From assembly GCA_051294905.1 (NCBI GenBank), contig CM119371.1, positions 24,678,001 to 24,742,000 on the forward strand: a stretch of DNA of 64,000 bases, read 5' to 3'. Positions 1 to 64,000 of this stretch are shown here, piece after piece. The stretch is from Botryllus schlosseri. Its lineage: Eukaryota. Within the stretch, counting starts at the first letter, position 1. Every line of letters begins with the position of its first letter. A program made the translations under genes and the position numbers. The notes beneath the pieces are model-generated. The model searched no databases. It was given only the letters and a program-made list of their open reading frames with translations, and was not told the origin of the DNA.

Positions 1-565
1 TCGAACACTGGCTTATTGGAGGCACGTTGTTATGCAGAATCTGACAAATCATAACAAAGAAAAACATCCATCACGATACATCAACCGTGAAAGCTTCAGA
101 ATTCCTATACTCAAGTGTAGGAGGTTTATCTAGGCTCCTCCTCTCCATATCATCGATGTATACGGTGTCTCATAAAAGTCAGCTATTAAATCCATAGCGG
201 CACACTTTCTATTGCGCTCTCACGACAGGCACCGGAAATTCCTCTGGACTTACTTTCCGTACGGAAGCAAAATAGCGGTGAAATAGCCATAGCGGCAGAC
301 TTCGCGAACAGTAAGCCGCTGTCTGAAAATAAACTCAGTAAACTAAGCGAGAAACAGTACCGTGTAAAACTGCGCGGCAACAATCGTGGCCGGGAAACAT
401 GCATCAGTGAATCCGCCTTTTGAGAAAATACGTAATGTATGTATGTATATTGGGGTTATGGTGCTTAGCAGCTACGGCCTTGTGCACCAGACCAAAGTTT
501 TGTAGGCATGTGTACTAAATTCTACTGCTACATAATAGTTGCCTCTCGGTGAGGAAAACATAGTC

Positions 566-2092
566 CAGTGGTTCCCAACCTTTTTCATCTCGTGCCTCCC
601 TTGGCCGAAATTTGAGCCAAAATTCCCCCCTTAGGAGAAATCTGCCCGATGATTAAAAAAGGTCAATTTTTACTGCGCAATCACCTGTTGACTGAAGAAT
701 AAGACGGGAGTTACGTAGTGTCTGTTTCTAGCAGGGCTGTAACAACACTTTGTAGACCTCCAAAAACAATGGTCTTGCTCCCAATCAAACAAATTCTGGA
801 AGGCTTGACTCAACAGACCCCCATACTTCCATTTGTGTTTTCGACTTATCATGCACCAATCGCTAATATAACTGCTGTGAAAAATCAGTATGCATAAATT
901 TGCTGGTCTCGCGATTTTTTCTCAAGTGTGCGTATGCATTTGGCTAATAATATTGGTATATTCATATATATCAGGATGGACCACACTCGAGTCGGACAGA
1001 AAATGCCGACTCGACTCGACTAACACAATCTGTGTATTGACTCGACTTGGAGTCATTGTACATGACTCGAACCAAACCATATGACTCGTGACTATAAGAC
1101 GGCCAAGACCAACATTTCATTGTAATTTTGAAGAACAGTAAAGTGGCCTTCCTATTGGAATTTCGTCTATTGGTCCTGGTACTTGAGAATGCGACAATAA
1201 ACTGCTCAAAGTGAGGAAAATTAGTATATTATAAATCAAAATCATTCAATATCACCAAACAGGGTTATAAAAAGTGAGTTTAACAAGACTTTAACTGGAA
1301 ACTGAGCAGTCAACACAAGGAATTGGACTCGGACTCGAGTCATAATACCATAACTTGGACTCGACCCTATGCTCGGTGACTTGGACCGTCGGTCTTGACT
1401 CAATGGTGAATTGTAAATGAATAGACTTGACTAGAGTCAAAACTATGAAAGTGAAATTGACTTGTCACTCGGAGCCTCGTGACTTGGTTACAGCCCTGAT
1501 ATATACCCTGATATATAACATACACGTGATCAGATTTCCTGCTTGAGCTCATTGAAATTTAGGACACTCATTCGGTTTCGGCAACATTGCACCAAGTTTA
1601 ACATGCATTTTTTCGATCGAGTTGCTGTTCAGTGTTCACTAAAAATAAAGCAAGGCTAGCGATCTCTTTGACTTGAATCGATGACGTTGGAATATTTTGT
1701 CACTTTATGAAAATGTTGACATGAAAATATAAGATAAATACTTTCGTTAGAGGCCTTGTTGTGATAGATTCGGCACGACATTTGCTCGCTTAGAATATAT
1801 TTGATTGAGAGGCCGTCGCTGGCCTACAAAATTGTCTTGCGAACTGCAGCACATCTGAACTAGTTCCAAAAAAAGGGGCGAACTTGTATGGGAGAAAGAG
1901 ATTTCAAATAGCATTTGAACATACTTTCAGCAAAAAACAGCTATAAGGAGCATACGCTCTGATGTAACTGGTTGCCAACATAACATTTCGGACATGAACG
2001 GAAATCCGTTACAATTTTGAAGTGGAATTCCTCCCTAAAAACCGCAAAATTCCCCCCCAAGGGGGGAATTCCTCCCCGGTTGGGAACCACTG
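566..2092. mobile_element. Non-autonomous hAT (Charlie/Buster-type) element inserted in the LINE 3' end
   Basis: TIRs CAGTGGTTCCCAACC / GGTTGGGAACCACTG; perfect 8-bp TSD ACATAGTC (558-565, 2093-2100). Confidence 0.9.
972..1498. mobile_element. GACTCGAGTC-rich hAT MITE nested in the 566-2092 element
   Basis: Homologous to 20694-21263 and 35195-35744; ends GGTTACAGCCCTG; flanked by ATATATAT / ATATATAC. Confidence 0.8.
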
Positions 2093-5000
2093 ACATAGTC
2101 AATCACAGGCAAAATTGTGTAAGGATTGCCGAGAAGTGACACAATGTCTATAGGCACATGGTTTCGTAGTGCTATGTCCTTAAGATGGTTACGCTGTGAG
2201 CTATATCGAGAACATTGTAGCAAGTAATGCTCAACCGTCTCTATAACGCCACATGTTGCACATCGTCGTGACATCCAATTCTATGTAAGTGCCCGTTGAG
2301 TTTGCAATGCCCAGTCTGAAGTCGTAACAAGATTGCTGTTTCCCTTCTTGATAGTCCCAGTGGCTGCGAAATATCATGTGCGGCGTGAATTCGTTTGTAG
2401 ATATTTTCGGAATCATTCGTTTCAAATTCGTTTTTCCATCTTTCGTGAGTCAGTTCTTTGATAGTTATTTTGGCCTCTGGTAGGGAGAGTGGGATGTCAC
2501 TGGATGATCGTTGTGTTGGAAACGTAGCCGCTTCCTTGGCGTGTTTATCGGCTATACCGTTGAATCCAATCCCGCAGTGACCTGGAATCCAAATAAATGT
2601 GATATTTATCCCACAACGATCAAGATATCTGCACGAAATTAAAATATCATCGACTATAGCGCGTGCATTACTGGTTTTACGAGTTTTGAGCATAGTTAAG
2701 GCGCTCAAACTATCTGATAAAACTGCAATGCCGCAGGTCTGTATAGATCATCGGCGCACGACATCAATTATCCCATTAAGACTCTCGTTTATAGCGACTA
2801 CTTCTGCTGTTAGGATCGATATTCTGATATTAAGGGAGGATTCATGCGAAAACTCGAATGATTTAATATCAAAACCGGCGCCACAGCCATTTACAGGCTT
2901 TGAACCGTTGGTATAGACGTGTAATCTATCCCTGTAGTTTGCGTATATATATTCTTCACTAGTTTGTTTGATGATTTCCGGGTGATCTGATTTCTTGATT
3001 TCCCGTGAAAGACCTATGTCTACAGTACATCCAGGATTTTCCCAAGGGGCCATAGTCGATGGTATTATTTTCTCAATGTGGAGATCTACGAACCCGTTTC
3101 TTCTAAGCATATTAAACGTAATAAAATTATCAGAATCTGGGAAGATTTCTTGCCAGGCGTCTTCGACCAGGGCTTCACAAGGGTTGTTATTTTGCGACTG
3201 TATTGATGCGTGGAAATTCATTCATGCCTGGTAATGTCTTAAATGTATTGGTGCTTCGCCACACGAATGCTGAAGCGCGTATACGGGTGTCGAAGCCATA
3301 GCTCCCGTGCATATCCTAAGAGCTGCATTTTGTATCTTCTGGATACCCTGTGCCACGGACTTTGTGGACATCAAATATGCTTCGAAACCATACTCTATGA
3401 GTGGGCGTATTAGCGTTGTATACAGTGTAAGCAGGCATGACATTGAGGCACCCCACGTCGTCCCGCACAATACTCGTAAGACGTTTAGTCGTTTTGCGCA
3501 ACGTTCTGTTACCAAACGAGAATGTGTTTTGTAGTTGAGTCGAGAGTCAAAAGTGATACCTAGATATTTATGTTCCTTGTGTACTGGTAGAGTCGCGTTA
3601 TCGATTGTTAGACACACTTCCGGCACCTTACGCCGTCTGGTAAAAATGATAGCCTCGGACTTGTTAACATTCACTCTAAGGCCCCATTTTTGGCACCAAA
3701 CAGATATTTCAGTTAACTAGGATTGTAGCGTGTTCAAAATACTAGGAATCTGTAGTCCAGACTCCCATACGCAAGCGTCATCCGCATATAGATTAATGTT
3801 TGACGCAATATTCTCGGGAAGGTCATTTATCAGTATCGAAAAAAGTAAAGGACTCATTACACTGCCTTGTGGCGTTCCATTATCGAGGACAAATTTATTT
3901 GAAAGGATTGATCCAATACGCACTTGGAAGGTGCGGTCTGATAGGAAAGAGCATATCCACTCGAAGATATTTCCCGACAACCCGATCTTACGTAATTTGA
4001 TTATAAGCGATTCTCGCCAGACGCGATCGTAAGCCTTCTCGAGATCTAGAAAAACTGCGGCAACCGTTCTCCTGTTCCATATCGATTTGTACACATCATC
4101 GTGCAACGACAATATACTATGTCTGGTCGATCTACCTCTGCGAAAACCGCTTTGAGACACATGTATAATGTTATTTGTTTCTAGCCACCATTGTAATCGG
4201 TTGGCGATCATGCGCTCCATTATCTTGCACAGATTGCTCGTTAGGGATGCAGGTCTGTATGACTGAGATTTTTCTGGTGGTTTCCCCGATTTGAGTATTG
4301 GGATGACGATGGCATGATTCTATGCTTCTGGACAGTGACCCCTCATCCACAATTTGTTCAAGGCTTCGAGTAGTGTGCCTAGACAGTCATCTGGAAGCGT
4401 CGATATCATCTTGTAGCATATTCTGTCACAGACAGGTGATGTATTCCGTCTTTTTTTCAGAATAATAGTGAGTTCATTCAACGTGAACGGTCGGTTAATG
4501 CCCATTTCTTCAAGGGGCCGGTGATATGGTATGCCGTCGCTGATCCGAGATTCATTTTGCACGCCTTCTCTTCTTCGGTCAGATTACTATTACTGCTTAT
4601 TGCAGAAAATGTTCTGCCTAGTTCGTTGGCCTTGTCTGTCTGATCTGTCAGTTCGATGTGGTCATCAGTTTTAATAACACGGATCTGATTCCATGTTGTA
4701 TCTCCAGACATTGCCTTAATGCATCTCCAGACATTCGCAAGCTTAGTGTTGTTATCTAATGAATTGCAGAAAAACCTCCAATGTGATCGTTTCGCAGACA
4801 AAATACATTTTCTTGCGGCTGATCTTCTTTGCTTGAAGAGTATGATGTCATCCATGTTGAAAGTTATTCTCATTTTCTTGAAGGCCGCTCGTTTAAGTCG
4901 AACAGCTTTTGCGCATTCCTTATTCCACCAAGGGACCATCGTTTTCGACGAGGGTTTGGTGACTGGTATCGTTGCAGAGGCCGCTTCAATGATTGCCTTT

Positions 5001-5307
5001 GATATCTTTTCAACGGCTGACATTTCTGTGATAACGACGAAATGGTCACTTCCCAAAAGTCTGTCCGTAACCTTCGTTGTCGCACGATGGGCAATGTCAT
5101 TGGAGACCAGCACCAGATCTAATAGCGTCATTCTTCCAGTGTTTGTATGAGAGATATCGAGTCTGGTTGGCTGGGTCGTGTTAGTAACCACGAGGTCCAT
5201 GTTTCGAATAACATGATAAATATGTCTGCCTGTTGTATTCATATTTCGACTTCCCCACATTGGGTGATGTGCGTTGAGATCCCCAACCACTATGGATTTG
5301 TTATCAC

Positions 5308-6129
5308 TAGCGAGGTTTTTTTTTTTGACCTAAAAAAAAGAAAATTTTGACCTAAAAATTCAAAATTTTGACTTTTTTTGACCTAAAAAAAATGAATTTT
5401 GACCAAATTTTGACCTAACGTATGCAAATTAGGTGTTTTCCCAAATAATATCAAAATTGTACCAGTTATCTACATTTCCGGTTGTAACTGGCTGTGCCAA
5501 CGTAGTAGTTTGGCCTGAAAAAAAGCTTTTGGCTTAGAAACAGGAAACTTTGTACATATAAAAAACAATATTTTAACGAAATCTGGCTCTATGAAGAATT
5601 CCAGTGGTTGCAATACGTATTATGGTGGAAATAATTTTAAAAAATTGTAGTACAACGAGAGATACTTTCCTATATTCTTGGGCAAAAAGTGCATGTCCTT
5701 ACTTGCCAAGGACGTTCAACAGCAGCAGTTGTTGGCTTACAACACTCAAGTTGTGCAATGTGCATACACTACTGGTGACGCACCATGTTGCTTCGTTCTG
5801 ACAATGTTGTCTATTACAATTTTTCATCATGCGCTTCTCAATATAAGAATGATGCCCCAGTTAGGATATTGCGGTACGTTGACCATTGACCGTTGATGAT
5901 TCAGTATGAGCAGACAATGCGCCGTTTACAACAGTAGGCCTATAAAGTAGACTACAAGCTGTAAAATATCAAATGATACGTTCACAGACAGTGCAAAATC
6001 TACGATACAAACGAAATAAAGACGTCAAAACAATTTTGACTTTATGAACAATTTTGACTAATTTTGACCTAACGCTACAATTTTGACAAAATTTTGACAA
6101 ATTTTGACATGTCAAAAAAAACCGCCCTA
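5308..6129. mobile_element. hAT MITE inserted in the LINE APE domain
   Basis: Imperfect TIR TAGCGAGGTTTTT..TGAC / GTCAAAAAAAACCGCCCTA; subterminal TTTTGAC arrays; perfect TSD GTTATCAC (5300-5307, 6130-6137). Confidence 0.88.
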
Positions 6130-6491
6130 GTTATCACATATTTGGAAACATCGGATGCACTGGGAACGGGATAATCTTCTGTTAGGCGGAATATATACAT
6201 TCATGACGATTGTATCGGCTATTTTTATTGCCTGTGCTTCTATCGGCTGGACTGCAGGCAATGATACTTCGCAAAACGGAATGCTGTTCTTAATAAACAT
6301 ACACACCCCTCCACCGTGAATGTCTCTGTCTTTTCTTATTAACGTGTACTGGGAAAATCGTGGGTTATATTTACTAATCAGATGCGTTTCTTGTAATGCT
6401 ATGATGTCAGGTAGTTTTTCTAGGCTCTCTATGTATTGCTTCAGTTCATTTATTTTCCTGTATACTCCACGACAGTTCCATTGACATATAA

Positions 6492-7959
6492 TTAGGGGTT
6501 TGAAGGTGTACCATAAGTCAGGTCCATAGCATCGTTGGAGTGTTGCGGACTTTGCGAGGTCAATGCATCCGTACGATCGCGGTTATTGCTCGTCTCAGGA
6601 GCATTCACCAATGGATTTCTATATTCTGCGGTTGATGCATTTGTATCGATAGTGATACTTTGGCTCGGTCCGGTGCGATTTTTTGATGAGGTCATTCTTA
6701 ATCGACGTCTACTGGCTGCATTTTCCGCTTCCGTTTCAGGTTTATCATTGGGGTTGGATGTCTGACTATTCCTAGAGTTTGATTCAGCACCAAAAACCGT
6801 AAAACCAAGTTTATCTCCAGCCGACTTTCTGACTATTTCTTCAATGTTTATTTCCTTTTGTTCAGAGAAAGCCAGTAGAGTATTTTTCATCACTTCAGCT
6901 ATGAACGTGAAAAATGTTTCCGTTGTAATAGTGATCTGTTTGTTGGACGCCGAGATGATATTGGGGTCTGTTCCAGGCCGTTCACTGATCGGGTTATTGT
7001 TGGTTTGGTGCAAGGAAGGGTGTTGCGGTAACGGCGGGTAGGAGAGGGGGTTCAGATATATATTCTCATACGGAGTGTTTGTGTGTGTGGTAGCGGTTTG
7101 CAAGTTGTTTGCATGCAAGGTCTGGTCCTGTTGTTGCGACATTTGTCTAGCAGTCCAGTAATCAACATTCGAGTTTGCCATAATGTATTGGATACGAGCT
7201 TCTTTTCTATATCTATCGCATCCCGCATAACCCGCCGAGTGAGGACCTCCACAATTCACACACGCCACTAAATTTACACATTGATCTGTTTTGTGATTTC
7301 GACCACATCGAGTACATCTTTGCGAACTACGGCAATGTTTGGCGCGGTGCCCGTACCTATTGCAATTAAAGCAGCGAACCGGCGGGGGGTTATAAATGCG
7401 AACACGGAAATTAAGAAATCCAATTGTGACCACCGTGGGTAAGTGTGCAGCAGAAAAACATAGCAGGACTGAGCGACTGGGAACGGTATCCCCATTAGCG
7501 CGGTAACTGAATCGCTTTACGTAGATGACATGATAATTAGCGAGCTCTGTCTGGATATCATCGTTCGTTAGATCCAATGGTATGTCCGAAATCACGCCGC
7601 GAACCTCGATTGCCTTAGTCTTATAAAGTTCTGATTTCACCTCAATCTTTTTACCCTTATCCCCTAGGTCATCACAGGCCAGAAGCTTGGTAACTTGATT
7701 ATAGTTAGCACATCTAACACATAGATCTCCAGATGGGAGTACTTTGATTTCGGAATACTGTCCGCCCAGAACTCTAATCAAGTTTTTATTCACTACCCAA
7801 AGGGCTGTGGGTCCTCATTGCTTTGTTGACACCTTTAGCAATAACAGATATAACCCTTGAGTTATGTTCACTCATTTCAGCGGGTGGTTTATCCTTGGAA
7901 GAAGGGCCCTGCGGAGAATCTGAGCCGGGACGCTTAGGCGCCCCGCTCCTATGGGACAT
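6492..7959 (-). pseudogene. LINE ORF1, gag-like nucleic-acid-binding protein with three CCHC zinc knuckles
   Basis: ORF 6492-7793 contains CFNCNRYGHRAKHC, CTRCGRNHKTDQC and CVNCGGPHSAGYAGC. An upstream ATG at 7959 (MSHRSGAPKR...) joins it after a one-base frameshift near 7800. Confidence 0.9.
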
Positions 7960-9615
7960 AACGACGACTTGTCTTATGCTACAATTATCTGTATCTCACT
8001 TCACTATTACACTATAATACAATGGAACAAGCACACCTGAGTCGTACGTGTAGAACTCAAACCTCTTCGACGTACTCCGATAGCGTGTAATTTCCCTTGA
8101 TTGACGATACGTCCTTCCGCGACGACGTTCACCTCACGAGTGCGCCTACTTGTGGTCGAAGCCTGTATGTTTTCATGTACATGTACATGCTTATTTTTGC
8201 AAGCAGTTTCTAATGCAACATGTGTAGCCTACCAATTCTTCTTCACATGCTTGAATTGATTTTACCATGCAATAAAAGAGTTTTCATGAGCAAGTCGGTG
8301 ATTTCTCACTACTTAGCCTACTTCTGCGATCGGTGGGTAACTGCATCTGCAACGACGTCTCTTTTGACTTACTCGCGGTAAGGTAATGACTTGGCCTGTT
8401 ATACGAATGCATTCAGCTTATGTGAGGCGAGGCGTCTGGTAGCGAGAATCAAAATCGTACATAAAGGTGAAATTCAGTTTGACGGCCATCGGCCTGTTGG
8501 CTCTTGCAAGCGAAATGTACCAGATAAGGCCGTGAATATAGTAGGCCCCGGGTTCACACTATTCCTACTATTTTGCCGTTCTGCGATAGCTCTTCACTTC
8601 ATACATTCCAGCACTTAACGCACAAGTTTGCGGGGGGTTATAAACCGGGTGCTATTGGACCAATTACTATTTATAATTGACCACCAGCCGTTATTTTGAT
8701 GTTAGAAAAATTGTGTCGAAATTTACTTATCATATATACGATCCTAAAGGTCTCTGACCGGCCGAACTCAAGATTAATATTTTTCTGGCATCTCAGCGTT
8801 CATTTAATCTACAAGAATTATCGTTCCCGATTTTTAGAAGCGGCCTTGAACGGCTAGAGAAATAACTAATGTCATTCATTGTAGCATTTATTTGCAGAAA
8901 TTGACCATAACTCTTCATAGAATCCAACAGAAACTGTCGTTAATTATATTTTTGCGGCATATTTGACTTCGAAGGTCAATCAGTGCCGCATGAAGACTAC
9001 TTTGGAGCCGCATACGGCTCTGAGAGCCTCGGTTGGGAATCACTGGTCTAAATGGACAATGTATAGGCGCAATATTTAGTTCTTTACAGGACAAATCATT
9101 TCAATACACAAACTTTCATTTGAACATGGATTATTTGTTATTTTGGAATTGTATGCACTCCAACGTCCATAACACAAGGAGGATCGCCAAGTGTGATTAC
9201 AATAATTTGCTGTTGAAATCATTATAGTTAGCCCCGAAACTGCATAGCTGGAAACTGTGCTATTTTCGCAATCTGATTTCGATATCACAATACAGGAATA
9301 ACATATAACATATTTCAAAAGAACTTGGCGAGGTGGAAGCGAAACGAGGTGGAGGATGAATGTTACAGCCATTGTAATTCTGGCCAAATCTTTAATGTTC
9401 CTCAATTACATAAAAAAAAACAGTTGCCTTTTTTCGAGATGAAATATAGCCTGCGAATAGGCTTACTCGTTAACGGAAATTCTTCGTTGTTGTTATGGAT
9501 CTATTAGATAATTTAAAATGCAGAGCTGCTCAATCCCACATTCATGTATGTACCTCCATCTAAATGTTCCGAGTTCGACATTGCATGCTACATCCAGCAA
9601 TGTATCTTTATATAG

Positions 9616-10238
9616 CAGTGATTTTTCATCGATGTTGCACGGAACATGAAGGGTTCCATGAGCCAGTTTCAGTGTTTTCGCGTAGGTTAAGAAACACTGT
9701 CAACTAATGTATGATTTGTTATCATACTCCCGTCTTTACCATCATTGGCTGCTAATATTTATGCTCGATCAATTGACGAATTGTGATTTGTGGTGCGTCG
9801 TCACAGGGAAGATTTGGGTTGGAAATCGAAACCTCGGCCTTCTAAAATGCCAATTCTATCTCCCATATTTATAAGCTAATTTGGAATTAAGTAGTCGGTA
9901 TAACGCAGTTGGGTTACGACCGAACAATACGATGTCACTTTTTAGGGTGTAGCCTCGCGTTTTAGAACCGGTATCTGAAAGGGAACAGCAGAAGTCACAC
10001 TGATTTGCAAAAATATATTCATGGTTGCGTTTTCGTTTTGTGTGAAAATTATGTTGTAATGGTTTTGTTCTCAAGACTTATTCGCAGGCAATTACGTGCA
10101 CAAGTAATCTAGAGTGATGTGTTAGATGTGTAGTAGTGTAGATTTTCGATTTTATGACTCGGAGAATATTTGGAGTTCCGCAAAGGCTTGCGGACCAGCA
10201 TAAGTGTTTCGCGGGTTAGATAAGGACAAGAACCACTG
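9616..10238. mobile_element. Degenerate hAT MITE
   Basis: CAGTGATTTTT ... AAGAACCACTG termini; degenerate TA-centred TSD. Confidence 0.55.
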
Positions 10239-11452
10239 CTGTATAAGCAGCAAGGCTGAAATCAATTCACCGATACAATGTCATTAACTGTTGCAGTTTC
10301 CGAATATCTATCTATTCCGTCACAATGACTCCTGAAGCTATTGACCCTACGGAATTGCCAAAGTAAGAAACAAACAAGAGATATTTACATTAGGGCTAAA
10401 AATTATTGAGATGAAAAAAAACACAGGTATCACGAAGAAAATACATTTTATCCGTATCACAAGACATATCAAATATTGAAACTATGCTTACCATGAACAA
10501 TATAACAACACGCACTTGGTGATACTCGATACATAGTTAATATCAAATCAAATGGCGAAAGTACCTATACATAGATAAAATGAATATTACAATGTCCGAT
10601 AAACGGATCGGCCGAAAAAAGATTCGTCATATAGCAACAGGTATGGTCGTTTGCCGTTTTGAGAAAATATAAAACTTTTTGACATTACCAGCATGATGAC
10701 ATTCTTAACAAACGGGTTGAAATGTAAAATTACAGATTTTCCACTTCCAACATATAATCAATACGCTCAATCGTCGCAGTTTAAAGACTTCAGAGATCAA
10801 ATGCATAGTCTCAAACTGGCCAGTGACCACTCACCTTCTAGACACGCCTATGGAATACGATGGTCGGCGATTACAAATTAACGTAATTTTGGACCGTAAA
10901 TGCTTTTATTTTATATAATGGTTTGTATGTCGATTTATAATAATTTATTCTAGTTAGAATTGATCGACACATGGTATACAGGCATTATCACAGGTAACCT
11001 AACAATGCAATCATGTTACTGCCATTTCGCTATCTTGAAGGTTTTCAATCGCGCAAATGAGCATTTTATTATGATCAATGATCGGCGTTATTTCAGGACG
11101 TGCCGCATCCTTCTGTCATATTTTTATATAAACAGAGGAAGGCTGTCTGAGTAAACTGGTCTATACTGAATTCAAACAATACAACGCACAATTCCCATGA
11201 TCAAGCAGGGTGTAGGTACGTTGTTTACCAGAATTTATTTGTTCAATAAAGCGATAATGGTATAACGCAGCCGGTACTATGTGGCAGTGTGTTAGCTGTA
11301 AAAAGTGAAGAGAAGACGAGTGAATTGCTTGAAATATATCATCTCCGTCTAATGAGTTTTGGATGCTATTCACAGTTTCAGCTGCCGACTCCATAAGGAG
11401 ATTGTATCCGTAGTTTTTTTTCTATTATCAGGCATCATAGATTATAATTTGT

Positions 11453-11620
11453 GGGGGAGATAACGTAGTGATGAGCGTCAGGGTCATCTACAGCAGGTGG
11501 CCCGGGTTCGATTCCCGCCGTCTGAGGTTATTCTAGGCTCCTTGTTCCCCGTGTCGATGTTCTTATCGCGACAAAAAGCCAAGAATAAAATACCCGATAA
11601 AGAAAGAAGAAGAACAACGA
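11453..11620 (+). mobile_element. tRNA-derived SINE
   Basis: A-box-like GTAGTGATGAG, B box GGTTCGATTCCC, body resembling about 120-190, and a (GAA)n/A-rich tail. Confidence 0.65.
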
Positions 11621-12544
11621 ATACCTTCTAAAAATAAGCGATCGTCGTCGCACGGGTGTTTACTGTTGCTATGATGACATGTTGAATGTGTAGGATGAGG
11701 GACGATGTAATCATCATGAGCAGTGCACATTTTGAACAGTTGGGCCAGGAGTGTCTCTAAGATTACAAACGTATTGGATTCAGATGTTTGCTGTATTCAA
11801 ACAACAAAACGGACAATTCAAACAACCAGGCGGAATGTACGGTGCATTATGCCGGTTCAGTTACTAATTAACTAAAACAATAAAGGTTTAACGCAGCCCT
11901 TACTACCCGGTAATTATCATAGTTGAGTCAATTGCTCGACACTAAATATCAGTAGGCCTATTTGTTTTGCGGTGCTATTGATAGTTTTGTTATGAAGTAC
12001 ATTTCAGTTGACGACTCAGTGAGACGATTGTTTTCGTAGTTTATAGTTTTTTCAATCAGGTATCAGAGACTACAATTTGTGGTTTAGTGGCTGCTGAGTG
12101 AATTAACTGGTAATAATTGACAGTCAGGCAAACATTCAACTCATGTTCACTCACGTTAAACGTAGTTCATCTTTGTATGAATAATTTCAATGGGAGACAT
12201 TCACAAACCACTTGAGGCGCCAACACCTCGTCCTGTCGTCCGTAGTACACATAAACAAAACCGGGCTACTCATGTAGCTTGGTCGTCTTTATTCACTAGA
12301 AACCAGTTCTGCGACTGCCTGTTGGATTCGGATAACAGAAATAATCTCTTTGTATGTATGGCATATAAACATATATACGCGTGATGCATCTTAGAGCTAG
12401 TTGAGTTCAGTGCAATTTATGAATTACCAGGTTACTTCACGTACCGGTATTTCATTTCAAGAAAGTGACGTTTGAATATTAGCTGAGGCTGAGTGACATA
12501 TATTTCATTTTATAGACTGTATTATCATCGATCTACGTTATAAC

Positions 12545-13843
12545 ATGCCACGATATTGCTGTGTACCTGGTTGCAAGAATCGGAGAGGTGGCCATTTATT
12601 TCCTACGTCACCAGTGCAGCTGAGGAAATGGACAGTAGCAGTTAAGAGATCTGACCCAAAAACGAAACAACTTTGGACGCCTGATTTGAGTAAAGATATT
12701 GTTTGCTATGGTCATTTTCTTCCGAGCGATTATGAGCCGAAAATGAAACTTAAAAGACTGAAAAAGGAGGCAGTGCCAAGTGTCTTTGAACATGATAAAA
12801 AAGCACCACTAAAAACTGCCAGGAAGACGAACAATTCAAACCCATTCAAACCAGAGCCTACTGAAATAATTTATTCCGGAACACATAGCGACCAGGAATT
12901 GACAACAGACTCGGAACATGTGGGCATTCAGTGCCAACTGGGTGCTTCGATGCCAACTTTCAGTTTACAAAATATCAAGGATGACCAGAAAGCAGTGCAG
13001 TACTTCACTGGATTTGATGGCATCGAACAGTTTCTGTTTTTTAAGGACATTGTAATGTACGATTTGCATCGATTGGAGTACACCTGTACATTGCTTTCAA
13101 ATGAAGAACAAGTTTTTATGACACTGATCAAGTTACGACAAGCTCTTGATCATCAACTGCTGGGCTACATGTTTCATGTCTCAGAAGCAACAGTTTCCCG
13201 CATCATTAATGCTTGGATCAAGCATATGTACAGTCTATTGTCAAACTTACCGATTTGGCCTTCAAAACAAGTGATATTGGATACCATGCCAGATGATTTT
13301 AAAAAACTCTATCCATCAATAAGAGTAATTATTGACTCTACAGAAATCCCAATTGAGAAGCCATCTGACATCCATGCACAGTCCATTACATTCTCAACTT
13401 ACAAGAATAGGAATACCATGAAAGTATTAATAGGTATTACACCCAAGGGTGCTGTTTCCTTCATAAGTGACTGCTATGGTGGATCCGTTAGTGACCGCAG
13501 CATTATTGAGCAATCTACTTTGCTGGCCGACGCCAGAACAATGTTTGAAAAAGGCGACAGTATCATGGCTGATAAAGGATTCCTAGTGCAAGATTTGTTT
13601 GCACCATTCGATGTAAAAATCAACACCCCTACTTTGATGAAAGGCATGACTCGGCTCTCTCAGGAACAGCGGCTAGATGATTGCGCGATCTCTTCAAAAC
13701 GTGTGCACGTTGAAAGGGTTATTGGTTATGCAAACACATTCAAAATCATTTATAATGTATTGCCTTACAATCTCCTGCATTTGGGAAATGAAATAGTCTT
13801 TATCTGCTTCATGATAGTAAATTTTAGGAAAGGCATATTTTGA
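12545..13843 (+). CDS. THAP-domain, HTH and DDE (Harbinger/IS5-like, DDE_Tnp_4-type) transposase, 432 aa, open frame
   Basis: THAP: MPRYCCVPGC..FP..W..VCYGHF..AVPSVF. HTH: LIKLRQ..LGYMFHVSEATVSRII. Catalytic motifs: IIDSTE, MADKGF, RVHVERVIG. Confidence 0.93.
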   Translation: MPRYCCVPGCKNRRGGHLFPTSPVQLRKWTVAVKRSDPKTKQLWTPDLSKDIVCYGHFLPSDYEPKMKLKRLKKEAVPSVFEHDKKAPLKTARKTNNSNPFKPEPTEIIYSGTHSDQELTTDSEHVGIQCQLGASMPTFSLQNIKDDQKAVQYFTGFDGIEQFLFFKDIVMYDLHRLEYTCTLLSNEEQVFMTLIKLRQALDHQLLGYMFHVSEATVSRIINAWIKHMYSLLSNLPIWPSKQVILDTMPDDFKKLYPSIRVIIDSTEIPIEKPSDIHAQSITFSTYKNRNTMKVLIGITPKGAVSFISDCYGGSVSDRSIIEQSTLLADARTMFEKGDSIMADKGFLVQDLFAPFDVKINTPTLMKGMTRLSQEQRLDDCAISSKRVHVERVIGYANTFKIIYNVLPYNLLHLGNEIVFICFMIVNFRKGIF

Positions 13844-14179
13844 TATAACAGCGTTTGATGCTTTTAATAATTTGTGTTTGATTAAGTAGAGTTGGTCAGT
13901 GTTGATGATTGTTTACTCTCAGTAATGCATGGATGTTCTTATTTCCACTTTAATATTAGATCCCGCCATAATAAACCTAAATATCACTCTCTTGGATATG
14001 ATGACTGTACTGCCTAGACGCCAGTTGGATTTTAATTTACTAAACGAGATACAAGAAAACTCCCAATATATAGGTAATTAAAATGTAGCCTACATAATCA
14101 TCAGAAAGTATCATGGAATTTGGAAATAACAATAATCAACACAACGGCAGAAACAGCTTTAGCTCGGAAAAATATTTTA

Positions 14180-17100
14180 TTAATGCCACATTGCATTCAG
14201 CAGTTTTTCATCTTGCGGTGATGCAATCTTGACCACCAAAAAAGGACGCCAATACATTTCGTAGAAATTTTGCAGCTTGGGAATCATAAATTTGGTAACA
14301 AATTCTGGGTCAAACTCTATATACTCAATGTGGACATCACGAAATGTATATATTACAAAATAACACAGTTTTTACTCAGCGCAAGCCATTTGGCCTTGTA
14401 CTTGGGCATACCATTTATGATTTTTCTTCAAATGATTGCCATCTGCGGCAGTCACCAAATATGGAAAAAATTTTCCGGGTGTTATTAGCTCATCCCTTGC
14501 CGTGTAGGGGCACTTGACCTCCAACACACTATCAGGGAGAACCAGACCATCAGGTGTTGCTGCAATATATGGAAATTCTGGATGTATTATGAGTCCAGAC
14601 CTCGAGGTTTTTCGACCGGACAAATGGGAGAAGGCATCTATCGCGGCTGTTTCATACGAACTCCCATGTATAATGGCATCTGATCTTAAATCACTATTGT
14701 TGTACATCGATTCGCACAATTTCCACATGTCACGTCGATCAGTAGCGGATAGGATTTCTCCAAATCTTGATGCTGTTAAGCGCCACTTCCTTTCAAAATA
14801 CCACCGAGGGGATTGACGTTGCTTGATTGTCGCCTCAAATATTTCTACAGCTTTCTCTGGTGGGCACTTAAAATTTATCAACATAATTGGGATTAAGCAT
14901 TGACGTGAGAAATATCATACTTACAGCAAGAGCTTGATCAATCCAGTACTCCCCGAATGGCCTTTCTAAATAATGGTGATCAATCATTGCAGCATGCATG
15001 TCTGCTCTCTCAAATATATATTTGAAAGATATCGCTGTTCCTGAGGTCTTGCAATGATTGATTGTCTTGCTACGTACAAAGTCGGTGAATTTGCTATCGG
15101 AAGAGTTTTCATTTTCATTCGGCGAAATTGAGTTCCCAAAAATGTCACTGATTTTGTAAGTTTTACCTAAATGAAAACCAGTGGCGGCTCGTCCTATAGG
15201 GCAACTGGGGCATTGCCCCACCTAAAATTCTGTTCAATAACAATTTAACCAATTATAGACGCACAGCGCTCAATATATATCGAGATCACAGCGAAACCCG
15301 CGTTCTTCTTGTGCTTTCGCTTGCAAATGCCCATACATAGCGAAGTCTCCGCGAAAATCGAATTCTCTTCTGTGTTTTCGCTTTGTGAATGCCTAGCCGG
15401 GGCTTGCCCCGGTAGCGCTCATAACAAGCTTTCACTATCTATTCTCTCAAAGCTGCGCACAATTAAGAAACGTTGCTTTACTCTCTCCTATTCGTAAAAT
15501 GGCCGAGCAACCGGGGCAAATATGCTTGCTCGCCCCTAAGGTGTGATGTAACAATCGTATCTATATCTGAACTCGGATACCGTGATATGCGTTGAGTCGA
15601 CCGTTGCTGGTACAGGTCGATTTTGATGGTGTTTCACACCATGATAATTCTTGAAACTTGGTATGTCATGTCGTGATGGTGGTATTTAACACTGTCCTAA
15701 GTTTCAGGGTTTCTACTCAAAGTTTAGGGTAGTAATTCCGTTTCCAAAGTCGAGTGTGTGCTGATCGGTCATGTATCGCAAACATATTTCACGCAAAGCC
15801 GGTATTGGTCTCCATTGATTTTAACGATGCTCCTTAGCTAGATCCGTCATGAACTTTTACATGGTATGTCTTGATTTTAGTATCGAACGCTGTGCCAAGT
15901 CTCAAGGTTGACACTCAATGATTAGGGCAGCAATTTCGTTATTAAGTTCGAGTATGGTAGAGATGTGCGCTGATCTGACACTTAGCCTACCTAACGCATT
16001 GCGGATTTCACGCAAAAGCCGGTGTATCTGTGTTCCATACTGAGATAGGTGATGAGATGATGATATCATGAAACAGTTTACTAACATCCTCGGTTTGCAT
16101 TCAAATATTTAGTTTTATTTTATATTCTCCAATGTCAATTTCACCGTGGAATGGTGGCCTTCGGGCCATTTGCTCACAATTACAACCCCTGTCAAGCGCG
16201 ATAGCTGTTTCGTTTTCGATGGCGGCTAACAGCTGATCGCTTGATCAGCCGATTCCTCAGTAAATATTACGCAAAATTCGGCGTTGATCTGTTCGTATTA
16301 ATTTTGACAATGTACCATACCGAAAACGGTCATGAGGCTATACTTCTCGATGATTTCATGTAACAGTGTACCAAGTTTTCGGCTTTCATCCACGTATTTA
16401 TTCGGTAATATATTTTCCGAAGGCGATTTTGCAGCAGACATATAGCCACTATAGACCGTAAGCCGTATGTGTCGTGTGACAGTCTCCAGCCTCAAGGCCA
16501 GAATCTCCCAAGCTGTACCGGGACCGAATTTCCGAGGCTGCTATCCGTAGTTCTTCAGAATGATGTTTTGGATTCAATATGACATTTTCTTGTCCAATCT
16601 ATGAGATAACAATTGCGTATGTGTCCGAACTCGTTGACCTTTCCAGTTAGGCATACGCAATCTCTCGATTTATAGTCATTTCCATTTCTGCAGATAAGTA
16701 GTCAGGTCAAGTGCGAACATGAACTCGTTATTGAACATTTTGCTAATAAGAAATCACGTCGCGCACAATACTTACACAAGACATAAATTAATGCTGGTGG
16801 GCGGACGACTGTACACATCATGTTCTTTCCGAATAATTTCAATCAAGTGAGCCCAGGTAACTCAACCATGTCTATGGCTAAGGAAAAGTGAGTGGTTTTC
16901 ATCCTTATTACTCGAGGCACACTGACAGTTAATTTACCGATATATTTTGTTATGGCTATGGAAAAAAAGTGAAAAATTCATCAAGATGAAATAATTTATT
17001 CATGAAATTGTTTAATGCGATATGTGCTCGCATTTCAATTTAACACAATGCTTTGATTCCTGCTTGAATGATGGCAGGCAGACTCGTAATTAATCTTCCA

Positions 17101-18341
17101 TGGATAACAGCTGGCTTTTTATAATGTTTTACGTTTATGGGTGCCACCGCTTTGATTGCCTATCCCCTGGTCGTAACGCATCAGGATCGTGTACCAAACA
17201 CTTTCGGACGAGGGCAAATCGATTTGACTCGCTTTCGGGACGAGAATCCATATACAAATCGGGTCGGAGGCGCTGCAGCACTTTACAGAATTGCTGAGCA
17301 TGGAACGATTAAAACACCACAAGGTGTCATGCGAATGCTCTTTGTAGGTAGTTGGTCTGTGTATTTTTGGTATAGTCTTACTCGGCGCTTGCGTAATCTC
17401 TACCACGAAATCATAACGCATGCTACTAAGGATAACCTGATGATTGATTCGTGGCATGGGAACGATTCTTAGTTCGCGTACATTTTGTAAAATAATCATT
17501 TGAATAAAAAACAATGAATAAAACATTTGTTACCGCACTTCAAGTCACGCCACCGGCAAACCTCTCGCGGCACCTACGTTAAAAATCATTGTTTACGGGA
17601 AATTCATGTGGCCATCATGAACGTTGAAAAACGCTACTGTGACGTCATATTGATAACAAGTCGCTTGCGGCCCTTGCCCCACCACCCGATATTGTCACGA
17701 GCCGCCACTGATGAAAACATACGAAAGTTATTAACCTTCATGTATATAAACTATAAAGTAATACCTGAACTTCTTTGAGAAGGATGATGGAACGTTTGCA
17801 ATGTTTCTGTGCATGCCTTTGAAATTTGAACAGTCTTTGACTGCTTATAGTCCAGCAACATCAGAGCAAGACATGATAAATGCTTGCAAGTTGCATTTGG
17901 ACCGCTTCCTCCTGGGCATTCACATTCACTGAACAGGAGTTCCCCACTGTTCTTACAACATATCTTGCTCCAATAACTGACATGCCTCTTCATCGATGCT
18001 TTAACAATGGCAGTGAAATAGTGTAAAGTCTCAATCAATAAAGCTGAGCAGGCCTTCACGCACATCCCTTCTAACATCACTTTTCCTTTTTCCAACGATT
18101 TCACTGTCTTTGATCCTTCCATTCTCCCAAATTTAATAAAATACGCCTCAATAGAGCATCCTGAGAGTGGTGGAATTAATTCAAAATTCACTGGTTCATA
18201 ACCAAATTTGGGCCACTCTAGTAACTCTGTACTCCTGACGTACGACGTTCTACCAAAATCATCATTCCTGTCATAAGCGAGCAGCCTGCAATGCAAAAAG
18301 TAACATTGATCCAGAGTGTCATTACCAGTTGGAAAATCCAT
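14180..18341 (-). pseudogene. Spliced SWIM zinc finger plus YqaJ/lambda-exonuclease protein of the ISL2EU element (exons 18341-17765, 15166-14925, 14866-14180); in-frame stop at 14372-14374
   Basis: SWIM: CECPGGSGPNATCKH. YqaJ motifs: W..R..RLTASRFG, HG..YE, ATPDG, LEVKCPY, YAQVQGQM. GT-AG introns 17764-15167 and 14924-14867 join the ORFs in phase. The frame continues past the TAA as KLCYFVIYT..IEYIEFDPEF. Confidence 0.85.
15179..17710. mobile_element. 2.5-kb non-autonomous hAT element inside intron 1 of the YqaJ gene
   Basis: TIR CAGTGGCGGCTCG / CGAGCCGCCACTG; perfect TSD ATGAAAAC (15171-78, 17711-18); homologous to 48115-54067. Confidence 0.92.
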
Positions 18342-19548
18342 AGCTTCTCAACTTACGTAGCAGCCTCTAGAGGCAAGCTCACATGCTACAGCTTAGTTCG
18401 GTCTTAATCTGCACTTTTTCAAATATAGTTGCGTATTGCACCATGTAACTAAATGAACTTAGATTGTACCATTCTCACGGCGTCATATCTGATCAAAACT
18501 AGCTCTATATACAACCACATGTATAAATAAATGACTTTCATAACTACCTTTCTATAAGTTCCGCTTTCCTGCCACATGTCCGAGCATTCCTAATGCCCAG
18601 CTCTTTTTTGAGATCGTGCACCGTTCATGAAGAATAATCCGTCGACATTTTCTATTGCAATAGCCACAAGCTAGCTAGGATATCAAAATACAACAAATGA
18701 AGACGACGTTTATATTGGTATCCACTGTAAACAGTGGATCACTAGGACGAGGTTCTGGCGCCCCCAAGTGTATGAATGTCTCCCATTGTCACAGCTCTCT
18801 CAGGGCACGGAACAGGTCGGATAATTTTACACTAAACGATTATTTACTGCTCAATAATAATGGATGGCGAAACTAAATACTATATCCTTCGCCTCGGATC
18901 ACAGCACCCTATTAGTAGTCACTGAAATAATCATGAATCATGGAATCGAAGTATATCGAAACAAATGGTTTCCAAACTGTTTGACTTATCGCCCCATTAT
19001 CCAGGTCGACATTCATGTATTGGCGCCTAAAAAACGATTGGTTATAATCGTCGCAGTTTTTTTATTTCCGTAGTAGCCTACTCAATGATGTACCCGAGGC
19101 AGATATATCTATGGCAGAATATTCGTTCAACTTTAGTCAATATGTTATTTCAAACTGTATTTACGACATTGATATGCCGGATGTCACAGCCCAGCTATTT
19201 TATTATTTGAGTACAATCAATATATATATAACGACTACTGTCTGTAGGAGATAAGGGACTGTTACTGCAACATAAAATTTTGAATGTTTGGTAACCCGTA
19301 CCGTTTTCTGATAGTTTTACTGCACCTCATGATACTTGTGTAGGACGCGCTTGTGACGTCGATATCGGTGATGCAGAGTTTACATGAGTTTTTGCGAACA
19401 ACACGCGATAAAATTATTGACGCTTATAGTGTTCCGCTTCTCATAACCAATATCCACGCAAATATTTGATCGCCACAGGTACCTAGAAAAAACTAGTTCT
19501 TAATCACCAAGCGAATACTACGATCAGTGAAGATATCAAACTGCTGTA

Positions 19549-19615
19549 ATGGCAGAAGGTGGTCACGAACCACGTCCTCCTGATATCAACCCGTCATCGA
19601 AACATACTATCGCAA
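19549..19615 (+). CDS. Candidate first coding exon of the NLR gene (MAEGGHEPRPPDINPSSKHTIA)
   Basis: ATG at 19549, open frame, strong donor A|GTGAGT, phase 1 matching the downstream exons. Linkage to the NLR is inferred. Confidence 0.45.
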
Positions 19616-20693
19616 GTGAGTGCTCATTTTCAAAACTTTGTCGTAACAGGTAATATCATTCATTTGCGAAAATCCGCACAGCAGGTAGTTGCGACAAAAT
19701 CGCTAAGTGGAGTTCAAGCAGAATGCGACGTACAACACTGCTTGACCTGTTCTATATTTTCGTCAATATTTTCTATAAATAGATCGTTGTGCGGTATGAG
19801 GGGATTCGAAATATCGTTATCGTTATCGTCTGATTCAAAACACTATCCACCCGACTCAGAAAAGTCGGAGGGTATTCAACGTGGTTTATTTTCTCTGGTA
19901 CGTATTCCGCTAAGCCGATGTCGTCAATAATTCCACCAGATCATTTTCCCATCAGCAAAATCAATAGTGAACAGTGTCAAGATAGTGACCAAACCACGTA
20001 AAACTGATTACGTCATGTATCACATTTTAAAATAGATCCGCCACGACAGTCAACCACAATACTGTTATTCCGAGCAACCATATTGTAAAATAAGATTTAT
20101 CTCCGCAGCCGTAAAGTTATCATCATTTGAAAGGAAAATTGTCATTTTGAATTTGGCGGGATAAAAAAGGCTCAAATCTTTTATCGCTTATGTGGCTTAT
20201 TCCCTGTATTGATAACCTTTGCCTCGAAGCAACGTTCCAACTACGTTTACATTGCAAACATAACCAGTAATTGCTAACATATTGGAATCGCAATAGATTG
20301 GTGATTATCATCGGCACCCTCTTTTACGAGGAAGCAGTATCTGCTGATTACCAGAAATTGCGCATATGGCGGTGGCTTTGTCAATTACCATGTAACGTCG
20401 AACATCAACTAACCATACCAATAGATAAATCTGTCAAGCTGAGACACGATGACGAGCATATGTAAAACTTTTGACTTGATAATTAGCAGTGGTTATTTAC
20501 GAAGCCGAAGTTACTACTATTAATATATTGATGCAACGCAATGTAACCTGTTCACACATTTTCAGCATATATCACAGTCCCAATTGAAGTAAACCGTTCA
20601 GTAATCGCAATTCTATAGAGAAATGGACTATAACTAGCTATGTAAAATAATCTATTACGCCTTATACTGTGTATTATATTCAGATGTAATGGA

Positions 20694-21263
20694 CAGGGTT
20701 GTAACCAAGTCACAAGGCTCCGAGTCACAAGTCAATCTCATTTTTATAGTTTTGACTCGAGTCAAGTCGAGTCATTTCAACTCACCACCGAGTCAAGTCC
20801 AAGTCCAAGTCAGTGAGCAGAGGGTCGAGTCCGAGTCATGAAATTATGACTCGAGTCCGAGTACAAATAATCGTGTTCACTGCTCAGGTTCCAGATAAAG
20901 TCTTGGTAAACCCACTTATTATAACTCTGTTTAGTGATATCGAACGGTTCGCTTTTAAAATATACCAATTTTCTTCACTCTTAGCAGTTTCTGGTCGCAT
21001 TCTCAAGTACCAGGACCAACAGACGAAATCCCAATAGTGTGTTGGCTTCGGTCTTGTCGGTCTTGGTCGTCTGAGTCTCGAGTCAATGACTTGGTTCGAG
21101 TCATGCGCAATGACTCGAGTCCAAGTCGAGTCAACACACAGATTGACTCGAGTCGAGTCATTTCCGTATTTTGAAAAAATGACTCGAGTCAAGTCGAGTC
21201 ATTAGAAAATCGCGACTCGAGTCGGACTCGAGTCGAGTCATGACTCGAGTCATTACAACCCTA
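20694..21263. mobile_element. GACTCGAGTC-rich hAT MITE
   Basis: TIR CAGGGTTGTAA / TTACAACCCTA; TSD GTAATGGA / CTAATGGA; inverted homologue of 35195-35744. Confidence 0.88.
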
Positions 21264-24200
21264 CTAATGGATTACGATCACTATTACTTGAAAATGCTTT
21301 GATAGTCGCAATCAAATTGGATTACAGATAAGGATTACCCCATGTGAGATCTATGGAATAACGATTGTGTAAAATCAATCATTAATAAATATATGAGCGA
21401 AATTCCCACTAGGATGCGATTACCTGAGATTTGTTTGCACTGATTGTGTTTGAGAGATACCCGATTACATTTATTTTGCTATAAAAATCTCCTTCGCCTC
21501 AGAAAAGTTCATATTAACGCTTTGTTTGCTTTCCTGTAATTGATATTAGAGTACAGAAACGATATAAATGTACAGTTCTTTTAAACACTATCTGCGGGGA
21601 TATCAGAATCAGCATGACTTCAAAATCCGTTCCCTCGCATATGTGTCCTTAGTAGCGATATGTGACTTAACGATAAAAGTTGTGATCTTGTCGTACATCT
21701 GCCATAGCATTGATAAAGTCGGCGCTATCGATTCAAAATTCACTCGATCAATAATTATTATATAATTATAATTGACGAATTTCACTGCGCCATTTTCCAA
21801 CCGATTTAACTTGGCAGTAAAAATACTTTAGTAAGCTGCCTCGCTACGGTAATCCCTATAGAAGAGATTCGCTACGTGAATGCGCAGCGACTCAAGTGAA
21901 TGTGAAAAAACAGACTTTACAAAACCGAGTAGGCCGACTACATGGGTAATTCGATTCTACGTCAGGTGTTCGTCACTGATTCAACTCGAGTATTCGACTG
22001 CTACATGTCATGACGCGATAACAGTGGAATCGACTTTTCACGTCAAAATATGTACCTAATTCAGCGGCCACAATGAGAATAATGCCTGTAACACAAAATC
22101 AAGATTTTCTTTTGATCTCTTCACCATGACAATTTCATGGCGATTTGTAACAATGCGGCGATCACTACTGCAAATAAACGTCGTACCATGAATAATCTTA
22201 ATAGCAGAAGAGCATGATTATTCGTACAGCAGGTTTGGAATGTTGATTTATGCATAAGTACGGCCAATCGATATTACGAGTGTCGTTGTATGCCTTCACC
22301 CTGACGTGAGTACATGCACCATAATACGAAAATAATTGGAAATTATATTTTACGTTGATAAATAAACTGCTAGTGTAAAGGACGAAACAAAAATCAATAC
22401 TCGATGCTTTTTGATTCTATCACTCGAATCGTTATGCCCATCTTTAAAACAAATGCGGACATCTGAGGAAATAGACATAGTTAATATCCAAATATACATC
22501 GATCACCCAGAGTTACTCATGGCATATTTTGTAACCTGATTAATTAAAATGGTTCATTAATTCCGCGACATTCCAGTGAAGGGATCTCGTACGTGCGCTG
22601 CACCGCGAGAACATATATTTGTTTTCACAGAATTTCAAGTTAACTTCATCGTAGTCTCGAATCTACATGAAACGCACATTAATCGTTACTCTCTGAAGGG
22701 GGATCATCGGCGATAAAGTTGCGAAATAGATATATGTCGTGACCCAAACATGGGCTGGGAAGGGTGTCATTTTGGATCGCGACGTCACCAGAGCGATCGT
22801 AAAATTCTTGCAACGAAAAAAATTATCCCTCGCCACGCGCGATATCCTCATGCATATCCGAGGTCACTGTGTTGGTACTATAGCCAATAAACAGGACACG
22901 CCGAAACCGTTACTACATTATGGCTTGATCATGAAAATTTGCGACCCTTGAATGAGGCTTCCCAATATAGTTTGAATTCATGATAAGATTTGTCCGACAT
23001 TGGTATGTCTGGAAAACACCGCTTAAGAACGTTAGGATACTTTAATGTAGGGTCGTACAACGAGCGGTCGCGGGAATATTATATACAGGTATTTCTAGGC
23101 CAACCCCTTTGGCGTCGGACCTTTTGAAGACGTGAAGTTTTGCCCAACATACGGCGTGCGGAGTGGGGTGCCTAAAAGATCGACGGCGATAGAACCTTGG
23201 TCAAAAGTTACTGTTGCTGGTTGGCCAAAATCGTCGATATTGATATGTCCAGTCGTTAAAATGGTCGGCACCGAACAATCCCGTCCTTGCAATATGAGTG
23301 GACAGTAGCACAGATGCGACCGCCGGAGAAAATAATTAATACACTCCAATTTGACATCCCATGCGTCAGACGTGTTTCATAGAGCTGCGTTGCGTACACT
23401 GCGCGTTCTCAATGTCATATATGCCATTAAAACGCTGCATACTAATATTTAAAATGTTTTATTTTTTATTTGTGAGGCTTGGGTTGCGAGATGCAATTAA
23501 AACTCAGATTTTGGTCGCGGTCTAAAAAATCTAAGAACTACTGCTTCAATGCAACGTTCAGGCATTTCAAATAATATGAATTTCGCTTGAATAGGTAAAT
23601 TATGGTTTTCATATGGCCAGTTGTAGATTGAGAGGTATACCGCACTTGCAGAGGCGTTGTGATACTTTGCAGTATATTACTTTAGGGACACAGCCACATT
23701 CATTGGCTGAGCTTCAATTTAAAATTGTCATCCCATTGCATTGTGTGACGGGGCAGTCACATTATTGGTACGCAGCGTTGATATAATTCTTTTTCCAACT
23801 TGGTGTTTAATATTGATCACCTTGAAGAAACACTAGTTGCTGAAAACAAACGTCATATTTACGATATTCTGCAGTACAAGGAATTCATCCGTATAAGTAC
23901 GTTCTGTCATTGTAGACCTCTTCCCCAAGATAAATAATTTTTTCAGCGGGTGCTTGAGTGAAGGATTTAAAGTCGAAATCCAAGGGATTTTGACTGAAGA
24001 TGCATACAGCACCCTGGAAATTGCTGTTCGAAAATAGTTTTGGTGTAGTGCAGTGATTCCCAAACCGTGTGCCGCCAGAGATTCTAAGATGTGCCGTGAT
24101 TATTTTTTGTAATTTTTGAAGAAGCCTTCATATTTTTTAATGAGGCATAAGGCAATTGAGGCATGCATATAGCATATGCGACATGAAGGCGCTCTAACTG

Positions 24201-25515
24201 GCTCATAGCTGATGTGACTGTTATAATGAAACCAATCATGGTATTGCCGATGAGTTGTTAATCGTAATGCCATAATTACGGGGCTGCTGTGTGTCGGAGA
24301 AAGTCTTTCATTCGTTTCACGCACCTAATGACTTTATCATCTCATGAACAAATAATTACTGTATTGCCTGGACTTCAAACGGCAATGCAATATTACTTCT
24401 CGGGATTTTATGGTCACAACTTTAGATGGGTAGCTCGTCCATTTGGCTGCAGTGAATCAAGCAATTATTCTGCAGAAAAACTGCTCATTGATTTACGAAA
24501 TTGGACCAGTTATGGTTGTTTTCTTCCAAATCATCTGCCATGGGTGCAAAAGAAATCAGGACGTTATTGGCATGTGCACTGTGCATGTGAACATAGCTTT
24601 TTTGCTCTAACTGAAATTAAAAACTGTACACCACGTCATATAACTCAAGACTTCATATCAGATTTGATAGCTTTTCTTTGCTGCCTCATATTTCCTCATA
24701 CAGTTATTCTTACCATTGTTCTATGTCCCTTGAAGTTTCCGGTGTGCGCACAGCGCGTGCAGTTCAGAACCAGTTGGTGCATTCATGGCTATCATGACTG
24801 TGCTGTGCAACTTTGGTTGGATTCCTAACCATTTTTTAGCAAACGTTTGTAAAGATTTTAATGAGTTGGATAAAGTTTTACGCCTACGGCTGAGTCTTAG
24901 AAAATCTTTTTGGCTTGAATCAGGAATGACCTGTGATCTATTACACTATTTACGGACTTAAATCTGCGTGGTATTTAAACCTTATGGTATACGGTCCTAA
25001 ATCTGTCAGACCAGAGTCCCATGTGGGCTAGCACATCTTGATTTCACCTCTGTGATCCAACCGATACGGTGAATATGCTTTGGGCTTCTTAATATTATTT
25101 TCTGAGATTGAGATTGGTGAATTAACGTATAATGTAGTATAGGCTATAATATAAGAGTGAAATCAAGTGTATTATGAACGACCGGGATTCGATAACATTC
25201 AAGTCGTGTGGTAAAAAATGACTTGAACATGACTTGAACTCGAGACTGTACGGTCAATACTATAACTTGGAGTCAGACTCGAGTCTCAACACTATGATTG
25301 GGGATGAGACTTGACTCGGTGATGGTTAGCAAATTAATCGACTTGACTAGAGTCAAAACTAATTTAGATTTGTTACTCGGAGCTGTTTTAATAGGTTACA
25401 GCTCTGATCCGTGTCTGTTGATATTTATCATCGAGTCTATTTACTCATTCATATTAGCTTACCACTACCCGCATCGCATGCACCACACCAAGTTACGATT
25501 TTTTTCACTTTATAG

Positions 25516-25590
25516 CCAAGCAACATATGATACATTCGGGAAGAAGACGGTTAAGAGAACCGACAGATTGTACAACAACGCATGGTACAG
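25516..25590 (+). CDS. Candidate NLR 5' micro-exon (75 nt, phase 1-1)
   Basis: TTTTTCACTTTATAG acceptor, CAG|GTAATG donor, open frame KQHMIHSGRRRLREPTDCTTTHGT. Confidence 0.45.
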
Positions 25591-26278
25591 GTAATGCATT
25601 CCTAAATTAATCTACTCCCTGTCAACTGGATTATCACACACATGGCTTGATACATTGTAAACACAATCTGAGTTTGAGTGAACCGTACGCAGGGAACGAT
25701 TGTAGTAATACTTGCACGTCTTGATAGCAAATTATTTAACATTCAGTGTATTGGATATTACACTCAGAGGTGGTGATTACCGCTTTTTTACTCTTCATTT
25801 TTAGACTGATTTCACACCCTGTTATATTGTAACTAACTAATTTTCAAAAATTGCTCATGGTAGTAGTGTCATCATTAATTTTAGTTAGTTGTAAAGAAGC
25901 GCACACCAGTTTTAAAAGCATCCTATACGAACTCTACTTTTCGAAACCACTTAGTTGAGTATAGTTTTCACTTGACGTATACCTTTGACATGACTTGGTA
26001 ATCGCCACCAACTAGATTTAGGGACAATAGCGTTGACTATACCTTGACAAAGGTACTCTATAGTAGTGTACAGTTTGTTTTGATATATGAATTCAATTCA
26101 TACAATGTCGCAGCATTGCAATCGTAATGTATAAGCTTCGCCTCTGCTTAAGCCAACACGCTAAAAATATATTTCACACCAATAACGCTGTATTCCGCAG
26201 TTTACTTTCATTTAGGTGCTTATTGAATTTTATTACGCTCGAATATTCTTAATAATAACTGTGTTATCATTTTTACAG

Positions 26279-26329
26279 AAGAAAGGAACGAATCACGGTC
26301 AGTCACGAAGAAAAAAAGATTATTTGAAG
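26279..26329 (+). CDS. Candidate NLR 5' micro-exon (51 nt, phase 1-1)
   Basis: TTTTTACAG acceptor, AAG|GTGATG donor, frame ERNESRSVTKKKRLFE. Confidence 0.4.
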
Positions 26330-26565
26330 GTGATGACTACTGCAACCAGTTTGTACAGTTGAATCATTTAGTTTTACATCCTACGTTCACAGTAAATGCA
26401 AGTATATCAGAACAAGGATGTTGAATGGATTCAGGAAAATTTCTTTGATTATCGAAAATAAATCCATGATAAAGAAACGTAGCACATTTATCACAAACTA
26501 TAGCATAAAAATTCCGAGGGATCGCATAGCGAACACTAGCAGGACAAATTGCCATCCATGTATCA

Positions 26566-27321
26566 TTGTTGGGATCAAGTCACTACCTTCGAGAGTCACA
26601 AGTCCTCTCGAGTCATTACACATTTTGACTCGGGTCGAGTCAAGTCACTCGATTGTCAAAGGTGACTCGAGTTAAGTGAAGTCACTCGATTTTTGAAGGC
26701 AACTCGAGTCAGGTCAAGGAAAGTGACGAGTTAAGTCAGTCAAGTCAAGTTGAATATTGAAAGAACGAGACATGATTCAGAGTCATTGAATTTTGCTAAC
26801 TCATTTACATACATACGGAATACCCATTTATTCTGAATCGAGGAACGACTAAATACACCAAAAAAGAGCGCTGTATCGCTTACGCATACGTAAAACAGCT
26901 AAACGTCGCAAGTATAGCGGTTAAGCCTCAGTCTATAATTGTCAGCCAAAATACAGGATAACATGCAAAACCCCAAGTAAGTTCAAAAAGGGCGTGGTGC
27001 AGTACCCTAACCTCCTACATATCCATGATATACAATTATAAACGTATTAATGATATTCGTTTAATTTCAACAATACAGGAGCTGTAAGCTCCGATCACTG
27101 CGTTTGCAATCAATTTATTTGTGATATAACAATGAAGGCTCGGTACAATCATTGTGTGATTGGTTATGGGTGTGAACTTATACAAGATACAGTGATGTAG
27201 TCGACATCTATTACTTAATATGACTTGAAATTGACTCGAGTCACAAGTCAATCTGCATTCTGAAGCATCAAGTCATCGAGTCTGACTCTAGTCAAGTCAT
27301 GATTCGAGTTATCCCAACACT
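26566..27321. mobile_element. hAT MITE with AGTCA/GACTCGAG arrays, same family as about 55949-56780
   Basis: CATTGTTGGGAT ... ATCCCAACACTG termini; 5' part homologous to 55949 onward. Coordinates approximate. Confidence 0.7.
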
Positions 27322-28989
27322 GCCCTGTAGTGACCATGATATTTGCGATTTATGTTTTAGAAAATGAAATTAAACTCTGTGTACCGTCATAACCGAATCG
27401 TAAGATGAAAGGCACTATATGCAAAACTGTGGTATCAAGTGTCAATTATGCCCAATTCAATTGAGCTCTAATTATTGGTTTGATAGTGGCGCAAAGAAAA
27501 AACGAATAACCGATTTACCTGTGAAAGAGATATCCGATATATAATCACAAACAAACAATAATCGGAGCTCATATATTTGATCAAAATGACGATTCCAATA
27601 TTTGCGATTTTCCAAAATATATTCAGTTGTCATGATACAGGGGTTATTTCGCCCATAAATGGAATGTAAATATGTCTCACAGATAGCCTCTCCTTCACAA
27701 ACTAGAAAGCGTAAAATGTAAGTAGACTTGCCTAATTAACTCTTAAATAGAAGTGGAAGTAGACTGGATAGTGGACACGAAACCGTTAAGTATAGTCAGC
27801 GCTACATGGTTAAACCTACACACGTACTCCTAAATAGTAGAAATATTTTGTTGCTTCCCACCGATGTTACTCAGCTACGCTTATTTAAATAATCCGTGAT
27901 TAATACCATTTTAGTAATTCAGAAATGAATCAGCACAGCTGACTCTATGATACGAGGGCAGGTAATGACGAAGAATTGACCTTCAGCTTTCTTTCTATAA
28001 AAAATCATCATCATTTCGTAATAACGGTCGGATGGCTAGAGACATGAAGACAGAAAGTCACATTTGCAACAACTTTCTGCAAAGCAAAATTTCTCCATTT
28101 ACAGCAAGTCTTCTCAAGGGATGAGTCGCGAAGGGTATAATTTTGAAACGAGACGGCACCAGAGCAATCTTTTAAGATATATCTAATATTTGTTGAATTT
28201 CTTGTAATTATTATTTTTTCGCGCCTGGCCCAAATTTCATGTGGATAAAAGTTTGTTACCATACGATATCGCTTGATCATGAAAATGTGCGGCATTGCCG
28301 CAAATTGGTTTGGATTCGTGATAAGGTGGGTCCAACATTCATTTCTCTGCAAAACACCGTCGGAGACCGTTGCGATTCTTTAGTATACCGGTGTGCAACA
28401 AGCGGGTGCGGAAATATTATAGATAGGTATTTAGATGACAACCCCTTCCGCCCCGGACACACGAGGACGCGAAGTTTCGGTCCACATACCGCTGGGATAA
28501 GTGCGGTGCTAAAAAGTTCGTCAGCAAAAAATCCGTCGTTAGCTGGTCAAAACCTTCGATATTGTATGTCCGGTCGTACCTATGTCCGGCACGAAATAGC
28601 CACGTCCTTGCCATCTCAGTAGACAGTAGTACAAATGCGAACCCAGTGGCAAAAAGATTTGAACAGCTTCTCGGAGGTACAGAACTTCAATATACAATTG
28701 AATGCGAAAATTATTCGTCTTAGCCTAGAGTCATGGTCCTGCTCAATGCCTAGTTATCGCCGCGCCATTTCTAAAATGTGCCCAGTTTTTATCACTGTTC
28801 ATATTTAAATGTCAAGATATGACATCGCGCGCAGTGCGCACAAAAATATCGAGTTGAATAAACCTCCTTCAAAAACGACGAAATAAATAATTTTGAGCTC
28901 CCTTAGAGCAACCCACATTGTGGTGTTTAGGATACGGCAGTTACGGTTCTGATACTCATATCGCGAAACACAATGAGAGAGAGAAGGGG

Positions 28990-29166
28990 GGGGGGGGGGT
29001 ATTCGTTTTCGCCTGCACCATTGAGATGATTTTGACGACGGTGATGCGATACGAACGTTAGGTAATCTAGTCAGCATCCCCGTTTTTTTCTCCTCCGGCC
29101 GTGGATCGAACCCACGACATACCAATCAAGTATCCGGATGCATCACCAATACACTACTTCGCTCGG
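28990..29166 (-). mobile_element. tRNA-derived SINE
   Basis: Minus strand reads GTAGTGTATTGG (A box) ... GGGTTCGATCCAC (B box) followed by a non-tRNA body. Confidence 0.6.
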
Positions 29167-29213
29167 TGATATAATCATCGCATCCACGAACTCAGAAAGC
29201 TGCGCGTATGTAC

Positions 29214-29904
29214 TAGGGATGGTGTGAACCTCTGAAAGGTTCAGGTTCGTATGAACGCGAACCTTTTTTAAAGGTTCCGTGTGAACGCGAGCGTGAACGT
29301 CATGACGTCACGCGACGTCATATTGCTAATTCCAGCCCTATATTTCAATGAAGTGATAGCCTATAATATTGTACACGATACCTAGCGACGACTCGGGCCA
29401 CATAACGCACGGATTTGTTGTTTTTGACACAGAAGTAAACATAAGAAGTCAAGATTGACGCCGTACGCCTGCCAGATTTTTTACATCAGAAAACGATATC
29501 AATCTCATTGATTGGTTGAGTAAAAATCATTCGCTGACTAAATGTAGTGTATTTCGCTCCTAATCTCGTGGGATTGCGGATCAAGCTCACATCAATTCAC
29601 TAACGGAGAGCTGGATATTTCGAGCAAACTTTTGTAACAAAGAAAGTAAATATTTTCAGATTATCGAGGTGCATGATCGTTTATTGTTGATTTTTTTTAT
29701 GCTGCCAGCGCCATGCATAGAGTGGCCCGCAGTTGAAATTCAAAAAGTTTCATACAGATATGTTATAATGAAGTGGAAATTGTAATATATGAAAAAGGTT
29801 CACAGTGCAGAACCTACCAAGGTTCGTTTGTGAACGTGAACCTCTAAATTTCCTAGGTTCACACACAGAACGCGAACGTGAACCTCGCGTTCACACCATC
29901 CCTA
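29214..29904. mobile_element. MITE with TAGGGATGGTGTGAAC TIRs (hAT-like)
   Basis: Perfect TIR TAGGGATGGTGTGAAC / GTTCACACCATCCCTA; subterminal GTGAAC repeats; TSD unclear. Confidence 0.85.
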
Positions 29905-30811
29905 TGCACGGAAGTTGCGAAGTCATAGCATTCAATTCAATGATACAATTAATTAAAGCAACTCCTACATTACGTCCAACGATTTCAAGGACGGACATTT
30001 TAGATCGGCTCTAAAGATTGATGAGCTACGCTAAATACGCAATCCATTACGTTTCCTTGCGGCCCATACTTTAAGAACCCCGGGCTTAACCATTGGAAAG
30101 ACGTGTTTCACCTCGGATTATGTCAAACACAAAAAAGTGAACCTTACTATAATTCAGCAGATCAGGAATCCATAAAAATAATATCCTATTGGGTTTACTT
30201 GTAATGACCAGTAATGTCGAAGCAATATTTGATTGATTTATAAAATAGTGGACCACATTGCCATCACAATTGAAAAGTGGAAAATGGTGATGAGCTCATG
30301 AGATCGCAATCAACTATACTCATGATGTCAAAAGGTGACTTAAGTCAAGTCGAGTAACGTTCCATAGAAATTGACTCGAATCCAGTTGAGTCAGGATAAA
30401 ATTTAAAATCGAGTCATTGCAAATTTGGTATACGCCTCGCTTGTTATTCTCCCGATGTTTTCAAATGCCTTACCTCCCATCATTGAGATTTATTGTTTAC
30501 ATAGTATTATGATTTTATCCAGATAATAAAACTTCCAATTCCGCATTTACAGAGATCAATAATAGTCACAATTACCCATTCATTTGTTTACAGCTCACTT
30601 CTGGTTGGTTCATAAAACGGATGTTTTAAATGGATACAGTTAATGGAATGGAGTATTTCGTTATCCATTTATATGAAGTGTTATCAAATCAGAAACCATA
30701 CATCATATTGATTGATATTTATTTGACAATTACATTGCAGAGACAACACTGACTCAAATTATCAACAATGCATAAGTGAATGATACCGAACTAAAATCCA
30801 GGCTATAGGCC
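29905..30811 (+). repeat. About 0.9-kb direct repeat, copy 1 (copy 2 at 32457-33363)
   Basis: Near-identical sequence at a constant offset of 2552, with only a few substitutions seen. Confidence 0.95.
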
Positions 30812-31241
30812 TGCAAAGCAAGATATATATAACTTGGTTAGGAATTCTAATTGTAAACCCACATTGAATCAAGTTAGAGGATTAACTGACATTCTGAAAC
30901 TCAGCTTCGATGCTTCTGCAAGTTTATCTAAAAGGCAGTCTACTAACATTTCTCACACTGCTGCTTGCTGTAAGAACCCTCTTGACAGCATACCGGTAAT
31001 CATAACATATCGCATGTTGATATTCTTGAACGAATTACCTTCAATTAAAGCAATGTGCTCCCACGTAATGCCGTACGCAATCAACATCTTCTCCATTCCT
31101 TCCGCTATGATGAGATTAGCGACACGTTCATCCACATCCACAAAGTCACTGTACTGCGACTTATCGCTCCATTTACTGATGCTGAGTATTGACCTTTGAC
31201 CCTGACTGAGTTCCCGCCGTTACCGAGAGAGGTGAAGCGTG

Positions 31242-31244
<3 letters not shown>

Positions 31245-31278
<34 letters not shown>
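31245..31278. repeat. (GA)n microsatellite
   Basis: Uninterrupted GA run. Confidence 0.95.
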
Positions 31279-31282
<4 letters not shown>

Positions 31283-32456
31283 TAGCAATAGAGAAACATA
31301 GAGAATAGAGATGTTTATTCAGCCAACAGTCAAAAGCAGAATGCACTGATAATAGCCAGGTAACACTAAAGATTACTAAACAACGTACTTCAAAATTACA
31401 TGGTGATGACAATGATTGATTGATTGATTGATTTCTTGATTGCTATACTGCTGATATGTTAATAATCAATAATGGGGAAACGCAATATAATGAAAGTCAT
31501 AGTCAAGTCAGACAATCATGTGGTTGTAACAATGATATATACAATTGGGTTGAAATGATCAATTTCTTCTGCCAGTTTGGTAGGTAAATAAAATGATAAG
31601 AGAAACGTTCACAAAACCTAGTAAATGCAAGAAAGCGACACACTAAAATAATGGAGCGACAGTGACGAAACAGCAGTCCACTTCATGGCTCCTGAGAAAT
31701 GTGCCCTCTTAGGTACGCACGCACGTGTGCACTGTGCAATTGCTTTGAGCTGACATATAAAATATAAGTTGCGCACAAAAAATCCGAAGAGATGACCTTT
31801 TTTAGTGGTTACGCACTGTTGTCCAAGGGACCGCGCAGTGAGTAGGTGAGCGCTTGCTGCAGACTCGTCAAAATTAGAGGGAACCTTGCTTCTGAGCTAT
31901 ATGTAAACGGGGCTAAAAGCACGCATTACTCACACTAGAGTCCTTAATACCGTTCAACATCTATCATAGATATGCTGCATCATTTGAGCGGCTATATCTT
32001 ACAGCTTACTTCCTCCCCTGCAAATAACCCAGCGGGAGCAAACGGACCCCAGGGTCATTGGGTTTACCGATGACGTCATGATCGGCACACGAGTGTACCG
32101 TACCTTACCTTGGATGATCTGGTCATTTACCAGCGACATTACGATAAGTTCCAGCAGCGTTTCCAGCGTCGACCTCACAATCCCTCTCAATCTTACTGAT
32201 CTCACAACTAGTACGGTGACTTACCGTACTATTAAAATGTATACGTAAACTCTTTCATAGTGATCAAAGCCGGAGACAGATGTTAAGATGTGAGCAGAAG
32301 CACATATTTCGTAGCTTTATCTGATGAAGTGTGGACTTGCACATATTATGACACCACTGCGGCGAAAGATTTGGGTCGACTTTATGTGTTTGTCCCATAT
32401 TGCATCTTTGAATGCACAATTTTGTGTCCAAATCGATGCTTTCGATTTAGAGTGTA

Positions 32457-33363
32457 TGCACGGAAGTTGCGAAGTCAGAGCATTCAATTCAATGATACAA
32501 TTAATTAAAGCAACTCCTACATTACGTCCAACGATTTCAAGGACGGACATTTTAGATCGGCTCCAAAGATTGATGAGCTACGCTAAATACGCAATCCATT
32601 ACGTTTCCTTGCGGCCCATACTTTAAGAACCCCGGGCTTAACCATTGGAAAGACGTGTTTCACCTCGGATTATGTCAAACACAAAAAAGTGAACCTTACT
32701 ATAATTCAGCAGATCAGGAATCCATCAAAATAATATCCTATTGGGTTTACTTGTAATGACCAGTAATGTCGAAGCAATATTTGATTGATTTATAAAATAG
32801 TGGACCACATTGCCATCACAATTGAAAAGTGGAAAATGGTGATGAGCTCATGAGATCGCAATCAACTATACTCATGATGTCAAAAGGTGACTTAAGTCAA
32901 GTCGAGTAACGTTCCATAGAAATTGACTCGAATCCAGTTGAGTCAGGATAAAATTTAAAATCGAGTCATTGCAAATTTGGTATACGCCTCGCTTGTTATT
33001 CTCCCGATGTTTTCAAATGCCTTACCTCCCATCATTGAGATTTATTGTTTACATAGTATTATGATTTTATCCAGATAATAAAACTTCCAATTCCGCATTT
33101 ACAGAGATCAATAATAGTCACAATTACCCATTCATTTGTTTACAGCTCACTTCTGGTTGGTTCATAAAACGGATGTTTTAAATGGATACAGTTAATGGAA
33201 TGGAGTATTTCGTTATCCATTTATATGAAGTGTTATCAAATCAGAAACCATACATCATATTGATTGATATTTATTTGACAATTACATTGCAGAGACAATA
33301 CTGACTCAAATTATCAACAATGCATAAGTGAATGATACCGAACTAAAATCCAGGCTATAGGCC
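32457..33363 (+). repeat. About 0.9-kb direct repeat, copy 2
   Basis: Matches 29905-30811. Confidence 0.95.
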
Positions 33364-33536
33364 ATATTTCACTTGTCGCAACCCCATCTATATCATTCGG
33401 GGAAATTGGTATTTCTTTTATATACATGGTGAATGTGTATGTGTGCCTATATTACGGTAAAAAGTACGCCATGCCACCGTACAATGAATGGCGTAACTGT
33501 GAGTAACTTGGAAATAAACTGCCATACTTTACACAG

Positions 33537-33611
33537 AAAACAACCACCCATCGCGGTCCCCAGAAAGTGCAGCAGAAGTGTTCAAGAAAGATCCTCGTAA
33601 ACTAAAATATG
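33537..33611 (+). CDS. Candidate NLR 5' micro-exon (75 nt, phase 1-1)
   Basis: CTTTACACAG acceptor, G|GTGAGG donor, frame NNHPSRSPESAAEVFKKDPRKLKY. Confidence 0.5.
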
Positions 33612-34278
33612 GTGAGGAGCAGTCATATTTATTTTAATAAATTGAAGAGACTCTTGACAACACTTCAATGAATACATAGGTCTACATTAGGGCTATTCAA
33701 AAATGAGTTTTTCGTTTCAAATTTTAATGGCTGCTTGATAAAATATGATAAAGTTTTGGATACATCTTTTTGACATTTTTGTCGTAATGTTTTCATCATG
33801 TCGTGTCACAAGGCACTTAAATTTTTAAAAAATTGAAATAATATTTACTCTTGATCAAGCAATTATATTGCAATATACAATCGTCTAACGGTTTCAATTT
33901 TTATAGGCGGGTATGATATCAACGCATTTACCGGACATAACATTGCAAGAGAGTAGTCGTTGTTGTCATAAGCTAGTGCTGGTATAAATAACGAGAATGA
34001 CCAATGGTTTGCTGGTCGTCCTGGGAAGTCACTCTCATCTATAAATTGATGCTCTTTCTACATTCTTCCTTCATAGTAGAGTAGAAACTATAATTTTCAT
34101 TTTCTATTGATATTCGATACTGGAAGATCTGCTGGATGGGTATAGATTTACGCTGTTTAATACGCAATAGATTCAATCAGTTCAGACTTGGAAAATTCTC
34201 AAGTTCTCGTATTTCTCGGCACAGAACGAAATACCAATTGAAATCCACTGACACACACTGTTTTTTTTTTCAACATAG

Positions 34279-34377
34279 GACATGCAATATTGGCTGAAGG
34301 TGACAACGTCATTCAAGATTTCCGAAATGCTACCGTGAACGTTGTTGCAGGAGACCAGTACACGACGGTGATTAATG
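34279..34377 (+). CDS. NLR 5' exon (99 nt, phase 1-1): GHAILAEGDNVIQDFRNATVNVVAGDQYTTVIN
   Basis: Poly-T tract plus CATAG acceptor, G|GTAAGC donor, open frame in phase with the following exons. Confidence 0.7.
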
Positions 34378-35194
34378 GTAAGCAGATGTGGTCAGTAACA
34401 CGGAACTTATAGTTTTTACTAGAACTCGAGTAGGTTTTGCCTCATTGCACTGTACTTGCTAAGGTTATTATTATTAAAAGCAGAGTGGCCAATCATACGG
34501 CCAGACGATTTCGTCCCGGCCTCCAGACGATTTCATCCACCCCGTGAAGCCATTCTGAGTAAATGGAAAATTGTTGGTATTATGCAGCACATTACCAACA
34601 AAAGTTGATTCTTTTAATAAGAATAAAGTTTCTGCTAAATATAATCCCGCATGACCAGGGTCGGGCAACATACGGCCCGCGGTTATTTCGAATTCTATCA
34701 TCCAAGATACTGTTTTAGCAGTTTATAACTGAGTCAAATCGGCCAATAATGGTAATTTTGGCAATTTCGTTTGCGAATAAGCGTGTTACTAGAATAGAGC
34801 CCCTATGATCCCTAATATAATGCATCTGACTAATAACAAATCCTGAGAACGAGCATTTCAATCCAAGTTGAAATCGACACAGTGTGCGTTCAGGTTTTGC
34901 GGGGTAATTTTTGCTTACGCTTCGCAAGGAGTTTGAAACTAATGCTCGACACATAACAGCCTAATGATGACGGGTCAATCACCCTACTCATCGGCAATGC
35001 CATGATTGCTGGTTCGATTGTAAGGGTCTCATCTGCTTATTTTATCAGCTACGAAGTAGTGTCGCATATGCTTGACTGCCTGTCTTGATTTAAATATCTA
35101 TGCAGTTATTTTCAAAATTACAAAAAATATTCCCAACCACCTGACAATTTGTGGAGGCACGCTAATGTGCCGCGTCACACAGTCTGAGAATCAC

Positions 35195-35744
35195 AAGGGT
35201 TGTAATGACTCGAGTCCAACTCGAGTCACTATTTTCTGACGACTCGACTTGACTCGAGTCATTTTGGCAAAATTCTGAAATGACTCGACTCGACTTGACT
35301 CGAGTCATTGCTCATGACTCGAACCAAGTCATATGACTCGAGACTCAGACGGCCAAGACCGACATTTCATTGTTATTTCGAAGAATAGTAAAGTACCCAC
35401 CCTATTGGGATTTGGTCTATTGGTACTGGTACTTGAAGTACCGACCAGAAACTGCTAAAATGAGGAAAATTAGTATATTATGAATGCGAACCATTCGATA
35501 TCACCAAACAGCGTATTAATAAGTGGGTTAACAAGACTTCAACTGGAAACTGAGCGGTCGACACAATGACTTGGACTCGGACTCGTGTCATAACACCGTG
35601 ACTCGGACTCGACCCGCTGATCGTTGAATTGGACTCGGACTTGACTCGCTGCTGAATTGAAAATGACTCGACTTGACTCGAGTCAAAACTATAAAAGTGA
35701 GATTGACTTGTTTCTCGGAGCCTTGTGACTTGGTTACAACCCTG
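35195..35744. mobile_element. GACTCGAGTC-rich hAT MITE
   Basis: TIR AAGGGTTGTAA / TTACAACCCTG; perfect TSD AGAATCAC. Confidence 0.9.
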
Positions 35745-35823
35745 AGAATCACTGAACTAGACTATAAAATGCAACACACGATATGACCTGTATTACACAT
35801 AAACACAGCCATATTTATTGCAG

Positions 35824-35892
35824 AGACCAATGTGGTTAATCGGTTTGGCAATTCGGAAAGTAAATTGGATGCGCAGACGCACTTAGGAGCAG
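35824..35892 (+). CDS. NLR exon preceding NACHT (69 nt, phase 1-1): ETNVVNRFGNSESKLDAQTHLGA
   Basis: TTATTGCAG acceptor, CAG|GTAAGT donor, phase matches the NACHT exon acceptor. Confidence 0.7.
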
Positions 35893-36803
35893 GTAAGTTA
35901 ATATCAAACACTTGAATGGTTGATTAGGCCTATATGATAGTTTAAGGGACAAATATACTACTTATAGAAAGTAAGTGTTTACCAGTATATGGGAATTACA
36001 AGCAAAATGATACAGCATGTCGTTCAAAGAGGTGGTTAGTGATGAAGTACTCCTAATTCAAGCTTATTCTACCTAATTCAACTACTTATTAGAACGGTAA
36101 TATCTTAAAGTACTTCTACTTGACAGAGTTTAGTTTTCTATGCAAAATTAAGCCGAAAATGCTCAATTCTTTACATATTTGTGAATCTCAACTTCTACTT
36201 CCTCTTGAGTAGCAACTGCACGCTACTAACAACAATGACTATTTTGACCACTCTGGTTCAGTTCATAAATTGTATCCTTCACTGACTTCCCACTTACCTC
36301 TATTGGCTGCGGCTTAATGAAGGAACAGGGTAGATCCAAGTAGCTTTGAGCCCCAATTTACCTTTGTCACACCGACTTTACCTACGATCTCAAACAGTAG
36401 TCCTTGTCATCGAGTAAAAAGTTCACAACTAACGTGACGCGATGTACCCAAAGCCAATTATGGCCTACTCGACTCAGAGTCTAATCAGTTAACTCTTTGA
36501 ATTTCCTTACTCACGAAATTCTAGTATCTTGGTATTTCGATTATAGAATAAAAGTATGTCAATACCGTATCGACCAAATAAATATCAAGGTGCATGCTTT
36601 TTTCTTCTTCTGAGGCGATGTCGGAAGCCATCATATTGATGCATGCGTTGCGAAGGTGTGATGCTATACCTGAACGACGACAAGCCATACCATATACCTT
36701 TTTCTGTCAATGCCTACTAAAAGATCATAGTTGTGTTGTGAATATGGCACATAAGTAAACATGTCGAACCTGCACGATCATCTCATTTCTGACTATTTTT
36801 TAG

Positions 36804-37942
36804 AAATGTCATTTCTTGCAAAGACTAGGCTACATCTGCGAAACGAAGTTGGGGAAATCAAAATGCCTGCTCGTCCCACAACAATGGTGATAGATATGCA
36901 AAACGCTACAGACGCCAATCCAAGAAATGGAAGTCATGGTGCTAGCAAAACTATATTTGGTCGCGACGTTGAAGAAATCTCTCATGTCCAATTTCACGAT
37001 CCCTTGAAGGACGAAGTTCCCAGACATGTTATGATTCTCGGAGAAGCGGGGGCGGGAAAATCGACCATTTCAGCAATGTATTGTTTGGCTGTAGCCGATG
37101 GAAATGTTGAGACGCTGCGTAGTGTACAACTTGTTCATTACGTCCAGGCAGCCCACCTTCATAACCATAGTACCGCAAATGCCTTTGATCTCTTATTCAC
37201 CGAACAAATGACTTGTGATCCTATGACTGAGCTGACTGAAAGCGAGAGACGTGCTGGGGCAAAGTGGTTAAATGAGAATTCTGACAACCTGTTATTGACA
37301 ATTGACGGCCTTGATCAGTGCTTAGATAACTTTGCTGTGAATAGTCTACCGAAAACCGGTCAACAAAATAGTTCAAGAATCAGCAAAACAATTGCTAGAA
37401 TCATGGGCGGTAACATATGGCGTGGTGCATACATATTGACTACGTCGCGGTGGAATATTTACTGGAACTTTACTGCCGAACAGAAACCTAACAAAGTAAT
37501 CGGCATGAGAGGACTTGACGACGATAATTTAAGATTGGCGGCATCAGGACACTCTGTTGATGGTGATCTGATGATAGATCAACTCGTAGATACTTCGCCG
37601 AAATTATTGAATTTGTGTCGAAATCCCATGTTTCTCAAGTACATGACGAATGTATTCCGAACCAATTCAGAAAACTTGCCTGATTGCATTTCTGGTCTCA
37701 TGTCAGCATTTTTTCGTAATTTCTTTCGCTTGTCCTCTGAAAAGTATGGTGATATTACGAGACTTGCGTACCATGGGATGTTAAGAAATTTATTCGTTTT
37801 CTCCCGCTGTTACTTGGAAAATTTGGGAATCAATCCAAAAGAATTGAATGACTTCTTGTCTGCTGGAGCAAATCCGGAAAAAGATCAAGATATCTCCAAT
37901 TCATTTGACGATATTTTTGCGTTCTCCCATCAAACGATGCAG
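36804..37942 (+). CDS. NACHT NTPase exon of an NLR protein
   Basis: Walker A GEAGAGKST, Walker B LLLTIDGLD, sensor-1 ILTTSR, LCRNPMFL, and WHD FAFSHQTMQ. Acceptor TTTTTTAG at 36803, donor CAG|GTCAGC at 37943. Confidence 0.93.
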
Positions 37943-39769
37943 GTCAGCGACGTTTATGTAACTAAAATTTCCCAATTCGATAATTGCAAAGCTACCCGTT
38001 CCAAACATTGTGCACGTGGTATAAAATAACCAAGGGTAGGCATTTCTGGAACATCGTTGTGTCGCCATCATGGAGATTGACCCAACAAGTAGTACGGCTG
38101 ACCACGAAATTGTTCTTTGTGTTTGGTTTGGTTTAATTAAATTAATATTAATCACCCCTCTGTAAATGCTACCTCTAAACTGCCCACGTGCGCAAGTGCG
38201 CAGGGCTGACACGGTCTCTGCGCACAGAAAATCTAAGTTGCGCACGAAAAATACCCTTTTTTAGTCGCTACGCACTGTTGTCCAAGGGTCATGCGCAGCG
38301 AGTTGGTGAGTGTGCGCAGTCTCGACAAAAGTTAGAGGGAATATATTGCCCTCTGTAGACATGTTGACGTGTCTTCTGAAAGCAGTCGAAACCAACATCA
38401 CTGTACATGTTCACAACAATTCAGTTTCAGTGAGAAATTAGCATGGTCAAGTACAAGCAAGCATTGAATACCTGACATATTACTCTCTACTTTTAACAGC
38501 AAGCGATGCCAAACTTGGGTCCATTCAGTAAAGCATATTTGATATCTGTTCGAAAATGATCTTTTCAAAAAATTACTTCTGGCTATTGCACTATCGGTTG
38601 CAGACTTTACTTATCAGTTTTTTTGAACAAGTTATAATTTCTAAATTTGTAAATGATGAATTTTCGTAGACGTGTATATTTATTGAACTGTAGCCAAAGA
38701 ATGCTTGCTGACGACGTGTATTTTATAAAATGATTACTAACTATATGATTTAGAAAGATATAGGCATGCCATCTTCTTTACGTTTTTATAACCAAGCGAT
38801 TGATCACGACACAGCCGAAACAGTACTAATTGTTTAGCACCCTTTGTGCCCCCTTTGGATGAAAAAAAAATTGGGGCGCTTTAACCCTCATACCGCCTTT
38901 TTATGACGGACATTTCACAAATACTTGGAAATCACGTTTTAATGTGATGGGGATTGGTGCTCTTTATTTCGATAGTCGCGATTTTCAATTCCAGGATTGA
39001 ATTTTGTCTATATTAATGGTATTTGTACAAATCCTCCTCTCTAAGCCCACACCATCAGATTTATCGTTAGAGCTGGTGGAAGCTTCTTTGTTTTGTTTGT
39101 TTTCACATATAAACAGTAGCGCTTAGCGCCTATACGGTCATTTGCGCCATGACATTAATTTCAGTCCATCACCCATTGTAATGTTTCGGACGACTTACAA
39201 TTCTCGCTCTCACTCATCATCGGTCACTTTCGTTTTTCATGCGTCCAGAGCCTGAACTTTGCTGCCGACTTTTTGCTCGGCTTACCTTAACTCCGGGCTT
39301 TCGGAACACTGCTACGGCAGTGAAGTCAGCGATGTGGCGTCCAGACAAACCTTCTACACATATAAACTTAGTAGAGCCGAGACTCGTACTAACGCACACT
39401 GCGCCACTCGCTTCCCTAGCTGCGGGAGGTGCTGGCTTCGAAAATATATGGGATATCGAATTATCGTCTGTGGTGCCTGTTATTTATTACTTTGTTTTAT
39501 GTTGTTTTTTCGCGACCTCCTGTCTTCTATATAGTCAAAATATGTTGGAATCGTCCAAACGTACCAAGGTAAACCTGCATACGCTATTATAAATTGGCAT
39601 TTCTGCACGGGACGCATCATTTTCCTCTACGGGTTCCAGGGTCACATTTGTACTATGGGCTCAGATTGCAATCACGGGATTATTCCGCGGTGGTTTTATT
39701 TGGTAATAATGTGTCATGGCAAGGTCATGGAAGGTGCTGAAATGCCTATTTCGATGAAGAATGCGTATT

Positions 39770-40165
39770 ATTTTCCTAATAAATCGCGAAGGGATACTAT
39801 AGCTCTTTCGAGGTCGTGATTTTCCCGTGGTACAGGCAGGGGTCGGGAACCAATGGCTTCCAAGTCACATATGCCTCTTTTGAGTATAAGATATGGCTCT
39901 TTGCCAAATTTTAATTTTTGTACTGAATTTGTGAATATTGGAGCCACTTGTTGGTAAATTTTCATCAGGACCAGATTAATTATTCTCCTGGTAGTATAAC
40001 ATATCTTTGAGAGGTAAAGACAATGCCGTATTCAGCGTTAGCGACTCGTACCATCCTTTTGAAAATCATGAAATTGCTGCCGCGCCAGCAAACAATATTC
40101 GATGAACCCGACTCGAAATCTAGGATTGCACGATACGTTGATTCTTCAAAGAGAATAGTAGACAT
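39770..40165 (-). mobile_element. Highly degenerate LINE 3' fragment (CR1/L2-group-like C-terminus)
   Basis: KLKFGKEPYL...GSRPLPV...ERAIVSL resembles the FxxEPYL..SHxL..ERxC C-terminal motif; several stops. Confidence 0.4.
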
Positions 40166-40985
40166 AATGACGCCTGTAAGATGATGCAGATTTTATATAC
40201 GCATTGTCTTTCTGATCTACGGTGAGAAATGAACTGCCGTGAAAGTGACATTCACAATAAAAAACTCAAATTACTTGTCACTTGCAACCACTGACCCCAC
40301 GTCCCTGAATTAACATACCTTAAGCTGGGTATATATTGCTGTGGTGACCATGTTTGACTCCGCCTGCGCATGTGATCATGCATTCTCTCATTTAAAACGA
40401 GCATCACAACGAAAATATGTTCTCTTATAAGTGATGAAAGTCTCAAATTTTGTATGAAGCCTTTAACCTCATGATTATCAACCAAGACAACAAAGATATC
40501 AGTAACACCAAAACACGTGTTGACTGAAAAAAACGCTTGCTGTTATCAACGTCCGTTGGAAATGCTCATTGTCTTAAGCTCCGAAAAATATCACTCTAAT
40601 ACGGTGAAAAAGATGTCACGTTCAAAATATTTATTTAACTCAGGAATCGAATGTTCAAATACGGCAACCAGCATCATTAGTACGAGTGTTTACACTGTAA
40701 ATGTGTCGCAGACAACGAATCCCATGTAGATAGTTCGAATGAGTGATACAATGACGTCACATATTTGAAATTGTGACGTAACATTTAATTTACATGTATG
40801 GCTCTTTGGGAGTTGAAATGGTAAAATAGGGCCAATATTGCAGTTCGGGCGAAAAAGATTCCCGACCCCTGCATAGGGAAATATTGTTGATTGAAAAGTT
40901 TCATTTTTCCTCCATGTTGCGAAATCGGACGTGTTGGCCTCCAATATTCTTTCATTCTACGCGTATTTCTTGAACATGTGTCCAG

Positions 40986-41148
40986 GAATTTTGCTGCGCA
41001 CTTCATGTCGCTAGTCTCGACCGATCGAATATGAACAGATTCATTTCGAATGATCTAAACGAGAATGGAATGGAGTTGACTAGACAACTTTTTTACGGAT
41101 TGATTCTCAATGATAAAGTCACTAATCAAATGAGGAAGTTCCTGACGG
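40986..41148 (+). CDS. NLR winged-helix/HD2 exon (EFCCALHVASL...QLFYGL...)
   Basis: Splicing to the NACHT exon rebuilds the conserved FSHQTMQ|EFCCALH motif; G|GTAAGT donor. Confidence 0.88.
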
Positions 41149-41302
41149 GTAAGTTTATGTGTCCGTGTTATCCGAATGAGCTTATATTCTTCCATATATT
41201 TCACCGTGTTTTCGCTTGGGTCTTAGTGACGGTAGAATGCACTACTCACCTCCCCATGTTTCCAGAAAGGTGACAGTAAGATGCAATACTGTTTCTCTAC
41301 GA

Positions 41303-42533
41303 CTGTGGTTCCTAACATTTTTCACCCCGTGTACCAATTCGAGGTTTTATGCAGTGCTCACGTACCACCTACATAGGTTACGCGCGCCGTAGGCAGTCAA
41401 AAATGTTTTCACCGCGTTGAGCTGCCGTAGCAGCGAAATAGAGAATAAACTGTCCATTTTAAGGTGCAGTATATGATTTCTGTAATCGATCCATTTGGAA
41501 TTCTTGTGGTCAAATATATTTAAACGGAATTTGGTTAGGTAAGAAATAATAATTCCAATACTTTACGACTAGATAACTTCCCCGTAGGTCAGGGTTGGCC
41601 ATCCTTTTAGCCATTCACGCGGCCGCATGTTACCTGCTCATGTAGCCCATGGCCGCATTCCAGAGCATAGTCGTAATTAAGTATAGTTGGACGCCAAATG
41701 CCGACGTTAGAGTGTCTATGTCTGTTCCTGGTGAACTCCGGGCAAATCCATTTAATGATATAGGCTGGCTATAGGCTACGCACCAACATCGTGAGTGGTC
41801 ACTGGTGATATTATGGGACTGCACGAATTGCCGCACCGAGCGCGAAATTTATTGATTTACTAATGAATTTCGTGAATAATATACATAGTTTACATATTAC
41901 TATCAAACATTTATCCCTTCTCAGTCCATGGATGTGGTCATAGTCACCGGTAGAGTTGGTAGAGGGGGTATTTTCGAAGATTTAAGGAAAGTTATAAATC
42001 ATGATGCATCTTCGGGCGGGCCAATTATTATTAGCTACTTTGTTACATGCTGTTATATCTTGACCTCCCATCAGGATTGTCGGTATAGTTAGGTGTACAC
42101 GATTCCGAGTTGGTATTTCTATATAGGGCGTATCATTTAGGCTTACCTCTACTCTTCGAATCTGAAATGTGGGGCTCTAATTGCAAAGGGCCCTACTATA
42201 TTAAAATCGAAAAATGAAGACACTTGAATCGTGCCCAGCGCGAAGAAAATCTATCGATTAACTAAAATCTATCAAGAAATCGGGAGTAAATTCGTAAATT
42301 CAAATTTCATGCCGATGGCCGCATGCGGTCGCATCTGGGCCAGCCCTGCCGTAGGCCGTCATTGGCGGGATTGCCCCTACCCACGACGACGACGGCTTCA
42401 AAAAACTTTAACTCAACCCCAACTGAACTGATAACTCTATGCCGTCGAAAAAAAAAAATAATCTACTCGCGTACCTCCTGAAAGATGTTCGCCTACCACT
42501 AGTGGTACGCGTACCACAGGTTGGGAACCACTG
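41303..42533. mobile_element. hAT MITE carrying a nested hAT MITE (41590-42348)
   Basis: Outer TSD CTCTACGA at both ends, ending GGTTGGGAACCACTG. Inner CAGGGTTGGCC / GGCCAGCCCTG with TSD CCGTAGGT/C is an inverted relative of 57961-58748. Confidence 0.85.
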
Positions 42534-42718
42534 CTCTACGAAGATAATTACCCTAACTATTAATATGACCGGCATTTTGCTCCCTCGAATATCAGATTAA
42601 CCGAGTCCAAGCAAAATATTATAGATCGGTGATACCACCAATCCAAAGTAAACCTTACCTAAACTATTTTAACTATAGGATAATAGCTAAAATTATATTA
42701 GGATAATTTCTTATACAG

Positions 42719-42760
42719 GAACTGCCTTCTATACTCGGTCGAAGTTGACTATTTGCTTAG
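42719..42760 (+). CDS. Possible 42-nt NLR exon (phase 1-1), GTAFYTRSKLTICL
   Basis: TTTCTTATACAG acceptor and AG|GTATGT donor; optional because it is symmetric. Confidence 0.35.
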
Positions 42761-43012
42761 GTATGTTATATGCATTGAACATATTAGTTTGAAAGGGTAG
42801 AATCCGCTCATACCATGGCAAATAGCCACGTTTCACAATACTCTTTGTGTGATTTATTAGATGATAAAGTATCCCATCAGCAGCCCTGTAATTAAGGTTG
42901 ACGTCATACTATATGTTTGCGTGTAGAATTTGAACGGCGTTGCGCTTTCAAATGCAATAAATCGTTTCCCTTCATCAGTATTAACACTTTCATGGCCCTG
43001 TATTACTGGCAG

Positions 43013-43332
43013 GTCGCAAAACCCCAATCAGGGATTGTCGCGAGATGTTGTTCGAAGAACTTCTTAACATGGTAACTGATGGTACAATACGGAATATCTC
43101 AACTGTTCGTCTCCTGAACGAGTGCGGAGATCACACCATTAAAAAAATGAAGCGACACGTTCAACGAGTTATCATCAATTCGGGAGACCTGCTTCACACT
43201 GACCAAATTCTACTAATAACAATGATAAAACGACTATCTCCCCTTAGAACGACGTTCGTAGAGCAAATCGATCTTGATCCATCGATGATATTGTATGTGA
43301 AAGATTGTCACGAATCTGCTGATATTTTTGAG
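43013..43332 (+). CDS. NLR HD2/linker exon (GRKTPIRDCREMLFEELL...LLNECG...DIFE)
   Basis: CTGGCAG acceptor in phase 1, GAG|GTATGT donor in phase 0; overlaps ORF 43045. Confidence 0.8.
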
Positions 43333-44142
43333 GTATGTGAAATTCTATCGAATCAAGTTTTCGTAGGTAAATTTATATTTTATTCTTCAAAATTGTTTCT
43401 TTATGATATATTGCTTTCAATAAGCTTATATCCTGTAAAAAGGCTGGTTACGAGATTATGGATTCCGTGAAACAAATGCATTTCGCTGATGTGATGACAA
43501 TCCTAAACCGGTCGAAATTATGGTACGTCCGCCTTCGATGCGATGATGATGTCAAACTTTTATTTCTCATTGATTGGATAAAAAGATCACAGGTATTCCA
43601 TTTTACAATTTTCGTTGTTAGACATAGATAGGGCCATTGGCAAAGGACTATTCTATGAATCTGCAAATGCTGATATTTAATAATGGTTCGGCAGTTGTGA
43701 ATGGAATGACACTGTTTCCGAATATGGGTAACCCACGGATACCCTTATCGTTAAAATTGGCAATTGATTTAACAAAACCAAACACTGACAATATACGACC
43801 TATGCAGGCGGAATATTGGTATGGCTAGGTTTAGGACTTCTACAAGCCAGTGACCCAACCATATCCACGAATCCAGTAAATGATGACAATCTTGTAGTTT
43901 GGCATCTTTACTATAATGTCGGATGCCTACACCCTCTCCCTCCGTCTATCCTTTTGGATATTGTCTTACCAACTTTTTTGCACGTGTCACGCATTGACTA
44001 TAGTAGCCTACACAAGAAAGTTAACCTAGACAACCACAATATAAAAAAGTATGAAAATATCGTTTTCATACGACGGGAATCCACTTTCAGAACAAATATG
44101 ATATAATCTGGTTGATTAAAACATTATCTTCATCTAATTCAG

Positions 44143-44316
44143 ATTCACCTGTATAACCTTGGCTTGTTAAGAATAACGCAAATTGACACGCTGAAATGTT
44201 TGTTCAAATTTCTGTCGATACACTCATTACGAAATCTGCGTTTGAACATAAATTCTGTTATAATTGGATCACAATTCAAAGATGTTCTTTCATCTCGTGG
44301 ACCGATGACAAGGAAG
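44143..44316 (+). CDS. NLR LRR-type exon (174 nt)
   Basis: IHLYNLGLL...SLRNLRLNIN; phase 0-0; AAG|GTGAGA donor. Confidence 0.75.
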
Positions 44317-45348
44317 GTGAGAATTTCAATTATTCAATCTTACTACTAAATTGCACCATGTTGTATGTTTTTTTTTGCTAGTGAAAATATACCAAGTTGG
44401 AAGCGTCTGCGGCTTTTAGTTTAGTAAGCATGGGAGACTTCAATATTTATTAACTATACAGCAGACAGTAGGTCACAATATATTGACATGCAACGAAGTA
44501 ACTATTTCAATAGGCCCGTACGAATATGTTTATTATTTGTTACGTGCCCTAAATCTTCCAAGACGACAGCTCTTCCACAAAATCTGACAATTCTGATGAG
44601 AGGATAAAAATTTATAACAATATAGGATACATGCAATTACCAATATTATTGACCGATTCAGTCTTGAATGATCCCAAATTCTCGCGATTGGCGCAATTAG
44701 GCGATATAAACTCTCTACGTACACTGAGTAGAATGAATGTGCTCACACATACTGGTTAAAAAACCCATCCAACTGTTGGGTCTAGTGGCGACCCCCCGCG
44801 CAGTGTGGCGTATCGCCCTGTGGGGGCCCGGATTTTGTGGATGACCACTGACCAGTATAGCTGTTCTCCGATTTTTTCATGTGCCCCATTGTATTTGTAG
44901 TAGCCATAGTAGCTTACGTCCGGAGGTAGTGTGCAATGAGCAAGGTAGCACGATAAGATGCTTGGTTCGACTCTGAAACGCTTCTTCTCGTGATATTGCC
45001 AAAGAGAAGAATATTATTCGAGTGGGCGTGGTCGGTTAAATCCATGGCCTTCTGCGCGATATACTGTAAATGACTCTCGGCGGTAGCACGTTTATCTGGA
45101 CACGGCAATTTTACGTCGACGTAGCAGACTAACTACCGTAAAATCCCATGGATGCAATCACGAACATAATTAATTACTATCAAAACCCTTCTAATGTCAC
45201 TCTGTAGCACCATATACTTGCAAACAAACGGTGCATACATTATATTTTGGGTTGATTTCAATTTTGGAAAGTCTACCGGTCCGCCAGATATATTTTGAAA
45301 ATTTACCGGTCTGCGAGGTGAAAAAGGTTGAGAACCACTGCTCTAGAG

Positions 45349-46888
45349 CAGGGGTTCTCAACCCGCGGCCCGCCGACGATTATTTTGCGGCCCGCGACAT
45401 CTTTCATTATAAACTCAATCATTGCTGACACGGTATTGTAACAAATTAATTTAGATACTTAGCTCTTTGATCGCACCGTCCCTGTTTCGTTTGATTACTA
45501 ATTTTTGAATGCAGTGGTTCTCAAACTGGGAGGCGCGCCTCTTAGGAGCATGAAAGCATCTGAAAAGGGTGCGACCCTGCGGTCAACTGGAAAGAATTTC
45601 GCGCTGCGCGCAATTTGTCTTCAGTTCATAGTTATTTCTCTGTGTATAGTCCGAATTTCATATTTGAGAATTCTCTCATCAACAGTCATAACCTTCCATG
45701 CCATCAAACTAGCCATTTGTAGCATTCTGGTTGCATTTTGTTATATGACGATAATGGGGCTCGAAATTATTCTCTATCAAAAAGGGGGTGTGTCTGAAAA
45801 AGTTTGAGAACCACTGCTTTAATCTGCTCTCGTTTCTTGATATATGCTCGACTTCAGATTGTTATTGTTTTGAATCGGTATTCTGCTGGACTCTGGTTCA
45901 AGAGAATCCCGCTACGTAGTTGGACTGCAATTTTGAAGAGTGTTTGACTCACTGCGAACAGTTGTTGAGATCGCCGACAACGTCATAGACGCATCGTTCA
46001 AAATTACTTGGAATATCGCTAAATCCTAGAAATCTGCTACAGAAGGTGCGATTTCAATAAGACCTTAACATACTGTGCGAATATTTGCTGTTTCCGGAAC
46101 CTAGCAGCAAAGACAATATCACCTGACAAATTTCGAAGATACAGTCGTCTGATTCAATCGTGTCCACACGAGTTACGTCAATGTCAGTCGGTCGCATGTT
46201 CTGAAACACGTTGCCGCGTAGACTGCTTCAACCCAACCTCGGACAAATCCACCGACATTGCATAACTAATTTTCTGGTTGAATTTTATCGGAGTGGACCT
46301 GGACATATATGAAGAGGAAACGCTTGCTGGGCAAAAGTTGTGAGGGGGCCAGCGAAAAATATTAACTTGGAAAGCTAACTCTGTAACTGTTGATGTAGGG
46401 CCCCAGGCATGGAAGGAAAAGAGAATGGTTGATTGGTTTGCTCAGAAATGGCCCCGAACGCCAGACTTCCTCTCATATCACTCAGAGCTCAGTGTGATAA
46501 TGGCCTCTGTAACGCAGAAGTTACCTTAATTTTATAATTGCTCACTCAAGCATTGAAACAGAGAGTTCGGTTCTCTGGTGGAAGGGTTTCAAGTTGCATG
46601 TACCGACTTGGCAATGAATGCAATGCACGCTGCATGAAGGGATTTAATTGCGGCGCTGGAAGATATGTATTCTCACAATAAGCAGCAGCTGCAAACTTAT
46701 GAGCGCTGTCCATTGATTCTTAATGATGCATAAAAATGTACTAAATGCCCGTATACGAGTGGTAAATAGGCTACAGTAGCCTAAATTTAATTGTAGCCCA
46801 CAAATACACGGGAATATTGTTCTGCGGCCCGCAGCGTCTTTTGCTGTTGAAATGCGGCCCGTTACACAAGAGAAGTTGAGAACCCCTG
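45349..46888. mobile_element. Charlie/Buster-type hAT remnant with nested MITE (45512-45816)
   Basis: TIR CAGGGGTTCTCAAC / GTTGAGAACCCCTG; perfect TSD CTCTAGAG; minus-strand VHCIHCQ resembles the hAT CxxH motif. Confidence 0.85.
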
Positions 46889-47424
46889 CTCTAGAGCATC
46901 GTTTGCAAACCTCTCATGGATCATTTGTCTCCGCTAGCTCACACAGCACCAGATGTAGTGGTCTATAATTCATCTAATAATCATACCGCTCACCCATAAA
47001 AATATTAAATGTCGCCACCATTTGTTATCAGAATTTATATGACAACAACATTGTAGGTAATAATCAAGCGAGCGAGGAATCAAAATATTATAATATTCAA
47101 ACGTCAACGGAACCATAAGTCGACACGTTGAAGCACTTCATCTCAGGCATGTGGGGAAATGTCTAAATTTTATTAATATTTATATGTGGCCAAGTGTATT
47201 TGGATTCATTTAACTGACTTCTATGTTCGTTCGTTCTGAAATATTCATGCCTTGATCTCTTTGTACAGCGCGTAAGGTACAAAGAGAATTAATCAGGAAT
47301 TTAGTAGACTCAACTATATTCTCATGAATCTATGCTATGCTATTTATTACTACCTATAATACCACATATTCCTTTGCTGCTTTCTTCAGCTTTGTTCCAT
47401 TATGCTACGAAACACTTTCTTTAG

Positions 47425-47592
47425 GTTGACCAAATGACGATTGAAGATAAATCAATTACGTGTGAAAAAGTTGAAGCTTATTTAGGTATTTTCCGGCGCT
47501 GCAAATTCACGATGCTGGGTCTATCTAACTGTGATCTCACCGACAAAGACGTTGACATGATTTTACAATTTTGTCGCGGTCATGCTATTAAG
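47425..47592 (+). CDS. NLR LRR-type exon (168 nt)
   Basis: VDQMTIEDK...MLGLSNCDLTDKDVDMI; phase 0-0; AAG|GTAAGG donor. Confidence 0.85.
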
Positions 47593-48354
47593 GTAAGGAC
47601 TCAGCTTATATTTATCTTTATATGCTATAATATAGAGCACATTTCGGAACAGAGAAAATTCATGAGTATATTAGATACATTTGTAAATCCGACGTGCTAA
47701 AATTGTCAAAATCGTTTAGCTGATCTATTTATGAGACATATGGCATATTTTAAATTAATATACCTGCTGTCCGGTGGTGGGATTCTAATTTTTCAGCAGT
47801 AATCTATCACAAAGATAATTTCCAATCAAGGATAATCCGAGAAATATCAACGAAAAACTCCAATAACTTCGCTGCTACTAGTTTGAATTGAGTCAAATTT
47901 GTTTTGCATCGTCTCTGAAGACAGCAAAACAATTTCATGGGGTTGACAGAAAAATTTGATTTTTTTTTTAATTTTTCTGTTTAAATTAAAATATTTAATT
48001 GGATCTGCGGAGCCCTATACTTGTTAGAATTGAACCAAATTTTAGGGTAACCTGACAATTTGATAACTGAACCACTGGAATCCAGAAAAATAAGTTATTT
48101 TTTAACAGCCCTAATGGCCATATATAGCGAAGGCTCTGCGAAATTCGAATTCACCTCTGTGCTTTTGCTTTGTGAATGCCTAGCCGGGGCTTGCCCCGGT
48201 AGCGCTCATAACAAGCTCTCACTGCCTGTTTTCTCAAAACCACTCACAATAAAGAAACGGTGACTTACTCTCTCCTATTCATAAAATTACCGAGCAAGTG
48301 GAGGCAACCTTGCCTTGTTGCCCCTAAGGTGTGATGTAGCAATCGTATCTATAT

Positions 48355-51300
48355 CAGTGATGAGCATCGGAGCGGAGTCGGAGTGTATTCGGAGCGGAGT
48401 TTTGCCAATTTTGTGATACTTGGAGTGGAGTTTTGCCAATTTTGTGGTACTTGGAGTGGAGTCGGAGTTTACTACAGATATTTGTCCGGAGTTTTCCGGA
48501 GTGTTGTAAGTTTGCCCACGATATCTTTCGATAGCTCTGACCAGAAGACACTATTGATTACAAACCAAAACACAGACAGCTGACACCTTGTAAAGTTGTA
48601 ATATGACGGGTAACATGCAAAAATGATTGCCAAGTGCACAAAAATCAGCCATCTGTACTGCAATTGGGGACTGGAGAGTAACCCAGTGATCTAGTAAGGC
48701 ATTTTCGTTGAGCAGTCAGTGTCTGTAGTTCAAAAAATTGAAGGCACCCAATATCATTCGCAGTGCATCATTTGCTCCGTGCCTTGAGATGCAGTCTTTG
48801 AATCCACAGCTGAATGTCACCATATTATGAGATAAGATCTCCAGAATCTTCCACGTTGCTGTCATTGCAGTCTTCTATAGTGACATCCCTCCTTGCGTAT
48901 TTGTTTCGTGACTGATTTCATGCCACCCCAGTTATTGTGCGAAACATTTACAATCAGCAACATACAGCGGGGCTTCCCTATGGTACAACCTTTAGCTACC
49001 CTGATGACATTCAACATAGTAATAGGTCCATTTTGTGAAAATGTATTCCCAATGTGGTATCAGTTGAAACAAGATAATATCCGATACCACTTTTGTGATA
49101 ACTTTTCGCAACTTTCGTCGTACTTGCAATTGGCAGTGAGAGATATCGATAATAAGTATTACATCAATATAACTTTTATATCTGTGAGAAATATACATAC
49201 AACAAGCAAGTTTCTGGATGGAAACAATAATAACTTATGCAATGTTTACAATGATTTAATGACATTGCGACGAATTTTCGCTAATAAGATCCGCTCACAT
49301 AGGCATACCAGCATCTAAGCCCGCTTTAAAGACTTCAACAATACATAAATCACTAAGGTAAGCTGATCTCACCCTGTAACAACAAAATATTCCGAATTTC
49401 TTAACAGCCACACTAAATAACTACAACCGTCTGCAACTACTGGAAACTTCAATATTGATTGACGTAATCAGTCATCCAGAACTCTTCTGAATTTTCGTCA
49501 TGTAATGTTTGGTTTGATTGAGAAATGACTTTGATGTGATGAGAAAAATCAACACCGCAATCAAGTTTCTGCTGCTGGTCTGTCTCAGACTCCAAATTTC
49601 AGATACCATGTATCAGCTTTAAAATTGGAAGTCACTAGTCATTTAGTCAACTCCAAGGAGCGTCGATCGGTGCGTCAGTGATGCATCATATATATGTTTA
49701 GTGTAGTGCTGTCCATCAACTGTTTCATGGCGATGCGGAACTTAATTTACTGAAACCTGTGATGTGATCGTCGATTTCAGTGGTGTTAGTGGTAGTTAGT
49801 TCGAACTGATTGGTCTTCCTTCGTCGTTCTAATATAATGGCTGAAGCACCGTCGACGTCAAGTGGGTTACCCACAAAGACGCAGAAAAAGAGTGACGTGT
49901 GGAAGGATTTCACTCTGATGCTGCGTGATAATAATGGCCAGTATACTGGGTTTGCGAGATGTCAAAATTGCAATGATCACGTAAAGCAAGGGTCGGCAAC
50001 CTACGGCCCGCGGGCCGGATCCGGCCCGCCAAGCGAAATCGTCCGGCCCGCGACGAAATAATTATTTACCACAAGAATACGGCCCGCGGTTTCGTAATGA
50101 GTTCCAATCTGCAGTGCAGCACTGCTTGGAAAGACTGAGGCATTTCTCCGATATAAAGTATCCTACGTCGTATTAGTCTATTGTTACGCCATAAAACTGG
50201 TACGTAGGCGGTTTACTAATAGCGTACCTCGTACTTAAAGTAGTAGATGGAGAATGTCTGTAGAGTAGACCAGACCAGTGCTTATCTAGCGGGTGTATCG
50301 CGCAACCGAAGGTATACCATACTTTTGGGTTTGCCACTCAGATAGGGTGCGACAATAAAGGTGTCGTTCCTCTGCTCAGATGCAATGACAAATCTCAAAC
50401 TTTCCCTGTTTCATTATAGATAACTAGCCTCCGTATGTTAGTCATCTGTAGTTTAATTCACCAGAAGACATTTTACGCCAAGACAACAAACCTGAATAGC
50501 GTTTTGGACACAATGGTGAAAGCTTATTTTGTCTCACGAACTGAATCACCGACAGTTAGCCTACCTCAGATATTACTAGAAGCAGAGCATCAATATGGCG
50601 ATGTCTTGTATATTTGCCATGTTCGCGCATGAAGTCGAGAAGCTATGCTTGCACGACTGTATGAACTGATAAATGAAATACAAACATAGCCGACTCATAA
50701 TCTTGTCATCGCAAATGGGTATCTAATCTCGCTTTCGTAGTGCATTTAACGTCCCATCTAAACAAATTGAATTTGCAACTTCAGGGAGAAACATCTAAAT
50801 ACATGAGATGTTGAGACGCATTCGCAACAAAACTGCGACTCTGGGAAAGTCAACAGTACAAATAAAATTATGCTCACTTTCCTATAATGGAGGAGAGTAA
50901 ACCTAGTACCAGCACTATTCATTTGTAACTGTGATATACGAAATTTAATTACTGAATTTGCACTCGCTTTTCCGACATTCGTTCTGTACAAAATAAATTC
51001 TGACTACTCAGTATTCCGTTTAGTGTAGACGCCAATACCTTTGCCAGAAAATTTCAAATGGGCCCATTTGAAATGCGATGCAGTTGAATTGAATGACAAA
51101 TTTCATACAGAGAGCACATCGCTGAATGACTTTGACAAAGAGTACGTTCTCGATATGGATCTTCATCCCAGCTTGACCAACAATGCAAAAGAAATGGCAT
51201 CGACCTTTGGTAGCACGTACGCATCTGACCAATAGTTTTCAACAATGAAATTCACGAAGAGCAAGATAAGATCACGTATTCCTATGCCCATTTAGAACAT

Positions 51301-52351
51301 GGCCTGATTCTTGCTTCATCTGACTCGTTACCAGAAGTTGAAAACCTTTCACAAAGCAAGCTGCGCCAAGTGTCACATTTATCCTGCGTTGTTGAAGAGT
51401 AAATACATGTGTTTTGCTCTTTTTCTGATTTGTATGATTGAGATTGCAGCATTGTAGGGTAATATACCGACGTGAGCGTTAAATATAGTATTAAGAAAAA
51501 TTCCGGCCCGCCAAAATGTTGTGCACTCTAAATTTGGCCCGCGACTATCAAAAGGTTGCCGACCCCTGACCTAAAGCATCACAAGTTGACAAGTGGTACG
51601 TCGCATCTTCGAAGACATATCGAAGCGTGTAAGAAGAATTGATCGCAGTTGAAGAAAGTTCCTTTCTTTCTTCCAACAAAAAAGTAAGCAAGAAATCAAA
51701 GGAGAAGATGATCATGGGGAACACTGATCGCCGGGTGGAGAATGCAGAAGTGCCGGTTTGCCGTGGTGTTGTCTCCTTTGTAGCTCATGATATGAGACCA
51801 CTGAGCTCTGTTGAGGGGAAGGCTGATGTCTTGATCGAAATAGGGGCAATGCATGGCAAAGTGAGTGCAGAAGACGTTTTGCCATCCAGATTTACGGTGA
51901 AACGTAAGTTGGATGAGCATGAGGAGGCTTCGTCTTTGAAGCAAAAGCTGTCAGAGGAACTAAGAGTTGCTATCAAGTCTTATGGGCTGGCTGGCATCAC
52001 CACAGATATGTGGACCGATCTAAAGGGTCGCAGTTCTATTAGCTTGACTGTCCATTTTGTCGGAGAGAACTTGACTCTCAGAAGTAATGTTGTGACTGTT
52101 CGGCAATTCACGGATACTAAAAAAACTGGTCTGAATATCAGACAGGCTATCGAAAGCATCGATTGGGATTGTTCGACAATGTTTTTGAATAACTACCTCT
52201 ACCGATATGGATGTTTTGGAGACTGGACAGGATTCTTCGGGTTATCTCGGAGTCTGGGATTGAGATCCCCGGAGTCGGAGGGACTTTGCCTCAGTGACTA
52301 AAGTTGTCGGAGGGACTCGGAGTCTCGAAAAGCAGTCTCCGCTCATCACTG
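48355..52351 (+). mobile_element. Internally deleted hAT (Ac-like) transposon with BED-finger transposase pseudogene
   Basis: TIR CAGTGATGAGC / GCTCATCACTG; perfect TSD ATCTATAT. The BED finger SDVWKDF..ARCQNC|..GTSHLRRHIEAC is split by an insertion. Also DMRPLSSVEG, LPSRFTV, and ITTDMWTD..SLTVHF (first catalytic D). Confidence 0.9.
49987..51568 (+). mobile_element. Charlie/Buster (GTF2IRD2-like) hAT remnant inserted in the BED finger
   Basis: TIR CAAGGGTCGGCAACC / GGTTGCCGACCCCTG; TSD ACGTAAAG / ACCTAAAG; fragments LIHQ, YGDVLY..VR and STFGSTY. Confidence 0.88.
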
Positions 52352-54379
52352 ATCTATATATGAACTTGGTTACCATCATATGCCTTGAGTCGACATTTGC
52401 CGGTATAGGTCGATTTTGACGGTGTCTTGAACCATGGTAATTCGTGAAACTTGGTATGTTATTTCGTGAAGGTGTTATTTAACACTGCTTCAAGTTTCGC
52501 GCTTGCTACTTGAAGACTAGGGTAGTAATTTCGTTCCCGAATTCACTGTGTGCTAATCCAGCATGTGCAGCAAACAGATGTTCCTCAAAAGCTGGTATTG
52601 GTCTCCATTGATTTTGACAATGTTCAATACCGAGATCGGTCATGACATTTGGTACGGTAAGTCTTAATGTTAGTATAGACCGCTGTAACAAGTTTTAAGT
52701 TTGTCACTGAACTACGTGGGTGGTAATTTCGTTTCCTCGGTCGAGTGAGAGTCGACTCGTCATTTATCGCTAACAGATTTACGCCAAAGGCGCTACTGGT
52801 CTCAATCGATTTTAACGATGCTCCATACCTTTTGAAAGGAATGTCTTGATTTTAGTATGACACGTGGCGACAAGTCTCAACGTTGACACTCAATGTAAGA
52901 TTCTCGGTTTGCATTCAAATATTACTAAAGTTTATGTTCTTCAATGTTCATTTCACTGTGGAATTGTGGCCTTCAAACCATTTGCTTACAATCCCCTGTC
53001 AGATGTGATGGCTATTTCATTTGCGATGTCAGCTAACAACTGATCACTCGATCGGCGTATTCCTCAATCTATTTTATTCAAATATCGGTCGGTGTTCTTC
53101 ATTCCGTTTTGATCTTGACAGTGTACCATGACGGAATGGGTCATTAGATTGCGTATGCTACTTCTCGATGATTTCATGTAAAAGTGTACTAAGTTTACGG
53201 CTTTCATTCACGTATTTATTCGGTAAAATATTTTCCAACGGAGATTTCGCAGCAGACAGTAAGACAGTAAGCCGTATGTGTTGTGTCACAGTCTCCAGTT
53301 TCAAGGCCAAAATCTCCTATATGTTGTTCCGAGATCGAATTTCCAAGGCTGCTATCCTTATTTCTTCAAAGATCATTAAAAATGATGTTTTGGATTCAAT
53401 ATGACAGGCCCGATCTATGAGATAACAATTGCGTATGTGTGCGAACTCGTTGACCTTTCCACTTAGGCTTACGCAATCTCCCGAGTTCTAGTCATTTCTG
53501 CGGATAATTAGTCAGGTCAAGTGCGAATAAGAATCGTGTTGAATCTTTTCTCCGTACGCCGTTCAAGCAGTTGCCTTTAGAGCGAAAATTAGAGGTAAAG
53601 CGACTGGGTCCTTATCAGCCTAGAAATTGTCAATTGATCCAATCGTACGCCGGGTGCCATCTCTTTGGTTGCGTATCACAAGGTCGTAACACACCAGGAT
53701 CGTGCACGGGCTTAGAAAAACTAGGGCCAATCGATTTGCGTAATCTCTACCATGAAATCATAACGCATGCTACTAAGGATGCCCTGATGATTGATTCGAC
53801 GCATAGAGACGATTCTCAGTTCGCGTACATTTTGTAAAATGACCCTTTGAATAAAAAAAAGAATAAAACATTTTTACAACACATCAAGTCACGGCTCACC
53901 GGCAAACCTTTCGCGGCACCTACGTTTAAATCACTGTTGTCGGGAAATTCATGTGACCATCATAAAGTTACTTTTCTAAGTTGAAAAACGCCATTGTGAC
54001 GTAATTTTGATAAAATTTCGCTTGAAGCCCTTGCCCCACCACTCGATACTGTCCCGAGCCGCCACTGTTTTTTAGCCGTTAGAAGACACAAAAAAAGTAA
54101 ATCGACTTAAGCTACATTTATTGTAAAGCATTAGGTTATTGTAATAATTCTGTTTCGAAGCTCTCAGCAACCTTTGAAAATTCGTTGAACAATTTAAACT
54201 GCAAAACAAATTAAAGTACTGTGCAGTATTTTTTCGTTGTATCGACCGATGTTCTGCATCAATCATTATTTATTGATAATTTCGGTTGACTAAGAGATGA
54301 ATGTCAGGAATTGCAGCGAGCGATCATGTGCTTTCGAGTAATCGCAACTGTGAGGTTGCCATGTTATATTGTTATTCAG

Positions 54380-54547
54380 CTTTCCAGACTGTCGATATGG
54401 GATGGCACGATGAAGGCAAATGTATATAGTGACGTCGCGAATATTGCCAGTATCACGGGTTGTTCGAGAGTATTTTTTGGAAACTGTGATTTGACGAAAC
54501 AGAAGTTGGGATGCTTTACGGCAACCTGCGTGCAAAATCAAAAATCG
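54380..54547 (+). CDS. NLR LRR-type exon A (168 nt)
   Basis: LSRLSIWDGTM...FGNCDLTKQKLGCF; TTCAG acceptor, G|GTAAGT donor, phase 0-0. Confidence 0.85.
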
Positions 54548-55523
54548 GTAAGTTGTGAAATTTGCCGATACAACTGTTAATATATTGTTATTGTTATTGT
54601 TATATTGTGATTTCCCAAAACAGGAAATGGAACTGTGGTGTAGCAGGAATTCTGCGACTGCGTCGCGAACATTGTGATTGGCATTCGTGGTATTTCCCAT
54701 GTACAATCACATCACTATTAGTACCATTCGAATAAACAATATATGAAAAGGACCATAGCCTCCACTTTATTTGTTAAGCAATCGTTTAATCAAAATATTT
54801 TTTATTTTATAGCTCTCTAGTCTGGAAATATTGGATATTAAAATGCAAGCCGAAGTTTATCGTGAAATAGCTGTTACACTCAAGGCTACAGGTATCAAGG
54901 AGATGTTGTTCCAAACCTGTGAATTGATGAGATCGAAACTTTCTGAATTCTACATCGGTTGTAAGGACACCGATCTTACGGTAAGTTACTTTAGTTAAAA
55001 GAAAACGTAACGTGAGTCGAGCTACATTAGTCGCGTGAAAACGACCGTGCGCATGGTAGTGAGAGCGACTTCACGACGGCTGCGAGCAATATTAAAAGAC
55101 CTCCATGAGAATATCAGAAAAAGCTAAGACCAAGAACAGTATGATATTCGTATCGTGGAGCACAAGGCCTGAAATGCGATAAACATCACCGTCTTGTGAC
55201 CATCAATACATTAAGACTTCCGCGTTGCAGTGCGATGTTGCTGGTCTAGTTAGTAATCGCTTTGCAGGCCAAGCTAATGCATTTTGACTGATCATTGTGT
55301 CGCTCCGCTCTACAGCACGTTTCCCTTGGCAACTATAATTATTATGTTAGCTCATACATATTCCGATGAATTGCTGAACCAAATATTTTCTTTTGTATTT
55401 CGTTCGAAGATTTTTATCATATCCGCTAATTATTTTAGTCGACTCGAAATTAATGTCAGAAATTGCTGCGAGTAATTATGTGTTCTCCAGTAATCAATAC
55501 TGAGAAGTTTCATTATCATTCAG

Positions 55524-55691
55524 CTTTCCAATCTGTCGATATGGGACGGTACGATGATGTCAGATGTCTACTGTGATGTCGCGGATATTATCAGTATAAC
55601 AGGATGTTCGACAGTAGTTCTCGGAAACTGTGACTTGACGAAACAAAAGTTGGAACGTTTCACAGCAACATGCAAGAAAAAACAAATTTCT
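55524..55691 (+). CDS. NLR LRR-type exon B (168 nt), older paralogue of exon A
   Basis: LSNLSIWDGTMMSDVYCDVADII...LGNCDLTKQKLERF; TTCAG acceptor, T|GTGAGC donor. Confidence 0.82.
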
Positions 55692-57127
55692 GTGAGCATG
55701 AGTATTTGCTGAAAAAATTCTTGGAACACAGATCAGGACATGAAAATGTAGTTCAGCAATATAATGATTTTGTGACGAATATTATGAGTTTCTTTCGGGA
55801 AATTCATAGTTAACCAATCGCATCGCCATGGATAATAATTATTCATACCTAAAGCCGAAAAGCTACTGTGAAATTGTGGCCTACAAACCATTTGCTTACA
55901 ATCCCCTGTCAGATGTGTTGTCTATTTCATTTTTGATGTCAGCTAACAGCAGTGTTGGGGTCAAGTCACTACCTTCGAGTCACGAGTCATCTCGAGTCAT
56001 TGCAGATTTTGACTCGAGTCAAGTCAAGTCAATCGATTTTCGAAGGTGACTCGAGTCAAGTCAAGTCACTCGATTTTTGGAAGTGACTCGAGTCAAGTCG
56101 AGTCAAGTCAAGTCAAGTCACGAGTCAAGTCACAATTGAAGTCAAATTGAATTTTCGAAGTATGAGTGATGATTCAAAGTCATAACATTTTGCCAGCTGT
56201 GTGGAAACAGATAAATTAACCTTTATCTTGAACCAAATAACGAGTATAAGGTTAAATATACAAGCAAAAAGGCGTTGTATCGCACTAACAAAATACTTGA
56301 GTAACTGTATAGTTACATGCTACAGTCTGTTCTTATCAGCCAAAACAGAGGGCCGAATATGAAGCCTCTAGAGTTTAAACAAATTGATATGGTACAATAC
56401 ACTAGTCATCTACACATCCGTGAGAATGTAAACGAGTAAACTATATTCATTCGATTTAAGTCATACAAGAGGGTTGCTAAAGGTTGGCACTGCGCCATCT
56501 AAGAAACAGCTATTAGATTAATCTACTACTACCACGGCCACGTAAACTCTGATCATTCCGTTTTTGTTTATTTGTGATATAACAATGGAGGACCAGTGAA
56601 ATTGGAACGTACAATATGTGAAAGACTGGTTGCTCTCGTGTCACTGGATTATCGGGAATTATCCGAACATACACATGATACAGTGATTCAGTCGACACCA
56701 TTTACTTATTGATGACTTGAAATTGACTCGTAAATTTTGCTCCGAGTCACCAGTCAATCCACATTTCTGAAGCGCCGAGTCAAGTCAAGTCAAGTCATTT
56801 TAACATATTTTCTGTGTTCTTCAATATTGTGTTTTCCAATACATAATGTGGTGTTCAATTCTGAATTATATGTGTTGAGTTCGATACCACATTGTTCATT
56901 TCTACACACAATATTTGCTAACACATAAAATATGTTGAAATGTGGTGTCTACCAACACGCCTTGAATTTAGTGTGAAGTCTCACAAAAAAGTTGACTCGA
57001 ATCTGACTCGAGTCAAGTCATGGTCAAGTCATGAATCGTGTTTAATCTTTGCTCCGTTCGCCGTTACAGCAGTTTACTTTAGAGCGAAAACTAGAGGTGA
57101 AGCGACTAGGTCCTTATCAGCCTAGAA

Positions 57128-59846
57128 CAGGGTGTTGACAAACTTTTGAGCTCGCGGGCCGCATTCAACATCTGAATCCATTTGCGGGCCGCACTATTTA
57201 AAATCGGGATTATAAACCAAAACGCAATAGTGATATTTGATTATATAGTGAGGACAGAGAGTTAATATATGTACTTATTTAAAGCAAGCCAAACATTGCT
57301 TTGATGATGTCTTACACGTGAGATTTCATAGGCTTGCGGACCTCAATAACCAATTTGCCAAAACTAGAGATGAAAGTCGGTTGGCCCGATTCTTAGAACA
57401 GAATTGAAATTTAAATCTGTGAGCAGCGATCTGTTCATAGATTTACTAATTCCACTTTTGGTTCAGTTCCAGCAGGGCATACAATGCTGACAGCATCATA
57501 ACCAGGTTAGCGTCAAACACGCTTCTACTATGTCTAGATCAGGGGTGGGCAAACTACGGCCCGCGGGCCGCATGCGGCCCGCAACACGGTTTTGTGCGGC
57601 CCGCGAGAGTCTCGAGAAACTTAATGAAAATATTGATATAATGCGGACTAAAAATCTACAGGGATATCATTAAACTTTTTCCTAATATATTTTACCATGT
57701 TTATTCTAAGGTAAATACTTCCTATATCATTTTTATGTATAATTTCTGGCGCGACAGCCCGACCTTCGCTCAAGGCCAATGCATTTTGAAAGGTTTGATC
57801 TGCTAAACATCACAGAAATCCTAAACGGGATTGATATAATTAGGATCGCGAGTGTGATTCTAGATTGGCCACTCCAGCAACGTTTATTAATTTTAGTGCT
57901 GTGCTTGGAGAAAACGATTCCCGGGTGTATTAGGTAGATTCGTTCTCTGTATGAGTAAAACAGGGGTGGCCAACCCGCGGCCGTAGAAGGAAATTTGTGC
58001 GGCCGTGGACGCGCAATTCAATTAGTATGTGTTGGCGGCCACCGACATGCAATTTGAATTTACGAATTGACTCCCGATTTCTTGAAAGATTTTAATTAGT
58101 GTTGAGATTTTCTTCGCGCTGCGCGCGATACAATTTCAATTTCTTTTTCGATTTTAATATAGTAGCGCTCTTTGCCATCAGAGCCCCACAGTACAGATGC
58201 GAAAAGCAGAGGAAATGATGCGCCTCACATATAAATACCAACTCGGAATCGTGTGCACCTCTCTATACCGACAATCTGATAGGAGGTTAAGAAATATCAG
58301 CTTGCAACAAAGTGACTAACAGCAATTGGCCCACCCGGATATGCATCATCATTTATAAATTGCCTTAAATTCTGGAAAACACCGCCTCCATCAACTTTAC
58401 CGGTGAATCTGATCACATGGGCTGAGAAAGGTTAAAGTTTGATAGTAATATCTCAAACTACTTATATTAATGACGAAATTCACCAGTGAATCTGAAAAAC
58501 TTTTCGCGCTCCGCGCGAATATGAACATTTTCTTCCCATTTCCAGTGCGCACTCGTGATTTCGGTTCGTATGGTAAGCCTATATCATTTAATAGACGAGT
58601 CCGGAGTTCACCGGAAATAGACATAGCCATTGTAACATGGTTATTCGGCGCCCAGCTCGTTCGTTAGGAATATGCCCAGGAATGCAGCCGTCGGCTACAT
58701 AAGTAGTCGAAATGCGGCCGTGAATGGCCAAAATGTTGGCCACCCCTGGCGTAAAATAACGCTATCTATATTTTTGATCTACACATAGTAGAAGCGTGTT
58801 GAAGGTAATATGGTTTTGATGCTGCCAGCATTGTGTGTCCTGGAACCGACCCAAAAGTGGAATTAGCAAATCCATGAACAGATAGCTGCTCACCTATTTC
58901 AATTTCAATCCCATTTTTAAGAATCAGGACAACTGACTTTCATCCCTATAGTTCTGACAAATTGGTTTTTGAGGTCGACCAGCCTGTAAAGTCTCGCCAC
59001 TGCTTCTGACGCGTGTACGATTTCGTCAAAGCAATGTTTGGTTGGTTTTAAATAAGCATATAGATTATCTCCATGTCGTCGCTATATGATCAAGTATCAA
59101 TATTGTGTTTTGGTTTATAATCCAAATTTTATACAGTGCGGCCCGCGAATGGATCCCGATGCTGAATGCGGCCCGCGAGCTCAAAAGTTTGCCCACCCCT
59201 GGTCTAGATAAAGTATAAATACCCGAATTCTACGCATGCAGACAACGAATCTATACCTAAGACACGCCTGCAGCATTCTTATAAGCACAACAGTAAAATA
59301 ATTAAAAATGGAGTGGCCAATCTGAAATCCCACTCGTGATCCAATTATGTCAATCTCGTTGCAGCTATCCCGCAGTGATATCAAGTATTTACCTCATAGA
59401 TCAGTGGTTATCAAACTTTTTAGGACAACCACCCCTTATGATGGTGAAATATTTCGCGCCACTAATCGTCATATCACAAAACGCAACCAGGATGCTAGTA
59501 AACCTAAGTGGTAGTTTGATGGCATAGAAGGTACGACTGCGAAGGTGAGATAATTGGACGTAAATCGCGCAGAGCGCGAAAAAATTGAATTGAGCTCAGC
59601 TTCGCCCCCCCTCCCATCAGATGCTTTCACACCCCCAAGGGGGCGCGTCCACCAGTTTGAGAACCACTGTCTTAGAATTATCATAGTGAAATATACTAAG
59701 AAAAAATTAATCAAGTCCCTTTATTAATTCGATTTTTATTACGCATTTTAGCAATGTTTCTAAAAAATTTCATCAGACTCTCGCGGCCGCACAGAACGGT
59801 GTTGCGGGCCGCATGCGACCCGTGGGCCGTACTTTGCCCACCCCTG
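57128..59846. mobile_element. Nested hAT MITE cluster: outer element plus an inverted same-family copy (57540-59201), plus 57961-58748 and about 59402-59668
   Basis: Outer TSD GCCTAGAA at both ends; inner TSD GTCTAGAT at both ends; CAGGGGTGG termini; another family copy starts at 63451. Confidence 0.88.
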
Positions 59847-60622
59847 GCCTAGAAATTGTCCATTGATCAAATAGTACGCAGGGTGCCACCGCTTTGGTTG
59901 CGTATCACATGGTCGTAACACACCAGGATCGTGTACGAAACATTTCAGACGGGCTTAGGAAAACTAGGGCCAATCGATTTGCGTAATCTCTACCATGAAA
60001 TCATAACGCATGCTACTAAGGATGCCCTGATGATTGATTCGACGCATAGCGACGATTCTCAGTTCGCGTACATTTTGTAAAATGATCCTTTGCATAAAAA
60101 AAAGAATAAAACATTTATACCACACATCAAGTCACGGCACATCGGCAAACCTCTCGCGGCACCTACGATTAAATCACTGTTGTCGTGAAATTCATGTGAC
60201 CATCATAAAGTTACTTTTCTAAGTTGAAAAACGCCATTGAGACGTAATTTTGATAAAATTTCGCTCGCAGCCCTTGCTCCACCACCCGAAATTGTCACGA
60301 GCCGCCACCGTTTTCTAGCCATTCGAAGACACAGGGGATTAAATCGTCTTTAAGCTACATTTATTGTAAAGCATTAGGTTATTGTAATAATTCTGTTTCT
60401 AAGCTCTTAGTATCCTTTGAAAATTCGTTGATCAGTTTAAGCTGCAAAACAAATGAAAGTACTGTGCAGTATTTTTTCGTTGTATCGACCGATGTTCTGC
60501 ATCAATCATTATTTAATGATGATTTCGGTTGACTAAGAGATGAATGTCAGGAATTGCAGCGAGCGATCATGTGCTTTCGAGTAATCGCAACTGTGAGGTT
60601 GCCATGTTATATTGTTATTCAG

Positions 60623-60790
60623 CTTTCCAGACTGTCGATATGGGATGGCACGATGAAGGCAAATGTATATAGTGACGTCGCGAATATTGCCGGTATCACG
60701 GGTTGTTCGACAGTATTTTTTGGAAACTGTGATTTGACGAAACAGAAGTTGGGATGCTTTACGGCAACCTGCGTGCAAAATCAAAAATCG
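60623..60790 (+). CDS. NLR LRR-type exon A' (168 nt), recent duplicate of 54380-54547
   Basis: Two nucleotide differences from exon A; intact splice sites. Confidence 0.85.
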
Positions 60791-62356
60791 GTAAGTTGTG
60801 AAATTTGCCGATACAACTGTTAATATATTGGTATTGTTATATTGTGATTTCCCAAAACAGGAAATGGAACTGTGGTGCATCGCGAACATTGTGATTGGCA
60901 TATTGGTATTTCCCATGTACAATCACATCACTATTACCACCATTCGAATAAACAATATATGAAAAGGACCATAGCCTCCACTTTATTTGTTAAGCAATCG
61001 TTTATTCTAAATGTTCGTTATTTTATAGCTCTCTACTCTGGAAATATTGGATATTAAAATGCAAGCCGAAGTTTATCGTGAAATAGCTGTTACACTCAAG
61101 GATATCGGTATCAACGAGATGTTGTTCCAAACCTGTGAATTGACTAGATCGAAACTTTCTGAATTCTACATCGGTTGTAAGGACACCGATCTTACCGTAA
61201 GTTACTTCAGTCAAAAGAAAACGTAACGTGAGTCGAGATACATAAGTCGCGAGAAAACGACCGGGCGCATGGCAGTGAGAGCGACTTAACGACGGCTGCG
61301 AGCAAGATTAAAAGACCTCCATGAGAATATCAAAAAAGCTAAGACCAAGAACAGTATGATATTCGTATCGTGGAGCACAAGGCCTAAAATGCGATAAGCA
61401 TCACTGTCTTGTGACCATTAATACATTACAATGTTGCTGGTCTAGTTAGTAATCGCTTTGCAGGCCATGCCAATGCATTTTGACTGAGCATTGTGTCGCT
61501 CCGCTCTACAGCATCGTTTCTCTTGGCAACTATAATCTTTATGTTAACTCATACATATTCCGATAAATGCTGAACCAAATATTTTCGTTTATATTTCGTT
61601 CGAATATTTTTATCATATCCGCTAATTATTTTAGTCGACTCGAAATTAATGTCAGAAATTGCGGCGAGCAATTATGTGCCGTATGTGTTGTGTCCAGGGC
61701 TTTGGAGTTGGAGCCGAAGCTCGGAGCAGGAGCCCCGAAGCCATGCATTTTTGCCGGAGCTGGAGCTGGAGCCGGAGCTCTACATAAAATTCAGCCGGAG
61801 CCGGAGCTGGAACCAGTTATTTGAGGGGTGGCTCCGGCTCCGACGTATTCCCTAAAATGATATTATATATGCAAGAACCATTTCTGCTGAGTTCACATAA
61901 TTCAATATCAGGCCTTCGCGAAATTAGGAACCTATTCCTCCTTGGCTCTACCTTTTCCGACTAACCATGTTCCTGGGGATTTAACAGCAGAGCAGTCATA
62001 TGTTCAATGTTAAATTTTCATACATGAGTGCCGTACCTCGGCATGCGAAATATGCCTGTGAATATTGTGGATATTCGGCATACCCGCAATTTCATCATCA
62101 GCACAACCTTGTTGGCCAATTGTATACGGTTCGAAAATAATGATCACTATGCATTACGCGAAGAGGGAGAGAGGATAAAAACGTTATTTCGTTGCACATG
62201 TCGATACGACGAGCACGAGCCGAGAAATTCTTATCGTTGCTGTGAATCGGATGAGCAAATATTCGTTCTTTCGTGATAGTTCTTTAATCGGGCCGCGAAA
62301 TTGGACAGTGTTATTGAGTATGCAATTATGCATGCTAATTGGAATTCATTACTGCG

Positions 62357-62518
62357 CATCATCGTTATTCACTCCAGTAAGGATTTTTGAGCGTAAATAG
62401 GGGATGGCAGAAGAGTAGCCCACAACCCCATGGTATTCATCATCGTTATTCACTCCAGTAAGGATTTTTGAGCGTAAATAGGGGATGGCAGAAGAGTAGC
62501 CCACAACCCCATGGTATT
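62357..62518 (+). repeat. 81-bp perfect tandem duplication (2 copies)
   Basis: CATCATCGTTATTCACTCC...CCCCATGGTATT at 62357 and again at 62438. Confidence 0.95.
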
Positions 62519-63074
62519 TTATGTTGGAGACAAATTACTGATTTGATACGCGATTTCCAATATGTAATCATCCGTTCCGTTAATTCATTCTTGATGTCTG
62601 GTTGATACTCTAGTACAGTGCTTTTCAGCCTGTGTGACGGTTCGCTCTAGTGCGAATGAAAAGAATTGCAGTGCGAACGACGGAGGTAGTGCGAATGGTG
62701 CGAACGAAAATCCGGATCAAGTGCGAACGAAATTCGTGAATAATTGTTACTTTTTCTGACGTGGAATAATTCAAAGAAAACTAATCGGAAATTTGAGGTC
62801 GGTGTAAATTTTGTAGTTGAGGCGTAAGTGGAAAAAGTTGTTTAACTTACGACGCACCACTAATCGTATAGCTCCCGCAAGCCGTAGTAAATTAAAATTT
62901 TCGCACTTTAATTATCACGTAACGATAGCCTGGTTTGGACGCTGGTGCTGTGGCAGACATACGGTATATCAGTCCATCTGAGCCTGCCACAGGCTGGAAA
63001 GATGACGTCAAATTGACTTCTGCTTTCTTTCGATAAATAATTATCATATTTTTGTAACAACTGTTCGACTAGAG

Positions 63075-63442
63075 CAGTGGTTCTCAACCTTTTTTGACTC
63101 ATCGCCCCCTTTTTAAGCTCAACGCCTATCATCGCCCCCCTAATTTTGTGAACCGAAAAATCGGTATACAAACTGTAATCACCGGCGTGTTGACTAAAAA
63201 AAAAGGTCAACTTTAACGTTCGATGTCGAATTTTACACTTTTGCAACTGAATTTTCATGGGATGACTGAAAAAAAAGTTCATTTCTCCGACTTGTCTCCA
63301 ATATAGCCGTTTTAACGTATCATCGCCCCCTTCGCTATTTTCGCCCCCCCCCCGTCGCCCCTTTGTCCATTTTCGCCCCCCTATCGCCCCCTTTGTCATT
63401 TTCGCCCCCCTGGGGCGATATCGCCCACGTTGGGAACCACTG
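63075..63442. mobile_element. hAT MITE with TCGCCCCC arrays
   Basis: TIR CAGTGGTTCTCAAC / GTTGGGAACCACTG; perfect TSD GACTAGAG. Confidence 0.88.
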
Positions 63443-63450
63443 GACTAGAG

Positions 63451-64000
63451 CAGGGGTGGGCAAACTTTTGAGATCGCAGGCCGCATTCAACATCTGAATC
63501 CATTCGCGGGCCGCACTATACAAAATTGATATTATGAACCAAAACGCAATATTGCATGGTGTTTGATTATATAGTGAGGCCGTGGAGATAATATATATGC
63601 ATATTTAAAACAAACCAAAGATTGCTTTGATGATATCGTACACACGCCAGAAACAGTGGCGGGATTCATAGGCTGGTCGACCTCAATAACCAATTTGTCA
63701 AAACTATAGGGATGAAAGTCGGTTATCCCGATCTTAGAACTCAATTTAAATCTGTGAAGAGCGAACTGTTCATAGATTTAATAATTCCGCTTTTTGTTTA
63801 GTTCCAGGACACACAATGCTGACAGCATCTTAACCATGTTAGCTCCAAACACGCTTCTACTATATGTGTAGATAAAATATAAATACCCTAATTTCACGCA
63901 CACAGAGAACGAATCTACCTAATTAGGACACGCGCGAATCGTATTTTATAAGCTCCTCACTGAAATAATTAAAACTGGACTGGTCAATCTGAAATCACAC
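63451..64000. mobile_element. hAT MITE of the 57128 family, running off the window
   Basis: Starts CAGGGGTGGGCAAACTTTTGAG and is colinear with 57128-57539 joined to 59210 onward. Confidence 0.85.

Follow-up and report, generated by a model that had tools for sequence, protein, structure and literature searches.

A family-wide N-terminal motif encoded by a small exon of Botryllus NACHT genes resembles amyloid signalling motifs

The window analysed here is a 64,000-nucleotide stretch of Botryllus schlosseri DNA (assembly GCA_051294905.1, contig CM119371.1, positions 24,678,001 to 24,742,000 of the forward strand), an AT-rich (~40% GC), intron-bearing, and transposon-laden animal sequence from a 41.8-Mb contig in a 495-Mb assembly. 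It holds a NACHT gene on the forward strand whose NACHT exon is preceded by two short exons, and the first of these encodes a motif that recurs across the genome. The features of the gene are given below, with positions counted from the first letter of the window and a slash marking the end of an exon.

33900 to 34060, forward strand: promoter-like conserved block with a TATA-like box, TATAAAT (34040-34046), seen in a four-way paralogue alignment; function putative
34136 to 34139, forward strand: predicted 3' end of a mini first exon, made up of the start codon and one base of codon 2 (ATGG/gtatag)
34279 to 34377 (99 nt), forward strand: exon 1, the motif exon, encoding (G)HAILAEGDNVIQDFRNATVNVVAGDQYTTVIN with the conserved core AILAEGDNVIQDFRNATVNVVAGDQ
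35180 to 35720, no strand assigned: MITE-like repeat rich in GACTCGAGTC, inside intron 1 and outside the gene product
35824 to 35892 (69 nt), forward strand: exon 2, a variable linker, encoding (E)TNVVNRFGNSESKLDAQTHLGA
36804 to 37942, forward strand: NACHT exon, with the pre-NACHT stretch FLAKTRLHLRNEVGEIKMPARPTTMVIDMQ, the Walker A sequence GEAGAGKST, and the NACHT and winged-helix region, ending ...FSHQTMQ in phase 0
40986 to 41148, forward strand: predicted next exon (EFCCALHVASL...RKFLT), phase 0 to 1, with a cag acceptor and a G/gtaag donor, in a block conserved with the 24.16 Mb paralogue
43013 to 43332, forward strand: predicted further exon (RKTPIRDCREMLFEELL...ADIFE) within the conserved block 42912-43613; its 3' end is uncertain, with an alternative donor at 43367

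The NACHT exon opens behind an acceptor with a pyrimidine run (ttttttag), is entered in phase 1, and is followed by a donor at 37943. Over residues 90-236, its 424-residue open frame scores 45.8 bits (E 7.4e-12) with Pfam NACHT (PF05729), for which the curated cut-off is 26.7, and GEAGAGKST conforms to the Walker A P-loop pattern GxxxxGK(S/T); it is also present in the paralogues L042 and L044, and in P0018 and P0019. The sole named relative of the exon in a protein database search was P0001, a Styela clava protein with a Death-Death-NACHT architecture (29% identity across 81% of the exon), and two further unnamed relatives were of similar length. A preliminary description of this DNA had called the gene an animal NLR, and the analysis supports a NACHT gene in a sea-squirt-type animal genome. 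Identity to the window's NACHT exon was 94-95% in close paralogues and 24-30% in many others; the closest paralogue is a segmental duplicate, 91% identical with its introns included. Within the window's clade a stretch ahead of the NACHT domain and after exon 2 is conserved as FLAKT(R/K)LHLR.EVGEI.MPARPTTM(V/M)IDMQ. No repeat family (LRR or other sensor) was matched by Pfam at E<=1 in the two conserved downstream open frames.

Both short exons are well bounded. Exon 1 lies between an acceptor ag at 34277-78 and a donor gtaag at 34378, and exon 2 between the acceptor ttattgcag and a donor gtaagt at 35893; each is entered and left in phase 1, so that the two in-phase exons that had been described ahead of the NACHT exon were read correctly. 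The peptides quoted for them are exactly what the two exons encode, with no proline in either. For exon 2, two paralogues retain the splice sites and the reading frame, one of them with an in-frame 3-nt indel, while the exon-2 peptide is kept in the 91%-identical copy only and varies elsewhere, even to the point of including a proline. The 24.16 Mb paralogue, for example, retains exon 2 with its splice sites and reads EIRVANLPGT where the window reads ETNVVNRFGN. Judged from these splice sites and frames, exon 2 is a genuine exon, a linker that lies outside the motif. The idea that it carries a second copy of the motif was rejected, because its sequence is not conserved in the paralogue and the motif profile scores it at 1.9 bits. 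Exon 1 is predicted to be spliced to exon 2 and then to the NACHT exon from the matching phases, the splice signals, and the conservation among paralogues.

Comparison of paralogous loci defines where exon 1 begins. An AG stands exactly 2 nt ahead of the first full codon in 27 of 29 loci, and in the remaining two, which have no acceptor, an in-frame ATG stands four codons upstream instead; every one of the 29 copies that were read is an exon of the N-terminal type. Across the 26 exon codons of eight paralogues, pairwise differences at codon positions 1, 2, and 3 numbered 111, 98, and 258. The 14 codons preceding the acceptor in these eight gave 176, 134, and 134, and four of the eight distant copies have in-frame stops there. 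This third-position excess inside the exon, its absence upstream, and the stops together indicate that the acceptor marks the start of the exon and that purifying selection acts on the encoded protein. They also rule out a coding sequence upstream of the acceptor (e.g., a signal peptide) in the GSAILAEG subfamily, which had been hinted at by a conserved ITII.C.LG translation. On this comparative evidence exon 1 is genuinely coding and constrained by purifying selection, and across the genome it is associated with NACHT exons.

Exon 1 starts in phase 1, so further coding sequence must precede it. Approximately 400 nt ahead of the exon are conserved in three paralogues, and the promoter-like block has long invariant runs when aligned with these three, two of which are just ~72-73% identical there. 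About 90 nt past the TATA-like box, the window and its closest copy, the 23.44 Mb paralogue, both read ATGG/GTATAG, and the distant 24.16 and 23.76 Mb paralogues read ATGGATG/GTGG(G/A). Both forms of this mini exon, which sits ~140 nt upstream of exon 1, consist of an ATG and then a phase-1 donor, as exon 1 requires. From this arrangement we infer an N terminus of Met-Gly-His-Ala-Ile-Leu (or Met-Asp-Gly-His...), with the motif extending from about residue 2-4 to ~28.

The motif itself was aligned without gaps from 26 copies that are 53-97% identical, giving the exon-1 consensus xAxLAEG(D/E)xVxQxFxNxTVNVVAGDQ. Columns A2, L4, A5, V19, and G24 are invariant, and conservation reaches 90% or more at V10, Q12, F14, N16, N20, V21, D25, and Q26. 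The invariant residues are written with three to four synonymous codons, and Ala, Val, and Gly with all four. Conservation alternates along V10, Q12, F14, N16, T18, N20, and V22, and TVNVVAGDQ is fixed on both of its faces; likely turns containing Gly, Asp, Asn, or Gln fall at EG(D/E)N and AGDQ, and the core keeps the acidic residues E6, D/E8, and D25. In subfamilies with a longer exon, the motif is followed by a variable stretch rich in Glu, Pro, and Ser. When the window was translated in six frames, the motif profile matched once, with 73.8 bits and a runner-up of 6.4 bits. A stretch of the NACHT exon (MVIDMQNATDAN) considered as a second pseudo-repeat of the motif was rejected, as its NAT is lost in the paralogues.

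Genome-wide, the exon-1 peptide had 116 matches at E<=10, 27 of them at E<0.001, and no stop occurred within any of the 116. The preliminary description had made conservation in paralogues a test of the motif, and the outcome differs between the two exons: the exon-1 portion is strongly conserved, and the exon-2 portion, as the peptides above show, is not. For at least 74 of the 116 matches, one of the listed NACHT exons lies on the same strand no more than 30 kb downstream (median distance 7.5 kb). Counted from the other side, the motif lies upstream of 69 of the 147 distinct NACHT places among those listed when two lists were combined. The 116 Death exons listed all lie more than 30 kb from every one of the 116 motif matches. 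This co-occurrence with NACHT and the lack of Death neighbours point to the motif as the N-terminal module of an extensive NACHT family that has no death-fold domain, and we infer that dozens of NACHT genes in a lineage-specific family may use it as their N-terminal signalling module.

A partner or effector bearing the same motif, which the preliminary description had predicted, did not come to light near the motif copies or among the Death, TIR_2, and caspase exons or ORFs listed. None of the 19 TIR_2 exons listed lies within 30 kb of a motif, and the one listed caspase ORF that does is a multi-copy ORF on the opposite strand. Four motif copies have no listed NACHT exon, and the 9 kb downstream of them hold transposon ORFs with no NACHT and no clear effector. 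RING-like (L045) and NHL-like (L048) frames downstream of two of these NACHT-less copies were read by eye and set aside, since no connection between them and the motif exon could be made. When 1.84 billion proteins were searched with the motif profile, 16 matched, none of them an annotated full-length protein: eleven were short unnamed open frames with the motif, four were long bacterial-type Ig-repeat proteins matched piecemeal, and one (P0017) was a low-complexity repeat. The ESM Atlas gave unnamed viral clusters only, with a recognition value below the useful range.

Animal NLRs are generally thought to signal via death-fold domains. Fungal HET-s, PP, and sigma motifs, bacterial BASS motifs, and animal RHIMs signal by the templated stacking of short peptides. 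NLR-associated amyloid signalling motifs are characterised, in the portion of Dyrka et al. available to us (bioRxiv 10.1101/2020.01.06.895854), as ~25 residues long with conserved G, N, and Q residues and a hydrophobic pattern, enriched in Q/N/G/V/I, depleted in K/P/L, and located in an N-terminal NLR extension of 10-150 residues. The motif core described here is 25-26 residues long and, in the predicted gene model, lies in an N-terminal extension of ~130 residues before the Pfam NACHT start, which agrees with both the length and the position. Together Q, N, G, V, and I make up 47.5% of the core as opposed to 27.2% of the NACHT exon, and K, P, and L make up 6.0% as opposed to 17.7%; there are no prolines among 650 core residues. 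The earlier reading of a short, beta-prone front peptide rich in N, Q, G, and V and placed like the fungal and bacterial motifs thus holds for composition and position.

The motif shows no sign of a fold of its own. An AlphaFold2 monomer prediction from a 17-sequence alignment had a mean pLDDT of 51.8, with no residue at 70 and no helix, and this low pLDDT and lack of a helix or fold suggest that the module is non-globular when alone. Pfam matched no family in any of the 26 copies at E<=10, and a PDB sequence search with the motif gave nothing below E=1.9, one chance match. The exon-1 and exon-2 frames likewise contain no Pfam family ahead of NACHT, and no death-fold in particular, which together with the helix-free model supports the reading that no such domain precedes the NTPase.

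We also compared the motif with RHIMs, whose core tetrad is (V/I)-Q-(V/I/L/C)-G (PMC9444067), and with the shared amyloid-motif signature G-phi-Q-phi-G given in the accessible part of the Dyrka et al. preprint (bioRxiv 10.1101/2020.01.06.895854). Neither pattern occurs in the motif sequences of two alignments (0/26 and 0/17), and the preliminary description was right in saying that this is not a canonical RHIM, the tetrad being found in 0 of 26 copies. The Pfam RHIM family (PF12721) matched none of the 26 copies at E<=10 and nothing in the genome at E<=1, a genome scan whose control was also silent.

Because its traits match the listed features of amyloid signalling motifs, we rank cross-beta assembly first among the readings of this peptide. 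We consider templated cross-beta (amyloid-like) assembly upon receptor oligomerisation the best reading of the motif, with a probability of roughly 0.35. In the predicted gene model, the mini exon would supply Met (or Met-Asp) and one base, with the 26-residue motif immediately next, followed by the ~30-residue variable linker of exon 2, the conserved pre-NACHT stretch, and the NTPase. Under the cross-beta mechanism, the motif, non-globular alone, would occupy the place of the death-fold domain in other animal NLRs; oligomerisation of the NACHT domain would gather the N-terminal peptides, which could then stack into a cross-beta (amyloid-like) core, and this core may recruit or template a partner bearing the same motif. 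The amyloid-signalling interpretation put forward in the preliminary description is in this way partly supported, in that the motif appears to be a family-wide, selected N-terminal module that resembles an amyloid signalling motif.

The resemblance to known systems has clear bounds. Fungal HET-s/HRAM, PP, and sigma motifs and bacterial BASS1-10 share with the motif a length of ~25 residues, a location at the extreme N terminus of a NACHT/STAND protein, and a flexible linker, along with conserved G, N, and Q residues, a hydrophobic pattern, a composition rich in N/Q/G/V with little K/P/L, and the absence of any other effector domain. Unlike in those systems, no sequence relationship is detectable by Pfam, the host is an animal, and there are dozens of receptors per motif rather than matched gene pairs; moreover, no effector gene with a C-terminal motif was found, adjacent or elsewhere, in the regions examined.

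The strongest competitor is that the motif may be a docking peptide for a single folded adaptor or enzyme shared by the whole receptor family, bound for example by strand addition to a beta-sheet, in which case there would be no amyloid and oligomerisation would merely raise local avidity. We regard this as possible, though doubtful. The presence of one conserved motif on at least 74 receptor genes suits a single shared partner, and a motif spread across dozens of receptors, while it fits a common adaptor, could equally bind that adaptor without amyloid. Docking is likewise in keeping with the disorder of the isolated motif in AlphaFold2, with the failure to find a second protein class carrying it among the neighbours checked, and with its lack of likeness to known amyloid motifs by Pfam, PDB, and RHIM patterns. 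However, 26 constrained residues are more than one would expect of a linear docking motif, the TVNVV strand is fixed on both of its faces, and composition and position match those of amyloid signalling motifs. Even as a plain docking peptide, the motif would still be a handle to the family's adaptor.

Alternatively, the motif could act within its own protein, packing on the NACHT domain or the C-terminal region as an auto-inhibitory peptide or lid. Such a regulatory role would explain why the motif co-occurs, as far as seen, with NACHT exons only, and it is compatible with the flexible, variable linker that comes after the motif and with the second conserved stretch directly ahead of NACHT. 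We nevertheless consider it unlikely, given that the motif is 53-97% identical across subfamilies whose NACHT exons are in many cases 24-30% identical; a motif better conserved than the NACHT exons favours either a shared external partner or self-association.

A targeting, lipidation, or turnover signal (myristoylation after Met-Gly, a membrane-binding strand, or a degron) seems quite improbable. The predicted N terminus in the window is Met-Gly and the motif sits at the extreme N terminus, as such a signal might. Against this, two distant paralogues begin Met-Asp-Gly, which rules out Gly-2 lipidation there, and the constrained part sits 10-26 residues in, away from the tip. The residues that follow Gly (His, or Ser-Ala-Ile-Leu) presumably do not fit the N-myristoylation pattern either.

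Four RNA runs from the same species, sampled at 6-13%, were examined over 33300-46300 and had zero depth on exon 0, exon 1, exon 2, and most of the NACHT exon, with no exon-exon joints; one run had a depth of <=0.26 at 37206-38073. Nearly all RNA reads fell on the MITE-like repeat and many had loose ends, so they derive from other copies of that repeat. That exon 1 is absent from the mature message altogether, as a decayed or unused exon or a repeat hitchhiking on NACHT duplications, is hardly credible: the zero coverage in these runs and the segmental duplication of the closest paralogue, introns and all, would fit it, but distant copies keep the frame, acceptor, and peptide while third positions and the flanking intron drift, and the 116 matches are free of stops.

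Returning to templated cross-beta assembly, its closest animal parallel is found in amphioxus. Branchiostoma floridae has a large group of RHIM proteins, among them BF82280 with the architecture RHIM-NACHT-repeats, according to the available text of Kajava et al. (2014, PMC4262963). To hold, as the preliminary description implied, that such motifs are not used by animal NLRs is too strong in view of this protein (PMC4262963, as far as its available text goes), and because RHIM-NACHT has been known in amphioxus since 2014, the architectural idea is not new. Both are animal NACHT proteins with a short non-globular motif where a death-fold domain usually sits; the difference is that the RHIM tetrad and signature are absent from the motif here. 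Tunicates appear to be without RHIMs in the same portion of Kajava et al. (2014, PMC4262963), and a RIPK1 homologue was not found in tunicates according to the accessible part of a second source (PMC12119088).

Among ascidians, the Styela clava Death-Death-NACHT protein and other NLRs share with the window gene the NACHT domain and the NLR expansion of chordate invertebrates. The window gene differs from the Styela protein in having no Death domain. It also differs from ascidian NLRs described, in the part of the source available, as 'NLRC lacking the N-terminal domain' (PMC11508797), in that a conserved motif is present in mini-exons that domain scans and gene predictors would miss. Our search of the literature on amyloid motifs, RHIM, and NACHT/NLR proteins in invertebrates and tunicates, supplementary files aside, found no description of the motif, and neither this family of motifs nor its occurrence in a lineage without RHIMs appears to have been described. 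A large ascidian-type NACHT family does, then, have a conserved N-terminal module, hidden in mini-exons. More tentatively, and in our judgment still doubtful, this could be the first amyloid signalling motif of an animal that is not related to RHIM, a tunicate-specific tag of ~26 residues with which 70+ NACHT receptors would nucleate a cross-beta assembly and template a putative partner.

If the motif does form amyloid, prion-like signal transfer by NLRs would extend beyond fungi, bacteria, and the RHIM lineage, which would point to its independent origin or persistence in chordate relatives, and the motif would offer a tractable peptide for studying the coupling of receptors to effectors without death domains. 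Five of the paralogous loci carry two motif exons in tandem. Should the cross-beta reading be true, the products of these genes could form two-layer HET-s-like nuclei or choose between tags.

Motif exons also occur in closely spaced pairs: five pairs of matches, among the 116 motif matches in the genome that holds the window, lie less than 5 kb apart (contigs C1 and C3).

C1:11439227/11442320, motif pair
C1:11609749/11612247, motif pair
C1:11762642/11763794, motif pair (genome stretch L028)
C3:1405899/1409792, motif pair
C3:1918229/1922411, motif pair (genome stretches L013 and L050)

In the two of these five pairs that were read, a single NACHT exon lies downstream of both members, all on the same strand; both motif exons begin at ag|G in phase 1, and each member comes from a different motif subfamily. 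The paired exons could encode tandem motifs within one protein, or they could instead be alternative first coding exons. Tandem motifs in one NACHT protein would be like HET-s, which has two repeats.

Two motif exons without a NACHT exon among the matches listed are followed, on the same strand and 3' of them, by frames of two further kinds, both recognized by eye, which may or may not be part of the motif-bearing genes.

C3:16431000-16440300 (stretch L045), - strand, putative RING-like cysteine-rich frame
C8:3917600-3926900 (stretch L048), + strand, putative NHL-repeat-like frames, past a Gypsy-type insertion

Elsewhere in the same genome, Death-like exons are repeatedly accompanied, at a distance of about 15 to 21 kb, by a caspase-like open frame of 257 residues. 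This combination occurs in nine or more places, and its scores are nearly identical from one to the next.

Examples (paired positions)
C1:36371542/36392876
C4:18159766/18143713
C13:24726282/24710226
C16:14446023/14429888
C2:30487392/30503021
C11:4507177/4522833
C3:8197890/8213540
C1:7939904/7955522
C10:14694044/14677975

Many further Death-like exons among the matches listed form inverted pairs spaced about 10 kb apart. These recurrences look like at least one large multi-copy element carrying cell-death domains.

Within the window, intron 1 of the NACHT gene holds a MITE-like element (35180-35720) made of GACTCGAGTC-type palindromes, which takes nearly all RNA reads aligned to a 13-kb stretch. 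Loose ends and internal joints are frequent among these reads, so the element is transcribed from its other copies.

Directly 5' of the gene, a segment of about 2.5 kb is duplicated in tandem, and long open frames elsewhere resemble, by eye, transposon genes.

29793-30810 and 32315-33292, tandem duplication (identical open frames, offset 2552 nt)
2241-7814 (-), transposon-like
12497-13843 (+), transposon-like
14372-15221 (-), transposon-like
17751-18347 (-), transposon-like
51633-52301 (+), transposon-like

Among the transposon-like frames are a putative LINE-type endonuclease, reverse transcriptase and RNase H, accompanied by a zinc-knuckle ORF1. A putative THAP-plus-DDE transposase is also present, as is a frame resembling a YqaJ-like exonuclease, along with further transposon-like frames.
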